Shown here: in pieces, positions 1 through 64,000 of the stretch
Numbering within the stretch: position 1 is the stretch's first letter
How the letters are laid out: each line of letters opens with the position of its first letter
Notes under the pieces: generated by a model
Database searches by the model: none
What the model was told of the DNA's origin: nothing
What the model saw: only the letters and a program-made list of their open reading frames with translations
Position numbers and translations under genes: made by a program
NCBI RefSeq assembly: GCF_053078305.1
Contig: NZ_CP166879.1
DNA length: 64,000 nucleotides
Direction: 5' to 3' (one strand)

Positions 1-1279
1 GAACCTGTCCGTGTGCCGCCAGTTCGCCGGTGGTACTGACAGTCAGGTTGCCCGCTGCCGCCAGACGTCCGTCATCTTTCACCCCGGCGGCCAGCAGACT
101 CCGCTCACCGCCGGTCAGACGCGCTGTCTGAATCCGGGTGTTGCGACGTGATGCCACAGAGCCTGTATGGGTGAAGACACCATCACTCTGTATCTGCGTA
201 TCCTGCCCCGCATAAACAGAACCACTGTTATGCAGCTCCCGGGTTGTCGCCAGATGCACATCCGTTTTCGCACTGATACTGCCACTGTTTTCAATACGTC
301 CGTCAGCCGTCAGGGTAACCGCCCCTGCCTGTGCACCAATATGACCGGCGTTACGAACACCCACCCCCGTTTCCGTACCGACAAGGCGAATTTTTCCGGC
401 ATACATTCCGCCAAGACTGGCCACATCCAGTGCCATCTGAGGCTGTGAAGAGACATCACCGGTCTTTTTCTCAATCTGCCCGTGCGCGATATCCACATTG
501 TTACGTCCTGTGGTCACTTTCAGATCCTGCGCCCAGATACCCGCATTAATCTTCACAGACCGGGCAATGATATCGGTATAATCCGTGCGCGAGGCATCCA
601 TCCCTTTGCCCGTAACCTGAATCTCACCACGTTCAACACTGAATCCGGTCAGACTGCCGTTTTTCATCTGCGGCTGCCCCGTGGTCAGCGTGGCCCGGTT
701 CGCATTAATAAAACCGCACCCGTCGCAACTGATGCCGGCCGGGTTCGCAATCACCACCTGCGCCTTTTTACCGGCAACCTCAACAAAACCGTTCAACTGG
801 CTGGGATTGCGACTGTTCACTTCATTAAGAATGATTCTGGCCTCTCCCTTAGCCAGCCACGGGTTCCCGGCCACCATGCCACCCAGTTGAGTCTGCACAT
901 TGTTATGGGCATTATTCAGAATGACGCCCTGGTTACCGACGTCGAACTGGCTGTATGCGTTATGTGAAACCCCGCCGGCAGAAGGCGTCTGAATATTCAC
1001 CTGCGGAATGCCGCTGGCCGTCTGCGTAATCGTGGGCTGCTGATACCCTGGTGCGCCATGGTCTGCGACAATGCCTGCAGCACTGACAGAATGCACCATC
1101 CCCGAAGCCAGCCACAAAGAGAATGCAAGCGGCGTGACACGGCAGATACGTTGCCTGTGTGGATATCCTGTGCGGGAGGACAGTGATGTACCGGCGCGAC
1201 CGGAACGGGCAATATCTGCCACCACCATCAGCATTCCCCGGGCTTTGTTAAAAATAATGCGGTAACAATTTCTGTTCAT
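1..1279 (-). CDS. cdiA: TpsA/CdiA-like large exoprotein, N-terminal part only (start at 1279, continues beyond window start)
   Basis: Manual minus-strand translation from ATG at 1279..1277 gives MNRNCYRIIFNKARGMLMVVADIARSGR (extended signal peptide region) followed by a TPS secretion domain with ANPAGISCDGCGFINANRATLTTG; frame stays open to position 1. Absent from the ORF track because no stop lies in the window. Confidence 0.8.
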   Translation of the reverse strand, partial: MNRNCYRIIFNKARGMLMVVADIARSGRAGTSLSSRTGYPHRQRICRVTPLAFSLWLASGMVHSVSAAGIVADHGAPGYQQPTITQTASGIPQVNIQTPSAGGVSHNAYSQFDVGNQGVILNNAHNNVQTQLGGMVAGNPWLAKGEARIILNEVNSRNPSQLNGFVEVAGKKAQVVIANPAGISCDGCGFINANRATLTTGQPQMKNGSLTGFSVERGEIQVTGKGMDASRTDYTDIIARSVKINAGIWAQDLKVTTGRNNVDIAHGQIEKKTGDVSSQPQMALDVASLGGMYAGKIRLVGTETGVGVRNAGHIGAQAGAVTLTADGRIENSGSISAKTDVHLATTRELHNSGSVYAGQDTQIQSDGVFTHTGSVASRRNTRIQTARLTGGERSLLAAGVKDDGRLAAAGNLTVSTTGELAAHGQV

Positions 1280-1294
1280 TCTGATAAACCTGAC

Positions 1295-1822
1295 TTATCT
1301 CTCCGGCACATCCACAGCAAGCGGGTGCTGCACACGCCACTGGCGCGCCTCTTCACGACTGACCTGTGCACCCCGGAAATTCATCACCCGTAACCCGGTC
1401 TGCTGCCCACGGTGGTACAGCGAACGCCAGCACAGACGGGGAAAAATATCCTGCCGGACAAGACGACTCATATCCGGAGTGTGTCCAAAAGGGGCAACCC
1501 AGTCACAGACCCACATCCGGTCGCCGCTGTTCCAGTCCGACTGAGGCATGAGAATTGCCGGCTGCGTAAGATAACGCGCCTCTGCCTCCGGGCTGAGCCA
1601 GGCCTGGCTCATGAAGAAAACCGGTCGCCCCTGCTCTGTTGCCACCACATACTGTCGGTGCTTAATCACCGGCAGCAGCAGGTCCGGCAGGGTATGCAGT
1701 GGCGCATCACGATGCAGGGGGGAGTGCATCCACAACCAGACGGCCGCCCCCAGGACTTCCGCCTCATTGACCGGCTCACCGGAATACAGGGGACTCAGAA
1801 CGTCATATTTCCCGTTACGCAT
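1295..1822 (-). CDS. cdiC: HlyC-family toxin-activating lysine acyltransferase (CdiC-like)
   Basis: 175 aa ORF between cdiB and cdiA; WLWMHSPLHRD and SGDRMWVCDWVAPFGH resemble HlyC/CyaC acyltransferases as I recall them. Confidence 0.7.
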   Translation of the reverse strand: MRNGKYDVLSPLYSGEPVNEAEVLGAAVWLWMHSPLHRDAPLHTLPDLLLPVIKHRQYVVATEQGRPVFFMSQAWLSPEAEARYLTQPAILMPQSDWNSGDRMWVCDWVAPFGHTPDMSRLVRQDIFPRLCWRSLYHRGQQTGLRVMNFRGAQVSREEARQWRVQHPLAVDVPER

Positions 1823-1831
1823 GAAACTTTC

Positions 1832-3571
1832 TCAGAAATCCCGGAACAGATTAAAACCGGCTGTCACATCACTCGTCATAAAACCCGCCGGCTTTGAAAA
1901 CGGACGACCGATGAAAACGTCATAATCCGTACTGAACAGTTGCCCCCTCAGCCCCACAACACCACCGGCCAGATGACGTCCCACCAGATATTCACTGCCG
2001 GCTCCCCCCACCTCGCCGTAATCCATTCCCAGATATAACGCCTGCTCCGGCAGTGGCGTACGCCAGGCCAGGTCGTTGCGGATATACCAGCCGTTACTGG
2101 CATTCAGCGTTCGCTCCCCGTCAAAACCACGAACCGTCCAGCGGTTACCGATGGCAAACTGTTCCTGTGGGGTCAGCGGGGTATTGCTCAGCTGGCGCTG
2201 ATACCGGAAGGAATAACTGAAGGGCTGCTCTGCCAGTGTAAAGGGCAGATTAAAGGATGCATTCATCTGCAGGATCTTACTGAGCGCCGTTGCCTCACCG
2301 AAGATTTCCTCCGGTGCCGGCTGTGCACCAAACCAGCGGGTTCCCCGTTGCCAGCTGACACCAGCATCCAGTGTGGCCTGAGAAATATAATGACGGTGCT
2401 GCAGCCCAAGTCGCCAGGCCGCTGTCTGCCGGCGCTGCACCTGGATTTCCGTATCATTAATGTAGTTACGCGACCTGCGGGCCTGAACATCGTAAGTCAG
2501 CACCGTTTTCTGCGTCCCGTTACGATGCAGTACCCGGCTCAGCTGCATGCCCAGATTCTGACTCTCGCCACTGTACTGGTAATCCTCAACCGCACCAGCT
2601 ACCGTCTGATGGTAATCGTAATCACTGGCGGTGACGGAAAACTGCCAGTAACCGAAAGGCACAGAGTAATGGGCCGTGTAGTTTTTACTGCCCTTACCCC
2701 CGTAATGTGGAAAATTATGGGTGGCAGAAACATACAGCAGGTCACTCAGGGAAAAAGGATTATCCAGAGAAAATGTTATACCACCGAGATAACGCCCTGT
2801 GCTGCGGGTACCTGAATCATCAAGCGAAAACCCCAGTCGCCAGTATTTATCCTGTTTACGGGTAATAAGAATATCACTTTCCCCTGGCTGCTCACCGGGC
2901 ACAATTTCCATATCAGCCTGCACACCCGGCAGTCGTTGCATATTCTCCAGCCCCTGCTCAATGTCCCGTAAATCCAGCAGAGAACCTTCGTGTGCCGGGA
3001 ATGAGGAATACAACTGAATATAGTCATCACTGTCCGGTGTCAGACGCACATGTCGCACAACACCGGGAATAATAACCAGCCGGAGGATACCGCTTTTTAA
3101 ATCCTGCGAAGGTGCCAGAACACGGGTGGTGACATAACCATGATCGACCAGACGGTTCTGCAATGTACTCATCAGCAGATTAATTCCTTTCGCCCCCAGG
3201 CAATGCCCGACCGCCCCGTTGGCGATTTTTTGTAAAGGCAGCCAGTGTGGTAACGCATCAGCCCCCTTCAGTTCCGTCTGTTTAATCTGAAAACAGGGCG
3301 TTTCAACAGGAAAATTAATCTTATGGGCAAAAGAGCCAGGTGCAGAAAGGCGAACATCAGGGGCTGAAGGCGTCAGTTGTTGCTCAAGGGCTTCCTGACG
3401 CTGCTGCTGAATGATAAATGTATCCTCTCCACTACGCCGGATATCCGCTGCCTGAAGAGATAAAGGCGATAGTAAAACAGACATCAGTGTCAGTGACAGC
3501 AAGGACGGACAGCGCCGGAATACGCTTTGTTCCTCAGCCCTCTCGTTCCTGCAACATAATTTTCCAGTCAA
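1832..3571 (-). CDS. cdiB: TpsB/CdiB outer-membrane two-partner secretion transporter (ShlB/FhaC family)
   Basis: 579 aa ORF with N-terminal signal peptide, POTRA-like region and C-terminal aromatic-rich beta-barrel ending in F; directly upstream of cdiC and cdiA in the same orientation. Exact start codon uncertain. Confidence 0.75.
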
Positions 3572-3732
3572 ACGAAAAACCTTTTATTCATGCCATACCA
3601 ACAATCACCAGCCTCCTGACGATACCTCCCACCATGTTTTGCAGTGGTACGCTACCGCCCTTCCGGTATTTACCCACACCAACCGGTACCAGAATGCTGA
3701 GTAACAAATCCGTTCAGAATTGACTTAATTTT

Positions 3733-3808
3733 GATCATTATAGAATAATGATCTGAGCGACAGCAATATGACAGATTTATCGATCGATATAACACAAATG
3801 AACAGATC
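3733..3808. promoter_or_regulatory. Candidate regulatory region upstream of cdiB with four GATC sites and two palindromes
   Basis: GATC at 3733, 3750, 3782, 3805; perfect 9-3-9 palindrome gatcattat-aga-ataatgatc at 3733..3753; palindrome tatcgatcgata at 3778..3789; direct repeat atatcgcaaaa at 3822 and 3838. Confidence 0.3.
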
Positions 3809-4159
3809 TTTATTCTGCCGAATATCGCAAAAACAGCATATCGCAAAACTTATAACCATAATTAATGGAAAAGTGCAGAAAATTATTCCACTGAATGCTT
3901 TTAATACAGTTGGTTAGCTAAAAAAATATCATTTTTTGATTTCAGTCATTGAAAATTGCAATGCGTGACGATTCAACAGCATTTAAGTGAGTTTCAGGAT
4001 ATGGGAAGGACATGAAAGGAGGAGCGTAATAAAACACACAGGAAGAAGGGGAAAATGTTTCGTAAAAACAGAAAATTAACAGCGCACATCAGGAAACTCA
4101 GTCTCCTGATTCAGTGCTACCACATGAAAATTTAGTTAACTGTTACCGTACTAAAATTT

Positions 4160-4351
4160 ATGTCAGAAGATGTTCCATTACCGAAAGTCAATCAGCGATA
4201 CAAAGACGATCATGGTGCGCTTGTCACCGTGACCAGTGTTGAGGAAACCCGGGTGGTGTTTATGCGGGAGGGCTATCCGCATCCCTGCATGCGACCGATG
4301 TACAACTTTCTGGGAAAATTCAAACCCGAAGCTCGGGAAGAAACAGAATAA
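4160..4351 (+). CDS. Small hypothetical protein (63 aa)
   Basis: ORF only; no family recognised. Confidence 0.3.
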   Translation: MSEDVPLPKVNQRYKDDHGALVTVTSVEETRVVFMREGYPHPCMRPMYNFLGKFKPEAREETE

Positions 4352-4403
4352 AACGAAATCCCTGCCGGCAATCACACTGCCTGATGGCAGCATAATCCAC
4401 TTA

Positions 4404-4712
4404 TTAATTCTCATCCCCGGAGACAAGCCCGGAAAACCACTCCGGGTGTTCACTGTATGCCGTGTTCAGCGCATCCCAGGAAACGTTTATATAAAAGCTG
4501 TCCTGCAATTTCCGGGTAACCACCTCTGCCAGGCGGTTCCGGTTATCCACCAGTCCAGCATAACCTATCTCTGCCAGCCACTCATTCAGTTCATGTTCCA
4601 GAGACAGATTGACAATATCGTAATCGGACCTTGCCATTCCCGTTTCCTTAGCACATGTTTTCAGGCACGGGGATAAAGTATAAAGAATGTCGTACTGCTG
4701 CTGCCAGAGCAA
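4404..4712 (-). CDS. Hypothetical protein (102 aa), possibly the 3' part of a frameshifted gene
   Basis: ORF immediately downstream of 4733..5392 in another frame. Confidence 0.3.
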   Translation of the reverse strand: MLWQQQYDILYTLSPCLKTCAKETGMARSDYDIVNLSLEHELNEWLAEIGYAGLVDNRNRLAEVVTRKLQDSFYINVSWDALNTAYSEHPEWFSGLVSGDEN

Positions 4713-4732
4713 TATTCCCCCTGATGGTTGTA

Positions 4733-5392
4733 TCAGAGATGGTATGCCGGTACTTTGCGGGTTGTTCCTGTCAGGTTATCGTGCACCTCCACGGTCGTGG
4801 TCACCACCGGCATTCCGGCCTTTCTCAGCCTCAGAACATCAGCCGCAATACGCTGACTGCCAAACCAGAACAGGCCGTCCAGTGCAGTCACCAGTAAACC
4901 CGCCTCCAGTGCATACTTCAGCCGTTCACGGGGCGCTTTCACTTCCCGGGCAACCTGCTGATATGGCAATGATGTGTTTTCATTCCCAACCACGCGACGA
5001 ATACGGTGAGACAGATGATACCGGAATGTATCCGGCACACCAGAAAGGCTGGCCTTCAGGCTGTACACGCAGCCAAACCGTTTATCGTTAAACACCACAT
5101 TTTTCTGACTGATGTCCCATTCTTCACGCAGCGCGGCAATCAGTTGTGGTGTCCGGGTAAGCAACAAGCGAAAAGGCAGTTCAAAACTGGTGACGTAATC
5201 CACATTCAGCAGTGCAATACGCAGCCGTTCTTCTGGCCCGGCCTCTGTCTGCCGGCACTCCTCCAGAACATCCTGCCACTGCTGGCGAAGACAGGGCGAT
5301 TCGTTCCGTTCTGTAAAACAGTATTTATCCGCCAGATAGTCAATTCGTGTATGCATACTGAAGAGTATTCCGTATAAAGATTCAGCTGGCAA
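4733..5392 (-). CDS. Hypothetical protein (219 aa), possibly the 5' part of a frameshifted gene
   Basis: ORF in the minus-strand gene block; the next ORF starts 21 nt downstream in a different frame. Confidence 0.4.
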   Translation of the reverse strand: MPAESLYGILFSMHTRIDYLADKYCFTERNESPCLRQQWQDVLEECRQTEAGPEERLRIALLNVDYVTSFELPFRLLLTRTPQLIAALREEWDISQKNVVFNDKRFGCVYSLKASLSGVPDTFRYHLSHRIRRVVGNENTSLPYQQVAREVKAPRERLKYALEAGLLVTALDGLFWFGSQRIAADVLRLRKAGMPVVTTTVEVHDNLTGTTRKVPAYHL

Positions 5393-5444
5393 AACTTTAT
5401 CAGTCTGTAAAAACTAACGGAAGAGTCGATATTTCTCCCGTCCA

Positions 5445-5942
5445 TCACCGGATGATTGTTGCAATACCCCGTGGCATCAGAGACTGAACAGCCGTTTTTA
5501 ACGCAACGTATTGCTCTGATGTATCAGGCCGGACAACCCGAAAACACCTTTCCACCCGGCATTGTCCGCCAGCGCTTATCACCGGCCAGGTCTGTTGCAG
5601 TAAATCCGCCACTTGCGAACATGCTTCATCAACTGTAACACTGGCCCGCGGATGGCAAACACTCGTCTGGCTGAGCAGTAACAGGCAGCGTATTGTTGCT
5701 CCTCCATGTTGTTCCCGCAACCAGCGTAATACCACCGGCGATGATGGGCTGGCAGTGTGATTACGCACAGTAATAAGTTCATAAAAGGAAGTACAGAATG
5801 TCTGAATCTGTTGACCACAGACGCCTTCTGTCGAATGAAGTGTGAAGTGGATTGCCAGCAGATGTGGCCTGTGATCCACCGCCTGCTGCACAAAACGCCG
5901 GATTTCCCCCGGCTCTGAAAGTAAGGCTTCGGTTATTTGCAC
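5445..5942 (-). CDS. Hypothetical protein (165 aa)
   Basis: ORF only; may be a separate gene or a C-terminal remnant of the upstream Gp2-like gene. Confidence 0.35.
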   Translation of the reverse strand: MQITEALLSEPGEIRRFVQQAVDHRPHLLAIHFTLHSTEGVCGQQIQTFCTSFYELITVRNHTASPSSPVVLRWLREQHGGATIRCLLLLSQTSVCHPRASVTVDEACSQVADLLQQTWPVISAGGQCRVERCFRVVRPDTSEQYVALKTAVQSLMPRGIATIIR

Positions 5943-6291
5943 TATTTTATCTCTGTTGAATTTGGTTAAGTCGGTGCAGACTCATCAACACAAGTACGGT
6001 TCGATGCAAACAGCTGTGACTGGCAATATGAAAGGAATGATGAATCAGTCAGGATGACAAAGTGCCGTCTGACCGGAGGGGACACAGGAAGATTCACGGA
6101 GGGACCAGCACTAGGGAACAGCGCCACATCCCGGGTGGTACTGCTTTGATGCGCCCGGTGACACAAAGCCCGGATTGTTCCAGACATCCTGAATCAAACG
6201 CCCCAGATCAGGGGCGTCGAAATATGCCTCTCTGGCCATTATATTCCGGCGTACAGGTAGCAGGTCAGAAGTGACAATGCGTCACCTAACG

Positions 6292-6858
6292 TTAAAAGTC
6301 ACTACACCCAAGATGACGTTCAACAGCACCATGCGATTCAATGTAAGCCCGGGCTGTCTGTTCCAGTACACCAGGCTCAGCGTTGTATGTGTTAGCTGCA
6401 TCAAATACCAACGACAACACTTCAGGATACACAACCAGATGTGTAATGGAGTTATCTTCACTCAATACTTTTCCCCACGCCTGCTCAATCAGATTTCTTA
6501 GAACCACCACCTCACGACTCTTACACCAGACATCGTTATTAAGTAGCAGCACCATAAGATAAGGAGTGGTATCGTTAGCCACAGCTTCCCTACTCCAGAG
6601 ATAATATAAAGGGGTGGGCTCAACAGATTTATCTTTACGTCTCTTGCACTGCAAATATTCAGAAATGAGTCTATGCAGTTCACCAGTAAAATCAGCCATC
6701 AGAGAGGGAATGGCCTTATTAATACCCTGCCCTGGTATTAATTTAAATTGTAATAATTTAATTTCAGGATGTGTAGCTGCAGCCCGATACAGAGTTGCAA
6801 GGACACACTTTTGCCAGAGGGCGTTACAGGAAAGCTTAACATTTGATTCTGTATACAT
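6292..6858 (-). CDS. YagK/YfjJ-family (inovirus Gp2-like, DUF3296) protein
   Basis: 188 aa; segments HPEIKLLQFKLIPG, LYYLWSREAV and YLMVLLLNNDVW resemble my recollection of E. coli YfjJ/YagK. Shorter than typical (about 280 aa), so possibly truncated. Confidence 0.5.
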   Translation of the reverse strand: MYTESNVKLSCNALWQKCVLATLYRAAATHPEIKLLQFKLIPGQGINKAIPSLMADFTGELHRLISEYLQCKRRKDKSVEPTPLYYLWSREAVANDTTPYLMVLLLNNDVWCKSREVVVLRNLIEQAWGKVLSEDNSITHLVVYPEVLSLVFDAANTYNAEPGVLEQTARAYIESHGAVERHLGCSDF

Positions 6859-7329
6859 AATAAATCACCTTACAGTTACAACAGGTCAAAAACCGCTGTA
6901 GCCAGAGTTACGCTGGCCTGATGCTTTAGTGTCGAGCTTCGTCAGATAATCCAGACGTGCCAATAAGCGCTGATACTGCTCAGGGAAATCAGGAGCATTA
7001 ATATCCTGGATGTCACGTCCATTAGCAGGGAAATGAACAATGCAGCCCCCTGGATTAACTATGCAGAAATCATCCTGAGGCACTGATAAATACGGAGAGG
7101 ACTCTCGCGTATGGTTGATTGACACCACAGTGCGAATTCGGCGAATGCGAGATCACGGTACGATTCCGCACCACACTACCAATCAATACCCCGGGTTTTA
7201 TTCAGGTAAGCAGGACTGCGGATATCCGGTGTCGCGCCTTTGTGTCACGAACGGGGTGGGTGCGAAACACCAGATAAAATACAGGTTGGCAATACCTCTG
7301 AACGCCCTGAGCAGGTCGGGCATTTCGGA

Positions 7330-7755
7330 TTAAGTACTCGCACCTCCGCAGTCCTCAAACAAGTCTGGCTGGTAGCTGTAAACAGACTTCGTACATACCG
7401 CTCTGCAATAAATCCCCGTACCACAGGCCTCACAGAACTTCTTCCCATGAAAAAACTGCTCACACATCACACAATGCCACTCCAGCACGACCGGTAATGG
7501 CGATAAAAACATCGCCATATCCTCAATGTAAGGGTGGGACTTCTCCGGATTCAGCACCACACAGTCCGCCTTCTGTTGCTCACTCAGGGCATGTAAATCA
7601 TGCTCAAACCACGCCCCCTGAGCATCTGTCTGCAGAATCAACCGGCCATGGCAGGAAAGGCAGAAACACTGCCGGATATTTCTGCTGAGCGCAGAGTCGG
7701 CACTGATAATGTGCTCACCCGGCGTGATCCCCAGCCCCGTTTTTATACCGTTCAT
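7330..7755 (-). CDS. Zinc-ribbon protein, paralog B (141 aa)
   Basis: Cys clusters CFCLSCHG and WHCVMCEQ...CEACGTG, plus WFEH and LPVV motifs shared with the upstream paralog; start overlaps the upstream stop by 4 nt (ATGA). Confidence 0.55.
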   Translation of the reverse strand: MNGIKTGLGITPGEHIISADSALSRNIRQCFCLSCHGRLILQTDAQGAWFEHDLHALSEQQKADCVVLNPEKSHPYIEDMAMFLSPLPVVLEWHCVMCEQFFHGKKFCEACGTGIYCRAVCTKSVYSYQPDLFEDCGGAST

Positions 7756-8135
7756 TCTGCTCCCCCCTCCTCACTGAAGCGCCCGGTCTGGCAGTGTGTG
7801 CAGTACTGCTCCCCATAATAATCGTGGTGACATTGCCTGCAGTGCCAGCTGGCTTTACGTACTACGGGTAAGGCATCCGGGACGAATTGCTGCAGACGTT
7901 TAATCAACCGTATTTCTCTGCGTTCCGGCCTGACATAAGGGCACTCATGACCGTGCTCCGTCAGCCCTTCGTCAGCGTGTTCAAACCAGGGCCGTTCAGT
8001 GTCGTATTGCGGGTGGTATCTGAGTGCACTGCCGCAAAGGTGGCAGGTGTAGCTATCGTAAGGTGCAGTCTGTGCGGTACGGGCACCGGTCAGACGTCCG
8101 TTGCCATCAAGTGCGAGAAAAGATTTTGCGTACAT
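7752..8135 (-). CDS. Zinc-ribbon protein, paralog A (127 aa)
   Basis: Cys clusters CHLCGS and WHCRQCHH...CTHCQTG with WFEH motif; GAGGAA ribosome-binding site upstream of ATG at 8135. Confidence 0.55.
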   Translation of the reverse strand: MYAKSFLALDGNGRLTGARTAQTAPYDSYTCHLCGSALRYHPQYDTERPWFEHADEGLTEHGHECPYVRPERREIRLIKRLQQFVPDALPVVRKASWHCRQCHHDYYGEQYCTHCQTGRFSEEGGAE

Positions 8136-8507
8136 AGTATATGTTCCTCAGCCGCCAGACGACACGCAGGCAACAGCCGTCCCGGTACGGGCAGCGTGGT
8201 CAGGGTGTGAATGGCGGTTCAGTTAAAATCTGGACTGGAGTTTGGGTAAAGCAGGCTGGTTGCTGTTACAGCACTGTGGTTGTCACACAATGGCCCACTG
8301 ACGTAAAAAACAGTCAGTAAGCAGAGATGGAGATTGGGGGATGTGCTGTATCGGTTGCCGGAAGGAATGGTAAAGAATGTGTCATGGTTAAATCTCCGTA
8401 TGGTTCATACGGAATGGCCACGCCGTAAAAAATGCGCAGAGCCGCTGAAGTGGCCGCCGGAACCGACAGCAAAGATTAGCGCCAGCCCGTACTTGTCGTT
8501 CAGGGGC

Positions 8508-9107
8508 TTACACCAGAGCACATATCCCCGGCAGGGGGCTGTCCAGTCGTGGTCGACCACGGTTACTTTTTTCAGGAAGCCCGCTGCATTTCAGGATGAT
8601 GCCACATTCTTTCTGTTCCCGTTTGGCCAGGTAGCTGATGGCATAGCGTAAATCATTCACCGCTTTGTGATCTGAATAGTGAATGACGTGGTTAATGTTT
8701 ACCGGATAATTTTTATTAAACCGGCACCAGTGGTAGTAACCATTACCATCGGTAACCCGCCTCCAGATATCTCCCATCAATCTGGATACCAGATACGAAC
8801 TCCTGTGGATCTGACCGTTCAGATAGCCCACAAAATGAATGTGAAGCCCTTTACGTTCTGTATATTCCATCACCCAGGCATACCCGACCAGTTTCTCTCC
8901 CACCTCGTTAATCAGTTGCAGCATCTCCGCGCACATGGCGTACCTGCAGGCGCATCCGTAGCTGAATGTGTTTTTTCGGTAAGCAAAATCCATTCTGAAC
9001 GGTAACAGCTTCGAATAGACCCCGAATAATGAATCCAGATGCTGGTTAAAGTGTGTCAGGAGCTGGGGAGCCATTTCGTAAGCGGGATTGGTGTTATAAG
9101 TTTGCAT
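8508..9107 (-). CDS. YagK/YfjJ-family (inovirus Gp2-like) protein, second paralog
   Basis: 199 aa; motifs YAWVMEYTERKGLHIHFVGYLNG resemble the conserved core of the YfjJ/YagK family; GAGGAA ribosome-binding site before ATG at 9107. Confidence 0.5.
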   Translation of the reverse strand: MQTYNTNPAYEMAPQLLTHFNQHLDSLFGVYSKLLPFRMDFAYRKNTFSYGCACRYAMCAEMLQLINEVGEKLVGYAWVMEYTERKGLHIHFVGYLNGQIHRSSYLVSRLMGDIWRRVTDGNGYYHWCRFNKNYPVNINHVIHYSDHKAVNDLRYAISYLAKREQKECGIILKCSGLPEKSNRGRPRLDSPLPGICALV

Positions 9108-9338
9108 GTTTCTTCCTCGTGTTCTGTAACACAGGAAGAAGCGCTGGCGTAATTTTTGAAGAAAACGTTATCACACGAAGACGTGCAAGTTCACAACTCC
9201 CCGGGCGCCACAGAGAAAGTGGGAGCACACCCGGGTATCAGAACCATACAGAGAACGGCATACGTGACTGTCAATCACAGCGCAGATAATATCTGATATG
9301 ATGTCATTGTGACGACTGTACTTCATCAGAAACATTTA

Positions 9339-9551
9339 TCAGGTAACATATTTCCAGACTGAAGCGGGAACACGATCGTAAAGTTTGTTCATGGTCAGTT
9401 CTGCCAGCCGGTGATCGACCGCAGAGTTGAAGGCTTCCATCTCCGCTGGAGTAAGCTTATAACGCGTGTGGGAAATCACTTTTTCCAGTGTCTCCCGGGA
9501 TGAACAACGACGGAACTGATACAGCCAGTCTTCTTTGGTCTTAACTTCCAT
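9339..9551 (-). CDS. Hha/YmoA-family modulator paralog (70 aa)
   Basis: C-terminal [22 protein letters not shown] is near-identical to the Hha signature as I recall it; start ATG at 9551 chosen inside the longer 117 aa ORF. Confidence 0.75.
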   Translation of the reverse strand: [70 protein letters not shown]

Positions 9552-9699
9552 TATCCTCTCGTTATTTTGTGCTGTGATTAACGTTAACATAATACCGTCA
9601 GAATAACGTATTCTGACGTCATCCCGGAAGTCTTTCCACTTTCCTGTCTCTCCGGTAATAAAACATTTTAAATGCTGAAGGCATAACGCCATAACCAGA

Positions 9700-10190
9700 T
9701 ATTACAAGTAACGTGGCGTTACACGTGTTAATGCATTACAGAAGTAACAGAGACAATCAGATAGTAAACAACACTCCGGAAGACTGTTTAATGGCATAGG
9801 TATACTTTTTACGATCACAATATTATATCACTACCAAAATTCATCAGGTGAACTGCAAAAGCAAAACATTAACAGTTCTCCCTCAACCACCGTTATCCAC
9901 ACTATTGACACTGACGATTCATACTCTTATTTAGCCAGAATAGCCTCCACACAACAGGCATTACTTAACAAAGTACATTACAGTCAGTGTGTGTACATGA
10001 CAGATTTATATTCAGGTGTTACGAGATTACATTACAGCAGAGAGAGTTAAGGACAGAGTTACAAGTACTACTACAGAGAATATCTCTGTACAGATACTTC
10101 TATGAGCATATCTTTATGAGAGATCCGTCTACAGGATTGGGTTACAAGGTGGAATTACAGAATTACAGGGTTCATTTACATAACCATACT
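9700..10190. repeat. AT-rich divergent intergenic region with about ten degenerate TTACA(G/A) repeats
   Basis: ATTACAG at about 9734, 9975, 10028, 10153, 10161; GTTACAAG at 10057 and 10141; related copies at 9710 and 9719; lies between the minus-strand block ending at hha and the plus-strand block starting at 10503. Confidence 0.6.
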
Positions 10191-10502
10191 TCTATAAATA
10201 ATACTAATTAACCTTAATTATTTTTTAATAGTACATGAACTGCCTGTAGCTGTAACGACAAATCACCCAAAATGAAAAATACTGGTTATCACGGTTCAGA
10301 GAACTCGTATAAGTACCTCCCCCCTGAGCAATGCTTCATTTTCTGTGGTTCTATGTGATAGAGTTATGCTGAGTACAGTGGCAGTAACCCTGCTTTCCAC
10401 CACTCAATGACAAAACACACAAAAAATTAATTATATGAATTAACAGTGTTTTTTATGGAATGTTATGCATATCAACCAATATGATTAACAGAAAACTTCA
10501 TC

Positions 10503-11294
10503 ATGACAACACGTATAACTTTCAATATGACCAGTGATGAGACGCTGCGAATTGTGGATGAGTACTGTCATACCCACAAACTTTCGCGCTCTAAGGTAAT
10601 CGACGCATTACTCAGCGCCACAGCACCTGTCCTTAACGATATTAACTGTTATTATCAACTTGCAGGCAAACTGCAGTCACGCTTATTAAATGGAGTGTAT
10701 CAACGGGATCTTCCTCACAAACGCAATGTCGTCAGTGCAGAGAAGTATTGTCTGGAAATCTGGGAAAACAAACTTTTCACCAAAAGAATCCTGGAGTTTG
10801 ACAGTTCAAATGGTGTTCTATACGCGCTGAAACATAAAAGACACTATCGCCGGGATAAGATGATTGGACGGGTTGAAAGCCGGCGTATCAAAGACATTTG
10901 CGAATACCAGATGCAACTGTCCGGGGAGAAGGCAAAATATGCCTGTTTTATTTATATTGAAAGAACAATATACAATCACGATAATCCATCCGGTGAAACA
11001 CCTGTAAAAGCGGCTGTTGGTAATGCAGTCATCCTGCTGGCAAAAGACGTGATATATGACGAGTACTTTTTTGATCTGCGGCAGTCATTTTTCGTGAGCG
11101 TTAAAGATTTGATGGCCTCTGGCGCAAAAGGTATTCCGGAGACACAGAAATATCCGGACGTTTATTGCTGGATCCCGCTTTTCTCCATAAATTCCGGCGT
11201 GGTCATTACCCCGGTCTATAAAATTGATCCCCGGAAACCCGTAACGGTAAAAAAACCGGATCAGATCACTGTTGTTTGTAATTACAGAGAATAA
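10503..11294 (+). CDS. Hypothetical protein with N-terminal ribbon-helix-helix-like domain (263 aa)
   Basis: N-terminus TRITFNMTSDETLRIVDEYCHTHKLSRSKVIDALL has a beta-strand plus two-helix RHH pattern; the remaining 220 aa is unrecognised. Confidence 0.5.
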   Translation: MTTRITFNMTSDETLRIVDEYCHTHKLSRSKVIDALLSATAPVLNDINCYYQLAGKLQSRLLNGVYQRDLPHKRNVVSAEKYCLEIWENKLFTKRILEFDSSNGVLYALKHKRHYRRDKMIGRVESRRIKDICEYQMQLSGEKAKYACFIYIERTIYNHDNPSGETPVKAAVGNAVILLAKDVIYDEYFFDLRQSFFVSVKDLMASGAKGIPETQKYPDVYCWIPLFSINSGVVITPVYKIDPRKPVTVKKPDQITVVCNYRE

Positions 11295-11676
11295 TTTCAG
11301 TCTTCTCCGTTCACCGCAACAGTGTTTACCTCTGCTTTATCTTCCTTTCAGTAAATACAAACCACAGCTCTGGCAGGTACAGGGCGTGGTTTATCTCCGA
11401 TACTCCCCTGCGCAGTAATAATCATCACTGAAAATACTGATTCCGTCACGGCAAAACGCCATCCCATATTCCGGCAACACAAAATCATCTTCCGTTTATA
11501 CCGGCTTCACTGACAAAACAGACAACCTGTATTGCCTGTACACAACAGTTTCTCTCCTGGCAGGAATATTCCTCAACTTTTTTACGTTTCTCCCCGGTTG
11601 TTATGCCGGTGAAGGTGGTGCGTCGTTTTCATCACCAACGCCGGTTGAGATTAACAACATCCGGAGGAACATTTTC

Positions 11677-11883
11677 ATGAAGACCCCAGTTTCGCTGATG
11701 GATGACCAGATGGTCGACATGGCGTTTATCACTCAACTGACCGGCTTAACCGATAAGTGGTTTTATAAGCTCATCAAAGATGGTGCCTTTCCGGCCCCCA
11801 TCAAACTCGGCCGCAGCTCCCGATGGCTGAAAAGTGAAGTGGAAGCCTGGTTGCAGGCGCGTATTGCACAATCCCGTCCGTAA
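11677..11883 (+). CDS. alpA: AlpA-family prophage transcriptional regulator
   Basis: 68 aa; helix-turn-helix segment FITQLTGLTDKWFYKLIKDGAFPAPIKLGRSSRWLKSEVEAWL typical of AlpA; GGAGG ribosome-binding site at 11664. Confidence 0.8.
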   Translation: MKTPVSLMDDQMVDMAFITQLTGLTDKWFYKLIKDGAFPAPIKLGRSSRWLKSEVEAWLQARIAQSRP

Positions 11884-11968
11884 TTACTGACCGTTATCCG
11901 TTCAACCGCAGCGAATACACTATCCGGCCTCCGGAGGCATTCTGCTGCGTGCTAAAGGAGAGAATATT

Positions 11969-12541
11969 ATGCAAAAACTTGAAAACCGGTGTGATCTGCT
12001 GCTAATTCAGCATCAGAAATGGATGGCAAGTGTAACCCGGTTTATTGTCGCTCATGGAATGGGCTCTCCGCATCTTCATGGTTATCACCGCCTGACCCTG
12101 GCTCACTTTTTTCTACCGGAAAAAGGCACCATCATCTCAGTGGCACCACAGGGACTCTATCAGGTCGTCAACCCGGGAACGCCACCGTTCATTCCTGCCA
12201 TTCAGGAAGGGTTAATGACCAGCATTCAGACCCATGAAATCATGCTGCTTACGCATTTTAATCTGGGCGGCGTTTTACTCAGTGAGCTACATCGTCTGGG
12301 CGAAAGCCGGCTGGCAAACAGGCTGAACAGTCTGCTCCGGCGTTTCGAAGATCGCGATCTCTACCACACGCTGATATGGCTGTGCTGGTATGATCTGATG
12401 TGTGCCCACTCCATGCAGCCCTGGACTGAAGAGTTAAAGCATAAATCACACACAGAGCTTGAAAGCTGGGCTGTGGCGCGCAAACGGGAAAAGCGCGAGC
12501 TTGAACTGATGATTGACGAGTATCTGTTATACGCCTGTTGA
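11969..12541 (+). CDS. Hypothetical protein (190 aa)
   Basis: ORF with AAAGGAG ribosome-binding site immediately downstream of alpA; no family recognised. Confidence 0.45.
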   Translation: MQKLENRCDLLLIQHQKWMASVTRFIVAHGMGSPHLHGYHRLTLAHFFLPEKGTIISVAPQGLYQVVNPGTPPFIPAIQEGLMTSIQTHEIMLLTHFNLGGVLLSELHRLGESRLANRLNSLLRRFEDRDLYHTLIWLCWYDLMCAHSMQPWTEELKHKSHTELESWAVARKREKRELELMIDEYLLYAC

Positions 12542-14121
12542 TTCATAACGCTCCCGGGATTCCTTCCTCATCGTTGCACACAACCGGACGGCTATCTGTG
12601 GCAGTCCGCCAAATGACCCTCGCCGCATTTCGTTCTGCTGAAAACGGTACGTAGCCAGTGATACCGGAATTTCCGGAGAGGGTCGCAGGTATATTGCTTC
12701 TGTGCAATTGATGCTTATTTACATTGGATGTGGTTATTTCTGCATCCAATGCTATCGGAAAGAGATCAACCAGCAAATGGTTCCTCAAATCGTATTGATA
12801 TTTACCCGGTGCATTGAGCACCTCCATCTGACACTCCGTTCCCGCATCAAACGGCTGAACCGGAAAACGATTTGCTTTTCACGCTCCGTGGAAATTCACG
12901 AAAAAGTTATTGGGTCATTCATCGAAAAACACATGTTCTGCTGACTGGAGCCATCACCCGGAAATATACGTCAACTGAACAATAACGATTTTTTCTTTAT
13001 GGGATCCCATACACTTTCCCATACCCCTCTGAAAATCAGTCATCAACTCACCAACACATCTTCTGAAATCTGTATTAAACTTATTGCTTAAATAGATGAT
13101 ATAACACATCTTCCATTGCACGGAATCAGCGAAAACTGTCATTCTGGCAATCTTAACAAGATCATTTATCGGTTAATTTTATCAGTAAACAATGGAATAT
13201 CACACTGATAAAATGAACATTCAGGGTAAGATGATAAAATTCACATAAAAAATGCTGAAGATTATTTATTTCATGCAGATAAACGATAAAATACAAGAGA
13301 GTATATTTTTCAGTGTAAGAGTCAATCGTTCATCTCCACTGACGATCACGGTCAGCACATAAACAAAGTGAGTCCTCCTGCTTAGTCATTGCGTATCAGA
13401 AACTAAAAAACAAAAGATTCTGTAAACAACGTGACATTTTTTATGACATTTCCCGAATACAGATATATCAACAAACAGTAGTCAGCGTTGAATTAATAAG
13501 TTTTACAGGGCTATACGTATCTTATAAAACCACTCAACGACCATCATCACCTGACTATTTAGCGGGAGTATCATCTGTATAAATCCCTAAATAATAACAC
13601 CTGTTATTAAAATAAGAATGCTGTCAGCAGTAAATTATTAACATAACACCTGTCCACTCTATCTGTTCTTCTAACTCAACCGGCATCGAAAATATTGCCT
13701 GATTAGTGCATCATAGCCTTCTTTTTTCTTTCCCGACCATCAAAACAAATACAACATTTACAACCACACAATAAAACAAAACTAAAACATAAGATTAACA
13801 ACACCAATCAACAGGAAAACACTGAATATTGAGGTGCCCTGTAACCTGGAGAGCGCATACGGCGCATGTGATCAACACAGCCCATTCTTTTCTGTCATCC
13901 CCCAAATGCAGAACAAACAAGCATAACCTAATGAATATAAAATAAAATATTATTTTTCACCATCATAAAAACATCAATGTATCTTTATATAAAAACACTG
14001 ACAACATGACATAAACATTTAAAAACATAAACAAATCACAACAAAAACATTTGATAATCACTTAGTGACAAAATAAAATTGAGACGATTTTGTTATAAGA
14101 GAGGCGCCATGGAGTGAGATA

Positions 14122-15141
14122 ATGAATAACGAACAGATGCTTATCAAATGCAAAGATCCCCGTAAATGTCGGTTTTATGCTGAATATCTGAATCACAAAT
14201 ACCCCAATGAATTCCCTCAGTTTGCGCCTGACAACCCACAAAACTGTATCAGAAATGTTAATGCGTTTTTAAAAGAAAAGTATTGTAATACTTCAAACAA
14301 TTCTTTTGGTGTTTTTGGTTCGACTGCAGAAGAAGCTCTCAGCAAAGAAATTAATGAACTTGAAATTATTGCAGGGCAGGCAATACTGCCTGAAGAGAGT
14401 TTTCTCTGGTTGAAAACTGACGAACTTGCGACTTTCTTTACCTGGACTACTATTTATCTGTCGAAGGAAGACCATACAAATTTCCCGGAAATAAACCATA
14501 ATTCATCAGGGATAAAAAACGGAATTGAAGTCAGAAAAAGACGAACAGTTACCGATGAAACGTTAAATACTTACAAAAAAAGTAACCTTCCGGATAATCC
14601 ATCATCCCATAACGAACGAATAAAAGTAATCATTTTATATTTTGATTCCTGTCATTCTTTAATTAATAAAAATGCAAAAAGCATATACCTCGAGGAACTC
14701 AGGCAGACGTGGCTTAAAAATAAAAGCGCTTGTCAAAAGTTTAAGTGGCTCCTTCCTGACGATGATGAAATGTGTCAGTGGTTCTGGACAAGACTGAAAC
14801 AAAAACAGGATGAAACACATCCGGTACATAACCCGGTGACCCGGTGGTTCATACCATCTTCAACGAAAGAATATTATCTTGCCTCTCTCGTCGCCTTTGC
14901 TTTATGGAAAGAGGCACCTGATACCATTGAACTGTTCAGAACACGCATAAATCATGCCTGGCATCAAAAAAAACAAAAAGACAAATATCGGAATGATGGT
15001 AAAAAGGCTATTAATATACATATAAGAAGCAATGCGAAAGAAATGCTTGATGAACTCAGAACTGTTTACGGTCTGAGAACAGGAGAGTTTTTTGAAATGC
15101 TGATTACAGAAAAATATCTTGAACACAAGCGAAGGAAGTAA
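14122..15141 (+). CDS. Hypothetical low-GC, Lys-rich protein (339 aa) with C-terminal RHH-like segment
   Basis: ORF with GGAGTGAG ribosome-binding site, preceded by about 1.1 kb of ORF-free AT-rich DNA; C-terminus INIHIRSNAKEMLDELRTVYGLRTGEFFEML looks ribbon-helix-helix-like. Confidence 0.5.
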   Translation: MNNEQMLIKCKDPRKCRFYAEYLNHKYPNEFPQFAPDNPQNCIRNVNAFLKEKYCNTSNNSFGVFGSTAEEALSKEINELEIIAGQAILPEESFLWLKTDELATFFTWTTIYLSKEDHTNFPEINHNSSGIKNGIEVRKRRTVTDETLNTYKKSNLPDNPSSHNERIKVIILYFDSCHSLINKNAKSIYLEELRQTWLKNKSACQKFKWLLPDDDEMCQWFWTRLKQKQDETHPVHNPVTRWFIPSSTKEYYLASLVAFALWKEAPDTIELFRTRINHAWHQKKQKDKYRNDGKKAINIHIRSNAKEMLDELRTVYGLRTGEFFEMLITEKYLEHKRRK

Positions 15142-15211
15142 TTCATTACCTGTTACATTCTAAATAATCTCAGACAGATATTATCTCCGTGAATCCCCCG
15201 CCACCTTTCCG

Positions 15212-16123
15212 GTGCGCGGGGTTTTGTCTTTTTTCACCGGGAATACATGTATGAATCCGTCTGATGCCATTGAGGCAATTGAAAAACCGCTCTCCTCCCT
15301 GCCTTACTCACTTTCCCGTCACATCCTGGAACATCTGCGCAAACTCACCAGCCACGAACCCGTGATTGGCATTATGGGGAAAAGCGGGGCCGGTAAATCC
15401 TCACTCTGTAATGCACTGTTTCAGGGGGAGGTCACCCCGGTCAGTGATGTTCACGCCGGCACCCGGGAAGTGCGGCGCTTCCGTCTGAGTGGCCATGGTC
15501 ACAACATGGTTATCACTGACCTGCCCGGGGTGGGTGAGAGCCGGGACAGGGATGCAGAGTATGAAGCCCTGTACCGTGACATTCTGCCTGAACTTGACCT
15601 GGTGCTGTGGCTGATTAAAGCCGATGACCGTGCCATGTCTGTGGATGAGTATTTCTGGCGACACATCCTGCACCAGGGACATCAGCAGGTGCTGTTTGTG
15701 GTGACACAGGCCGACAAAACGGAGCCCTGCCATGAATGGGATATGGCCGGTATTCAGCCTTCTCCCGCACAGGCACAGAATATTCGCGAAAAAACGGAGG
15801 CGGTATTCCGTCTGTTCCGGCCCGTACATCCGGTTGTGGCCGTATCGGCCCGCACCGGCTGGGAACTGGATACGCTGGTCAGTGCGCTCATGACAGCGCT
15901 TCCCGACCATGCCGCCAGTCCCCTGATGACCCGCCTGCAGGACGAGCTGCGCACGGAATCTGTCCGCTCTCAGGCCCGTGAACAGTTTACCGGTGCGGTG
16001 GACCGGATATTTGACACGGCGGAGAGCGTCTGTGTTGCCTCTGTTGCCCGTACGGTTCTGCGTGCCGTCCGTGACACGGTGGTCTCTGTTGCCCGCGCTG
16101 TATGGAACTGGATTTTCTTCTGA
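15212..16123 (+). CDS. YeeP/YkfA/YfjP-family GTPase
   Basis: P-loop GIMGKSGAGKSS and G-domain motifs; conserved position upstream of flu. The track ORF starts at GTG 15212; the first ATG is at 15251. Confidence 0.8.
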   Translation: MRGVLSFFTGNTCMNPSDAIEAIEKPLSSLPYSLSRHILEHLRKLTSHEPVIGIMGKSGAGKSSLCNALFQGEVTPVSDVHAGTREVRRFRLSGHGHNMVITDLPGVGESRDRDAEYEALYRDILPELDLVLWLIKADDRAMSVDEYFWRHILHQGHQQVLFVVTQADKTEPCHEWDMAGIQPSPAQAQNIREKTEAVFRLFRPVHPVVAVSARTGWELDTLVSALMTALPDHAASPLMTRLQDELRTESVRSQAREQFTGAVDRIFDTAESVCVASVARTVLRAVRDTVVSVARAVWNWIFF

Positions 16124-16239
16124 ACACTCTGCCAGGAAAATGCCTGATTACATTGCGTTAACCAACTGAAAACATGACACAAACACCTCATGCTCCTCCT
16201 GTTTCTCTTGCGTGACCGCCTTGCAATCAATAGAATAAA

Positions 16240-16280
16240 ACGATCGATAAAACAGATATCGATCGTTACTATCGATCGTT
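16240..16280 (+). promoter_or_regulatory. agn43 (flu) regulatory region with three GATC sites (OxyR / Dam phase-variation switch)
   Basis: GATC at 16242, 16261 and 16274 within cgatcgataaaacagatatcgatcgttactatcgatcg, about 220 bp upstream of the flu start; matches the known agn43 switch architecture. Confidence 0.75.
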
Positions 16281-16494
16281 TATAGTGGTTAATGGTCTGC
16301 GAAAAGGCAGTTGAATCTCTTCATCATGCAGAACGGAATTGCACAAAACGGACTGATACTTCTCTGGCGGATGAGAGAGGGGAAGCATTTATGTCCGGGA
16401 AAAACCACTGTATCTGACCATGCTGTTTTGTACCTGCCGGTATCCACATTTGTGGGTACCGGCTTTTTTATTCACCCTCTGTAAGGAAAAGCTG

Positions 16495-19400
16495 ATGAAA
16501 CGACATCTGAACACCAGCTACAGGCTGGTATGGAATCACATTACGGGCACCCTGGTGGTGGCCTCCGAACTGGCCCGCTCACGGGGAAAACGCGCCGGTG
16601 TGGCGGTTGCTCTGTCTCTTGCTACTGTCACGTCAGTCCCGGCACTGGCTGCTGACACGGTTGTTCAGGCAGGAGAAACCGTGAATGGCGGAACACTGGT
16701 AAACCATGACAACCAGTTTGTATCCGGAACAGCTGATGGCGTGACTGTCAGTACCGGGCTTGAGCTGGGGCCGGACAGTGACGAAAACACCGGCGGGCAA
16801 TGGATAAAAGCGGGTGGCACAGGCAGAAACACCACTGTCACCGCAAATGGTCGTCAGATTGTGCAGGCAGGAGGAACTGCCAGTGATACGGTTATTCGTG
16901 ACGGCGGGGGACAGAGCCTGAACGGGCTGGCGGTGAACACCACGCTGAATAACAGAGGCGAGCAGTGGGTTCATGAGGGCGGGGTTGCCACCGGTACAAT
17001 TATCAACCGCGACGGTTACCAGAGCGTTAAAAGTGGCGGGCTGGCAACAGGAACCATCATCAACACCGGCGCAGAAGGCGGCCCGGATTCTGACAACTCG
17101 TACACGGGTCAGAAGGTCCAGGGAACAGCAGAATCCACCACCATCAACAAAAATGGACGGCAGATTATCTTATTTTCCGGGATAGCCCGTGACACTCTCA
17201 TTTACGCAGGTGGTGACCAGTCGGTACACGGAAGGGCCCTGAATACCACACTGAATGGCGGTTACCAGTATGTGCACAAGGACGGACTTGCGCTGAACAC
17301 GGTAATTAACGAGGGGGGCTGGCAGGTTGTTAAGGCAGGTGGTGCTGTCGGTAACACCACCATAAATCAGAACGGTGAACTGAGAGTACATGCCGGCGGG
17401 GAAGCAACTGCAGTCACCCAGAACACGGGCGGTGCACTGGTTACCAGTACGGCTGCAACCGTTACCGGCATAAACCGCCTGGGAGCATTCTCCGTTGTGG
17501 CGGGTAAGGCTGATAATGTCGTACTGGAAAATGGCGGACGTCTGGATGTGCTGAGCGGACACACAGCCACTAATACCCGTGTGGATGATGGCGGAACGCT
17601 GGATGTCCGCAACGGTGGTGCCGCCACCACCGTATCCATGGGGAATGGCGGTGTACTGCTGGCCGATTCCGGGGCCGCTGTCAGTGGTACCCGGAGCGAC
17701 GGAAAGGCATTCAGTATCGGAGGCGGTCAGGCGGATGCCCTGATGCTGGAAAAAGGCAGTTCCTTCACACTGAACGCCGGTGATACGGCCACGGATACCA
17801 CGGTAAATGGCGGACTGTTCACCGCCAGAGGGGGCTCGCTGGCGGGCACCACCACGCTGAATAACGGTGCCACGCTTACCCTTTCCGGGAAAACGGTGAA
17901 TAACGATACCCTGACCATCCATGAAGGTGATGCACTCCTGCAGGGAGGCGCTCTTACCGGTAACGGCAGGGTGGAAAAATCAGGAAGTGGCACACTCACT
18001 GTCAGCAACACCACACTCATCCAGAAAACCGTCAACCTGAATGAAGGCACGCTGACGCTGAACGACAGTACCGTCACCACGGATGTCATCGCTCAGCGCG
18101 GCACGGCCCTGAAGCTGACCGGCAGCACAGTGCTGAACGGTGCCATTGACCCCACGAATGTCACCCTGACATCCGGTGCCACCTGGAATATCCCCGATAA
18201 CGCCACGGTGCAGTCGGTGGTGGATGACCTCAGCCATGCCGGACAGATTCATTTCACCTCCACCCGCACAGGGAAGTTCGTACCGGCAACCCTGAAAGTG
18301 AAAAACCTGAACGGGCAGAATGGCACCATCAGCCTGCGTGTACGCCCGGATATGGCACAGAACAATGCTGACAGACTGGTCATTGACGGCGGCAGGGCAA
18401 CCGGAAAAACCATCCTGAACATGGTGAACGCCGGCAACAGTGCGTCGGGGCTGGCGACCAGCGGTAAGGGTATTCAGGTGGTGGAAGCCATTAACGGTGC
18501 CACCACGGAGGAAGGGGCCTTTGTCCAGGGGAACAGGCTGCAGGCCGGGGCCTTTAACTACTCCCTCAACCGGGACAGTGATGAGAGCTGGTATCTGCGC
18601 AGTGAAAATGCTTATCGTGCAGAAGTCCCCCTGTATGCCTCCATGCTGACACAGGCAATGGACTATGACCGGATTCTGGCAGGCTCCCGCAGCCATCAGA
18701 CCGGTGTAAACGGTGAAAATAACAGCGTCCGTCTCAGCATTCAGGGCGGCCATCTCGGTCACGATAACAACGGCGGTATTGTCCGTGGGGCCACGCCGGA
18801 AAGCAGCGGCAGCTATGGCTTCGTCCGCCTGGAGGGTGACCTGCTGAGAACAGAGGTTGCCGGTATGTCTCTGACGACAGGGGTGTATGGTGCTGCAGGC
18901 CATTCTTCCGTTGATGTTAAGAATGATGACGGCTCCCGTGCCGGCACGGTCCGGGATGATGCCGGCAGTCTGGGCGGATACCTGAATCTGGTACACAACG
19001 CCTCCGGCCTGTGGGCTGACATTGTGGCCCAGGGAACCCGCCACAGCATGAAAGCGTCATCGGACAATAACGACTTCCGCGCCCGGGGCTGGGGCTGGCT
19101 GGGCTCACTGGAAACCGGTCTGCCCTTCAGTATCACTGACAATCTGATGCTGGAGCCGCAACTGCAGTACACCTGGCAGGGACTCTCCCTGGATGACGGC
19201 CAGGATAACGCCGGTTATGTGAAGTTCGGGCATGGCAGTGCACAACATGTGCGTGCCGGTTTCCGTCTGGGCAGCCACAACGATATGACCTTTGGTGAAG
19301 GCACCTCATCCCGTGACACCCTGCGCGGCAGTGCCAAACACAGTGTGCGTGAACTGCCGGTGAACTGGTGGGTACAGCCTTCTGTTATCCGCACCTTCAG

Positions 19401-19617
19401 CTCCCGGGGGGACATGAGCATGGGTACAGCCGCAGCCGGCAGTAACATGACGTTCTCACCGTCACAGAATGGTACGTCACTGGACCTGCAGGCCGGACTG
19501 GAAGCCCGTGTCCGGGAAAATATCACCCTGGGCGTTCAGGCTGGTTATGTCCACAGCGTCAGCGGCAGCAGCGCTGAAGGCTATAACGGTCAGGCCACGC
19601 TGAATGTGACCTTCTGA
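16495..19617 (+). CDS. flu: Antigen 43 self-associating autotransporter
   Basis: N-terminus MKRHLNTSYRLVWNHITGTLVVASELARSRGKRAGVAVALSLA is the Ag43 signal peptide; repetitive alpha domain and C-terminal beta-barrel ending NVTF. Start set at ATG 16495 rather than the track start 16420. Confidence 0.95.
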   Translation: MKRHLNTSYRLVWNHITGTLVVASELARSRGKRAGVAVALSLATVTSVPALAADTVVQAGETVNGGTLVNHDNQFVSGTADGVTVSTGLELGPDSDENTGGQWIKAGGTGRNTTVTANGRQIVQAGGTASDTVIRDGGGQSLNGLAVNTTLNNRGEQWVHEGGVATGTIINRDGYQSVKSGGLATGTIINTGAEGGPDSDNSYTGQKVQGTAESTTINKNGRQIILFSGIARDTLIYAGGDQSVHGRALNTTLNGGYQYVHKDGLALNTVINEGGWQVVKAGGAVGNTTINQNGELRVHAGGEATAVTQNTGGALVTSTAATVTGINRLGAFSVVAGKADNVVLENGGRLDVLSGHTATNTRVDDGGTLDVRNGGAATTVSMGNGGVLLADSGAAVSGTRSDGKAFSIGGGQADALMLEKGSSFTLNAGDTATDTTVNGGLFTARGGSLAGTTTLNNGATLTLSGKTVNNDTLTIHEGDALLQGGALTGNGRVEKSGSGTLTVSNTTLIQKTVNLNEGTLTLNDSTVTTDVIAQRGTALKLTGSTVLNGAIDPTNVTLTSGATWNIPDNATVQSVVDDLSHAGQIHFTSTRTGKFVPATLKVKNLNGQNGTISLRVRPDMAQNNADRLVIDGGRATGKTILNMVNAGNSASGLATSGKGIQVVEAINGATTEEGAFVQGNRLQAGAFNYSLNRDSDESWYLRSENAYRAEVPLYASMLTQAMDYDRILAGSRSHQTGVNGENNSVRLSIQGGHLGHDNNGGIVRGATPESSGSYGFVRLEGDLLRTEVAGMSLTTGVYGAAGHSSVDVKNDDGSRAGTVRDDAGSLGGYLNLVHNASGLWADIVAQGTRHSMKASSDNNDFRARGWGWLGSLETGLPFSITDNLMLEPQLQYTWQGLSLDDGQDNAGYVKFGHGSAQHVRAGFRLGSHNDMTFGEGTSSRDTLRGSAKHSVRELPVNWWVQPSVIRTFSSRGDMSMGTAAAGSNMTFSPSQNGTSLDLQAGLEARVRENITLGVQAGYVHSVSGSSAEGYNGQATLNVTF

Positions 19618-19737
19618 CAGAACCATCGCCTCTCTGTGGTCCCGGTCATCATGATCGGGACCCGGACCGGCGCAACGGATATTCAACGCCACATTCGCTG
19701 GCATTAACAATAACATGATATTCATCACGGAGTGACT

Positions 19738-31435: not shown

Positions 31436-32500
31436 ATGAGTAAAGTGAAAAGTATCACCCGTGAATCCTGGATCCTGAGCACTTTCCCGGAGTGGGGTAG
31501 CTGGTTGAATGAAGAAATTGAACAAGAGCAGGTAGCTCCTGGTACATTCGCGATGTGGTGGCTCGGTTGTACCGGGATCTGGCTGAAATCGGAAGGCGGT
31601 ACCAACGTCTGCGTCGATTTTTGGTGCGGTACTGGCAAACAAAGTCACGGTAACCCGCTGATGAAACAGGGTCACCAGATGCAGCGTATGGCTGGCGTGA
31701 AAAAACTGCAGCCGAACCTGCGCACTACGCCGTTTGTTCTTGATCCATTTGCTATTCGCCAGATCGACGCCGTCCTGGCGACTCACGATCACAACGATCA
31801 TATCGACGTAAACGTCGCTGCTGCCGTGATGCAGAACTGCGCTGATGACGTACCGTTTATCGGACCGAAAACCTGCGTGGATTTATGGATCGGCTGGGGC
31901 GTGCCGAAAGAACGTTGCATCGTGGTTAAACCGGGCGACGTGGTGAAAGTCAAAGACATTGAAATTCATGCGCTTGACGCCTTCGACCGTACTGCACTGA
32001 TTACCCTGCCTGCGGATCAAAAAGCGGCAGGCGTGCTGCCAGACGGCATGGACGATCGCGCAGTAAACTACCTGTTCAAAACGCCGGGCGGTTCGCTGTA
32101 TCACAGCGGCGACTCCCACTACTCCAACTACTATGCAAAACATGGTAACGAACATCAGATCGACGTGGCGTTAGGATCGTACGGCGAAAACCCGCGCGGT
32201 ATCACCGACAAAATGACCAGCGCCGATATGCTGCGTATGGGCGAAGCGCTGAATGCGAAAGTAGTGATCCCGTTCCACCACGATATCTGGTCAAACTTCC
32301 AGGCCGATCCGCAAGAGATCCGCGTGCTGTGGGAGATGAAAAAAGATCGCCTGAAATATGGCTTTAAGCCGTTTATCTGGCAGGTGGGCGGCAAATTTAC
32401 CTGGCCGCTGGATAAAGACAACTTCGAGTACCACTATCCGCGCGGTTTCGATGATTGCTTCACTATTGAACCGGATCTGCCGTTCAAGTCATTCCTGTAA
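31436..32500 (+). CDS. ulaG: L-ascorbate-6-phosphate lactonase
   Basis: 354 aa metallo-beta-lactamase-fold protein (HDHNDH motif), divergent from ulaA. Confidence 0.9.
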
Positions 32501-32513
32501 TCTGTCGTTTATA

Positions 32514-32546
32514 CCGGATAGCGTGGAGAAGTTCGCGCTATCCGGC
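32514..32546 (+). terminator. Inverted repeat after ulaG (possible terminator or REP-like element)
   Basis: 10-bp stem ccggatagcg / cgctatccgg with 12-nt loop; weak T-tract, so terminator function is uncertain. Confidence 0.35.
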
Positions 32547-32607
32547 GTAGTATTTCCTGGCTATTTCAAATATCATCTAAAAAAATCAAATTTTATCGGA
32601 ATAGCTC

Positions 32608-33363
32608 ATGACTGAAGCACAAAGACATCAAATCCTCCTGGAAATGCTCGCACAATTGGGCTTTGTGACCGTTGAGAAAGTCGTTGAGCGTCTGGGAATT
32701 TCGCCTGCCACTGCGCGACGCGATATCAATAAACTTGACGAAAGCGGCAAACTGAAAAAAGTGCGCAATGGTGCAGAAGCTATTACCCAACAGCGCCCGC
32801 GCTGGACGCCGATGAATCTGCATCAGGCGCAGAATCACGATGAAAAAGTACGTATCGCTAAAGCGGCCTCGCAGCTGGTTAATCCGGGCGAAAGCGTAGT
32901 CATCAACTGCGGCTCCACCGCGTTTCTGCTTGGGCGGGAAATGTGTGGCAAGCCAGTGCAAATCATCACTAATTATCTACCGCTGGCAAATTACCTGATC
33001 GATCAAGAACATGACAGCGTGATCATTATGGGTGGACAGTACAACAAAAGTCAGTCCATCACTTTAAGCCCGCAGGGCAGCGAAAACAGCCTCTATGCCG
33101 GGCACTGGATGTTTACCAGCGGAAAAGGGCTGACCGCAGAAGGGTTGTATAAAACCGATATGCTGACAGCAATGGCAGAGCAGAAGATGCTGAGCGTGGT
33201 AGGGAAACTGGTGGTACTGGTTGATAGCAGTAAGATTGGCGAACGCGCGGGAATGCTTTTTAGCCGTGCCGATCAAATCGATATGCTTATCACCGGCAAA
33301 AATGCTAACCCGGAAATCCTGCAACAACTGGAAGCGCAAGGGGTCAGCATTCTGCGTGTTTAA
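32608..33363 (+). CDS. ulaR: DeoR-family repressor of the ula regulon
   Basis: 251 aa, helix-turn-helix N-terminus plus sugar-binding domain; matches UlaR. Confidence 0.9.
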
Positions 33364-34109
33364 AGATGCTGGCGGAAAAATGTCACGGCAGCATCTAACG
33401 CCTCAGGCGTAATGCGGTGACGCACGCCTGGCTGCCATGAACAGGTTAGCAGTTTATCCCGTCCCGTCTCGCTTAAGGCCTGCTGCAAACGTAGTGATTC
33501 GTCGGCAGGCACAACGTCATCGTCGAGGCCATGCCACAGCAGTAGAGGTCTGTCACTAAGTTGTTCCAGGTGGTTTGTCGCTTCCCACTCTGCCAGTGGC
33601 GCGACAATGTTATTGAATTCATTCTGCTGTGCTGCCGTTTCAGGTATCAGCGGTGGAAACAGTGAACGGGCGAGTGATGTAAAATAGCCCGATCCCATCA
33701 TGCTGGCGGTACATCTCACCGTGGGGTGGCGAGCGGTAATCCCCAGTGCCGTCATCGCGCCCATCGACGCACCACCGACTGCCAGACGGTCATCACGCAG
33801 CCACTTTTCTTCGGCTATTGCCGCACGTAAAGTAGTGAATTCCTGCATACTTTGTAGCAAGATTTGCCAGAATTGATTTAACCGCCGCGCTGCGTCGCCA
33901 CTAAAACGGCTACCGTGATCGGGCGCATCCGGCATGATCACCCGCAAACCAGCCTGCGCCAGCGCAACGGCAAAATAGCTATACACCAGACTGGACGAAG
34001 TAAAGCCGTGATAAAAAATCACGCACGGTAACGGGGTATCTTTTTGTCCGACAGGATAAGCATGAAGAACGGGAATATCTGCCAGCTCGCGTGATTCTAT
34101 TTCAATCAT
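33360..34109 (-). CDS. yjfP: Esterase
   Basis: 249 aa alpha/beta hydrolase with GASMG nucleophile motif. Confidence 0.85.
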
Positions 34110-34290
34110 CTGTCTCTCCTTTTTGTCTGGTATGACATGAAGAAATCCTTAGCACAAGTTTCTGCTGGCGGTATTAGTTCATAATGTTGAGATGTGGGTT
34201 ACGCTTTCGTCACGTTTTCATTCGAAAATCGCGTACCAGGTAACAATTCGGGAACATTCCCCCAAAGTTAAATTAATAAGGCACTACACT

Positions 34291-34620
34291 ATGGTTAGCA
34301 GGAAACGTAATAGCGTTATTTACCGGTTTGCCAGTTTATTATTGGTGTTGATGTTAAGTGCCTGTAGCGCACTGCAAGGTACGCCACAGCCAGCACCGCC
34401 AGTAACGGACCATCCGCAAGAGATTCGCCGCGACCAGACGCAAGGGTTACAGCGAATAGGTAGCGTAAGCACGATGGTTCGGGGTTCTCCGGATGACGCA
34501 TTAGCAGAAATCAGAGCAAAAGCTGTCGCTGCAAAAGCTGATTATTACGTTGTCGTCATGGTGGACGAAACCATCGTGACAGGACAGTGGTATTCACAAG
34601 CCATTTTGTACCGTAAATAA
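34291..34620 (+). CDS. bsmA: Biofilm stress and motility lipoprotein
   Basis: 109 aa with lipobox LSAC. Confidence 0.85.
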   Translation: MVSRKRNSVIYRFASLLLVLMLSACSALQGTPQPAPPVTDHPQEIRRDQTQGLQRIGSVSTMVRGSPDDALAEIRAKAVAAKADYYVVVMVDETIVTGQWYSQAILYRK

Positions 34621-34768
34621 ATCAGACAACTTACATAGTCAGCTTTACATTGCTTTGCGTCCCTATGCGTTTACCTGTGCACAATAAATTACCGGCTGGA
34701 AGCCTGGGCGTTTATTACCGCGATGGAATGCCCTGCAACATGTGGGGAAACGAAAAATGGAGCTGACG

Positions 34769-35044
34769 ATGAAACAATTACTTGCCTCACCCTCGCTGCA
34801 ATTAGTGACTTATCCTGCGAGCGCCACGGCACAGTCTGCAGAATTCGCCAGTGCTGACTGCGTGACGGGCCTGAATGAAATAGGTCAGATCTCAGTTAGC
34901 AATATTTCAGGGGATCCGCAGGACGTGGAACGTATCGTGGCGTTAAAGGCCGATGAACAAGGTGCGTCATGGTACCGCATTATTACCATGTACGAAGACC
35001 AGCAGCCTGATAACTGGCGCGTACAGGCGATACTGTATGCATGA
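34769..35044 (+). CDS. yjfN: DUF1471-family periplasmic protein
   Basis: 91 aa from MKQLLASPSLQL. Confidence 0.8.
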   Translation: MKQLLASPSLQLVTYPASATAQSAEFASADCVTGLNEIGQISVSNISGDPQDVERIVALKADEQGASWYRIITMYEDQQPDNWRVQAILYA

Positions 35045-35069
35045 GTGTCATCTACAGCAAATGAACAAT

Positions 35070-35103
35070 GCCGGATGCGGCGCGAGCGCCTTGTCCGGCC
35101 TAC
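35070..35103. repeat. REP element
   Basis: gccggatgcggcgcgagcgccttgtccggcctac matches the E. coli REP consensus. Confidence 0.75.
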
Positions 35104-35160
35104 AATTTTCACATATTTCATTGAGTTAATCGAAACCAGCGTCGCATCAGTCGTATACGC

Positions 35161-36786
35161 TTACAAACACACTCCCCCCGTCGCCCGCAGCAATAAATCA
35201 TTCTGGATCTGCTCTGACAACCGTACGCCGCCGCGCGTATCTAACATCACCTGACACCACGCCTGCGCCATTGGCGGAGAGGCATATTTCAACATTTGCG
35301 CACCGCAGCCCAGCAGGAATAGCTGATGAGTAATCTCTCGCCCCAGTTCTTCAGCTGGCTTACGCAGCTGCTGCTGTAAACGACGAACCGCGCGATCAAA
35401 ATAGCGATCCTGCCCTTTCACTTCCACAAATGCTTCCGACAATAAGTCGTATACGCCCGCTTGCTTATTGAGAACGCGCAACACATCCAGGCACATAATA
35501 TTGCCGGAACCTTCCCAAATACTGTTTACCGGCATCTCCCGGTAAAGCCGCGGCAGCTCGCTCTCCTCGCAATAACCAATGCCGCCCAGCACCTCCATCG
35601 CTTCGGCCACAAACGGCATACCTCGTTTGCAGATCACAAATTTTGCCGCAGGCGTAAATAAACGCGCCCACAGGGCTTCTTTGGCATCGGCACGCCGGTC
35701 CCACGCTCGCGCAAGACGAAACAGCAACGCCGTTTGCCCTTCAAGCTGAAGTGCCATGCGACTTAAGACATGACGCATAAGGGGCTGTTGGATCAATGGA
35801 TTACCAAAAACATGGCGTTGATGTGCATGATAAATCGCCAGCGAAAATGCACGGCGCATCATGGCATGGCTACCCAGGGCGCAATCAAAACGCGTCATCC
35901 CCCCCATTTTCAGGATCAGACGAATTCCTTCCCCTTCCTGCCCCAATAACCAGCCAATGGCATCCTGAAACTCCACTTCGCAACTGGCGTTAGAGCGATT
36001 ACCCAGCTTATCTTTCAGCCGCTCGAGGCGAATCGCGTTGCGTTGCCCGTCAGGCAAAAAGCGCGGCACAAAAAAGCAGGACAGACCGCCCGCGGTCTGC
36101 GCCAGCACCAGATGCGCATCGCTTTGCGGAACCGAGAAAAACCATTTATGCCCCACCAGCCGATAAGAGCCATCTTCCAGACGCTCTGCACGGGTGGTGT
36201 TGCTCATGACATCGGAACCGCCCTGCTTTTCCGTCATTCCCATGCCAATCAACAAACCGCGTTTTTGCCCACCTGGCAATAAATGAGAATCGTAGCGATC
36301 GCTCAGCAGCGGCGTGGTCCAGTCCTGAAACGGCGTGGGTAACATCTGTAACAACAATGGCGTGGCGGCAAAGGTCATGGTTATCGGACATAACGACCCC
36401 GCCTCAACCTGTGCGTGCAACATAAAACGCGCCGCGCGCGCCACAAATGCGCCGGAGCGAGCGTCTTCTTCCCAGGCAAGATTGTGCACCCGATTGGTAC
36501 ATAGCGCCTGCATCAGCAGGTGCCAGGCGGGGTGAAAACGCACATCGTCCAGACGGCGTCCTTGCGCATCGTAGCGCAATAATTCAGGCGGATTCACATT
36601 CGCCAGCCGCCCCAGTTCAAGGGATTCAGCCGTTCCTAACTGCTGACCAATACTGGCTAGAAAATCGCTATCCCAGCCAGCACCTTCACGCGTTACCGCT
36701 TCGCAAAGCGCGCCATCAGACAGGTATAAGTTGCTGTTATTTAATGGTATAGGTTGATTAAAAACGGTGTGAGTTTGCCAGTGCAC
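35161..36786 (-). CDS. aidB: Isovaleryl-CoA dehydrogenase-like adaptive-response protein
   Basis: 541 aa from a GTG start (VHWQTHTVFNQ); acyl-CoA dehydrogenase fold. Confidence 0.9.
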   Translation of the reverse strand: MHWQTHTVFNQPIPLNNSNLYLSDGALCEAVTREGAGWDSDFLASIGQQLGTAESLELGRLANVNPPELLRYDAQGRRLDDVRFHPAWHLLMQALCTNRVHNLAWEEDARSGAFVARAARFMLHAQVEAGSLCPITMTFAATPLLLQMLPTPFQDWTTPLLSDRYDSHLLPGGQKRGLLIGMGMTEKQGGSDVMSNTTRAERLEDGSYRLVGHKWFFSVPQSDAHLVLAQTAGGLSCFFVPRFLPDGQRNAIRLERLKDKLGNRSNASCEVEFQDAIGWLLGQEGEGIRLILKMGGMTRFDCALGSHAMMRRAFSLAIYHAHQRHVFGNPLIQQPLMRHVLSRMALQLEGQTALLFRLARAWDRRADAKEALWARLFTPAAKFVICKRGMPFVAEAMEVLGGIGYCEESELPRLYREMPVNSIWEGSGNIMCLDVLRVLNKQAGVYDLLSEAFVEVKGQDRYFDRAVRRLQQQLRKPAEELGREITHQLFLLGCGAQMLKYASPPMAQAWCQVMLDTRGGVRLSEQIQNDLLLRATGGVCL

Positions 36787-36869
36787 TGTGTCTCCCTCCA
36801 TCAATGGCAGTCACCATTAGTATGGTCACTGCCATGGATTCATGACAGAAAGAGATTGCTAAAACATTC

Positions 36870-38033
36870 TTATCCAGCAATGTAATGCGGAACGAAACGT
36901 GAGGTGTCTTTGGTGATCAGTGTGTTATCTTCACGGATCCCCATTCCGCACGCTTCATCATCGACAATCCAGCTACCGATGAGTGTGTAGCTATCGCCAA
37001 ACCGCGGCAGAGGTTGAAACGCCTGGTAGATCATCGGTTCATCGGCGTAATCACCATCAGCGTGGTCAACGACGTTATTCTGGCCGTCGAAAATGGTGAC
37101 ATTTCCGCCTTCGCGCGAGTAGATCGGTTTACGCACATAGCTTTCGCCAGCGGCAATCTGCGGTTTTTCACCCTCAAACCAGGATGCAAGAAGGTTAGGA
37201 TGACCAGGGAAGAAGCGCCAAAGCAGCGGCATTAGCCCTTTATTACTCAAGATACTTTTCCATAACGGCTCCACCCATTGCTCGCGACGCTTGCGCAGCA
37301 GCGGACCATTATCGTCACGCATCATCCACTCCAGCGGATACAGCTTAAATGCACGCTGGATGACATTATCATCAAGATCGGTCAGTACGCCGCCGACGCC
37401 CAAACCGAGATCTTCAATGTAGATAAACCGCGACTCCTGCCCTGCCTGCTGGGCGCAGTCCTGCAAGTACAGCACGGTACTCCTGTCTTCGTCGGTGTCC
37501 TGACAGCAGCAAAAATAAAACGGCTCCCGACTGTAAAGCTCACTAAAGCGCGAAATCAGGCGTTCCTGAATGGCATTGTACTGATCGGCATCACGCGGAA
37601 TAATGCCGCTGCGCCGGGCATCCTCCAGCCACAACCACTGGAAATAAGCCGACTCATACAACGAGGTCGGCGTATCGGCGTTGTACTCCAGCAGCTTCAC
37701 CGGCGCATTGCCACACCAGGCAAAATCCATCCGTCCATACAGCGAAGGATCGCGTGCGCGCCAGCTTTCAGCGATCACATCCCAGTACAACGGAGGGATC
37801 GCCAGTTGCGTCAGGATCTCTTCGTCTTTAACCGCGCGCTCCACCACCTCAAGGCACATCTGATGCAGTTCCGCAGTCGGTTTTTCGATCTGCTCTTCAA
37901 TCTGGCGCAGAGTAAAACGGTAAGCCCGACTCTCGTCCCAATAGATTTCATTGTCGATGATATGAAAGTCGAAACCGTTGTCAGCGGCGATTTGGTCCAG
38001 ATCCCGCCGCACAGGAACGTTGTGTCTCAGCAT
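36870..38033 (-). CDS. yjfC: Glutathionylspermidine synthase-like protein
   Basis: 387 aa from MLRHNVPVRRDLDQ. Confidence 0.85.
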   Translation of the reverse strand: MLRHNVPVRRDLDQIAADNGFDFHIIDNEIYWDESRAYRFTLRQIEEQIEKPTAELHQMCLEVVERAVKDEEILTQLAIPPLYWDVIAESWRARDPSLYGRMDFAWCGNAPVKLLEYNADTPTSLYESAYFQWLWLEDARRSGIIPRDADQYNAIQERLISRFSELYSREPFYFCCCQDTDEDRSTVLYLQDCAQQAGQESRFIYIEDLGLGVGGVLTDLDDNVIQRAFKLYPLEWMMRDDNGPLLRKRREQWVEPLWKSILSNKGLMPLLWRFFPGHPNLLASWFEGEKPQIAAGESYVRKPIYSREGGNVTIFDGQNNVVDHADGDYADEPMIYQAFQPLPRFGDSYTLIGSWIVDDEACGMGIREDNTLITKDTSRFVPHYIAG

Positions 38034-38035
38034 GA

Positions 38036-38674
38036 TTAGCCTCCCCAATGCCCACGGGCGCTGGAAGAACGACCATAGCCGCCGCGAGAAACGGTTGACG
38101 CTTTTTTGGTGGTAAAGCTGCCTGAAGAGTAAGACTCTTTTTTGCCAGAACCGGAGCGCCAGGAGTAATCACCAGAAGTGTTGCGCCAGACGGGGCGCGA
38201 AGCAAAAGAGGAACCGCCGCTGTTATAGACGAACGGCTCATCGCGATCTTTACGAATAACCCGGCTTAACAAAAATCCAGAAACGACCGGGATCCAACTC
38301 TGTTCAACATTGTCGTAGTAGCAATTTTCGTACTTAGACTGACAGTTCTGCTGAGTCATATTCTTCGGAACATCGGCATAAAATGCCGCTTTGGCGTTGT
38401 TCCAGCCACGCGCGCAAATGTCGGCATTATTACCGTCATCAATACAATCCTGCACTGTCGAATAAAACGTTCCGTCGCCGTCGTTATCGACATCGCCACT
38501 ATCGCCACAACCTTTCAATACAAAAAAAGCGGCACCGCCCATTAGCGCCAACGTTAAGTATTTTTGTGCGTAGCGATTGCGACGCGGTTCAAAAGGATTA
38601 TTCGGTCTACCAATGCGACTGATCGCTCCGTGACCAATTTTACTGTTATTTCTTGATTTGCGTTTTCTGGCCAT
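38036..38674 (-). CDS. yjfM: DUF1190-family protein
   Basis: 212 aa. Confidence 0.8.
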   Translation of the reverse strand: MARKRKSRNNSKIGHGAISRIGRPNNPFEPRRNRYAQKYLTLALMGGAAFFVLKGCGDSGDVDNDGDGTFYSTVQDCIDDGNNADICARGWNNAKAAFYADVPKNMTQQNCQSKYENCYYDNVEQSWIPVVSGFLLSRVIRKDRDEPFVYNSGGSSFASRPVWRNTSGDYSWRSGSGKKESYSSGSFTTKKASTVSRGGYGRSSSARGHWGG

Positions 38675-38683
38675 GATCGTCCA

Positions 38684-39082
38684 TTACCATGTCATACAAG
38701 CTGCGTTAAAAATACCGCCAGCCAGCGCGGCGGTTCCCATAAACATTCCTGCTGCGGTATTGTGATTAATAATTTTTTCGCTTAATGCGGGCATATAAAG
38801 TCTGACACCAGCAAAAACGAGTAACTGAATCACCAGTGCAATCCCGCCCCAGGCGAAATAGTCTGGAATACTCACCGCATTGATTGCCGCACTGGATAAG
38901 GGGATCACGTAACCCAACAATGTACCGCTGAACGCCAGTGACGCTGCGGTATTATTGTTTTTGATTAATTGCCATTCATTGTGCGGTGTAATTTTGGAGT
39001 AGATAAACAGAAAAATAATCACCATCGCCACGCCAATAAAAAAATAGGCACTAAAGGCAAGAAGTGAATCCAGTATATGCAT
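38684..39082 (-). CDS. yjfL: DUF350-family inner membrane protein
   Basis: 132 aa from MHILDSLLAF. Confidence 0.8.
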   Translation of the reverse strand: MHILDSLLAFSAYFFIGVAMVIIFLFIYSKITPHNEWQLIKNNNTAASLAFSGTLLGYVIPLSSAAINAVSIPDYFAWGGIALVIQLLVFAGVRLYMPALSEKIINHNTAAGMFMGTAALAGGIFNAACMTW

Positions 39083-39099
39083 TGTAAACGTCCTTGTAA

Positions 39100-39759
39100 T
39101 TAACCAATAATATGAAGTGATGTCAGCGGGATATCGACACCCAACGCGCGCGAAAATAACCACTCTGGCTCGCCGAGATCGTTAAAAGATTCCTCACCAT
39201 TTAGCAGCAAATATTCGTAAGTATCTTCGGTCACTTGCCGCTGGTAGCCCATGGTAAAATTATGGACTTCCCATTTAGCATGATTTTGATTTTCTACTTT
39301 TTCCAGCATGTAGACGGGTTCGATATTTCCCGGTTCTTCGCTGTTAAAAAATCGCTGCCAGCGTTTTTCCTGCCAGTTTAAGGTCATTGCCCCCATCGTT
39401 TTGGCGTTGATCGCCTCGCGCCAGTGACTCTCTTTACTGATACCGTAGCTCTCTTCATAGACAAAGAGCTTGATATCATCAATGTCATCAATATCTTCGC
39501 CGCCGGTGGTATTGATTTGCAGAAACTCATCGCCTGAAGTGTAGTAGCGGAAAATCTGACTACCGCCGCCCAGATCGATGTGGCTGACAGCGGCTACCGT
39601 AAATTCCTCACCCGGCAGCGCAATCAGCAATTCATCTTCCAGCAAACGAAACGCTAACGTGTCGAGCGTAAAGCCACTATTAAGATGAAGTCCCAGCGGA
39701 CCGCGAGCGATTGCAGGCTTATTATCCTTGCCAAACAGACGCTGGAAAAAACCAGACAT
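39100..39759 (-). CDS. yjfK: DUF2491-family protein
   Basis: 219 aa. Confidence 0.8.
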   Translation of the reverse strand: MSGFFQRLFGKDNKPAIARGPLGLHLNSGFTLDTLAFRLLEDELLIALPGEEFTVAAVSHIDLGGGSQIFRYYTSGDEFLQINTTGGEDIDDIDDIKLFVYEESYGISKESHWREAINAKTMGAMTLNWQEKRWQRFFNSEEPGNIEPVYMLEKVENQNHAKWEVHNFTMGYQRQVTEDTYEYLLLNGEESFNDLGEPEWLFSRALGVDIPLTSLHIIG

Positions 39760-39809
39760 ATTTTATCCTTAAAATAGTTGCCAGCCTTGCAGTGAGGCTG
39801 GCAAAAAAA

Positions 39810-40508
39810 TTACTCGCCCTGTTGGCGTTGCAGTCTTGCTAATACATCCTGGGCGCTACTTTTATTGCTACCGCCAATTCCGGCTTCCGCCAGCTTTTCG
39901 TCAAGGTCGCGACCGTCTGCGACTTTCTCCAACTGTGCGGCAGCATCCAGGCGAGCCTGACGTTCGGCCTGACGCGTTTGCAGGCGTTTTAAGGATTCTG
40001 CCGCTGTCGAAACGCTGGAAGATGCGCCAACGGTAGAGGTTGTTACAGCCTGTTGTGCACGCTGCATGGCTTCAGTGGCTTTAACGACTTCCATTTGCTG
40101 CTCAAACTGAGCGATACGCTGCGCTGTCGCTGTAACTGCTTTTTCCACGCCATCACGGGAGACTTCCAGATTCGACAACACTTGCTCTTCAGCGGTAATG
40201 AGATTCTCAAGGTGCGCGATTTCTTCAGCAACTTCGTTAATCAACGACGGATTAACGTTCTTGCTTAACGCTTCCAGCGCACGGGCTTCCAGACTGGCTT
40301 TGCGCTCACGTAAATCTTTCAGCTTATCGTGACTTAATTTCACCCGCGCCAGCAGATCAACGCGAGATTTTCCGGCTTTATCGAGTTCAGCTTTAGCGTC
40401 ACGAATATGCTGTTCCAGCATGCGCACACCCTGGGTTTCTTCAATGGATTCTTCCGCCTGGGAGATAAACGATTTCCCCAGCGTAAATAAACTTTTTAAA
40501 ATTCCCAT
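39810..40508 (-). CDS. yjfJ: PspA/IM30-family protein
   Basis: 232 aa coiled-coil protein. Confidence 0.85.
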   Translation of the reverse strand: MGILKSLFTLGKSFISQAEESIEETQGVRMLEQHIRDAKAELDKAGKSRVDLLARVKLSHDKLKDLRERKASLEARALEALSKNVNPSLINEVAEEIAHLENLITAEEQVLSNLEVSRDGVEKAVTATAQRIAQFEQQMEVVKATEAMQRAQQAVTTSTVGASSSVSTAAESLKRLQTRQAERQARLDAAAQLEKVADGRDLDEKLAEAGIGGSNKSSAQDVLARLQRQQGE

Positions 40509-40526
40509 AAATACCCGTCCTTGTAA

Positions 40527-40928
40527 TTAGTGTGAATATTCTTCTGTAATTTCAGCCAGATCCAATGCGTTATCTACCAGCGAGGTTATCTCAAGCAGGA
40601 TATCTTCAAGAGAAGATTTAAGCGATAACGCCCCGAAAACAATGTAATACGCTTCCTGTTGCACGCTGGAGATTCCTACCGATGACAACGGCATCATCTT
40701 CTGATTTCTTAATAAGAAGGTATTAAATTTATCTGGATTGCTGATACTACTTACCGGACAAATAAAGGTTTCGATAATCATTTGGCGGGAAGTAAAAAGA
40801 ATATTGATTTGCAAATCGCCATAATCATTCATTTTAATAATTAATGCGTTCTCGCTATTTGTTACATCAATATTTTGTTCAGGTACAGTTTGCAGCGCCG
40901 TCGCCAGCGCCAACGGATTCCATGTCAT
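40527..40928 (-). CDS. yjfI: DUF2170-family protein
   Basis: 133 aa. Confidence 0.8.
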   Translation of the reverse strand: MTWNPLALATALQTVPEQNIDVTNSENALIIKMNDYGDLQINILFTSRQMIIETFICPVSSISNPDKFNTFLLRNQKMMPLSSVGISSVQQEAYYIVFGALSLKSSLEDILLEITSLVDNALDLAEITEEYSH

Positions 40929-41054
40929 ATATTATTCCATATAGATTAAGTTTAAATATTAATAAAATGAATATTTGCAATACGTAATTATCTTACCAGC
41001 TATAGACAAAAAAAAACCATCCAAATCTGGATGGCTTTTCATAATTCAGAGGAA

Positions 41055-41786
41055 CTAGCTGCGCTGACGAACCGCTTCAAATAAGCAAATTCCGGTTGCA
41101 ACCGAAACGTTCAGAGAAGAAACACTTCCTGCCATTGGGATGCTGATCAACTCATCGCAATGTTCACGGGTCAGGCGACGCATACCTTCACCTTCCGCGC
41201 CCATCACCAGCGCCAGGCGTCCGGTCATTTTGCTCTGATAGAGTGTATGATCCGCCTCACCTGCCGTACCGACGATCCAGATATTCTCTTCCTGCAACAT
41301 ACGCATGGTACGCGCAAGGTTAGTCACCCGAATCAGTGGAACGCTTTCTGCCGCGCCGCAGGCTACTTTTTTCGCCGTAGCGTTGAGCTGTGCGGAGCGA
41401 TCTTTCGGCACAATCACCGCGTGAACGCCAGCAGCGTCCGCGCTACGCAGGCACGCGCCGAGGTTGTGCGGATCGGTTACACCGTCGAGGATCAGCAGGA
41501 ACGGTTGATCGAGCGAAGCGATCAGCTCCGGCAGATCGTTTTCCTGATACTGACGTCCTGGCTTCACGCGGGCGATAATGCCCTGATGCACGGCACCGTC
41601 GCTTTTCTCGTCGAGATATTGGCGGTTTGCCAACTGGATAACCACGCCCTGAGACTCAAGGGCGTGAATCAGCGGTAACAGACGTTTATCTTCACGGCCT
41701 TTTAAAATAAAGACTTCCTGAAAACGTTCAGGGGCGCGCTCCAGCAGGGCCTGCACTGCGTGGATGCCGTAAATCATTTCGCTCAT
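41055..41786 (-). CDS. rlmB: 23S rRNA (guanosine2251-2'-O)-methyltransferase
   Basis: 243 aa SpoU-family methyltransferase. Confidence 0.9.
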
Positions 41787-41809
41787 TAATGTACTCGTTG
41801 TTTACGTTT

Positions 41810-41915
41810 TGCCTGATGCACTACGTTTATCCGGTCTACATGATCCCTGCAATATCTTGAATTTGCGTGATTATGTAGGCCGGATAAGGCGTTCACGCCG
41901 CATCCGGCATGAACA
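41810..41915. repeat. REP elements between rnr and rlmB
   Basis: Two REP-like palindromes (gcctgatgcactacgtttatccggtctac and gtaggccggataaggcgttcacgccgcatccggca). Confidence 0.7.
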
Positions 41916-41966
41916 AAGCGCATTTTGTCAGCAATCTAACCCTCTTCTGTTTGAAGAGGGCAATGA

Positions 41967-44408
41967 TCACTCTGCCACTTTTTTCTTCGCCGCACGCTTC
42001 GCTTTGGTCGCTGCAGCTATTTTCTGCGTTTTCGCCGATGGCTTTTTCGCTTTTCTCGCGTCTTTCTTCGCTGCTTTCGGCTTCGTTTTTTTCTCACCGC
42101 GGAAGGCGCTGTCTGGCTCAAAGTTTACCTTTTTACCGACCTGACGACGCTTGCCGCCTTTTTTACCTGTATCGCCTTTTTTCGCTTTCTCGCGCGCCGT
42201 TTTACCGACGTTGCGCGGTGCGCGTTCGCTGGAGATCAGGCTAAAGTCGATTTTGCGCTCGTCCATATTAACCGCTTCGACGCGAACTTCCACGCGATCG
42301 CCCAGACGATAAGTCTGGCCGCTGGATTCACCCATCAGGCGTTGCCCTACCTGGTCAAAGCGATAGTAGTCATTGTCCAGCGAAGAGACATGGACCAGAC
42401 CATCAATGAATAAGTCGTCCAGACGGACAAAGAATCCAAAGCCAGTGACGCTGGAAATTACGCCTTTAAAGACGTTACCTACCTGGTCGAGCATAAAGTC
42501 ACACTTCAGCCAGTCAGCCACATCGCGCGTTGCTTCGTCGGCACGACGTTCTGCCATCGAACAGTGCTGACCCAGTTGCAGCATCTCTTCCATCGAATAA
42601 TGGTAGCCGCCGGTTTCAGTGGTGTTACCCTGATGCCCCTGCTCTTTCGCCAGCAGATATTTAATGGCGCGGTGCAGCGTCAGGTCTGGATAACGACGAA
42701 TCGGCGAAGTAAAGTGCGCATAGGACTGCAATGCCAGGCCAAAGTGACCACGGTTTTCTGGATCGTAAATCGCCTGTTTCATCGAGCGCAGCAGCATGGT
42801 TTGCAGCATTTCTGCATCAGGACGATCGGCAACCGACTCCAGCAGCTCCGCGTAGTCACGCGGTTCCGGCTTGTTACCGCCCGGCAGTTCCAGCCCCAGC
42901 TCCGCCAGCACTGAACGGAAAGAGGTAATCGCTTCGGTGCTCGGCTTGTCGTGAATACGGAACAGTGCCGGTTCTTTCGCTTTCTCAACGAAACGCGCCG
43001 CCGAGATATTCGCCAGAATCATGCACTCTTCAATTAACTTGTGCGCGTCGTTACGCTGAGTCTGTTCGATACGCTCAATACGGCGTTCAGCGTTGAAAAT
43101 GAACTTCGCTTCTTCGCTCTCAAATGAGATCCCACCGCGTTCTTCACGGGCTTTATCCAGCACTTTATAGAGGTTATGCAACTCCTCGAGATGCTTAACC
43201 AGCGGGGCGTACTGCTCGCACAGATCCTGATCGCCCTGCAGAATATGCCAGACTTTGGTGTAGGTCAGACGCGCGTGAGAGCTCATCACCGCTTCGTAGA
43301 ATTTGTAGCCAGTCAGGCGGCCTTTCGACGAAACCGTCATCTCGCACACCATACACAGGCGGTCTACCTGCGGATTGAGCGAGCACAGACCGTTAGAGAG
43401 CACTTCCGGCAGCATCGGGATAACCTGCGAAGGGAAGTACACCGACGTACCACGGTTACGCGCTTCTCTGTCCAGCGGCGTTGGCGGACGCACATAGTAG
43501 CTGACGTCGGCAATCGCGACCCATAAACGCCAGCCGCCGCCGCGTTTTTTCTCGCAGTAAACTGCATCGTCAAAGTCACGGGCGTCTTCGCCATCAATGG
43601 TGACCAGCGGTAAATCGCGCAGATCAACACGGCCCGCTTTTGCTTCTTCCGGCACTTCTTCTTTCAGCCCGGCAACCTGTTGCTCAACAGCCTGCGGCCA
43701 GATGTACGGAATTTCATGGGTACGCAGAGCGATATCAACCGCCATGCCGGTGCCCATATTATCGCCAAGGACTTCGACGATTTTACCCACCGCTTTGGTG
43801 CGGCGAGTCGGACGCTGAGTCAGTTCGACTACGACCACAAAGCCCATCCGCGCGCCCATGATCTGATCGGGCGGGATTAAGATATCGAAGCTCAGACGGC
43901 TGTCGTCAGGAACCACAAAGCCGACGCCCGCTTCGGTAAAGTAGCGACCAACAATCTGGCTGGTTTTTGGCACCAGTACGCGGACAATACGCGCTTCACG
44001 ACGACCTTTACGGTCAGCACCCAGCGGCTGAGCCAGCACCTGATCGCCATGAATGCAGGTTTTCATCTGCTCGCTGGAGAGATACAAATCATCTTTACGC
44101 CCTTCAACCCGCAGAAAGCCGTAGCCATCACGGTGGCCAATAACGGTACCTTTCACCAGGTCGAGGCGTTCCGGCAGCGCATAGCACTGACGACGAGTAA
44201 AGACCAGTTGACCATCGCGCTCCATCGCGCGCAGGCGGCGACGCAGGCCTTCAAGCTGCTCTTCGCCTTCAATGTGCAGTTCTACCGCCAGCTCATCACG
44301 GCTGGCCGGTTTTTCACGTTTGGTTAAATGTTCGAGGATAAATTCCCGACTAGGGATGGGATTCGCGTATTTTTCAGCTTCGCGTTCCTGGAAAGGATCT
44401 TGTGACAT
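41967..44408 (-). CDS. rnr: Ribonuclease R
   Basis: 813 aa from [14 protein letters not shown] with RNB domain and Lys-rich C-terminal tail. Confidence 0.95.
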
Positions 44409-44446
44409 CTCGGTTCCTCCGTTGTCATCTCTGATGAAGATTTTCG

Positions 44447-44872
44447 TCACTCCACCAGCAATAATTTATAAAGCGGTTGATTCTCTTCAACCAAATCGGC
44501 AAGCGTGTAGTTATCCAGTTCCGTAAGAAAACTTTGCACGGCCTTAGAAAGCGCCTGTTTCAACCGACAGGCAGGTGTAATGTGGCAAAACTCACTGCTG
44601 CAATTCACCAGCGATAAGGGCTCCAGCTCGCGCACCACATCACCAATACGTATCGCACTCGCCGGTTTACCCAGGCGAATGCCGCCATTTTTTCCACGAA
44701 CAGCAGTCACGTAGCCGGCACGACTAAGTTGATTGATTATTTTGACCATATGATTACGGGAGACGCCGTAGACGTCAGTCACTTCAGAAATACTGGTCAT
44801 CCGCCCTTCTGGCAATGACGCCATGTAGATCAGCGCACGTAATCCGTAATCAGTGAAACTCGTTAACTGCAC
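44447..44872 (-). CDS. nsrR: Nitric-oxide-sensing Rrf2-family repressor
   Basis: 141 aa. Confidence 0.9.
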
Positions 44873-45076
44873 ATCAACCTCAAAAGGGAAATCGGGAAAA
44901 AATACATTTATATTGATGATAAACCAGCCACAAGCTGTGTCGCTAATTTATTTCAGTTCGGGGAAGGAAAAAAGCGAGGATTTAACACTGTGTCGGATAG
45001 CGTAATGGCTTAACCGACACAGCAATGTATCACACTGTTAGCCCGGCAGGCAAAATATCTGCCAGGCGTACCAGAA

Positions 45077-46378
<1,302 letters not shown>

Positions 46379-46478
46379 TCAAAATCACCGTTTGCTTAAA
46401 AATGGATTCTACCATCGCTTTTTCAGAGTTACAGCACTTTTTGCACTCAAAAATGACCTCGATCAGTCTGTTTTTTGT

Positions 46479-46676
46479 TCAGCCAATCGTTTTCCTCAAC
46501 ATGTAGTAGACCACAACGCCCGCAACCACAAGTCCACCGCCAAAACGACGTAAAATATTATCGGGCAAATTGGTCATCGCAGAGATCATCTTCTTCCATG
46601 CCTTCGGGTAAAGCATCGGCCCTAAACCTTCCAGTACCAAAACCAGGGCAAGCGCCAGCCAGATTGTCGAATTCAT
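46479..46676 (-). CDS. yjeT: DUF2065-family small membrane protein
   Basis: 65 aa. Confidence 0.8.
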   Translation of the reverse strand: MNSTIWLALALVLVLEGLGPMLYPKAWKKMISAMTNLPDNILRRFGGGLVVAGVVVYYMLRKTIG

Positions 46677-46690
46677 TCATTATCCTTATA

Positions 46691-46730
46691 GAAAAAGAAA
46701 ACCACCGACATCCCTGAGGATGCGGTGGCT
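46691..46730 (-). terminator. Rho-independent terminator downstream of hflC
   Basis: On the minus strand, hairpin ccaccgcatcc ... ggatgtcggtgg followed by a T-rich tract. Confidence 0.6.
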
Positions 46731-46757
46731 TTATTGACCTGTACCGCAGTCGTTATA

Positions 46758-47762
46758 TTAACGCGTTGCGGAAGTCGGCGTCTTCATGTAGCGGAAGAAA
46801 TCGCTATCCGGGCTCATGACCATCACGTCCTGATTGCCAGAGAAGCTGTTCTCATAAGCACGCAGGCTACGGATGAATGCGTAGAAGTCCGGATCTTTAC
46901 TGAATGCATCAGCAAACAGTTTGGCTGCTTCGGCATCGCCTTCACCACGCATGATACGGCCCTGACGCTCAGCTTCTGCCAGCGTTCTGGTCACTTCATA
47001 GTCGGCAGTCGCGCGCAGTTTTTCCGCTTCTTCCTGACCTTGTGAACGGTGACGACGCGCTACCGCTTCACGCTCGGCGCGCATACGGTTGTAGATCGCT
47101 TCAGACACTTCGGTCGGCAGGTTGATCTGCTTGATACGCACATCGACAACTTCAATACCCAGCGCCGCCATACTGTTCGGGTTGATGACCGGAACTTTGC
47201 CCTTCGTCTCAGCCGTTACGCGCTCTGCCGCTTCGGCAATGGCGTTATCTGCCGCCGGGGTAGTAACTTCATCTTCTGTACCCGCAGAACCGGAGTTCAG
47301 CGCGTCACGTACTTCGAGGGTCAGACGACCACGGGAATCAGTGACGATATCTTTCACGTCCAGGCGACCAATTTCAGAACGCAGACGGTCAGAGAACTTA
47401 CGTTTCAACAGCACTTCCGCTTGCGAAATGTCGCCACCACCCGTTGCCAGGTAGTAACGGCTGAAATCGCTGATGCGCCATTTGATGTAAGAGTCGACGA
47501 TCAGGTCTTTCTTCTCTTTGGTCACAAAGCGGTCGGCCTGGTTGTCCATGGTCTGAATACGTGCGTCGAGCATTTTCACCGTTTCAATGAACGGTATCTT
47601 GAAATGCAGACCCGGCTCATAAACCAGAGGTTTGTTGTCATCGTCACGCAGTACCTTACCAAAACGCAGCGTAATACCGCGCTCACCTTCTTTGACGACA
47701 AAGACAGACATGTAAAGCACTACCAGCACGATGATAATAATCGCGATAACTGACTTACGCAT
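46758..47762 (-). CDS. hflC: FtsH protease modulator HflC
   Basis: 334 aa SPFH-domain protein. Confidence 0.95.
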   Translation of the reverse strand: MRKSVIAIIIIVLVVLYMSVFVVKEGERGITLRFGKVLRDDDNKPLVYEPGLHFKIPFIETVKMLDARIQTMDNQADRFVTKEKKDLIVDSYIKWRISDFSRYYLATGGGDISQAEVLLKRKFSDRLRSEIGRLDVKDIVTDSRGRLTLEVRDALNSGSAGTEDEVTTPAADNAIAEAAERVTAETKGKVPVINPNSMAALGIEVVDVRIKQINLPTEVSEAIYNRMRAEREAVARRHRSQGQEEAEKLRATADYEVTRTLAEAERQGRIMRGEGDAEAAKLFADAFSKDPDFYAFIRSLRAYENSFSGNQDVMVMSPDSDFFRYMKTPTSATR

Positions 47763-47764
47763 CG

Positions 47765-49024
47765 TTATTCCCCCTGACGCTGGTAGTCGTTACGCTGCGC
47801 GTTGGCGCGGCGTTGGTCCATAATATCGCCCTGACTGGTGGACGACGTGTTGCTTGCTCCACTGGTTGTGGAGGAAGAGGCTGGCGGCAGACGCAGCAGA
47901 TTGCTGGCACCGTTATCGCTCTTCGCTGCAGGGGCGTTACCACCTTTCAGCATCTGGTCTAACGGCAGAACCATCAGGTTGCCACCTTTATCGTTAACCA
48001 GCACTTTGCGGGTGTTGCCCAACACTTTTTCCATCGTCTCGATATACAGACGCTCGCGAGTAATTTCCGGCGCAGCTTTATATTCCGGCAGAAGTTTAGC
48101 AAAGCGCGCCACTTCACCCTGGGCTTCCAGGATGGTCTGGGCCTTGTACGCACGCGCCTCTTCGAGGATACGTTGCGCCTGACCGTTCGCACGCGGCTGA
48201 ACTTCGTTGGTATACGCTTCTGCTTCACGAATGTATTGCTGTTCGTTTTCACGCGCGGCAATCGCATCGTCAAACGCCGCTTTTACTTCTTCCGGCGGAC
48301 GAGCAGCCTGGAAGTTGACGTCCAGCAGCGTGATACCCATGTCATACGGACGAATCGTCTCTTCCAGTTCGCGCTGAGTATCGCTACGAATCACGGTACG
48401 ACCTTCCGTCAGAATGCGGTCCATGGTGTATTTACCGATAACTCCACGCAGGGCGCTGTCGGTAGCCTGACGCAGGCTGTCATCCGGGCTGGTCACGCTA
48501 TACAGATATTTTTCCGGATTGGTGACGCGGTACTGCACGTTCATCTCAACGCGCACTACGTTCTCGTCCGACGTCAGCATCACACCAGAAGCGGCCAGTT
48601 CACGCACGGCTTCCACGTTCACCGGTTTGACTTCGTCGATAAACGTCGGTTTCCAGTTCAGACCCGGCTCAACCAGATGGCTGAATTTACCAAAGCGTGT
48701 TACCACGCCGCGTTCGGCTTCTTTAATGGTATAGAAACCACTGGCCGCCCAGATAATGACAATCGCTGCCGCTGCGATGGTAACGACACGACCGCCAAGC
48801 TGCGGGCGCGGGCCTTGCGATGAACTGCCACCGCCAGATCCGGTGCCTTTACCGCCGCCCAGACCACCGAGCTTTTTGCTCAGTTTGCGGAAGATATCAT
48901 CTAAATCAGGTGGCCCTTGATCGCGACCGCCTTTGTTTCCATTTCCCTCAGAGTTGCCGCCAGGTTTGCTGCTTCCCCACGGGTCGCGGTCTTGTCCGTT
49001 ATTACCGGGCTGATTCCACGCCAT
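47765..49024 (-). CDS. hflK: FtsH protease modulator HflK
   Basis: 419 aa SPFH-domain protein with Gly-rich N-terminus. Confidence 0.95.
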   Translation of the reverse strand: MAWNQPGNNGQDRDPWGSSKPGGNSEGNGNKGGRDQGPPDLDDIFRKLSKKLGGLGGGKGTGSGGGSSSQGPRPQLGGRVVTIAAAAIVIIWAASGFYTIKEAERGVVTRFGKFSHLVEPGLNWKPTFIDEVKPVNVEAVRELAASGVMLTSDENVVRVEMNVQYRVTNPEKYLYSVTSPDDSLRQATDSALRGVIGKYTMDRILTEGRTVIRSDTQRELEETIRPYDMGITLLDVNFQAARPPEEVKAAFDDAIAARENEQQYIREAEAYTNEVQPRANGQAQRILEEARAYKAQTILEAQGEVARFAKLLPEYKAAPEITRERLYIETMEKVLGNTRKVLVNDKGGNLMVLPLDQMLKGGNAPAAKSDNGASNLLRLPPASSSTTSGASNTSSTSQGDIMDQRRANAQRNDYQRQGE

Positions 49025-49109
49025 GTTTGTGCTCCATATTTGTTATGCGGTGATCCCTGTTGTCTTTCGACGCCAGAGGATATGACTCCACGCTTCAGAC
49101 GCTACGCCG

Positions 49110-50390
49110 TTAGATCAGGTAATCGATCAACGCCGGTTCTTGTTTACAGAGGCGACGCCAGTCAACGATCGGCATACGAACTTGCAGACTTACGCTGCCG
49201 TCCTCCTCCATCCACTCTTTTTCTATTGCCTGAAGCTGATAAAAACGACTTCTCAGACGCCCTTCCTGCGGTGGCAGACGCAATGTATGCTGCGCCACCT
49301 CGCCGGAAAGCCGCTCCGTCAAAGCCTGAAAAAGCTGTGGTATCCCCGCTCCGGTCTGTGCGGAAAGCCAGACACGGATCGGTTTGTTCTCTTCGTCCCG
49401 ATCAATACGCGGTTCGAAATCTTCCAGCATATCGATCTTGTTCATCACCAGCAGGGTTGGGATCTCGTGAGCGTCGATCTCTTCAAGAACCGTATTCACC
49501 GCTTCGATGTTTTCTTGTACACGCACATCCGCCGCATCAATGACATGCAGCAGTAATGTGGCTTGCCGCGTCTCTTGTAACGTGGCTTTAAATGCTGCCA
49601 CCAGATCGTGCGGCAGGTGGCGAATAAACCCTACGGTATCTGCCAACACGGTTTCACCGACATCTGCAACGTCAATACGCCGCAACGTCGGGTCGAGGGT
49701 GGCAAACAACTGGTCTGCCGCGTAGACCCGCGCTTCGGTGATGCGATTGAAAAGGGTAGATTTACCGGCGTTGGTATATCCCACCAGCGAAACAGTAGGA
49801 ACGTCGGCTTTGATACGCGATTGCCGCCCCTGCTCACGCTGCTTTTCAACTCTTTCCAGGCGCGACTGTATCTGCACGATGCGATTACGCAACAAACGAC
49901 GGTCGGTTTCGAGCTGGGTTTCACCCGGACCACGCAAACCTATCCCGCCTTTCTGTCTTTCAAGGTGGGTCCAGCCACGCACCAGGCGCGTAGCCAGATG
50001 GCGCAGCTGCGCCAGCTCAACCTGCAACTTACCCTCATGGGTACGCGCACGTTGGGCGAAAATATCTAAAATAAGGCCGGTGCGGTCGATAACACGACAC
50101 TCGCACAAACGCTCCAGGTTACGCTCTTGCGCCGGGCTCAGGGCATGGTCAAAAAGAACGACCGAAGCACCCGTCGCTTTGACAGCTTCCGCAATTTCAA
50201 CTGCTTTACCTTCACCTACAAAATACTTTGGGTGCGGCGCTTTACGGCTACCGGTAATCACCTGCAATGCTTCGACACCGGCGGAAGAGACCAGAGATTC
50301 AAACTCCTGGAGGTCTTCCATATCTTTGTCTTGCGTAAAATAGATGTGTACCAGTACCGCCTGCTCACCAGCATCATAACGGTCAAACAA
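49110..50390 (-). CDS. hflX: Ribosome-associated GTPase HflX
   Basis: 426 aa with [10 protein letters not shown]-loop. Confidence 0.95.
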
Positions 50391-50443
50391 GCGTATAACC
50401 CTCTAAATAGATCAGCGGGGAACGCAGGATCGCTGGCTCCCCG

Positions 50444-50787
<344 letters not shown>

Positions 50788-50860
50788 TTATATGCTTATT
50801 TGTACTTTGAACCTTTCGATTCTGAAAAAATTGCGCACGATACGTCTCAATTGTACACAT

Positions 50861-51811
50861 TCAGCCTGCGATAGCACCAACAACCTGTAATACTTCGTCA
50901 CGCGCCTGTTCTGGTTTTTCACTATCAAGCCAGTGAACCCCTTCCCAACCACGCAGCCAGGTTATCTGCCGCTTCGCCAACTGTCTCGTGGCGCAAACAC
51001 CTCGATAAACCATTTCATCGTATGAGATTTCGCCTTCAAGGTAAGACCACATCTGGCGATAACCCACGCAACGAATGGAAGGCAAGTCCGTATGCAAATC
51101 TCCTCGGGCAAAAAGCGCCCGGACTTCTGCTTCAAAACCTGAAGCCAACATCTGATGAAAACGCTGCTCAATGCGTTGATGGAGCAGTTCACGGCTCGCC
51201 GGGGCGATGGCGAACTGATGCACCTGATACGGTAGAGCGTCTCCTGACGTTTGCGTCAGTTCCGTTAAAGTTTTACCCGAAATGAAAAAAACTTCCAGTG
51301 CCCGGGAAAGCCTTTGTGGATCATTTGGATGAATCCTTGCTGCCGCAACCGGATCGATCTCCTGAAGTTGACGATGCAATGACTCCCAACCTTGCTCTGC
51401 CGCCTGTTGCTCAATTCTGGCCCGTACTTCCGGGTCTGCCGACGGTAGCGGCGACAACCCTTCCAGCAATGCCTTGAAATACAACATCGTACCGCCCACT
51501 AACAGTGGGATCCGCCCCGCCGCGGTGATATCGGCCATTTCCGCCAGCGCATCGCGGCGAAAATCAGCAGCCGAGTAAGCCTGCGACGGATCGCGAATAT
51601 CCAGCAATCGGTGCGGCGCGGCGAGTAACTCTTCAGCGTTCGGCTTCGCCGTCCCGATATCCATCCCTTTGTAAATAAGGGCAGAATCAACGCTTATCAA
51701 CTCTACTGGTAAAATTTTACGCAGCTCAATGGCTAACGCCGTTTTACCGGAGGCCGTCGGCCCCATCAAAAAAATCGCCTTAGGCAGGCTCGCCTTACTG
51801 ATATCACTCAT
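50861..51811 (-). CDS. miaA: tRNA dimethylallyltransferase
   Basis: 316 aa with GPTASGKT P-loop. Confidence 0.95.
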
Positions 51812-53651
51812 CTTTCAGGGCTTTTATCGCCGGATGTAAATCAACAGATTGTAACAGACCACCCGGCGGCGTTTTCACAAGTTGCGGACATAACCGTTCC
51901 ACGTCCGCCAGCAGGGTTATGGCCTGTGCCATTGACCACTGCGCATGTTCGCTCATCAGATTTCGTGCAATCCACTGCGCAATATTGCCAGGTTCGAATA
52001 CGGACTGCTTCGCCAGGTAGCCTATCAGTTCAGGAATCAAGATTTGTAAATTTTGTTGGCGTAAGGGTAAAGGCACGGCCCTGATGGTCACATGCTGTGC
52101 ATCTGACTGGAAATCAATACCCAATTCCGCCAGGGCAGACTGCGCTTTTTCTAATGCCGATTTTTCTTCGCCAGAAACTTTTAGCCGCAACGGAATCAGC
52201 AACGGCTGGGCGCAAACGGGCGCTTCACCCGGCGTCAGTTGTACCTGACGCAGCCAACGTTCTGCCACTGGCAAGGCTAAAAGTGAAATGTTGCCGTCGC
52301 GCTCCAGCAACGCACAGTCGGAATGGACGATAGTCAGTACCCGACCAAAACTCTGACTGTTCGCCGCAAGTGCAGGTTCCTGCGGTTCCGGCGCTTTTGG
52401 TTTTTGCATCGGCGCGGGCGTTTGCAAAAGCTGGCGATACACTTCACCTTGCTGTTTCTGGTAACCTGGCTGCGCATTCGGCCAGGGGGCAGCCGGACGA
52501 CTGCCTGATGCTGGCGCAGGAGTGTAGCGCGGAGCTACTGGCTCACGAACTGCCGGTTCAGCAAAGTGATTGCGCCCCGCCGCCACGCGGTTTTCCGGAA
52601 TGGCACGCGGTGCAGGTTGTGGTTCATCGTCCAGCGGTAGCGGCGTTTCCAGTTGCTGTTGTAGCACGCTCAGCACGCCCTGATAGATAAAATCATGCAC
52701 CAGACGCGACTGATGGAAACGCACTTCGTGTTTGGCGGGGTGTACGTTGACGTCCACCTGATGCGGGTCGATCTCCAGATACAGCACAAATGCCGGTTGT
52801 TGATCGGCCCCCAGTTTGTCTTCACAGGCCTGGCGGATCGCATGATTGATCAGGCGATCGCGCATCATGCGACCATTCACGTAGCAATACTGAATTTCTG
52901 CCAGGGCGGGCGTGGTGTGATTCGGATCGGCCACCCAGCCGCGCAGGGTGAGATCGCCGTGTTGCCATTCAATCGCCAGCGCTTGTTCGAGAAAAGCGGT
53001 GCCACAAATCGCGCCTAAGCGCCGTTCTTTTTGCCCGCCTTCCGGCACTGCGCGGTACTGACGCACAATTTTACCGTTATGCGACAGGTTGATCGTGACG
53101 TCGAAACGCGCCAGCGCAATGCGGCGGATGATTTCATCGATATGGTTAAATTCGGTTTTCTCGGTGCGCAGGAATTTGCGCCGCGCCGGGGTGTTGTAGA
53201 ACAGATCCAGCACCTCCAGCGTCGTTCCCACCGGATGCGCCGCCGGTTTAACCGTCACGTCCATATCGCGCCCTTCGGCATAGGCCTGCCAGGCTTCCTG
53301 CTGTTCTGCGGTGCGTGAAGTGAGCGTCAGGCGGGAAACCGAACTGATACTCGCCAGCGCCTCACCGCGAAAGCCAAGGCTGATAATGGCTTCGAGATCG
53401 TCCAGAGAGGCGATTTTACTGGTGGCATGACGAGCCAGCGCCAGCGCCAGCTCATCTTTTTTGATACCGCAGCCGTTATCACGAATGCGGATAAGTTTCG
53501 CCCCACCGCGTTCGATATCAATATCGATACGCGTCGCACCTGCATCGAGGCTGTTTTCCACCAGTTCTTTGACTACCGACGCAGGTCGCTCGACCACCTC
53601 ACCTGCGGCAATCTGGTTCGCCAGTTGTGGCGGTAAGACCTGAATTGGCAT
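51804..53651 (-). CDS. mutL: DNA mismatch repair protein MutL
   Basis: 615 aa from [23 protein letters not shown]. Confidence 0.95.
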
Positions 53652-53660
53652 CAATCGTCC

Positions 53661-54998
53661 TTAGTTTGGCAGCGTGCGATCTGGCGTCGTCACCGTACTG
53701 GCAGTTTGTGCCGTTGCCCCCTGCGGCGCAGATTGCATCGGATGCGCAAGGAAATAATTGCGCAGGCCTTTGTAAATGGCTTCTGCCAGCTGTTGTTGGT
53801 AATCGTCGCTCGCCAGCAAACGTTCTTCGCTGTTGTTGCTGATAAAACCGGTTTCGACCAGTACTGATGGGATATCCGGCGAACGCAGAACGCCAAGGCT
53901 GGCATGTTCTGGCCGACGTTTATGTATTTCGCCAATGCGTTGCAACTGACTGATCATACTGGTCGCTACATCATACCCTACCCGCTGGGAATGACCGAAC
54001 TGTAAATCCAGCACCGCCTGGCTTAAATAGGGGTCAGACTGACTGTTCGCCAGCACATCACCCGCCCCGCCCAGCAGCTCCGACTGTTTCTCGTGCTGCT
54101 CCAGCCAGCTGGCCATTTCGCTGTTGGCGCGACGGTTAGAGAGCACCCATACGGAAGCGCCAGTCGCACTGCGGTTCGGTGCGGCATCAGCGTGAATCGA
54201 CACGAGGAAATTGGCGTTTTGCTTACGTGCCACATCACTGCGCCCCATCACCGAGATAAAGTAATCCCCGTCACGGGTTAAAACGCCTTTAAACATCGGA
54301 TCGTCATTGAGCAAAGTACGCAATTTACGCGCGATGGCGATGGTAACATTTTTCTCCCGCGTACCACCGGGGCCGATAGCGCCAGGGTCCTGACCGCCGT
54401 GTCCGGCATCAATAGCGATGATAATTTTATCGCCAGTGTTAGCCGTCGCGCGCGCTGCCGGACGCGTTACCGTATTACTGCTGATAACACCCGTAGTGCG
54501 GTTACTTTCCATTTTAAACGGATTGCGCGCCGGTTCGCTGACGCGCGGTGCGACAACCGCAGGCGTTTCAACGCGTTTCGCAACCACGGGCGGCGGAGGA
54601 GGCGGTGGCGGCACATCGGCGTTAATCGTAAAGACGACAGTGTAATTGCTGCCATTCTGCCGCTTCACCGCTTCGGTTTTACCGTTTTCGGTAAGATCGA
54701 CCACCAGCCGTAGCGTTTGTGCATCTTTAGGCGTTCCAGAGCGAATCGCCTTCACCAGATTATTGCCGCTGAACAACAACGGCAGTCCCTGAATCACGCC
54801 CGTTTGTTTGATATCGAGCGCCACGGTGCGTTTGCTTTGATGGCTAAACGCATAATCAGGATCGCCAATAAAACTCAACGTTATCCGCGCCTGTTGATTA
54901 CCGTTAGAAACCTGAATATCAGAGAGCGTCGCGGCACCCACCTGCGCGCACAGCAGCAGCAACGTCGCTACCAACCAATTTCTGATGCGATACATCAT
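53661..54998 (-). CDS. amiB: N-acetylmuramoyl-L-alanine amidase AmiB
   Basis: 445 aa from [10 protein letters not shown]; contains an eight-proline run. Confidence 0.9.
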
Positions 54999-55016
54999 CC
55001 CGCCACCTTTCAAAGG

Positions 55017-56995
<1,979 letters not shown>

Positions 56996-56997
<2 letters not shown>

Positions 56998-58135
56998 GTC
57001 AGAGCCCCTCGATCTCAATCAGTTAGCGCAAAAAATTAAACAGTGGGGGCTGGAACTGGGCTTTCAGCAGGTAGGTATTACCGATACCGATCTCAGCGAG
57101 TCCGAGCCCAAACTGCAAGCATGGCTGGACAAACAATACCACGGCGAAATGGACTGGATGGCACGTCACGGTATGTTGCGCGCCCGCCCTCACGAATTAT
57201 TGCCCGGTACGCTGCGCGTGATCAGCGTGCGGATGAATTACCTTCCTGCTAACGCCGCATTTGCCAGCACGCTGAAAAACCCCAAACTCGGCTATGTCAG
57301 CCGTTATGCGCTGGGCCGTGACTATCACAAACTTCTGCGCAACCGACTCAAAAAGCTGGGCGAGATGATTCAGCAACATTGTGTTTCGCTGAATTTTAGA
57401 CCGTTTGTCGATTCTGCGCCTATTCTCGAGCGCCCGTTAGCTGAAAAAGCTGGGCTCGGCTGGACAGGTAAGCACTCACTTATCCTCAATCGCGAGGCCG
57501 GTTCGTTCTTCTTTTTAGGCGAATTGCTGGTCGATATTCCGCTGCCCGTGGATCAACCAGTCGAGGAAGGATGCGGCAAATGCGTGGCCTGTATGACGAT
57601 TTGCCCGACCGGTGCCATCGTCGAGCCATATACCGTCGATGCTCGCCGCTGTATCTCTTATCTCACCATCGAACTGGAAGGGGCGATCCCGGAAGGGTTG
57701 CGACCGTTAATGGGAAACCGTATTTACGGTTGCGATGACTGCCAGCTTATCTGCCCGTGGAATCGCTATTCACAACTCACTACAGAAGACGATTTCAGCC
57801 CGCGTAAGCCGCTACACGCACCGGAACTCATTGAGTTATTCGCCTGGAGCGAAGAGAAGTTTTTAAAAGTCACGGAAGGTTCGGCGATTCGCCGTATAGG
57901 TCACCTGCGCTGGCTGCGTAATATCGCCGTGGCATTAGGCAATGCGCCCTGGGATGAAACGATTCTGGCGGCGCTGGAGAGTCGCAAAGGTGAGCACCCA
58001 CTTCTTGATGAGCACATAGCGTGGGCGATGGCGCAGCAAATCGAGAGGCGAAATGCGTGCATAGTCGAAGTGCAATTGCCGAAAAAACAGCGTCTGGTTC
58101 GGGTGATTGAAAAAGGGTTACCGCGTGACGCCTGA
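56996..58135 (+). CDS. queG: Epoxyqueuosine reductase
   Basis: 379 aa from MSEPLDLNQ; Cys clusters CGKCVACMTICP and CDDCQLICP; start overlaps the divergent nnr start. Confidence 0.9.
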
Positions 58136-58404
58136 TTCATCCACAGCTTGTGAATAAAAATAAAAACGCATTGCAATTCAAGACGAATAAAATCGTCAAG
58201 TGATCGACTCGACAAAACGGAATCTTAATTTTTAACTTACCTATCAATAGGTTAAAAAAATACTATTCACCGTGCGAAGTTTCTTTGAAATTAAGATTAC
58301 AGCCTGAGGCTGTGGATAACTCTGTTTACAAGAGTTTGTCAGAGACAACAAAAACCAGCAATAACGCATCGCGTCGCTGTGGATATTTTATTGAGAGAAG
58401 AATT

Positions 58405-58480
<76 letters not shown>

Positions 58481-58515
58481 TTGGGTGGTCTGTGCCTTAC
58501 AGCACTTTCAAATTT

Positions 58516-58591
<76 letters not shown>

Positions 58592-58627
58592 TTGGGTGGT
58601 CTGTGCTTTGCAGCACTTTTCAAATTT

Positions 58628-58703
<76 letters not shown>

Positions 58704-58913
58704 GTACTACTTAATTTTGCTTTCGTAATTTTCGCATTTCTGCGTCGTTACGGGAGGCGCATTATACGAGAAATCTTTCCCTCTGCAACCCCCCTAAAAA
58801 ATTTTTTTTGAGTTTTTATCTCAAGTGCTGAAATTATCAGCAAGACGTTCAATTTAGCGTCAAAATCACGCCGCCGCAAGTGGATTCCGGCGCTTACGTG
58901 ACCAGCAAAAATT

Positions 58914-59459
58914 TTACAGCTTGATAAAATGCTCGCGGTAGTAAGCCAGCTCCGCCACCGATTCACGGATATCATCCATCGCCTGATGCGTCCCCTGCTT
59001 GGTAAAACCATCCAGAATTTCCGGCTTCCAGCGGCGCGCCAGCTCTTTCAGGGTGCTGACATCGAGATAACGGTAGTGGAAGTAGGCTTCCAGCTCCGGC
59101 ATGTATTTAAACAGGAAGCGACGATCCTGGCCGATGCTGTTACCGCAAATCGGCGATTTTCCCGCAGGCACCCACTGTTTTAAGAATTCGAGCGTTGCCA
59201 GTTCAGCTTCACGATCGCCCATCGTGCTCGCTTTCACGCGCTCTACCAGCCCGCTGGCGGTATGGGTGCGCACGTTCCAGTCATCCATCAGCGCCAGCTG
59301 TTCATCGGACTGGTGTACTGCAATGGTCGGCCCTTCTGCCAGAATATTCAGGTTGGCATCGGTCACCAGCGTGGCAATCTCAATAATGCGATCGCGCTCG
59401 GGATCCAGACCGGTCATCTCAAGATCGATCCAAATCAGGTTGTTTTCATTGGCACTCAT
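58914..59459 (-). CDS. orn: Oligoribonuclease
   Basis: 181 aa from [21 protein letters not shown] (DEDDh exonuclease). Confidence 0.95.
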
Positions 59460-59553
59460 GCTATTTTCCACCCATTCACAGTGACTATATTGATCCACAA
59501 TTGCGTGTATCATAGATGTTTTGCCCATCAGGGGCGACCAGGAGTCTGTACGA

Positions 59554-60606
59554 TTGAGTAAAAATAAACTCTCCAAAGGCCAGCAGCGCCGCGTGAACGC
59601 CAATCACCAGCGTCGTCTTAAAACGTCTAAGGAGAAGCCCGACTACGACGACAATCTGTTTGGCGAGCCTGATGAAGGTATCGTCATCAGCCGCTTTGGT
59701 ATGCACGCTGATGTGGAATCCGCCGATGGCGACGTTCACCGCTGCAATATTCGCCGTACCATCCGTTCGCTGGTGACCGGCGACCGCGTAGTCTGGCGTC
59801 CGGGTAAACCGGCGGCGGAAGGCGTAAATGTCAAAGGGATCGTGGAAGCGGTGCATGAGCGCACCTCGGTGTTGACGCGTCCGGATTTCTACGACGGCGT
59901 GAAACCTATTGCCGCCAACATCGACCAGATTGTCATTGTCTCCGCCATTTTGCCGGAGCTGTCACTCAATATTATCGACCGTTACCTGGTGGCCTGCGAA
60001 ACCTTGCAGATTGAGCCGATTATTGTGCTCAACAAGATAGACCTGCTGGACGACGAAGGCATGGCGTTCGTCAACGAACAGATGGATATCTACCGCAATA
60101 TCGGTTATCGCGTATTGATGGTTTCCAGCCATACTCAGGATGGGCTAAAACCGCTGGAAGAGGCGTTGACCGGGCGCATCAGCATTTTTGCCGGGCAGTC
60201 TGGCGTTGGTAAATCCAGCCTGCTGAACGCGTTGCTGGGGCTGCAAAAAGAGATCCTGACCAACGATGTCTCTGACAACTCGGGGCTCGGTCAGCACACC
60301 ACGACCGCCGCACGCCTGTATCACTTCCCGCACGGCGGTGATGTGATTGATTCCCCTGGTGTGCGTGAGTTCGGCCTCTGGCACCTGGAGCCGGAACAAA
60401 TCACTCAGGGCTTTGTCGAATTCCATGACTATTTAGGTCTGTGTAAATATCGCGATTGCAAACACGATACCGATCCGGGCTGCGCTATCCGGGAAGCGGT
60501 TGAGGAAGGGAAAATCGCGGAAACCCGTTTCGAAAACTATCACCGTATTCTGGAAAGCATGGCGCAGGTAAAAACGCGTAAAAACTTTTCTGATACGGAT
60601 GACTGA
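59554..60606 (+). CDS. rsgA: Ribosome small-subunit-dependent GTPase A
   Basis: 350 aa from a TTG start ([10 protein letters not shown]); [10 protein letters not shown]-loop and C-terminal Cys cluster. Confidence 0.9.
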
Positions 60607-60643
60607 CAATTAAGCTAACCGTCGTTAGAATCGTCCCCTTTTT

Positions 60644-60672
60644 TTCAGGATCCGGCATGTAGGCCGGATCAG
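60644..60672. repeat. REP-like palindrome between rsgA and psd
   Basis: gatccggc-atgtag-gccggatc inverted repeat. Confidence 0.5.
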
Positions 60673-60702
60673 GAACGACAAAACAATGGCCTGGAGGCTA
60701 CC

Positions 60703-61671
60703 TTGTTAAATTCATTTAAACTTTCGCTACAGTACATTCTGCCGAAACTATGGCTTACTCGCCTGGCGGGTTGGGGCGCAAGCAAGCGGGCAGGATGGCT
60801 GACAAAACTGGTTATCGATCTGTTCGTTAAATACTACAAGGTCGACATGAAAGAGGCGCAAAAGCCGGACACCGCCAGCTACCGCACCTTTAACGAATTC
60901 TTTGTCCGTCCGCTGCGTGACGAAGTACGCCCAATCGATACCGATCCGAATGTCCTGGTTATGCCTGCCGATGGCGTTATCAGCCAGTTGGGTAAAATCG
61001 AAGAAGATAAAATCCTGCAAGCCAAAGGCCACAACTACAGCCTCGAAGCCCTGCTGGCAGGCAACTATCTGATGGCGGACCTGTTCCGCAACGGTACGTT
61101 TGTGACCACTTACCTCTCCCCGCGTGACTACCACCGCGTACACATGCCGTGCAACGGTATTCTGCGTGAGATGATCTACGTGCCGGGCGATCTCTTCTCC
61201 GTTAACCATCTCACGGCTCAGAACGTGCCGAATCTGTTTGCCCGTAACGAACGCGTGATCTGCCTGTTCGATACCGAATTTGGCCCAATGGCGCAGATTC
61301 TGGTCGGTGCGACGATTGTAGGCAGCATTGAGACTGTCTGGGCGGGCACCATTACGCCGCCGCGCGAAGGCATCATCAAGCGCTGGACCTGGCCTGCCGG
61401 GGAAAACGACGGTTCTGTGGCACTGCTGAAAGGCCAGGAAATGGGTCGCTTTAAACTCGGTTCCACCGTTATCAACCTGTTTGCACCGGGTAAAGTGAAT
61501 CTGGTTGAGCAACTGGAAAGCCTGTCTGTCACGAAAATTGGCCAGCCGCTGGCAGTATCTACCGAAACCTTTGTTACGCCAGACGCTGAACCCGCCCCGC
61601 TTCCTGCTGAAGAGATCGAAGCAGAACACGACGCCAGCCCATTGGTTGACGATAAAAAAGACCAGGTCTAA
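60703..61671 (+). CDS. psd: Phosphatidylserine decarboxylase proenzyme
   Basis: 322 aa with the LGST self-cleavage motif near the C-terminus. Confidence 0.95.
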
Positions 61672-61692
61672 TCCATCAAAGGAAACGCTGAC

Positions 61693-64000
61693 GTGCGCCT
61701 GATTATCACTTTTCTGATGGCCTGGTGCCTCAGTTGGGGGGCGTACGCCGCGACGGCCCCCGATAGCAAACAAATCACCCAGGAACTGGAGCAGGCAAAA
61801 GCGGCGAAACCCGCACAGCCGGAAGTCGTAGAGGCGCTCCAGTCTGCCTTAAATGCGCTTGAGGAACGAAAAGGTTCCCTTGAGCGCATCAAGCAATATC
61901 AAGAAGTCATTGATAATTATCCGAAACTCTCCGCTACTCTGCGCGCACAATTAAACAACATGCGTGACGAGCCGCGCAGCGTGTCGCCGGGGATGTCTAC
62001 CGACGCGCTGAATCAGGAAATTCTCCAGGTCAGCAGTCAGTTGCTGGATAAAAGCCGTCAGGCCCAGCAAGAGCAGGAGCGCGCCCGCGAGATTGCCGAT
62101 TCGCTGAATCAACTGCCGCAACAGCAAACCGACGCCCGCCGTCAGTTAAACGAGATCGAGCGCCGTCTGGGAACGCTTACCGGCAATACTCCGCTCAATC
62201 AGGCACAAAATTTCGCGTTGCAGTCTGACTCCGCACGCCTGAAAGCGCTCGTTGATGAACTGGAACTGGCGCAGCTGTCTGCCAATAACCGCCAGGAATT
62301 AGCGCGCTTGCGCTCTGAGCTGGCTGAAAAAGAGAGCCAGCAACTGGATGCGTATTTGCAGGCCTTGCGTAATCAATTGAACAGCCAACGCCAGCTTGAG
62401 GCAGAGCGGGCGCTGGAAAGTACCGAATTACTAGCAGAAAACAGTGCCGATTTGCCGAAAGATATCGTCGCGCAATTCAAAATTAACCGCGAACTATCGG
62501 CGGCTTTGAATCAACAGGCGCAGCGGATGGATCTCGTTGCCTCGCAACAGCGTCAGGCTGCCAGCCAGACGTTACAGGTCCGGCAGGCGTTGAATACGCT
62601 GCGTGAACAGTCGCAATGGCTGGGATCGTCCAATCTGCTCGGTGAAGCGTTGCGGGCGCAGGTGGCACGGCTGCCGGAAATGCCGAAACCACAACAGCTT
62701 GATACCGAAATGGCGCAGTTGCGTGTGCAACGGTTACGTTATGAGGATCTGCTTAATAAACAGCCGCTGCTACGGCAAATTCATCAGGCCGACGGTCAGC
62801 CGCTGACTGCCGAGCAAAACCGTATTCTCGAAGCACAGCTACGCACTCAGCGTGAGTTGCTGAACTCATTGTTGCAGGGTGGCGACACACTACTGCTGGA
62901 ACTGACCAAGCTGAAAGTCTCTAACGGGCAACTGGAGGATGCGCTGAAAGAGGTGAACGAAGCGACGCACCGCTATCTGTTCTGGACCTCTGACGTGCGC
63001 CCGATGACCATCGCCTGGCCGCTGGAAATCGCCCAGGATCTGCGTCGTCTCATTTCGCTGGACACCTTCAGTCAGTTGGGCAAAGCCAGTGTGATGATGC
63101 TGACCAGCAAAGAGACGATTTTGCCGCTGTTTGGCGCGTTGATTCTGGTCGGTTGCAGTATTTACTCGCGCCGCTATTTCACCCGTTTTCTTGAACGTTC
63201 GGCGGCGAAAGTCGGTAAAGTGACTCAGGATCACTTCTGGCTGACGTTACGCACTCTTTTCTGGTCGATTCTCGTCGCGTCACCGCTGCCGGTGCTGTGG
63301 ATGACGCTGGGTTACGGCTTGCGCGAGGCGTGGCCTTATCCGCTGGCGGTCGCGATTGGTGATGGCGTCACAGCCACCGTGCCGCTGCTGTGGGTAGTGA
63401 TGATTTGCGCTACCTTTGCCCGCCCGAACGGCTTGTTTATCGCTCATTTTGGTTGGCCGCGCGAACGTGTTTCCCGTGGGATGCGCTACTACCTGATGAG
63501 CATCGGGCTTATTGTGCCACTGATTATGGCGCTGATGATGTTCGATAATCTCGACGACCGCGAATTTTCCGGTTCGCTGGGACGGCTTTGCTTTATCCTC
63601 ATTTGCGGTGCGCTGGCGGTGGTCACCCTCAGCCTGAAAAAGGCCGGGATCCCGCTGTATCTCAACAAAGAAGGCAGCGGCGACAATATTACCAACCATA
63701 TGTTGTGGAACATGATGATTGGCGCGCCACTGGTTGCCATTCTGGCGTCGGCGGTGGGTTATCTGGCAACGGCACAGGCGCTGTTAGCGAGGCTTGAAAC
63801 CTCGGTTGCCATCTGGTTCCTGCTACTGGTGGTTTATCACGTTATCCGCCGCTGGATGCTGATCCAGCGCCGCAGGCTGGCGTTTGACCGGGCGAAGCAT
63901 CGCCGGGCAGAGATGTTAGCGCAACGTGCGCGTGGCGAAGAGGAAGCACATCATCACAGTAGCCCGGAAGGGGCAATTGAAGTCGATGAAAGCGAAGTCG
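61693..64000 (+). CDS. mscM: Miniconductance mechanosensitive channel MscM, 5' part (continues beyond window end)
   Basis: GTG start at 61693; manual translation VRLIITFLMAWCLSWGAYAA then coiled-coil and membrane segments; open to the window end, so absent from the ORF track. Confidence 0.85.
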   Translation, partial: MRLIITFLMAWCLSWGAYAATAPDSKQITQELEQAKAAKPAQPEVVEALQSALNALEERKGSLERIKQYQEVIDNYPKLSATLRAQLNNMRDEPRSVSPGMSTDALNQEILQVSSQLLDKSRQAQQEQERAREIADSLNQLPQQQTDARRQLNEIERRLGTLTGNTPLNQAQNFALQSDSARLKALVDELELAQLSANNRQELARLRSELAEKESQQLDAYLQALRNQLNSQRQLEAERALESTELLAENSADLPKDIVAQFKINRELSAALNQQAQRMDLVASQQRQAASQTLQVRQALNTLREQSQWLGSSNLLGEALRAQVARLPEMPKPQQLDTEMAQLRVQRLRYEDLLNKQPLLRQIHQADGQPLTAEQNRILEAQLRTQRELLNSLLQGGDTLLLELTKLKVSNGQLEDALKEVNEATHRYLFWTSDVRPMTIAWPLEIAQDLRRLISLDTFSQLGKASVMMLTSKETILPLFGALILVGCSIYSRRYFTRFLERSAAKVGKVTQDHFWLTLRTLFWSILVASPLPVLWMTLGYGLREAWPYPLAVAIGDGVTATVPLLWVVMICATFARPNGLFIAHFGWPRERVSRGMRYYLMSIGLIVPLIMALMMFDNLDDREFSGSLGRLCFILICGALAVVTLSLKKAGIPLYLNKEGSGDNITNHMLWNMMIGAPLVAILASAVGYLATAQALLARLETSVAIWFLLLVVYHVIRRWMLIQRRRLAFDRAKHRRAEMLAQRARGEEEAHHHSSPEGAIEVDESEV

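Follow-up and report, generated by a model that had tools for sequence, protein, structure and literature searches.

A probable Dam/OxyR phase switch upstream of agn43 in a regulatory allele that is common in Escherichia coli and differs from that of K-12

The segment 16240-16280 of the window (the whole 64-kb stretch of DNA analysed here) is, with a probability of roughly 0.8, the agn43 Dam/OxyR switch of an agn43-yeeR-irmA operon with an IS102 leader, present in a common allele that is not the K-12 one. From the sequence we strongly infer that this copy of agn43 is phase-variable, as a first-pass annotation had proposed. The reading is built on the anatomy of the sequence, its homology to K-12, the conservation of the allele and the identity of the downstream genes, all of which are observed. 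The element is already known, being an ordinary copy of the textbook switch and not a new one; the Dam/OxyR switch of K-12 agn43 has been described before (Henderson & Owen 1999, Haagmans & van der Woude 2000, Waldron 2002 and Wallecha 2002).

The annotation had listed three GATC sites at 16242, 16261 and 16274 in an agn43-type arrangement. The sites are found there (16242-16245, 16261-16264 and 16274-16277), and the arrangement is borne out by their spacing, by the register to the -10 hexamer and by the flanking sequence. The spacing of 19 + 13 bp is that of K-12 agn43 (GATC at 1345, 1364 and 1377 of the K-12 locus L001). Each GATC of the switch lies inside a perfect copy of an 11-mer, AACGATCGATA, which occurs once in forward and twice in reversed orientation and is absent elsewhere in the window. 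Around a 7-nt centre, unit 1 is repeated in inverted orientation by unit 2, perfectly over 11 bp; unit 3 repeats unit 2 directly at a distance of 13 bp. The elements of the promoter and switch are as follows, where type A denotes the K-12-like regulatory family and type B that of the window.

16208..16213, plus strand: -35 hexamer TTGCGT, located by gapless alignment to the K-12 promoter (TTGTCC in the K-12 family)
16231..16236, plus strand: -10 hexamer TAGAAT, within a block identical at 22/22 positions between the families and invariant among the sampled alleles
16239..16249, plus strand: unit 1, AACGATCGATA, with GATC-I (16242-16245)
16250..16256, no strand: inverted-repeat centre AAACAGA, 7 nt, which separates type B from type A/K-12 (TCTATTT)
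16257..16267, minus strand: unit 2, TATCGATCGTT, the reverse complement of unit 1, with GATC-II (16261-16264)
16270..16280, minus strand: unit 3, TATCGATCGTT, with GATC-III (16274-16277)

The spacer between the -35 (16208-16213) and the -10 hexamer (16231-16236) is 17 nt long. A sigma-70 consensus scan called no promoter at the switch, the -35 TTGCGT having only 3/6 matches, and the promoter assignment therefore rests on homology. The transcription start is predicted at about 16240-16243, at or beside GATC-I, since the 5' RACE end of EC958 agn43, 228 bp from the start codon (PMC4807369), fits the type A class with GATC-I at -228/-227; the IS102 model, too, begins here, at 16240.

Alignment to the K-12 agn43 regulatory region, which had been proposed as a check, returned the same spacing, -10 register and units, whereas the regulatory allele proved to be a different one (type B). 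The gapless alignment anchored on GATC-I was preferred to that of MAFFT because it keeps the 19/13 spacing and perfect block identity; the MAFFT alignment, which was rejected, opened a 13-nt gap within the switch and paired GATC-III of the window with GATC-II of K-12. Shared with K-12 are the 19/13 GATC spacing, TAGAAT at equal distance, the 11-nt units, a leader with terminator hairpin and RBS, and Ag43 downstream. The centre of the inverted repeat differs (TCTATTT in K-12, AAACAGA here), so that the CTAT tetrad is lost in the window, and where K-12 has TTGTCC as its -35 the window has TTGCGT. The window's leader exceeds that of K-12 by about 31 nt, and its part from the switch to the terminator has no alignable counterpart there. 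Units 1 and 3 each carry a single mismatch in K-12, whereas all three match perfectly in the window. The GTPase gene on the upstream side and yeeR-irmA on the downstream side, truncated or deleted in K-12, are intact in the window.

The GATC cluster at 16242-16277 is clearly non-random, given the K-12 spacing (about 0.004 triplets with exact 19/13 spacing are expected per 64 kb), the isolation of the sites, the conservation of the triplet in 110 of 117 sampled copies and the perfect 11-mer at each site. The switch GATCs are the only ones in 5.5 kb, the nearest others lying 2,087 bp upstream and 3,379 bp downstream, and the GATC-free gaps on either side are two of the three longest in the window. 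A functionless chance cluster would find some comfort in the nine overlapping GATC triplets within 36 bp that the window contains, such clusters not being rare per se; we nevertheless regard it as excluded by the spacing, isolation and conservation just given. The overall density of GATC is ordinary, with 250 across the 64-kb window, equal to the shuffle expectation. The other clusters (31762, 32997, 41471-41537, 52836 and 59390) were considered and set aside as GC-rich and unlike the switch. The one at 41471-41537 holds five GATC in 67 bp inside a GC-rich ORF on the minus strand (41055-41786) and does not resemble the switch units. A pap-type Lrp/Dam arrangement, with two GATC about 102 bp apart in clusters of Lrp sites, is not what is found at the switch, where neighbouring sites are 19 and 13 bp apart and the next GATC is more than 2 kb off.

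Conservation was surveyed in agn43 loci extracted from metagenomes by a 21-mer at the RBS/ATG, i.e. outside the switch, which gave 120 loci. With loci from genomes added, the set extending 330 nt upstream came to 117 copies. Three GATC at exactly 19/13 were present in 110/117 of these upstream regions. One GATC had been lost by point mutation in 6/117 (for example TATCAATCGTT or ATCTATCG), and 1/117 was without a switch; an altered or locked phase would be predicted for these six natural variants and the switchless copy.

Two regulatory families were found. In type A (K-12-like) TAGAAT lies 231-239 nt from the ATG and the inverted-repeat centre is T/C/A-CTATTT. In type B, to which the window belongs, TAGAAT is at -264 and the centre is AAACAG[G/A]. 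Recombinants between -35 type and core type occur among the sampled alleles, and type B is linked to coding alleles of 948, 1039 and 1040 aa. Comparison of the family consensuses gave identity of 22/22 from the -10 through unit 1, 11/11 in unit 2 and 9/9 in the first nine bases of unit 3, against 0/7 in the inverted-repeat centre, 0/2 in the two bases between units 2 and 3, and 1/14 in the promoter spacer. In the 80 nt past the switch the consensuses share about 26% identity, which is random. By this block footprint, constraint acts on the -10 and on the three GATC units, while the sequence separating them is free of it.

The OxyR site was scored with the classical 37-bp consensus, ATAGnTnnnAnCTAT followed by 7 nt and a second ATAGnTnnnAnCTAT, out of 20 in the K-12 register. 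Single matches to ATAGnTnnnAnCTAT were also scanned for across the 64-kb window at a threshold of 8/10. A disrupted OxyR site had been named as an outcome that would speak against the annotation, and the answer is divided. Two 8/10 half-sites over all three GATCs are conserved, while the CTAT tetrad is replaced and the 37-bp score falls from 14/20 in type A to 10/20 in type B (window), because CTAT, one of the four K-12 tetrads, situated between GATC-I and GATC-II, falls in the replaced centre. The scan gave 12 half-sites of at least 8/10 in 64 kb, three of them in the switch (16230, 16258 and 16262, the last two overlapping); these are consensus matches, a weak model for a motif as degenerate as that of OxyR, with scores inflated by the palindromic CGATCG cores. 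The two half-sites that together hold all three GATCs are 32 bp apart.

16230..16244, no strand: predicted OxyR half-site L, ATAGAATAAAACGAT, 8/10, overlapping the -10 and GATC-I; same in both families
16262..16276, no strand: predicted OxyR half-site R, ATCGTTACTATCGAT, 8/10, containing GATC-II and GATC-III; same in both families

Half-sites centred 32 bp apart are canonical for reduced OxyR, and functional half-sites score 7-10/10 (Cota et al. 2016, PMC4856963). Binding of agn43 by both reduced and oxidised OxyR has been reported (PMC2909390). We infer that the conserved determinant would be the pair of half-sites at extended spacing, with the difference between types A and B falling in an intervening helical turn that OxyR would not contact.

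E. coli encodes Dam and OxyR. In the proposed mechanism, transcription would begin at or beside GATC-I from the promoter with -35 TTGCGT and -10 TAGAAT. Unmethylated DNA would be bound by an OxyR tetramer in the reduced, extended form, resting on the two half-sites 32 bp apart, 16230-16244 (-10 and GATC-I) and 16262-16276 (GATC-II and GATC-III). Bound OxyR would block RNA polymerase and shield the three GATCs from Dam, giving a heritable OFF state. If Dam were to methylate first after replication, OxyR would be excluded and the operon would be ON. Binding of OxyR to the window's allele, the mode of that binding and actual switching are in this sense predictions from the DNA sequence.

The Salmonella gtr and opvAB systems resemble the window in having GATC inside OxyR half-sites, pairs of GATC 13 bp apart in one half-site (as described for gtr in PMC2909390), and the half-site spacing of reduced OxyR. 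In those systems, by contrast, three or four half-sites are occupied alternatively upstream of the promoter and OxyR acts as an activator as well, whereas the window has a single predicted site over -10/+1 and repression only would be expected. The gtr/opvAB layout of at least three separate half-sites upstream of the promoter, offering two mutually exclusive tetramer positions, was not found in the window.

The lower consensus score in the K-12 register is also what would be seen in a relic or locked switch, in which loss of CTAT weakens OxyR so far that Dam always wins and the operon is constitutively ON or controlled by the leader terminator only. Single-base changes within OxyR half-sites do lock opvAB (PMC4856963), and our literature search, which included Cah/STEC and Ag43 variants and left the primary agn43 papers outside, yielded no methylation, OxyR or switching data on type B and hence no direct test of it. 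Several observations nevertheless make a locked switch improbable. Type B is the commoner family, with about 80 of the 112 classifiable sampled copies, and a match of at least 80% to window positions 16120-16500 is present in 3,445 of 5,426 complete E. coli genomes, i.e. approximately 3,445 carry type B. All three units are perfect in 52/81 type B copies, and the blocks conserved between the families coincide exactly with the two 8/10 half-sites. A further argument comes from CFT073, where in-vivo protection from Dam persists in modules whose segment between GATC-I and GATC-II is different too.

The in-vivo experiments that can be tied to a sequence concern type A alleles only (K-12, and agn43a and agn43b of CFT073). 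Among the CFT073 GATC sites that lack methylation on either strand in vivo are those of agn43b (1225386/405/418) and agn43a (3491586/605/618) (Blow et al. 2016, PMC4752239, supplementary file 6). These two loci share with the window the same module, the GTPase-agn43 (-yeeR-irmA) context on pathogenicity islands and an Ag43 that is 89% identical; the regions of both were inspected and have the K-12-like core of type A, unlike the window with type B. OxyR represses agn43 121-fold in EC958, and the operon is OxyR-repressed in CFT073 too (agn43b; Moriel et al. 2016, PMC4807369). The EC958 operon would be of type A, judging only by the position of its transcription start; unmethylated sites are not listed in the EC958 methylome supplements. 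The type B copy of ST131 strain 4224 was considered as the operon of Moriel et al. and ruled out, being frameshifted and without yeeR-irmA. The up-regulation of Ag43c in Nissle is circumstantial only.

Two further agn43-like modules were found in CFT073, each upstream of a dynamin-family gene.

NC_004431 268724-268758 (L130:925-959, reverse strand): agn43-like module
NC_004431 2358454-2358488 (L131:1955-1989): agn43-like module

Both share their -35, CTTGCGT, with type B and continue with AATAGAATA, three GATC at 18/13 and then GATCGTTTGTAGT. OxyR half-sites of 8/10 are found at the equivalent positions, 31 bp apart. All six GATC of these triplets (268724/737/755 and 2358454/472/485) are unmethylated in vivo, on both strands, and the second cluster had been annotated merely as lying between c2519 and the hypothetical gene c2520 (Blow et al. 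2016, PMC4752239). Four CFT073 loci are thus protected from Dam despite different sequence and length between GATC-I and GATC-II, which indicates by analogy that this segment, the one replaced in type B, would not be critical for Dam protection.

The transcript of the switch region is itself a known RNA. The agn43 leader is already a curated RNA family (RF00124), and cmscan scored the match at 74.7 bits, above the gathering score of 46 (E = 2e-12, model positions 1-206 of 206).

16240..16476, plus strand: agn43 leader RNA, Rfam RF00124 "IS102 RNA" (cmscan)
16436..16469, plus strand: terminator-like hairpin of 12 bp (8 G-C pairs) with T-run, in the leader just 5' of the RBS; conserved with K-12

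The match is full-length, from GATC-I to the terminator, and the central part of the model aligns poorly here (large insertions, posterior 0.87), as the type B leader has diverged. The terminator-like hairpin itself covers 16436-16463, with the T-run next to it.

The palindromic units could be thought to act mainly as RNA, forming a 5' stem-loop of the leader/IS102 RNA for stability or termination. The IS102 model indeed makes a hairpin of units 2 and 3, in the minimum-free-energy fold it is units 1 and 3 that pair, and folding of the leader is better than that of its shuffles (z-score -3.25). A stem would allow compensatory changes, yet the GATC cores are invariant; the conserved block includes the -10, which is outside the transcript; and non-methylation in vivo in CFT073 together with the genetics of K-12 show function at the DNA level. 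A mainly RNA-level role is for these reasons very improbable. An RNA role in addition to the DNA switch could exist.

The Dam/OxyR switch lies upstream of, and on the same strand as, a gene of the Ag43 autotransporter family. In UPEC, agn43-yeeR-irmA is a single OxyR-repressed operon (Moriel et al. 2016, PMC4807369). The genes concerned are:

15212-16123: YeeP-type GTPase gene, upstream of agn43
16495..19617, plus strand: agn43 (flu), intact Ag43 autotransporter of 1040 aa (NF033177), coding sequence without GATC
19738..22254, plus strand: yeeR-like gene, second of the operon; the position matches an annotated hypothetical protein in GPEC1176
22330..22785, plus strand: irmA, third of the operon; an IrmA family protein is annotated at the matching position in GPEC1176

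Ag43 of the window scores 1871 bits with NCBIfam NF033177 (cutoff 1200) and shares 89% identity with CFT073 Ag43b along its entire length. The start at ATG 16420 called by the program (1065 aa) was rejected, as it falls in the leader, before the terminator hairpin; homology and an RBS mark ATG 16495 (1040 aa) as the start. After irmA follow DUF905, DUF932, an antirestriction gene, yeeS/T/U and cbtA, and the surrounding genes are a CP4-44-like genomic island of E. coli. The window is 99% identical to E. coli strain GPEC1176.

With such a switch, Ag43, YeeR and IrmA (a cytokine-receptor mimic) would very probably be expressed in a heritable sub-population only. This has consequences for aggregation, biofilm and persistence phenotypes and for any expression study begun from single colonies. 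Furthermore, the allele with which the textbook mechanism was worked out is not the majority allele of E. coli.

The coding sequence of agn43 (16495-19617) contains 0 GATC, where 9.0 +/- 2.4 are expected from synonymous-codon shuffling; zero was not reached in any of 2,000 shuffles. GATC is likewise absent from the upstream GTPase gene (15212-16123), where 3.1 are expected (P about 0.01); this gene is part of a GATC-free stretch at 14159-16241. No depletion is seen in yeeR, with 19 GATC against 15 expected. Complete agn43 ORFs without GATC made up 78/89 of those sampled, including 62/62 linked to type B. A GATC-free block of 4.8 kb at 22902-27692 (about 19 expected under a Markov model) covers DUF905, DUF932, the antirestriction gene, yeeS, yeeT, yeeU and cbtA. 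Under-representation of GATC in E. coli genomic islands has been reported for ST131 (PMC4659465), and the lack of GATC in the agn43 coding sequence is therefore only partly new.

That the two families are functionally different switches, and that the absence of GATC from the agn43 coding sequence is a selected "GATC desert", is a combined proposal which we consider rather unlikely. Type B, without CTAT for four contiguous contacts, might be a target of OxyR in its extended (reduced) form alone, in which case its ON/OFF bias or its response to oxidative stress would differ from that of K-12. That such a desert would keep neighbouring Dam or SeqA activity away from the three switch sites is speculation.

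A second place in the window has motifs resembling the agn43 switch, TATAGAATAATGATC and TTTATCGATCGATATAAC. They lie in an AT-rich intergenic region at 3700-3830, upstream of a TpsB gene of the ShlB/FhaC family on the minus strand (1832-3571), with GATC at 3733, 3750, 3782 and 3805. This region may be another Dam-sensitive promoter.

Scans of genome contigs for agn43 in other species gave 0 and then one match, which is uninformative on this point. The match, the only one to the agn43 anchor in the species-representative genome collection, is a 2.3-kb contig (JAIJJM010000521.1) with the start of an E. coli agn43 and the switch, binned as a "Collinsella sp." MAG; its assignment to Collinsella probably reflects an error in binning. 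On the minus strand of the window, 58405-58703 holds three tRNA-Gly(GCC) genes in tandem.

Follow-up and report, generated by a model that had tools for sequence, protein, structure and literature searches.

Three described proteins frame the Antigen 43 (Ag43) allele analyzed here: Ag43a of UPEC CFT073 (c3655, PDB 4KH3), the structurally defined prototype of class C3; Cah/Ag43 of EHEC EDL933 (z1211, PDB 7KOH), of class C2; and Flu of E. coli K-12 (b2000, in the cryptic prophage CP4-44), of class C1. Self-association involves a head-to-tail double interface in which N-terminal rungs (mature residues 29 to 115) are paired with lower rungs (162 to 256), and mutation of T199 and T256 abolishes aggregation by EDL933 Cah. 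Because Ag43a and Ag43b both belong to class C3 but aggregate differently, aggregation strength is not readable from class. On the LAA island (Montero 2017, Sci Rep 7:7011), a tpsA-(cdiC)-tpsB array is followed by an agn43 module, the two being the adjacent modules III and IV, and the prototype island is inserted at the tRNA gene pheV. Contact-dependent inhibition (CDI) loci of class IV carry cdiC between cdiB and cdiA as their hallmark, a gene order also found in cdiBCAI-STEC4 of E. coli STEC_O31 (Halvorsen et al. 2021, mBio 12:e02530-21), where CdiC belongs to the HlyC family and cdiB is TTG initiated.

We analyzed a stretch of 64,000 nucleotides, hereafter the window, from contig NZ_CP166879.1 (RefSeq assembly GCF_053078305.1). 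The best explanation of its contents, which we consider as a whole to be likely, is that it carries an intact and functional-looking agn43 gene encoding a class C3 Ag43 of SL2-EJ1-BL1-AC1E architecture, that this allele is the product of recombination inside the stem, and that agn43 and the cdi locus on the same island are not one regulatory or functional unit. The two loci would stand together because the island family was assembled from co-travelling modules, those of LAA III and IV. The layout is already published, as LAA modules III and IV (Montero 2017) and as class IV cdiBCAI (Halvorsen 2021).

An uninterrupted open reading frame for a 1,040-aa product on the plus strand, with an ATG at 16495 and a stop codon ending at 19617, was identified as agn43 (flu). 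Membership in the Ag43/Cah family (type Va) was judged by four modules, namely, an ESPR, AIDA-type beta-helix repeats, a type 1 autochaperone, and a 12-strand beta-barrel translocator, and all four are present in this one polypeptide (Pfam ESPR, 9.4e-13; AIDA, 3.5e-55 over five stretches; AC_1, 1.2e-18; Autotransporter, 7.8e-19). The product scores 1871.2 bits against the NCBIfam equivalog NF033177, "Ag43/Cah family autotransporter adhesin" (cut-off, 1200), and its best match among solved structures is Ag43a (4KH3; 882 bits over aa 52 to 552). The signal peptide with the ESPR (aa 1 to 52; 16651 being the first nucleotide after it) occupies 16495 to 16650 (+), with borders set according to Table S1 of Ageorges et al. 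2023. It is followed by the stem (SL) subdomain, which bears the self-association surface (aa 53 to 324; 16651 to 17466, +), by EJ1 (aa 325 to 409) and BL1 (aa 410 to 552) at 17467 to 18150 (+), and by the autochaperone (AC1), the beta-barrel translocator, and the stop codon at 18151 to 19617 (+). BL1 ends at the alpha/beta processing site, NGAID/PTNVTL, which is the same as in K-12 by sequence comparison. By homology, export of the protein would follow the type Va pathway, with cleavage at D552/P553. Its beta-helix would form an L on the cell surface and bind head to tail to the same protein on neighbouring cells, which may lead to cell clumping and promote biofilm.

The sequence-only reading had described the product as close to, though not identical with, K-12 Ag43, and this part of the description stands, 909/1,040 positions (87%) being identical to K-12 Flu. 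The 131 differences are not scattered through the passenger, as that reading had it, but clustered by domain (chi-square, P = 7e-35). The proportion of differing positions is 33.5% in SL and 17% in the signal peptide, as against 3.5% in EJ, 4.9% in BL, 1.4% in AC, and 5.6% in the beta domain. Residues 52 to 153 are 92 to 98% identical to Ag43a and residues 154 to 325 are 96 to 100% identical to EDL933 Cah, while residues 326 to 552 are 94 to 98% identical to both Ag43a and K-12, and the autochaperone and beta-barrel are 94 to 99% identical to K-12 (94% for the beta domain alone). Ag43a shares the SL2-EJ1-BL1 architecture and length of the window allele, as well as 88% identity over the alpha domain, but falls to merely 58 to 79% over aa 154 to 300; EDL933 Cah, in contrast, has a short EJ2-BL2-AC module and is 51 to 69% identical past aa 325. 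At the 94 sites that differ between Ag43a and EDL933 Cah, the window allele keeps to one of the two over long stretches and changes sides just five times. The informative sites of SL are Ag43a-like from aa 65 and Cah-like from aa 152 up to the SL/EJ border. Such long runs form a recombination-block pattern rather than one of point divergence. The N-terminal third of the stem resembles Ag43a of CFT073, whereas the rest, with most of the interface residues, is like Cah of EDL933; in its elbow and base, the allele is of the K-12/Ag43a type.

Typing of the allele, as the sequence-only reading had proposed, showed that the passenger is not novel. Its SL (272 aa), EJ (85 aa), and BL (143 aa) are 100% identical to those of VAEP_159.2, the published "class C3, cluster 2" representative (Ageorges et al. 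2023, Int J Mol Sci 24:5500, Table S1), an entry of that supplement which was located by a junction peptide and which also totals 1,040 aa. The exact 1,040-aa protein of the window is on record at NCBI as WP_044187788.1, so that the allele is already known. It combines the SL2-type stem with the long EJ1-BL1 module, in a 500-aa passenger, that together define class C3, yet about two-thirds of its stem is nearer to Cah, the C2 prototype. A seventh, undescribed class combination (a stem 92% Cah-like joined to EJ1-BL1) was considered and ruled out, the identical passenger being already catalogued as C3. The allele of strain GPEC1176 is likewise 100% identical to that of the window over the alpha domain, with 12 differences in the flanking parts: its signal peptide has substitutions at aa 4, 24, and 33, which VAEP_159.2 shares and the window does not, and nine further differences lie in the AC/beta part.

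The region upstream of the gene resembles that of K-12. A putative control region, the Dam/OxyR phase-variation switch, extends over 16208 to 16277 (+), with a putative −35 element (TTGCGT, at 16208), a −10 element (TAGAAT, at 16231), and GATC sites at 16242, 16261, and 16274. The spacing of the GATC sites (19 and 13 nt) and their offset from TAGAAT are the same as in K-12. We take this to be the agn43 promoter, on the basis of the K-12 alignment and the literature; the putative −35 is weak (3/6 matches), and the promoter was not called by a consensus scan. The best matches to a generic OxyR consensus have 7/20 mismatches in the window versus 6/20 in K-12. A MAFFT alignment suggested a variant switch, with a 13-nt insertion and loss of the third GATC relative to K-12, which was ruled out by direct coordinates, these giving the same GATC geometry. 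The leader, an IsrC-type RNA, spans 16240 to 16476 (+) (Rfam RF00124, IS102 RNA; 74.7 bits; gathering score, 46). Its conserved terminator-like hairpin occupies 16436 to 16463 (12 pairs, followed by a T run), and isrC is annotated at the corresponding place in K-12. Dam methylation and OxyR binding would compete at these three GATC sites, which closely follow the promoter, and would thereby switch the gene ON and OFF.

At the left edge of the window lies the locus that the sequence-only reading had called CDI-like, and its presence on the same island was confirmed (2 to 3571, −; ShlB with POTRA, HlyC, and TPS by Pfam). Reading from its 5′ end, it comprises cdiB (1832 to 3571, −), which has a TTG start and encodes a two-partner-secretion outer-membrane transporter of 579 aa (ShlB, 1.8e-109; POTRA_2; POTRA_3); cdiC (1295 to 1822, −), which encodes a lysine acyltransferase of the HlyC family (6.2e-32) and lies between cdiB and cdiA; and the 5′ part of cdiA (2 to 1279, −; ATG at 1279), of which the first 426 codons precede the window edge. 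This portion of CdiA contains the ESPR signal (6e-11), the TPS secretion domain (1.1e-57), and the first haemagglutinin repeats. The exact CdiC protein is very common, occurring in 13,717 blocks of the indexed collection. RefSeq splits cdiB and cdiA in relatives, and a pseudogene reading was ruled out, since the translated frames are open and the split is an annotation artefact. A draft contig of the source strain, 100% identical to positions 1 to 13484 of the window, carries the full CdiA (2,981 aa), in which VENN stands at 2760 and the class IV motif, RIRKKGK, at 1463 to 1469 (K1466-K1467-G-K1469). The C-terminal toxin after VENN is glycine rich and had no match in Pfam, and a downstream open reading frame for an 82-aa hydrophobic protein is a candidate immunity gene. 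As judged by domains and gene order, the locus is a genuine class IV cdiB-cdiC-cdiA, complete according to the draft contig that is identical over 13,484 nt. It shares with cdiBCAI-STEC4 the gene order, the HlyC-family CdiC, the TTG-initiated cdiB, and the K1466-K1467-G-K1469 motif, and differs from it in the toxin after VENN, which is unrelated to Ntox25 (22% identity). This neighbour of agn43 would be a complete class IV cdiBCAI system, presumably active in CDI, with recognition of the LPS core and a CdiA acylated at Lys1467.

The island backbone between the two loci (3572 to 15141), described from the annotation of the 99.5%-identical GPEC1176 island and the called genes of the draft contig, encodes DUF4222, YagK/YfjJ, zinc-ribbon proteins, Hha, an AlpA-like HTH protein, and hypothetical proteins. 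Directly upstream of agn43 is a gene for a YeeP-like GTPase (15251 to 16123, +; Pfam MMR_HSR1, 6.2e-15; a GTPase family protein in relatives). Downstream is a conserved neighbour of agn43 encoding an 838-aa YeeR-like membrane protein (19738 to 22254, +), which is hypothetical in relatives and has a precomputed match to PF27347 (YeeR_C), our own Pfam scan assigning it no family. The right arm (22330 to 28159, +), again following the GPEC1176 annotation, runs from IrmA (Pfam, 2.1e-37) through DUF905, DUF932, an antirestriction protein, YeeS, YeeT, the YeeU/CbtA toxin-antitoxin pair, DUF5983, and DUF957 to DUF4942. The right junction falls within ulaE, at 28159/28160, K-12 homology resuming at 28160 (ulaE nt 56), and in the closest complete relative an integrase abuts ulaE. 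The K-12 flu neighbourhood is alike (yeeP-like GTPase, agn43, yeeR, yeeS, yeeT, and cbeA/cbtA), with the same GATC switch geometry and 94 to 99% identity in Flu from aa 326 on; in K-12, however, the stem is 33.5% divergent, yeeR is shorter, and no cdi locus is nearby. The order of the cdi genes and the agn43 module is that of LAA modules III and IV, but the LAA prototype sits at pheV and its agn43 stem is of another class. Within the window, no genes of LAA modules I and II (hes, lesP) were seen; they would lie outside its bounds. Since neither a tRNA-gene junction nor hes was seen, we describe the island as carrying LAA-like modules and do not file it as LAA.

The sequence-only reading had envisaged a composite island carrying a non-K-12 agn43 together with CDI, and both loci do occur together in no fewer than 68 further complete genomes. 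To be counted among these (≥68/5,426 complete E. coli genomes), a genome had to match a query whose two ends were both needed for 80% coverage, which replaced a 23.6-kb query that possibly admitted islands lacking cdi; because the count is uncorrected for shared ancestry, it cannot tell selected linkage apart from hitch-hiking. The agn43 copies of these cdi-linked islands have another stem than the window allele. The block is present at two chromosomal sites, beside yghD/gsp in 2014C-4135 and beside ula in FHI_NMBU_10, and the best-matching blocks are from O113:H21, O91:H21, O178:H19, and O22:H8 STEC.

Two other readings concern the adhesin itself. That agn43 is a silent or decaying passenger of the island, with no present function, we find hardly credible: the gene is often interrupted elsewhere (by a frameshift in 2014C-4135 and by an inserted IS3-family element in SI-NP020) and the island carries IS remnants, but the window copy is full length without a frameshift, its control region and leader are conserved, its beta domain is 94% identical to that of K-12, and its alpha domain is 100% conserved in GPEC1176 even though there are 12 differences in the parts that flank it. 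It is also unlikely that the hybrid stem has a new self-recognition specificity, such that its bearers would aggregate only with themselves as a group apart from Ag43a-type and Cah-type cells. The two halves of the interface do come mostly from different parental types, N29 of EDL933 Cah is replaced by D, and the window allele has T and N in place of R200 and E216 of Ag43a; moreover, heterotypic aggregation is rare even among classes with a common SL type, and C2 and C3 cells do not co-aggregate. By sequence comparison, however, 12 of the 13 double-interface residues of EDL933 are kept (N60, S78, D79, N96, T114, T133, S162, D181, T199, N216, T237, and T256), N29 being the sole change and T199 and T256 being among those unaltered, so that an interface of the Cah type is the simplest one to predict. 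At N60, S78, D79, and N96 of the N-terminal interface, moreover, the parental types do not differ from each other.

The remaining readings join the adhesin to its neighbour. Clumping by Ag43 might supply the tight contact needed by CdiA, the island thereby coupling aggregation to contact-dependent competition or to the policing of aggregate membership, which we regard as quite improbable. Class IV killing is approximately 20-fold in shaken broth versus up to 1e5-fold on agar (Halvorsen 2021), so that contact limits it, and aggregation by adhesins, Ag43 included, influences how contact-dependent attacks turn out (bioRxiv 10.64898/2026.03.26.714566); what is published for clumping by Ag43, however, is protection of the target, not more killing. 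Among the 189 complete genomes with the cdiBC-A′ segment, at least 68 have the linkage, which occurs at both chromosomal sites, but these make up only ∼3% of genomes with a near-full-length agn43 (68/2,365). In the window, the loci are ∼13 kb (12.9 kb) apart and divergently transcribed, with more than a dozen open reading frames between them, so that they share no operon. The same cdiBCAI locus also occurs in unrelated contexts, e.g., adjoining Zorya genes, and the stem beside cdi varies among islands, that of FHI_NMBU_10 being K-12-like and 68.5% identical to the window stem. Conversely, of the seven complete genomes with the window-type stem, three were checked and all three lack an adjoining cdi, with a T6SS remnant or IS66 in its place. 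Ag43 is, in addition, homotypic and so mainly gathers kin, which would carry cdiI. Beyond physical linkage, nothing found here supports a functional tie of aggregation to CDI, and several of these observations speak against tight coupling. That the island is a portable two-part unit of kin discrimination, in which a phase-variable, allele-specific adhesin is combined with the killing of cells without immunity and a stem swap retargets the cells drawn near, we consider highly unlikely.

The main value of the analysis is correct annotation, the finding being real but ordinary. The allele would be one more case of agn43 stems exchanged by recombination within a conserved island backbone. What LAA-type islands carry as "tpsAB" is a class IV CDI system, and an adhesin thus shares one mobile block with an interbacterial weapon. 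The stem swap would give a C3 scaffold the interface of the Cah type and, if the kin-discrimination reading were true, would change which cells enter killing range. If aggregation does modulate CDI, this would be relevant to the way in which clonal microcolonies are built and policed by pathogenic E. coli.

The gene at 16495-19617 of the window is agn43/flu, at exactly those coordinates. This identification, already proposed by the sequence-only reading, rests on a reading frame open throughout from an internal ATG at 16495 to the end of a 1,040-aa product at 19617, on a complete set of autotransporter modules in Pfam (ESPR, five AIDA stretches, a type 1 autochaperone, and the beta-barrel domain), and on a score of 1871 bits for the NCBIfam Ag43/Cah equivalog, whose cut-off is 1200. 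The NGAID|PTNV alpha/beta processing site is also found. The same reading had described the product as close to K-12 Ag43 with scattered substitutions; it is indeed near but not identical to K-12 Flu (87% identity, 909/1040 positions), but the substitutions are not scattered. The 272-aa SL stem (aa 53-324) holds 91 of the 131 differences and diverges by 33.5%, versus 1.4 to 5.6% in the EJ, BL, AC, and beta domains (chi-square p = 7e-35).

The protein was compared with the four reference alpha domains of solved structure, namely, Ag43a of uropathogenic strain CFT073 (4KH3), Cah of enterohemorrhagic strain EDL933 (7KOH), UTI89 (7KO9), and Ag43b (7KOB), with strain assignments taken from Vo et al. 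2022. By segment identities it is a block mosaic: aa 52-153 are 92 to 98% identical to Ag43a; aa 154-325 are 96 to 100% identical to EDL933 Cah and 58 to 88% to Ag43a; and aa 326-552 are 94 to 98% identical to Ag43a and K-12 and 51 to 69% to Cah. At the 94 sites that discriminate Ag43a from Cah, the allele stays with Ag43a or with Cah over long runs and changes between them just five times, the main changes being at aa 152 and at the SL/EJ border (aa 324). The mosaic corresponds to the SL2-EJ1-BL1-AC1E architecture, i.e., subfamily SF-I, class C3 (Ageorges et al. 2019, 2023), and the SL, EJ, and BL domains are 100% identical to those of VAEP_159.2, the C3 "cluster 2" representative (Table S1 of Ageorges 2023). 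The whole protein is present at NCBI (WP_044187788.1/KFD79114.1) on two contigs, and the closest whole-gene match is that of E. coli GPEC1176 (99.1%). The proposed typing against known variants returned an identical catalogued passenger, and not a common one: only 10 records among 5,426 complete E. coli genomes carry the stem DNA at ≥99% identity. The allele is therefore catalogued but rare. To our knowledge, C3 cluster 2 has no functionally characterized member.

Of the 13 residues in the EDL933 double interface, 12 are kept, including T199 and T256, positions at which mutation abolishes aggregation; the Ag43a interface residues R200 and E216 are substituted. The simplest prediction is Cah-like head-to-tail pairing. 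Upstream of the gene, a putative -10 box (TAGAAT, 16231) precedes three GATC sites (16242, 16261, and 16274). These sites keep the K-12 spacing, 19 and 13 nt, and the K-12 offset, so Dam/OxyR phase variation is expected. An altered GATC geometry, hinted at by a gapped alignment, was ruled out by the same spacing and offset. The leader, a match to Rfam IS102/IsrC, has at its end a 12-pair hairpin and, after it, a T-run (16436-16463); this upstream type is the common one, found at ≥80% coverage in 3,445 genomes.

The neighboring locus, previously called "CDI-like," encodes on the minus strand CdiB (1832-3571; ShlB and two POTRA domains), the HlyC-family acyltransferase CdiC (1295-1822), and the first 426 codons of the TPS-domain protein CdiA (from 1279 to the left window edge). 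The B-C-A order with an acyltransferase is the hallmark of class IV loci, in which CdiC lipidates a CdiA that binds the LPS core (Halvorsen 2021). The full locus was read from the draft contig of the source strain (GCA_000736735.1), which is 100% identical to window positions 1-13484. There, CdiA spans 2,981 aa, carries the RIRK-K1467-G-K motif of class IV, and has VENN at 2760 (L022, 12206-21650, left of the window). The locus can thus be called a genuine class IV CDI locus, with predicted activity. The 222-aa C-terminal toxin following VENN, glycine rich and partly hydrophobic, matched no Pfam family and could be an uncharacterized membrane-acting CDI toxin. A very hydrophobic 82-aa open reading frame after cdiA is likely the gene for a membrane immunity protein, and an orphan toxin N-terminal fragment lies downstream of it. 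RefSeq (PGAP) annotation splits cdiB into a POTRA pseudogene and a short ShlB coding sequence and cdiA into fragments (L002, 6095-9484; L004, 12166-23484). Disruption of these genes in relatives was nevertheless rejected because the frames are open (579 uninterrupted codons from a TTG start for cdiB; 3,037 for cdiA in strain FHI_NMBU_10); the splitting is a systematic annotation artifact.

The right end of the island lies inside ulaE at 28159/28160, with just the first 56 nt of the gene left beside ulaD. In GPEC1176, the remainder of ulaE lies ∼61 kb away and adjoins a tyrosine integrase (L017, 21844-24015). The island therefore integrates into a protein-coding ascorbate-operon gene rather than a tRNA gene. 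Full coverage of the ula-side junction region in FHI_NMBU_10, CP55_Sichuan, and TB06053 suggests the same junction there. Beside hha, GPEC1176 carries an IS2 copy that the window lacks (window 9310-9314 versus L001 13875-15207), and IS66-family elements replace everything left of window position 3439, cdi included; because of these two changes, the window may preserve an earlier, cdi-bearing state of the island. Downstream of agn43, 19738-22254 encodes an 838-aa membrane protein (K-12 YeeR has 510 aa) that matched nothing in Pfam-A scans, with only a precomputed YeeR_C record; its gene is kept beside agn43 in all islands examined. For the core genes right of the island (ula, aidB, rnr, purA, and hflKC; 25001-50000), no complete E. 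coli genome exceeds 98.2% identity, and most reach ∼97.3%. Complete genomes therefore represent the source lineage poorly; the closest is GPEC1176, a chicken isolate. Three tandem tRNA-Gly(GCC) genes (58405-58703, minus strand) form the ordinary glyVXY cluster.

Co-residence of cdi and agn43 extends to other genomes. At ≥80% coverage, 189/5,426 complete genomes have the cdiA'-cdiC-cdiB segment, and a 20.5-kb query that starts within cdiA and extends to the end of agn43, of which neither end alone attains 80% coverage, matched at ≥80% in 68; 59 of the 60 matches listed span it end to end, and the remaining one is 624 nt short. Many are LEE-negative STEC (O113:H21, O91:H21, O178:H19, and O22:H8), and modules III (tpsA/tpsB) and IV (agn43) of the LAA pathogenicity island match this layout. 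The block occupies at least two chromosomal sites, beside yghD/gsp and beside ula. The linkage is nonetheless loose: it occurs in only ∼3% (68/2,365) of the genomes that carry a near-full agn43; the same cdi locus is also found beside Zorya genes and elsewhere; in FHI_NMBU_10, the stem of the cdi-adjacent agn43 is K-12-like, with 90.5% identity to K-12 versus 68.5% to the window stem; and in 3/3 checked genomes with the window stem, IS66 or a type VI secretion system (T6SS) remnant takes the cdi position. In strains 2013C-3181 and SCU-171, the same agn43 module, its stem allele unchanged, borders on its DUF4222 side the T6SS genes tssB, tssC, tssK, and tssL instead of cdi (L018, 6734-8277; L019, 1-8276). 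Which contact-dependent weapon locus the left arm of the module adjoins thus varies from strain to strain.

That Ag43 aggregation is functionally coupled to CDI, with clumping aiding killing, appears quite improbable. Contact does limit class IV CDI, with ∼20-fold killing in broth versus 1e5-fold on agar (Halvorsen 2021), and physical linkage is the sole support in the present data. In the window, 12.9 kb with many open reading frames lies between the two loci, and their transcription is divergent. However, Ag43 binds like alleles and would therefore gather mostly kin, and in the one pertinent experimental study clumping was reported to shield targets both from CDI, via type 1 fimbriae, and from T6SS attack, via Ag43 or TibA (bioRxiv 10.64898/2026.03.26.714566).

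The window thus holds an agn43 allele that is real, intact, and correctly placed, and the composite island that it shares with a class IV CDI locus is likewise real. Allele, CDI class, and island layout have all been described already; this strain combines a C3 cluster 2 stem with class IV cdi and an island that ends within ulaE, a rare reshuffle of known parts.

Follow-up and report, generated by a model that had tools for sequence, protein, structure and literature searches.

An EF-P-dependent run of eight prolines at the start of the interdomain linker of Escherichia coli AmiB

The window, by which is meant the whole 64-kb stretch of DNA analysed, is from Escherichia coli and carries amiB on its minus strand between tsaE and mutL (Table 1). 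The gene had been named AmiB in the original prediction, and this identification is confirmed by three lines of evidence: first, the NCBIfam equivalog model NF007751 (AmiB) gives 977 bits (cut-off 532), with residues 1-445 aligned to profile positions 1-445. Second, the matching locus is annotated amiB by RefSeq in 5425 of 5426 complete E. coli genomes. Third, the gene order nnr-tsaE-amiB-mutL-miaA-hfq-hflXKC is present, as read from the open reading frames of the window and from a 99.9% identical genome annotated by RefSeq. Over the amiB locus, K-12 strains are 99.1% identical and strain PapRG-06-5 is 99.9% identical. The mechanical list of open reading frames begins amiB five codons further upstream than the start adopted here, at TTG 55013. 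A search of Rfam returned no match in or near amiB, no promoter-like site was found near the proline tract described below, and a scan of the same surroundings gave one weak terminator-like site, inside tsaE, which is fewer than in shuffled sequence.

Table 1. Position of amiB, its predicted protein regions and its immediate neighbours in the window
Feature	Coordinates	Strand	Basis
tsaE, directly upstream of amiB, same orientation	55017..55478	-	ORF list, annotation of relative
amiB CDS, 445 aa + stop, start MMYRIR	53661..54998	-	ORF list, RefSeq annotation of near-identical genomes, NF007751
Hydrophobic N-terminal region, putative signal peptide, ~residues 1-23	54930..54998	-	sequence; AF2 helix 2-16
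AMIN domain, residues 24-127 (Pfam match 27-112)	54618..54929	-	PF11741; AF2 strands 24-127
AMIN as a beta domain, predicted septal targeting and peptidoglycan binding	54618..54929	-	PF11741; AF2 strands
Eight-proline tract, Pro130-Pro137	54588..54611	-	translation
Interdomain linker, residues 129-190, proline-rich, poly-proline tract at its start	54429..54614	-	AF2 pLDDT
Amidase_3 catalytic domain, residues 194-413	53760..54419	-	PF01520, E=2.8e-48; PDB 8c0j
mutL, start 9 nt downstream of amiB stop	51804..53651	-	ORF list, annotation of relative

The remainder of the window is of two kinds. Positions 1-25000 form a variable genomic island that encodes an Ag43/Cah autotransporter and carries filamentous-haemagglutinin and ShlB-type secretion genes, together with CP4-like genes and the insertion elements IS2 and IS66; of the 5426 complete E. 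coli genomes, only two cover at least 80% of this part. An Rfam match to IS102 RNA (RF00124) lies in the island near the Ag43 gene, at 16240-16476 on the plus strand (74.7 bits against a gathering threshold of 46). Positions 25001-50000, with ulaA, aidB, rnr, purA and hflK, are core sequence and are covered to at least 80% in 5362 genomes. Three identical tandem tRNA-Gly(GCC) genes are found at 58405-58703 on the minus strand, flanked by queG and orn, an arrangement shared with other E. coli genomes.

The domains of the encoded protein follow the AmiB order: a signal peptide, recognised from sequence only, then AMIN, linker and Amidase_3. AmiB is a periplasmic protein, and residues ~1-23 of the window protein would serve as its signal peptide, a role carried over from the known periplasmic AmiB. 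The Pfam AMIN model (PF11741) matches residues 27-112 with 20.8 bits, barely over the cut-off of 20.5, and an AF2 model built from a 60-sequence alignment places AMIN beta-strands at residues 24-127 and begins the catalytic fold at residue 192. PDB entry 8c0j matches residues 190-422 (E=5e-143), and H200, E215 and H269 do not vary in the 60-sequence alignment. By homology, the protein would be expected to act as a zinc-dependent, EnvC-activated septal peptidoglycan amidase.

Minus-strand translation of 54570-54632 identified eight consecutive proline codons, Pro130-Pro137, read in order as CCG CCA CCG CCT CCT CCG CCG CCC. The run of eight prolines given in the original prediction is therefore real (translation gave eight, not fewer than three), whereas its coordinates, 54589..54612, were off by +1 nt: they take in the third base of Val129 and miss the last base of Pro137. 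Such a run is far above chance, since runs of at least eight prolines did not arise in any of 200,000 shuffles of the whole AmiB protein and arose in only two of 200,000 shuffles confined to residues 113-193. Among open stretches of at least 100 codons in all six frames, the AmiB tract is the sole run of at least four prolines in the 64-kb window, the next-longest being PPP. Tandem Repeats Finder reported no DNA tandem repeat at the tract at a score of at least 30.

In the AF2 model the tract starts two residues past the last AMIN strand. Given that the last AMIN strand stops at residue 127 and that pLDDT is low beyond them, falling below 50 at residues 131-134 and 136-188, the tract opens the interdomain linker, and its predicted location in that linker is borne out by its position between the Pfam AMIN match (27-112) and Amidase_3 (194-413). 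The linker, of ~60 residues, is predicted to be without fixed structure and flexible. The sole solved E. coli-like AmiB structure, 8c0j, spans residues 190-422 and starts past the linker, which is consequently absent from any solved structure. In a cryo-EM study of FtsEX-EnvC-AmiB from P. aeruginosa, the 40-residue linker between the AMIN and catalytic domains had to be left unmodelled, and a large relocation of AMIN by way of this linker was proposed (PMC10214136).

Comparison with reference AmiB, as the original prediction had proposed, found the same tract of eight prolines at 130-137 in K-12 AmiB (b4169; WP_000990333.1, strain DH1), which is also alike in length (445 residues), domain order and operon context and is identical in DNA over 141 nt around the tract. 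The window amiB differs from that of DH1 at 12 of 1338 nt, giving three amino-acid changes, none of them in the tract: T18A and P19Q in the signal peptide (54942-54947) and T163M in the linker (54510 region). Threonine stands at residue 163 in all the sequences inspected from E. coli, Shigella and other Escherichia.

Conservation was assessed by scanning one genome per species and translating the best 80 loci, all of them Enterobacteriaceae-like. A proline run was present at the homologous site after FT[IL]xAD in 80 of 80 species, with lengths of 3-10 and a mode of 8; the run was of at least three prolines in all 80 and of at least five in 77. Eight prolines were found in 28 species, seven in 16, six in 16, five in 12, nine in four, four in two, and ten and three in one each. 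At the DNA level the 80 tracts are spelled in 78 distinct ways, in which third positions are scrambled and proline is kept, and this diversity, together with the absence of a repeat detectable by Tandem Repeats Finder, indicates that selection acts on the amino acids. The picture changes in a wider AmiB-like set of 140 representatives at 50% identity with a recognisable DxGHG, in which the 90 residues before the catalytic domain were inspected: 126 of the 140 had two or fewer consecutive prolines, and only four had at least four, these being fragments or relatives at 79% identity or less. No poly-proline run was found in a Yersiniaceae representative. The tract is not a trait of the AmiB/AMIN-amidase family at large; it is an Enterobacteriaceae-level trait kept by amino-acid selection, the length of which drifts by whole-codon gain and loss. 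The view that the tract is a conserved feature of AmiB rather than a novelty thus holds for K-12 AmiB and for 80 of 80 Enterobacteriaceae species, but a length of eight is not fixed (3-10) and the tract is absent in most wider homologs.

The codons of the tract show a further regularity. Across the 80 species, CCC stands before another proline codon of the tract in 1.5% of cases (7/471), compared with 8.7% (7/80) as last codon of the tract and 9.6% (160/1675) among the other proline codons of the same genes, and the lone CCC of the window tract is its final codon and is followed by G. It looks as if CCC is shunned within the tract so as to avoid CCC-C, a run of at least four C, although the Fisher p-value for this avoidance is descriptive only, the species being related. 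In runs of at least four C, +1 frameshifting and replication slippage occur readily.

A 104-codon open reading frame on the plus strand (54399..54713) reads GRRRRRWRH across the tract, and was considered as a real gene. The frame is open; however, it matches no Pfam family even at E<=1, it lies wholly antisense to a full-length AmiB equivalog that is annotated in 5425 genomes, and the scrambling of third positions tracks the minus-strand frame. It is rejected as a gene.

Within E. coli the tract is polymorphic. In a ranked sample of 60 genomes, 49 have the full length, one has seven prolines (O145:H28 RM13516), nine have a six-codon form and one has six prolines (SCPM-O-B-7615); strain N47 has five. 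The six-codon form reads PPSPPP in three of three hits fetched. It appears to be carried by ~16% of complete E. coli genomes (867/5425, the 90-95% identity band), a share inferred from the ranked sample and the identity band of a 141-nt query, with only three such hits translated. Forms of AmiB from E. coli and Shigella with deletions of 25-31 residues in the distal linker retain all eight prolines.

The distal linker is itself plastic. The linker of E. coli AmiB reads as two imperfect VVA(K/P)RV(S)E units; AmiB proteins of 414-420 residues from some E. coli and Shigella have in-frame deletions of 25-31 residues between VVAPR and ATANTGDK, and Escherichia whittamii AmiB (455 residues) has one extra PPVVAKRVE unit.

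Taking at least three consecutive proline codons in the translated frame as a stall motif, the tract is one, having eight CCN codons in the frame of amiB. Doerfel et al., in their 2013 work in Science, reportedly tested AmiB synthesis in vitro. The PPP/PPG class of stall sequence goes back to Ude et al. 2013 and Doerfel et al. 2013, as cited in PMC4402525. The proline run of amiB is the longest in E. coli, with eight prolines, and ribosome profiling of the wild type gave a sharp footprint peak at these prolines (PMC4402525). In a second profiling study, the amiB entries comprise six PPP motifs and one PPV, and the asymmetry scores of the amiB motifs in K-12 BW25113 are 1.0-1.24 in the wild type versus 6.7-10.5 in delta-efp, with 1.0-2.9 in delta-efpL and 3.8-6.7 in delta-efp over-expressing EfpL (PMC11611912 Suppl. 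Data 3, sheet B). A full-text literature search for AmiB with EF-P or proline gave PMC4402525 as the sole relevant match, and the supplements of Elgamal 2014 hold no amiB entry. Given that the 141 nt at window positions 54530-54670 are 100% identical to those of the K-12 derivatives C600, RR1, CJ236 and XL10-Gold, the K-12 profiling data apply to the window sequence. The tract was expected to be an EF-P-dependent stall site and, on the published K-12 data (PMC4402525, PMC11611912), the stall is real and is EF-P dependent. In wild-type cells ribosomes pause locally at the tract and show no net decrease downstream of it, and as the wild-type asymmetry is ~1 the stall is cheap when EF-P is present and may be without physiological consequence.

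Other EF-P-dependent poly-proline proteins of E. coli resemble AmiB in having consecutive proline codons and an asymmetry that rises in delta-efp (PMC11611912). AmiB differs from them in having the longest run, of eight (PMC4402525), and in that its tract lies in the interdomain linker of an exported enzyme and not in a regulator such as CadC. AmiA and AmiC have the Amidase_3 domain in common with AmiB (NCBIfam; PDB 4bin, 8c2o), and in AmiC, too, an AMIN domain precedes a linker; however, the window protein scores far under the cut-offs of the AmiC and AmiA models. The stall motifs differ too: among the entries listed in PMC11611912, amiA has only DPG and amiC has at least EDV and PPA, compared with the six PPP of amiB.

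Given the position of the tract, its conservation and its stall, it is suggested, at a probability of roughly 0.85, that the tract is a stiff polyproline spacer in the AmiB linker, with an EF-P-dependent stall as it is translated, selection on its amino acids and drift in its length; on the most likely reading, EF-P bears the cost of translating this spacer. Polyproline-II has a rise of ~3.1 Å per residue, and Pro130-Pro137 would most likely form a short stiff polyproline-II rod of ~25 Å over its eight residues. Such a rod would push the linker and the catalytic domain out from an AMIN domain bound to the wall. At the level of translation, its eight successive Pro-Pro peptide bonds make the tract the strongest natural site of poly-proline stalling in E. 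coli, and the dependence on EF-P would be a cost of the spacer and not its purpose. The periplasmic spacer of TonB is a proline-rich (Glu-Pro)n(Lys-Pro)n rod. By analogy, the AmiB tract would be a stiff extended proline segment between two functional ends; unlike the TonB rod, it is a pure homopolymer of only eight residues with a flexible stretch next to it. Because the length is loose (3-10) and most distant homologs are without a poly-proline run, a fixed length of rod is not essential to AmiB.

Alternatively, the tract could be without function and a neutral, low-complexity expansion produced by replication slippage in a CCN run within a tolerant linker. The whole-codon polymorphism in E. 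coli (8, 7, 6, 5) and among species (3-10) would be expected of such an expansion, as would the tolerance of the flanking linker to large deletions and duplications and the lack of the tract in most distant homologs. However, this is very unlikely for several reasons: first, all 80 species have the run at one homologous site under 78 synonymous spellings, which speaks of long-term purifying selection for proline and not of a recent DNA repeat. Second, the codons are mixed and no DNA tandem repeat is detectable by Tandem Repeats Finder. Third, the tract survives in the variants in which the linker is deleted, and a neutral tract that is costly should decay.

It may instead be the translational pause, and not the shape of the protein, for which the tract is kept. 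This could take two forms: a programmed delay after the signal peptide and the AMIN domain have left the ribosome, during which Sec targeting or the folding of one domain at a time could proceed, or a tie between AmiB output and EF-P, or the translation state of the cell. The pause is visible even in the wild type (PMC4402525) and is strongly EF-P dependent, a run of at least PPP, the minimal strong stall motif, is kept in 80 of 80 species, and the interrupted alleles retain stall motifs. Nevertheless, the wild-type asymmetry of ~1.0-1.2 implies no net attenuation as long as EF-P is available, and PPP or PPG would suffice for a pause, yet most species have six to nine prolines. Homologs outside the Enterobacteriaceae, furthermore, manage without such a tract, and there is no known condition that makes EF-P activity limiting while AmiB dosage is important, AmiA and AmiC being redundant with AmiB. 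The pause as a selected property is possible but unsupported, given a wild-type asymmetry of ~1, and is considered unlikely.

A consequence beyond AmiB is also conceivable, since mutL begins 9 nt past amiB and is followed on the same strand by miaA, hfq and hflXKC. Ribosomes queued at codons 130-137 could uncouple translation from transcription and allow Rho to terminate before mutL-miaA-hfq, in which case the EF-P status of the cell would tune mismatch repair, tRNA modification and Hfq levels. The C/G ratio of the amiB mRNA peaks at and just past the tract (C 41%, G 29%, nt 391-468), but there is no convincing rut-like stretch and G is not depleted downstream of the tract. The internal promoters of the superoperon for mutL, miaA and hfq would presumably buffer any polarity. 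In reporters, Rho-dependent polarity downstream of PPPPPP was seen upon loss of EF-P, yet amiB is absent from the candidate gene clusters in Table 1 of that study (PMC5021804). With a wild-type asymmetry of ~1 weighing against it as well, such an effect on the operon is the least probable of the roles considered for the tract.

The spacer whose cost is paid by EF-P is thus the preferred reading, and a more speculative reading can be drawn from the whole-codon changes in length within E. coli and across the Enterobacteriaceae: the length of the tract might be an evolvable dial on the dependence of amiB on EF-P and EfpL, and perhaps, by way of queued ribosomes, on the transcription that reaches mutL-miaA-hfq. 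This is a long shot. If true, the six-codon lineages (~16% of E. coli) would differ in the dosage of a cell-separation enzyme under translation stress and perhaps even in mismatch-repair and Hfq levels.

The tract is already known, being a documented feature of E. coli AmiB and an example of an EF-P-dependent stall, and it has little weight as a discovery. The analysis adds modest descriptive points: the tract is a trait at the level of the Enterobacteriaceae and is not family-wide, its length is polymorphic in E. coli, and CCC appears to be avoided within it. These points may be of use in treating amiB as a natural reporter of EF-P activity and in considering what periplasmic amidases need of their linkers.

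What the first reader, a model, noticed from the sequence alone, without database searches (positions are those of the whole stretch)
56995..56998. Divergent nnr and queG start codons overlap
The nnr start (minus strand, 56997..56995) and the queG start (plus strand, 56996..56998) share two base pairs, so the two promoters and ribosome-binding sites are embedded in each other's coding sequence. This gives scope for transcriptional interference.
Basis: seen in the sequence. Interest (0 to 1): 0.2.

Follow-up and report, generated by a model that had tools for sequence, protein, structure and literature searches.

The report
nnr–queG head-to-head start-codon overlap
Two E. coli genes that point away from each other (nnr and queG) really do begin on the same four bases, CATG, so each gene's expression signals lie inside the other gene; this is real and anciently conserved, but it is already in the reference annotation and the pair is already published as a "divergent excludon".

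Summary
Window 56995-56998 is CATG: nnr starts on the minus strand at 56997 and queG on the plus strand at 56996, exactly as annotated in E. coli K-12 and by PGAP. Both starts have comparative support. The CATG junction, and a Shine-Dalgarno for nnr made of queG codons 4-5, are kept in 33 Enterobacterales species. QueG homology to the solved B. subtilis enzyme begins at residue 6. The queG promoter is an extended -10 (TGGTATACT, 56956-56964) inside nnr codons 12-14. A published 5'-end map puts the queG start of transcription 22 nt before its ATG. The same element survives in species where nnr no longer overlaps queG. Published data list yjeS/yjeF (queG/nnr) among the top 20 protein-coding double-stranded-RNA clusters (about 56977-57332 here), and queG-nnr as one of 16 divergent excludons in MG1655. 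Not settled: the nnr transcription start (candidate conserved TAAAAT at 57398-57393, or read-through from glyVXY/yjeV), direct N-terminal evidence for Nnr, and whether the overlap actually regulates either gene.

The parts
56995..56998 (.). CATG: shared start-codon tetranucleotide (nnr ATG = 56997..56995 on minus; queG ATG = 56996..56998 on plus)
   Evidence: Sequence. Annotated identically in MG1655 and by PGAP. Invariant in 33 Enterobacterales species.
55450..56997 (-). nnr (yjeF) CDS, 515 aa, bifunctional NAD(P)HX epimerase/dehydratase. First gene of the nnr-tsaE-amiB-mutL-miaA-hfq... superoperon.
   Evidence: ORF. Pfam YjeF_N residues 40-199 and Carb_kinase 258-496. Annotation. Operon per PMC4161252.
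56996..58135 (+). queG (yjeS) CDS, 379 aa, epoxyqueuosine reductase
   Evidence: ORF. Pfam QueG_DUF1730 and Fer4_16. Homology to B. subtilis QueG (5d08) from residue 6.
56956..56964 (+). queG promoter: extended -10 TGGTATACT (TG 56956-57, hexamer TATACT 56959-64), antisense of nnr codons 12-14 (S-I-P)
   Evidence: My scan. Conserved as TGnTAnnnT in all aligned loci, including Pectobacterium, Brenneria, Photorhabdus and Xenorhabdus, where nnr does not overlap. Published -10 assignment 'gtgtGGTATACTtacg', PATSER 5.22, TG extension = yes. The published delta-PqueG primers delete about 56939-56966.
56974..56995 (+). queG 5' leader (about 22 nt) from the mapped TSS to the ATG; antisense of nnr codons 1-8
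   Evidence: TSS/start distance -22, 454 reads, frequency 2 (PMC2760140 Table S1). The right edge of the p19 dsRNA cluster maps to about 56977. Synonymous sites of nnr codons 2-4 are nearly invariant.
57005..57010 (-). nnr Shine-Dalgarno GAGGGG (plus strand CCCCTC = queG codons P4-L5), 7 nt before the nnr ATG
   Evidence: Sequence. A 4-5-nt SD-like core 4-9 nt upstream of ATG1 in all 33 species. queG codons 2-10 are among the most synonymously constrained in the gene.
56977..57332 (.). Region corresponding to published dsRNA cluster S-361 (yjeS/yjeF; U00096.2 4,391,754-4,392,109): complementary queG-sense and nnr-sense transcripts
   Evidence: PMC7373196 Table 2. Coordinates converted with an offset of 1977 between U00096.2 and U00096.3. 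The offset is my inference from the genome lengths; it is consistent with the spf cluster. Window and K-12 are colinear here with 6 mismatches.
57393..57398 (-). Candidate nnr promoter -10 (TAAAAT on minus), 396 nt upstream of the nnr ATG, inside queG codons 133-135. Inferred, not mapped.
   Evidence: Scan. GGTCTAAAATTCAGCG is invariant in 20 Enterobacteriaceae sequences (19 species plus the window) and uses the AGA Arg codon, which is rare in E. coli (codon rarity is general knowledge, not a tool result). Codons 131-135 are the most synonymously constrained 5-codon window of queG (normalised entropy 0.0 against a gene mean of 0.62).
56980..56982 (-). Alternative in-frame nnr start (codon 6, ATG; MKKNPV...)
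   Evidence: Sequence. ATG, GTG or TTG at this codon in 17 of 33 species, absent in the other 16. One MAG (L020) has a 1-nt indel that leaves only this start in frame.
58118..58171 (-). yjeV small ORF, convergent with the queG 3' end and on the nnr strand. Published as part of a yjeV-queG-nnr 'noncontiguous operon'.
   Evidence: Annotation in L001 and MG1655. PMC12288877 Table 1.

Best explanation
nnr and queG are a genuine head-to-head overlapping gene pair that share CATG.

Shown:
- queG is transcribed from an extended -10 sigma-70 promoter that lies inside nnr codons 12-14. Transcription starts about 22 nt before the queG ATG, so the whole queG promoter and leader are the antisense of the first ~14 codons of nnr.
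- Translation of nnr from ATG1 is supported by a conserved Shine-Dalgarno formed by the antisense of queG codons 4-5.
- nnr-sense RNA runs antisense through at least the first ~336 nt of queG, because double-stranded RNA from this stretch is captured in vivo.

Inferred:
- The nnr-sense RNA starts at a conserved TAAAAT inside queG (57398-57393), and/or arrives by read-through from glyVXY/yjeV across the whole of queG.
- The two 5' ends are then complementary over roughly 350-400 nt. RNA polymerases collide or occlude each other's promoters, and the paired RNAs are cut by RNase III. The pair would behave as a divergent excludon in which high expression of one side lowers the other.

The arrangement is ancestral to Enterobacterales. 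The queG -10 element has been read as S-[I/L]-P-[H/Q] in the Nnr N-terminus since before the Enterobacterales/Alteromonadales split.
For: Sequence and annotation.

Conservation of the exact CATG register: 33 Enterobacterales sequences plus a Tolumonas MAG and a gammaproteobacterial MAG.

nnr ATG1:
- An SD-like core is present 4-9 nt upstream in 33 of 33 species.
- No other in-frame ATG, GTG or TTG occurs before codon 38-42 (inside the conserved N-terminal region; the Pfam YjeF_N match starts at residue 40) in 9 species.
- The 12-nt insertion in L008 and L012 is in frame.
- The +1 frame has 1-3 stops in every species, while the nnr frame has none.

queG ATG: homology to solved B. subtilis QueG starts at residue 6. 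The mapped TSS at -22 excludes the upstream in-frame GTG at 56888.

queG promoter: TGnTAnnnT is conserved even where nnr is not adjacent or does not overlap. The published -10 and TSS match it.

Overlapping transcription: p19 dsRNA cluster S-361, 5634.8 RPM, type 5' overlap, also scored Y for Lybecker dsRNA and for Conway overlapping operons. queG-nnr is one of 16 divergent excludons, and yjeV-queG-nnr one of 3 noncontiguous operons.

Synonymous-site constraint falls exactly on the embedded signals: queG codons 2-10 and 131-135; nnr codons 2-4 and 12-14.

K-12 data transfer directly to the window: 6 mismatches and no indels across 56900-57420, none in any signal.
Against: - No direct evidence for the Nnr N-terminus. 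The N-terminomics and initiation-profiling supplements that I could reach do not list nnr or queG.
- The nnr TSS is not mapped in any data I could read. The TAAAAT candidate has a poor -35 (3 of 6) and no TG extension, and it degenerates to CGAAAAT/CGGAAAT outside Enterobacteriaceae.
- The mapped queG TSS rests on 2 reads and lies 9-10 nt after the -10 hexamer, slightly far.
- No experiment showing that either gene's expression changes when the other's promoter is altered. The published delta-PqueG strain was assayed only for datA RNA and replication timing.
- Pectobacteriaceae have separated the two genes, so the overlap is dispensable.
- The generic promoter scan found nothing here, because it requires a -35.
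Confidence: 0.75

Rival explanations
1. The CDS overlap is an annotation choice. Nnr is really translated from the in-frame codon-6 start (ATG 56982..56980, MKKNPV...), so the coding sequences are separated by 13 bp. The 'MTDHT' conservation only reflects the queG leader on the other strand.
For: - Codon 6 is ATG, GTG or TTG in 17 of 33 species, 16 of them among the 20 Enterobacteriaceae.
- MAG L020 carries a 1-nt indel that puts ATG1 out of frame and leaves MKKNPASIPH in frame.
- Synonymous invariance of nnr codons 2-4 could be imposed by queG.
- No direct N-terminal data were found.
Against: - Codon 6 is not a start codon in 16 of the 33 species: Cedecea, Mangrovibacter, one of the two Pantoea, Serratia, Yersinia, Rahnella, Hafnia, Budvicia, Acerihabitans and Edwardsiella. 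In nine of these there is no alternative start before codon 38-42, inside the conserved domain.
- ATG1 has an SD-like core at 4-9 nt in all 33 species. In E. coli codon 6 is preceded only by ACGGAC.
- M, V and L at codon 6 are also simply similar hydrophobic residues.
- L020 is a metagenome bin, and the indel lies in a T/A-rich stretch.
- Even if this rival is true, the promoters and RBSs remain embedded in each other's genes.
Confidence: 0.1
2. The anatomy is as described, but the overlap has no regulatory role. It is a neutral product of genome compaction and 5' extension of nnr into a short intergenic region, and the dsRNA is an unavoidable by-product.
For: - Overlapping 5' ends are common: 136 of 388 divergent operons.
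- No reciprocal-expression experiment for this pair was found.
- Among outgroups the nnr start wanders between about +2 and -45 relative to the queG ATG.
- Pectobacteriaceae separated the genes, and in Photorhabdus, Xenorhabdus and Proteus nnr is not adjacent.
- The delta-PqueG strain had no replication-timing phenotype.
Against: - The exact CATG register is held in 33 Enterobacterales species and two outgroup loci.
- The pair ranks among the top 20 protein-coding dsRNA clusters in stationary phase and passes the excludon criterion in at least 50% of the RNA-seq data sets.
- Strong synonymous constraint sits on the embedded signals. This, however, shows only that the signals matter, not that interference does.
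Confidence: 0.3
3. queG uses a different start: the upstream in-frame GTG at 56888, or a downstream codon.
For: The mechanical ORF extends 36 codons upstream to GTG 56888. The SD for the annotated ATG is weak (TATGGTCCGTC).
Against: - The mapped TSS at -22 lies downstream of GTG 56888.
- No in-frame ATG, GTG or TTG lies between the TSS and the ATG.
- The ATG is invariant in all loci.
- The protein is conserved from residue 4 onward, and homology to B. subtilis QueG starts at residue 6. The next in-frame ATG is codon 52.
Confidence: 0.03

Closest known systems
Divergent excludon (Sesto et al. 2013 concept; E. coli map in ExcludonFinder, NAR 2025, PMC12288877)
   Same: Neighbouring divergent genes whose transcripts overlap at their 5' ends, giving dsRNA that RNase III cuts. 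queG-nnr is itself on the published list of 16 E. coli divergent excludons, and on the p19 dsRNA list.
   Different: In most listed excludons the overlap lies in the untranslated regions around an intergenic spacer (mean 95 nt in E. coli). Here there is no spacer at all and the start codons themselves overlap. Mutually exclusive expression has not been shown for this pair.
Overlapping 5' ends of divergent operons in E. coli (Conway et al. 2014, PMC4161252)
   Same: Promoters are arranged so that the 5' transcript ends are complementary. The nnr (yjeF) operon is that study's most complex operon. The p19 paper scores this locus as a Conway overlapping transcript.
   Different: The average overlap there is 168 nt. 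Here it is at least ~350 nt and lies wholly within coding sequence.
Divergent (head-to-head) overlapping gene pairs in prokaryote annotations (Huvet & Stumpf 2014, PMC4161906)
   Same: The coding sequences overlap at their 5' ends on opposite strands. Such overlaps are thought to arise by 5' extension to a new start codon.
   Different: This is the rarest class: 2 of 663 overlapping pairs in E. coli. Many such cases are start-site mis-annotations, whereas here both starts have comparative support.
Noncontiguous operon (Saenz-Lahoya et al. 2019; yjeV-queG-nnr in PMC12288877)
   Same: Same-strand genes (yjeV ... nnr) are separated by an opposite-strand gene (queG) that is transcribed antisense to a through-transcript.
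   Different: Classification is from RNA-seq coverage only. Whether a single RNA runs from glyVXY/yjeV into nnr was not verified here.

Membership tests
Head-to-head overlapping CDS pair | Two adjacent genes on opposite strands whose annotated start codons overlap | tested here: met
   CATG at 56995-56998. Both ORFs were read and match the MG1655 and PGAP annotation.
Head-to-head overlapping CDS pair | Both annotated starts are the real translation starts | tested here: inconclusive
   Comparative evidence is strong: SD plus ATG1 in 33 of 33 species, no alternative start in 9 species, QueG homology from residue 6, and a TSS at -22. No N-terminal peptide or initiation-profiling data could be obtained. 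A codon-6 start for nnr is not excluded in E. coli.
Divergent excludon | Divergent neighbours whose transcripts overlap at their 5' ends | tested here: met
   Taken from published tables, not from raw reads. The queG TSS is at -22, inside nnr. dsRNA cluster S-361 spans the junction. The pair is listed as a divergent excludon in at least 50% of RNA-seq data sets.
Divergent excludon | dsRNA formed by the two transcripts is processed by RNase III | tested here: met
   The cluster was captured by p19, which binds ~21-nt RNase III products (PMC7373196). This is literature evidence only.
Divergent excludon | Mutually exclusive or anticorrelated expression of the two sides | not testable with these tools
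   No expression data for this pair were accessible, and no paper found tests it.
Extended -10 sigma-70 promoter | TGnTATAAT-like element about 7 nt upstream of a mapped TSS, able to work without a good -35 | tested here: met
   TGGTATACT (5 of 6 hexamer matches plus TG). The -35 is poor (3 of 6). The published TSS lies 9-10 nt downstream with 'TG extension = yes'. The element is conserved across all loci, including those where the region is non-coding.
Noncontiguous operon (yjeV-queG-nnr) | One transcript covers the same-strand genes and runs antisense through the embedded opposite-strand gene | not tested
   Only the published classification was seen. Two terminator-like hairpins lie on the nnr strand at 58313-58299 and 58215-58193. 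Read-through from glyVXY into datA is published.

The most novel reading that the evidence does not exclude
The overlap is not incidental but an ancient dual-coding module. Since before the Enterobacterales/Aeromonadales/Alteromonadales split, the queG extended -10 box (TGTGGTAnACT) has doubled as the S-[I/L]-P-[H/Q] motif of the Nnr N-terminus. A second conserved element (TAAAAT, kept by a rare AGA codon in queG) would drive nnr from inside queG. Under this reading the arrangement enforces anticorrelated expression of the tRNA-modification gene queG and the nnr-tsaE-amiB-mutL-miaA-hfq superoperon, possibly coupled to cell-cycle-dependent read-through from glyVXY/datA. The Pectobacteriaceae, which carry a relic of the old nnr 5' end still abutting queG, would be a natural 'uncoupled' control.
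Probability: 0.15. Interest if true: 0.5.

Novelty: already known. Interest (0 to 1): 0.22.

Why it matters
The case is a clean, well-supported example of the rarest class of gene overlap in bacteria. It shows how tightly expression signals can be packed: a promoter read as protein on the other strand, and a ribosome-binding site read as Pro-Leu.

It matters practically for anyone who edits this locus. Deleting or tagging the 5' end of either gene removes the other gene's promoter or RBS, and nnr heads the operon that carries tsaE, mutL, miaA and hfq.

As a discovery it adds little. The overlap is in the reference annotation, and the overlapping transcription is published.

Tried and rejected
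- The generic sigma-70 and terminator scan of 56500-57500 found nothing. It requires a -35, so it misses the extended -10 promoter.
- Rfam search at a permissive threshold: no RNA family at the junction. Hits were only the three tRNA-Gly genes and two far-sub-threshold matches.
- TSS and TIS data sets without usable content:
  - Thomason 2015 is not held.
  - The ROSE supplement has no hit.
  - Adams 2021 lists only a 3' end inside yjeF.
  - Conway 2014 and ExcludonFinder supplements are not held.
  - The Cappable-seq GTF is truncated.
  - Kim 2012 has no hit.
  - TRAINSPOTTER N-terminomics has no hit.
  - The Meydan 2019 supplement is not held.
- A proximal nnr promoter just upstream of its SD (TTTAAT/TAATTT around 57030-57040) was rejected. 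The bases are not conserved: synonymous entropy is normal from queG codon 13 onward.
- GATAGT with a TG extension at 57326-57321 was considered as the nnr promoter. A start from it (about 57314) would lie inside the dsRNA cluster, about 18 nt short of its far edge at about 57332, so it cannot account for the whole cluster.
- The test for a tandem duplication behind the Pectobacterium/Brenneria spacer gave only weak support. L033 relic against the real nnr 5' end: score 23, reached by 6 of 500 shuffles. L029: no signal.

Full report
**1. What is in the sequence**

Window 56995-56998 reads CATG. On the minus strand, ATG 56997..56995 opens a 515-codon [21 protein letters not shown]... It carries Pfam YjeF_N (residues 40-199) and Carb_kinase (258-496), so it is Nnr. 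On the plus strand, ATG 56996..56998 opens a 379-codon [21 protein letters not shown]... It carries QueG_DUF1730 and a double 4Fe-4S domain, so it is QueG.

The window is E. coli: 99.7% identical to strain DSM 103246, and 95-99% identical to nearly all of 5425 complete genomes. MG1655 annotates queG at 4392928..4394067 (minus) and nnr at 4394066..4395613 (plus), which is the same 2-bp overlap. PGAP annotates it the same way in two other strains.

**2. Is it more than chance or annotation habit?**

- The 66-nt junction is at least 95% identical in 5425 of 5426 E. coli genomes.
- A scan of one genome per species returned 80 loci.
- In 32 non-E. coli Enterobacterales species, tblastn places Nnr residue 1 exactly one base beyond QueG residue 1. 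These include Escherichia albertii, Citrobacter, Enterobacter, Kluyvera, Cedecea, Pluralibacter, Mangrovibacter, Pantoea, Serratia, Yersinia, Rahnella, Hafnia, Budvicia, Acerihabitans and Edwardsiella.
- The DNA shows an invariant CATG in all of them.
- The same CATG overlap is seen in a Tolumonas MAG and in a gammaproteobacterial MAG.
- Head-to-head overlaps are the rarest class. One survey found 663 overlapping adjacent pairs in E. coli: 586 co-oriented, 75 convergent and only 2 divergent (PMC4161906). That paper does not name the two pairs.

**3. Are both starts real?**

*queG.*
- The ATG is invariant.
- The protein is conserved from residue 4.
- Homology to the solved B. subtilis enzyme (5d08) begins at residue 6.
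- A published TSS 22 nt upstream (see section 4) excludes the in-frame GTG 36 codons upstream.
- No other in-frame start lies in the leader.

*nnr.*
- ATG1 is preceded in all 33 aligned species by an SD-like core (GAGG, AGGAG, AAGG, AGGA or GGAG) at 4-9 nt. In E. coli this is GAGGGG, 7 nt upstream.
- In nine species there is no other in-frame ATG, GTG or TTG before codon 38-42. That position lies within the conserved N-terminal region; the Pfam YjeF_N match starts at residue 40.
- The only length change between ATG1 and the conserved domain is a 12-nt in-frame insertion in L008 and L012.
- The nnr frame is open in all species, whereas the +1 frame has 1-3 stops in every species.

*The rival start.* Codon 6 (ATG in E. 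coli) is ATG, GTG or TTG in 17 of 33 species, 16 of them among the 20 Enterobacteriaceae. It is absent in the other 16: the more distant genera plus Cedecea (L018 and L019) and Mangrovibacter. One MAG (L020) has a 1-nt indel that leaves only this start in frame. I could not obtain initiation-profiling or N-terminomic data for either gene. ATG1 is therefore strongly favoured, but it has not been shown directly.

**4. Where are the expression signals?**

*queG promoter.* The alignment shows a strikingly conserved GTGTGGTA(T/A)ACT about 32-43 nt upstream of the queG ATG. In the window this is TGGTATACT at 56956-56964, an extended -10 promoter: TG, one base, then TATACT. It has only a poor -35.

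On the other strand the element encodes Nnr S12-I13-P14. The synonymous sites of these codons are invariant.

The element also persists as TGnTAnnnT, at the same distance from the queG ATG, where nnr does not overlap. This holds in Pectobacterium and Brenneria, where nnr starts about 146 bp away. It also holds in Photorhabdus and Xenorhabdus, where nnr is not within the 2.5 kb upstream of queG. It is therefore conserved as a promoter, not only as coding sequence.

Published evidence agrees. Mendoza-Vargas et al. 2009 (PMC2760140, Table S1) list a 454-mapped 5' end for yjeS at -22, frequency 2. They assign the sigma-70 -10 box 'gtgtGGTATACTtacg' (PATSER 5.22) and set the TG-extension flag to 'yes'. 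That places the TSS at about 56974, in nnr codon 8. A later study defined its delta-PqueG deletion so that it removes about 56939-56966 (primers in PMC10950094).

*nnr SD.* The nnr SD (minus 57010..57005) is the antisense of queG codons P4-L5. queG codons 2-10 are among the most synonymously constrained in the whole gene.

**5. Overlapping transcription**

- Huang et al. 2020 (PMC7373196, Table 2) list cluster S-361 'yjeS, yjeF' (U00096.2 4,391,754-4,392,109; 5634.8 RPM). It is among the top 20 protein-coding dsRNA clusters captured by p19 in stationary phase. It is typed as a 5' overlap, and is also positive in the Lybecker dsRNA set and the Conway overlapping-operon set.
- With an offset of 1977 between genome versions, this cluster corresponds to window ~56977-57332. 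The offset is my inference from the genome lengths; it is consistent with spf. One edge sits at the queG TSS, and the other lies 336 nt into queG.
- The window and K-12 differ by 6 substitutions and no indels across 56900-57420. None of the substitutions falls in a signal.
- ExcludonFinder (PMC12288877, Table 1) lists queG-nnr among the 16 divergent excludons of MG1655. It also lists yjeV-queG as a convergent excludon, and yjeV-queG-nnr as one of three 'noncontiguous operons'.
- Conway et al. describe the yjeF...rlmB operon as the most complex in their data set. They report that 136 of 388 divergent operons overlap at their 5' ends.

What is not in the papers I could read is a test of reciprocal regulation for this pair.

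**6. The nnr promoter (inferred)**

No nnr TSS was found in accessible data. Ranking synonymous constraint over the whole of queG in 20 Enterobacteriaceae sequences (19 species plus the window) puts codons 131-135 (SLNFR) first. Their normalised entropy is 0.0, against a gene mean of 0.62.

On the nnr strand this stretch reads GGTCTAAAATTCAGCG, with a TAAAAT -10-like hexamer at 57398..57393. The leading T of the hexamer comes from queG using AGA for Arg135, a codon that is rare in E. coli (general knowledge). Yersinia, Serratia and Pantoea use CGN there, which gives GAAAAT.

A start here would lie about 390 nt upstream of the nnr ATG. That is compatible with the extent of the dsRNA. The alternative, or additional, source is read-through from glyVXY/yjeV across queG. 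I rate the TAAAAT assignment as plausible but not shown.

**7. Evolution**

In Alteromonadales (L068, L074) the nnr start lies 19-25 nt upstream of the queG ATG. Even so, nnr still reads through the queG -10 box as S-[I/L]-P-Q. The promoter-inside-CDS arrangement is therefore older than the start-codon overlap itself.

In Pectobacterium betavasculorum, nnr starts MMTDHDRKRGDDLPDSVF about 144 bp away from queG. A relic, ATGATGGGCCAC... (MMGH...LPY, now with stops), still abuts queG and carries an intact TGGTAACAT. This indicates that the overlap was ancestral and was later resolved by an insertion. Statistical support for a tandem duplication is weak.

**8. Verdict**

The feature is real, conserved and mechanistically understandable. 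It is already annotated, and it is already published as a divergent excludon. Interest is low to modest.

The residual open points are the true Nnr N-terminus, the nnr TSS, and whether interference has any physiological role.

Noticed in passing
window 57386-57401 (queG codons 131-135): GGTCTAAAATTCAGCG on the minus strand is invariant in 20 Enterobacteriaceae sequences. It is the most synonymously constrained 5-codon window of queG and uses the AGA Arg codon, which is rare in E. coli. It contains a TAAAAT -10-like hexamer facing nnr, so it is a candidate internal nnr or antisense promoter.
   Followed up: partly
window 57467-57485 and 57989-58005 (queG codons 158-164 and 332-337): Two similar DNA elements, GGTAAGCACTCACTTATCC and GGTGAGCACCCACTTCT (shared pattern GGTRAGCACYCACTT), have invariant synonymous sites in 20 Enterobacteriaceae sequences. 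They rank just behind the two elements above in synonymous constraint. The first contains TTATCCTCA (57480-57488), an 8-of-9 match to the DnaA-box consensus TTATCCACA, about 0.7 kb from datA. Their function is unknown.
   Followed up: partly
window 56986-57039: An out-of-frame ATG 10 nt upstream of the queG ATG lies inside the 22-nt leader. It is the antisense of the nnr His4 codon and is conserved in most Enterobacteriaceae. It opens a 17-codon ORF ([17 protein letters not shown]) that reads across the queG start. The queG ATG itself has only a weak SD. Whether this upstream ATG is used is unknown.
   Followed up: no
L029 2358-2502 (Pectobacterium betavasculorum); L033 (Brenneria roseae); L036 (P. 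zantedeschiae): Pectobacteriaceae have separated nnr from queG, by about 145 bp in L029 and L033 and about 1.2 kb in L036. In L029 a decayed copy of the old nnr 5' end (ATGATGGGCCAC..., with stops) still abuts queG and keeps the queG -10 box. The spacer shares TTAGCAAGCAAC...CGCCAG between Pectobacterium and Brenneria. Support for a duplication origin is only weak.
   Followed up: partly
L020 about 2460-2502 (MAG 'Proteobacteria bacterium CTSoil_132'): A 1-nt indel between nnr ATG1 and codon 6 leaves only the MKKNPASIPH start in frame. This is either a real shift to the second start or an assembly error in a T/A-rich stretch.
   Followed up: no
window 55450-55478: nnr and the downstream tsaE (55017..55478, minus) overlap co-directionally by 29 nt, as annotated in K-12. 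Published 5'-end and 3'-end maps also list an internal TSS at +1113 of yjeF and a 3' end inside yjeF.
   Followed up: no
window 58118-58703: Downstream of queG, on the nnr strand, lie the yjeV small ORF (it overlaps the queG 3' end by 18 nt), the datA region, and three identical tRNA-Gly(GCC) genes at 58405-58703. Two terminator-like hairpins lie on that strand at 58313-58299 and 58215-58193. Published work shows that read-through from the glyVXY promoter crosses datA.
   Followed up: partly
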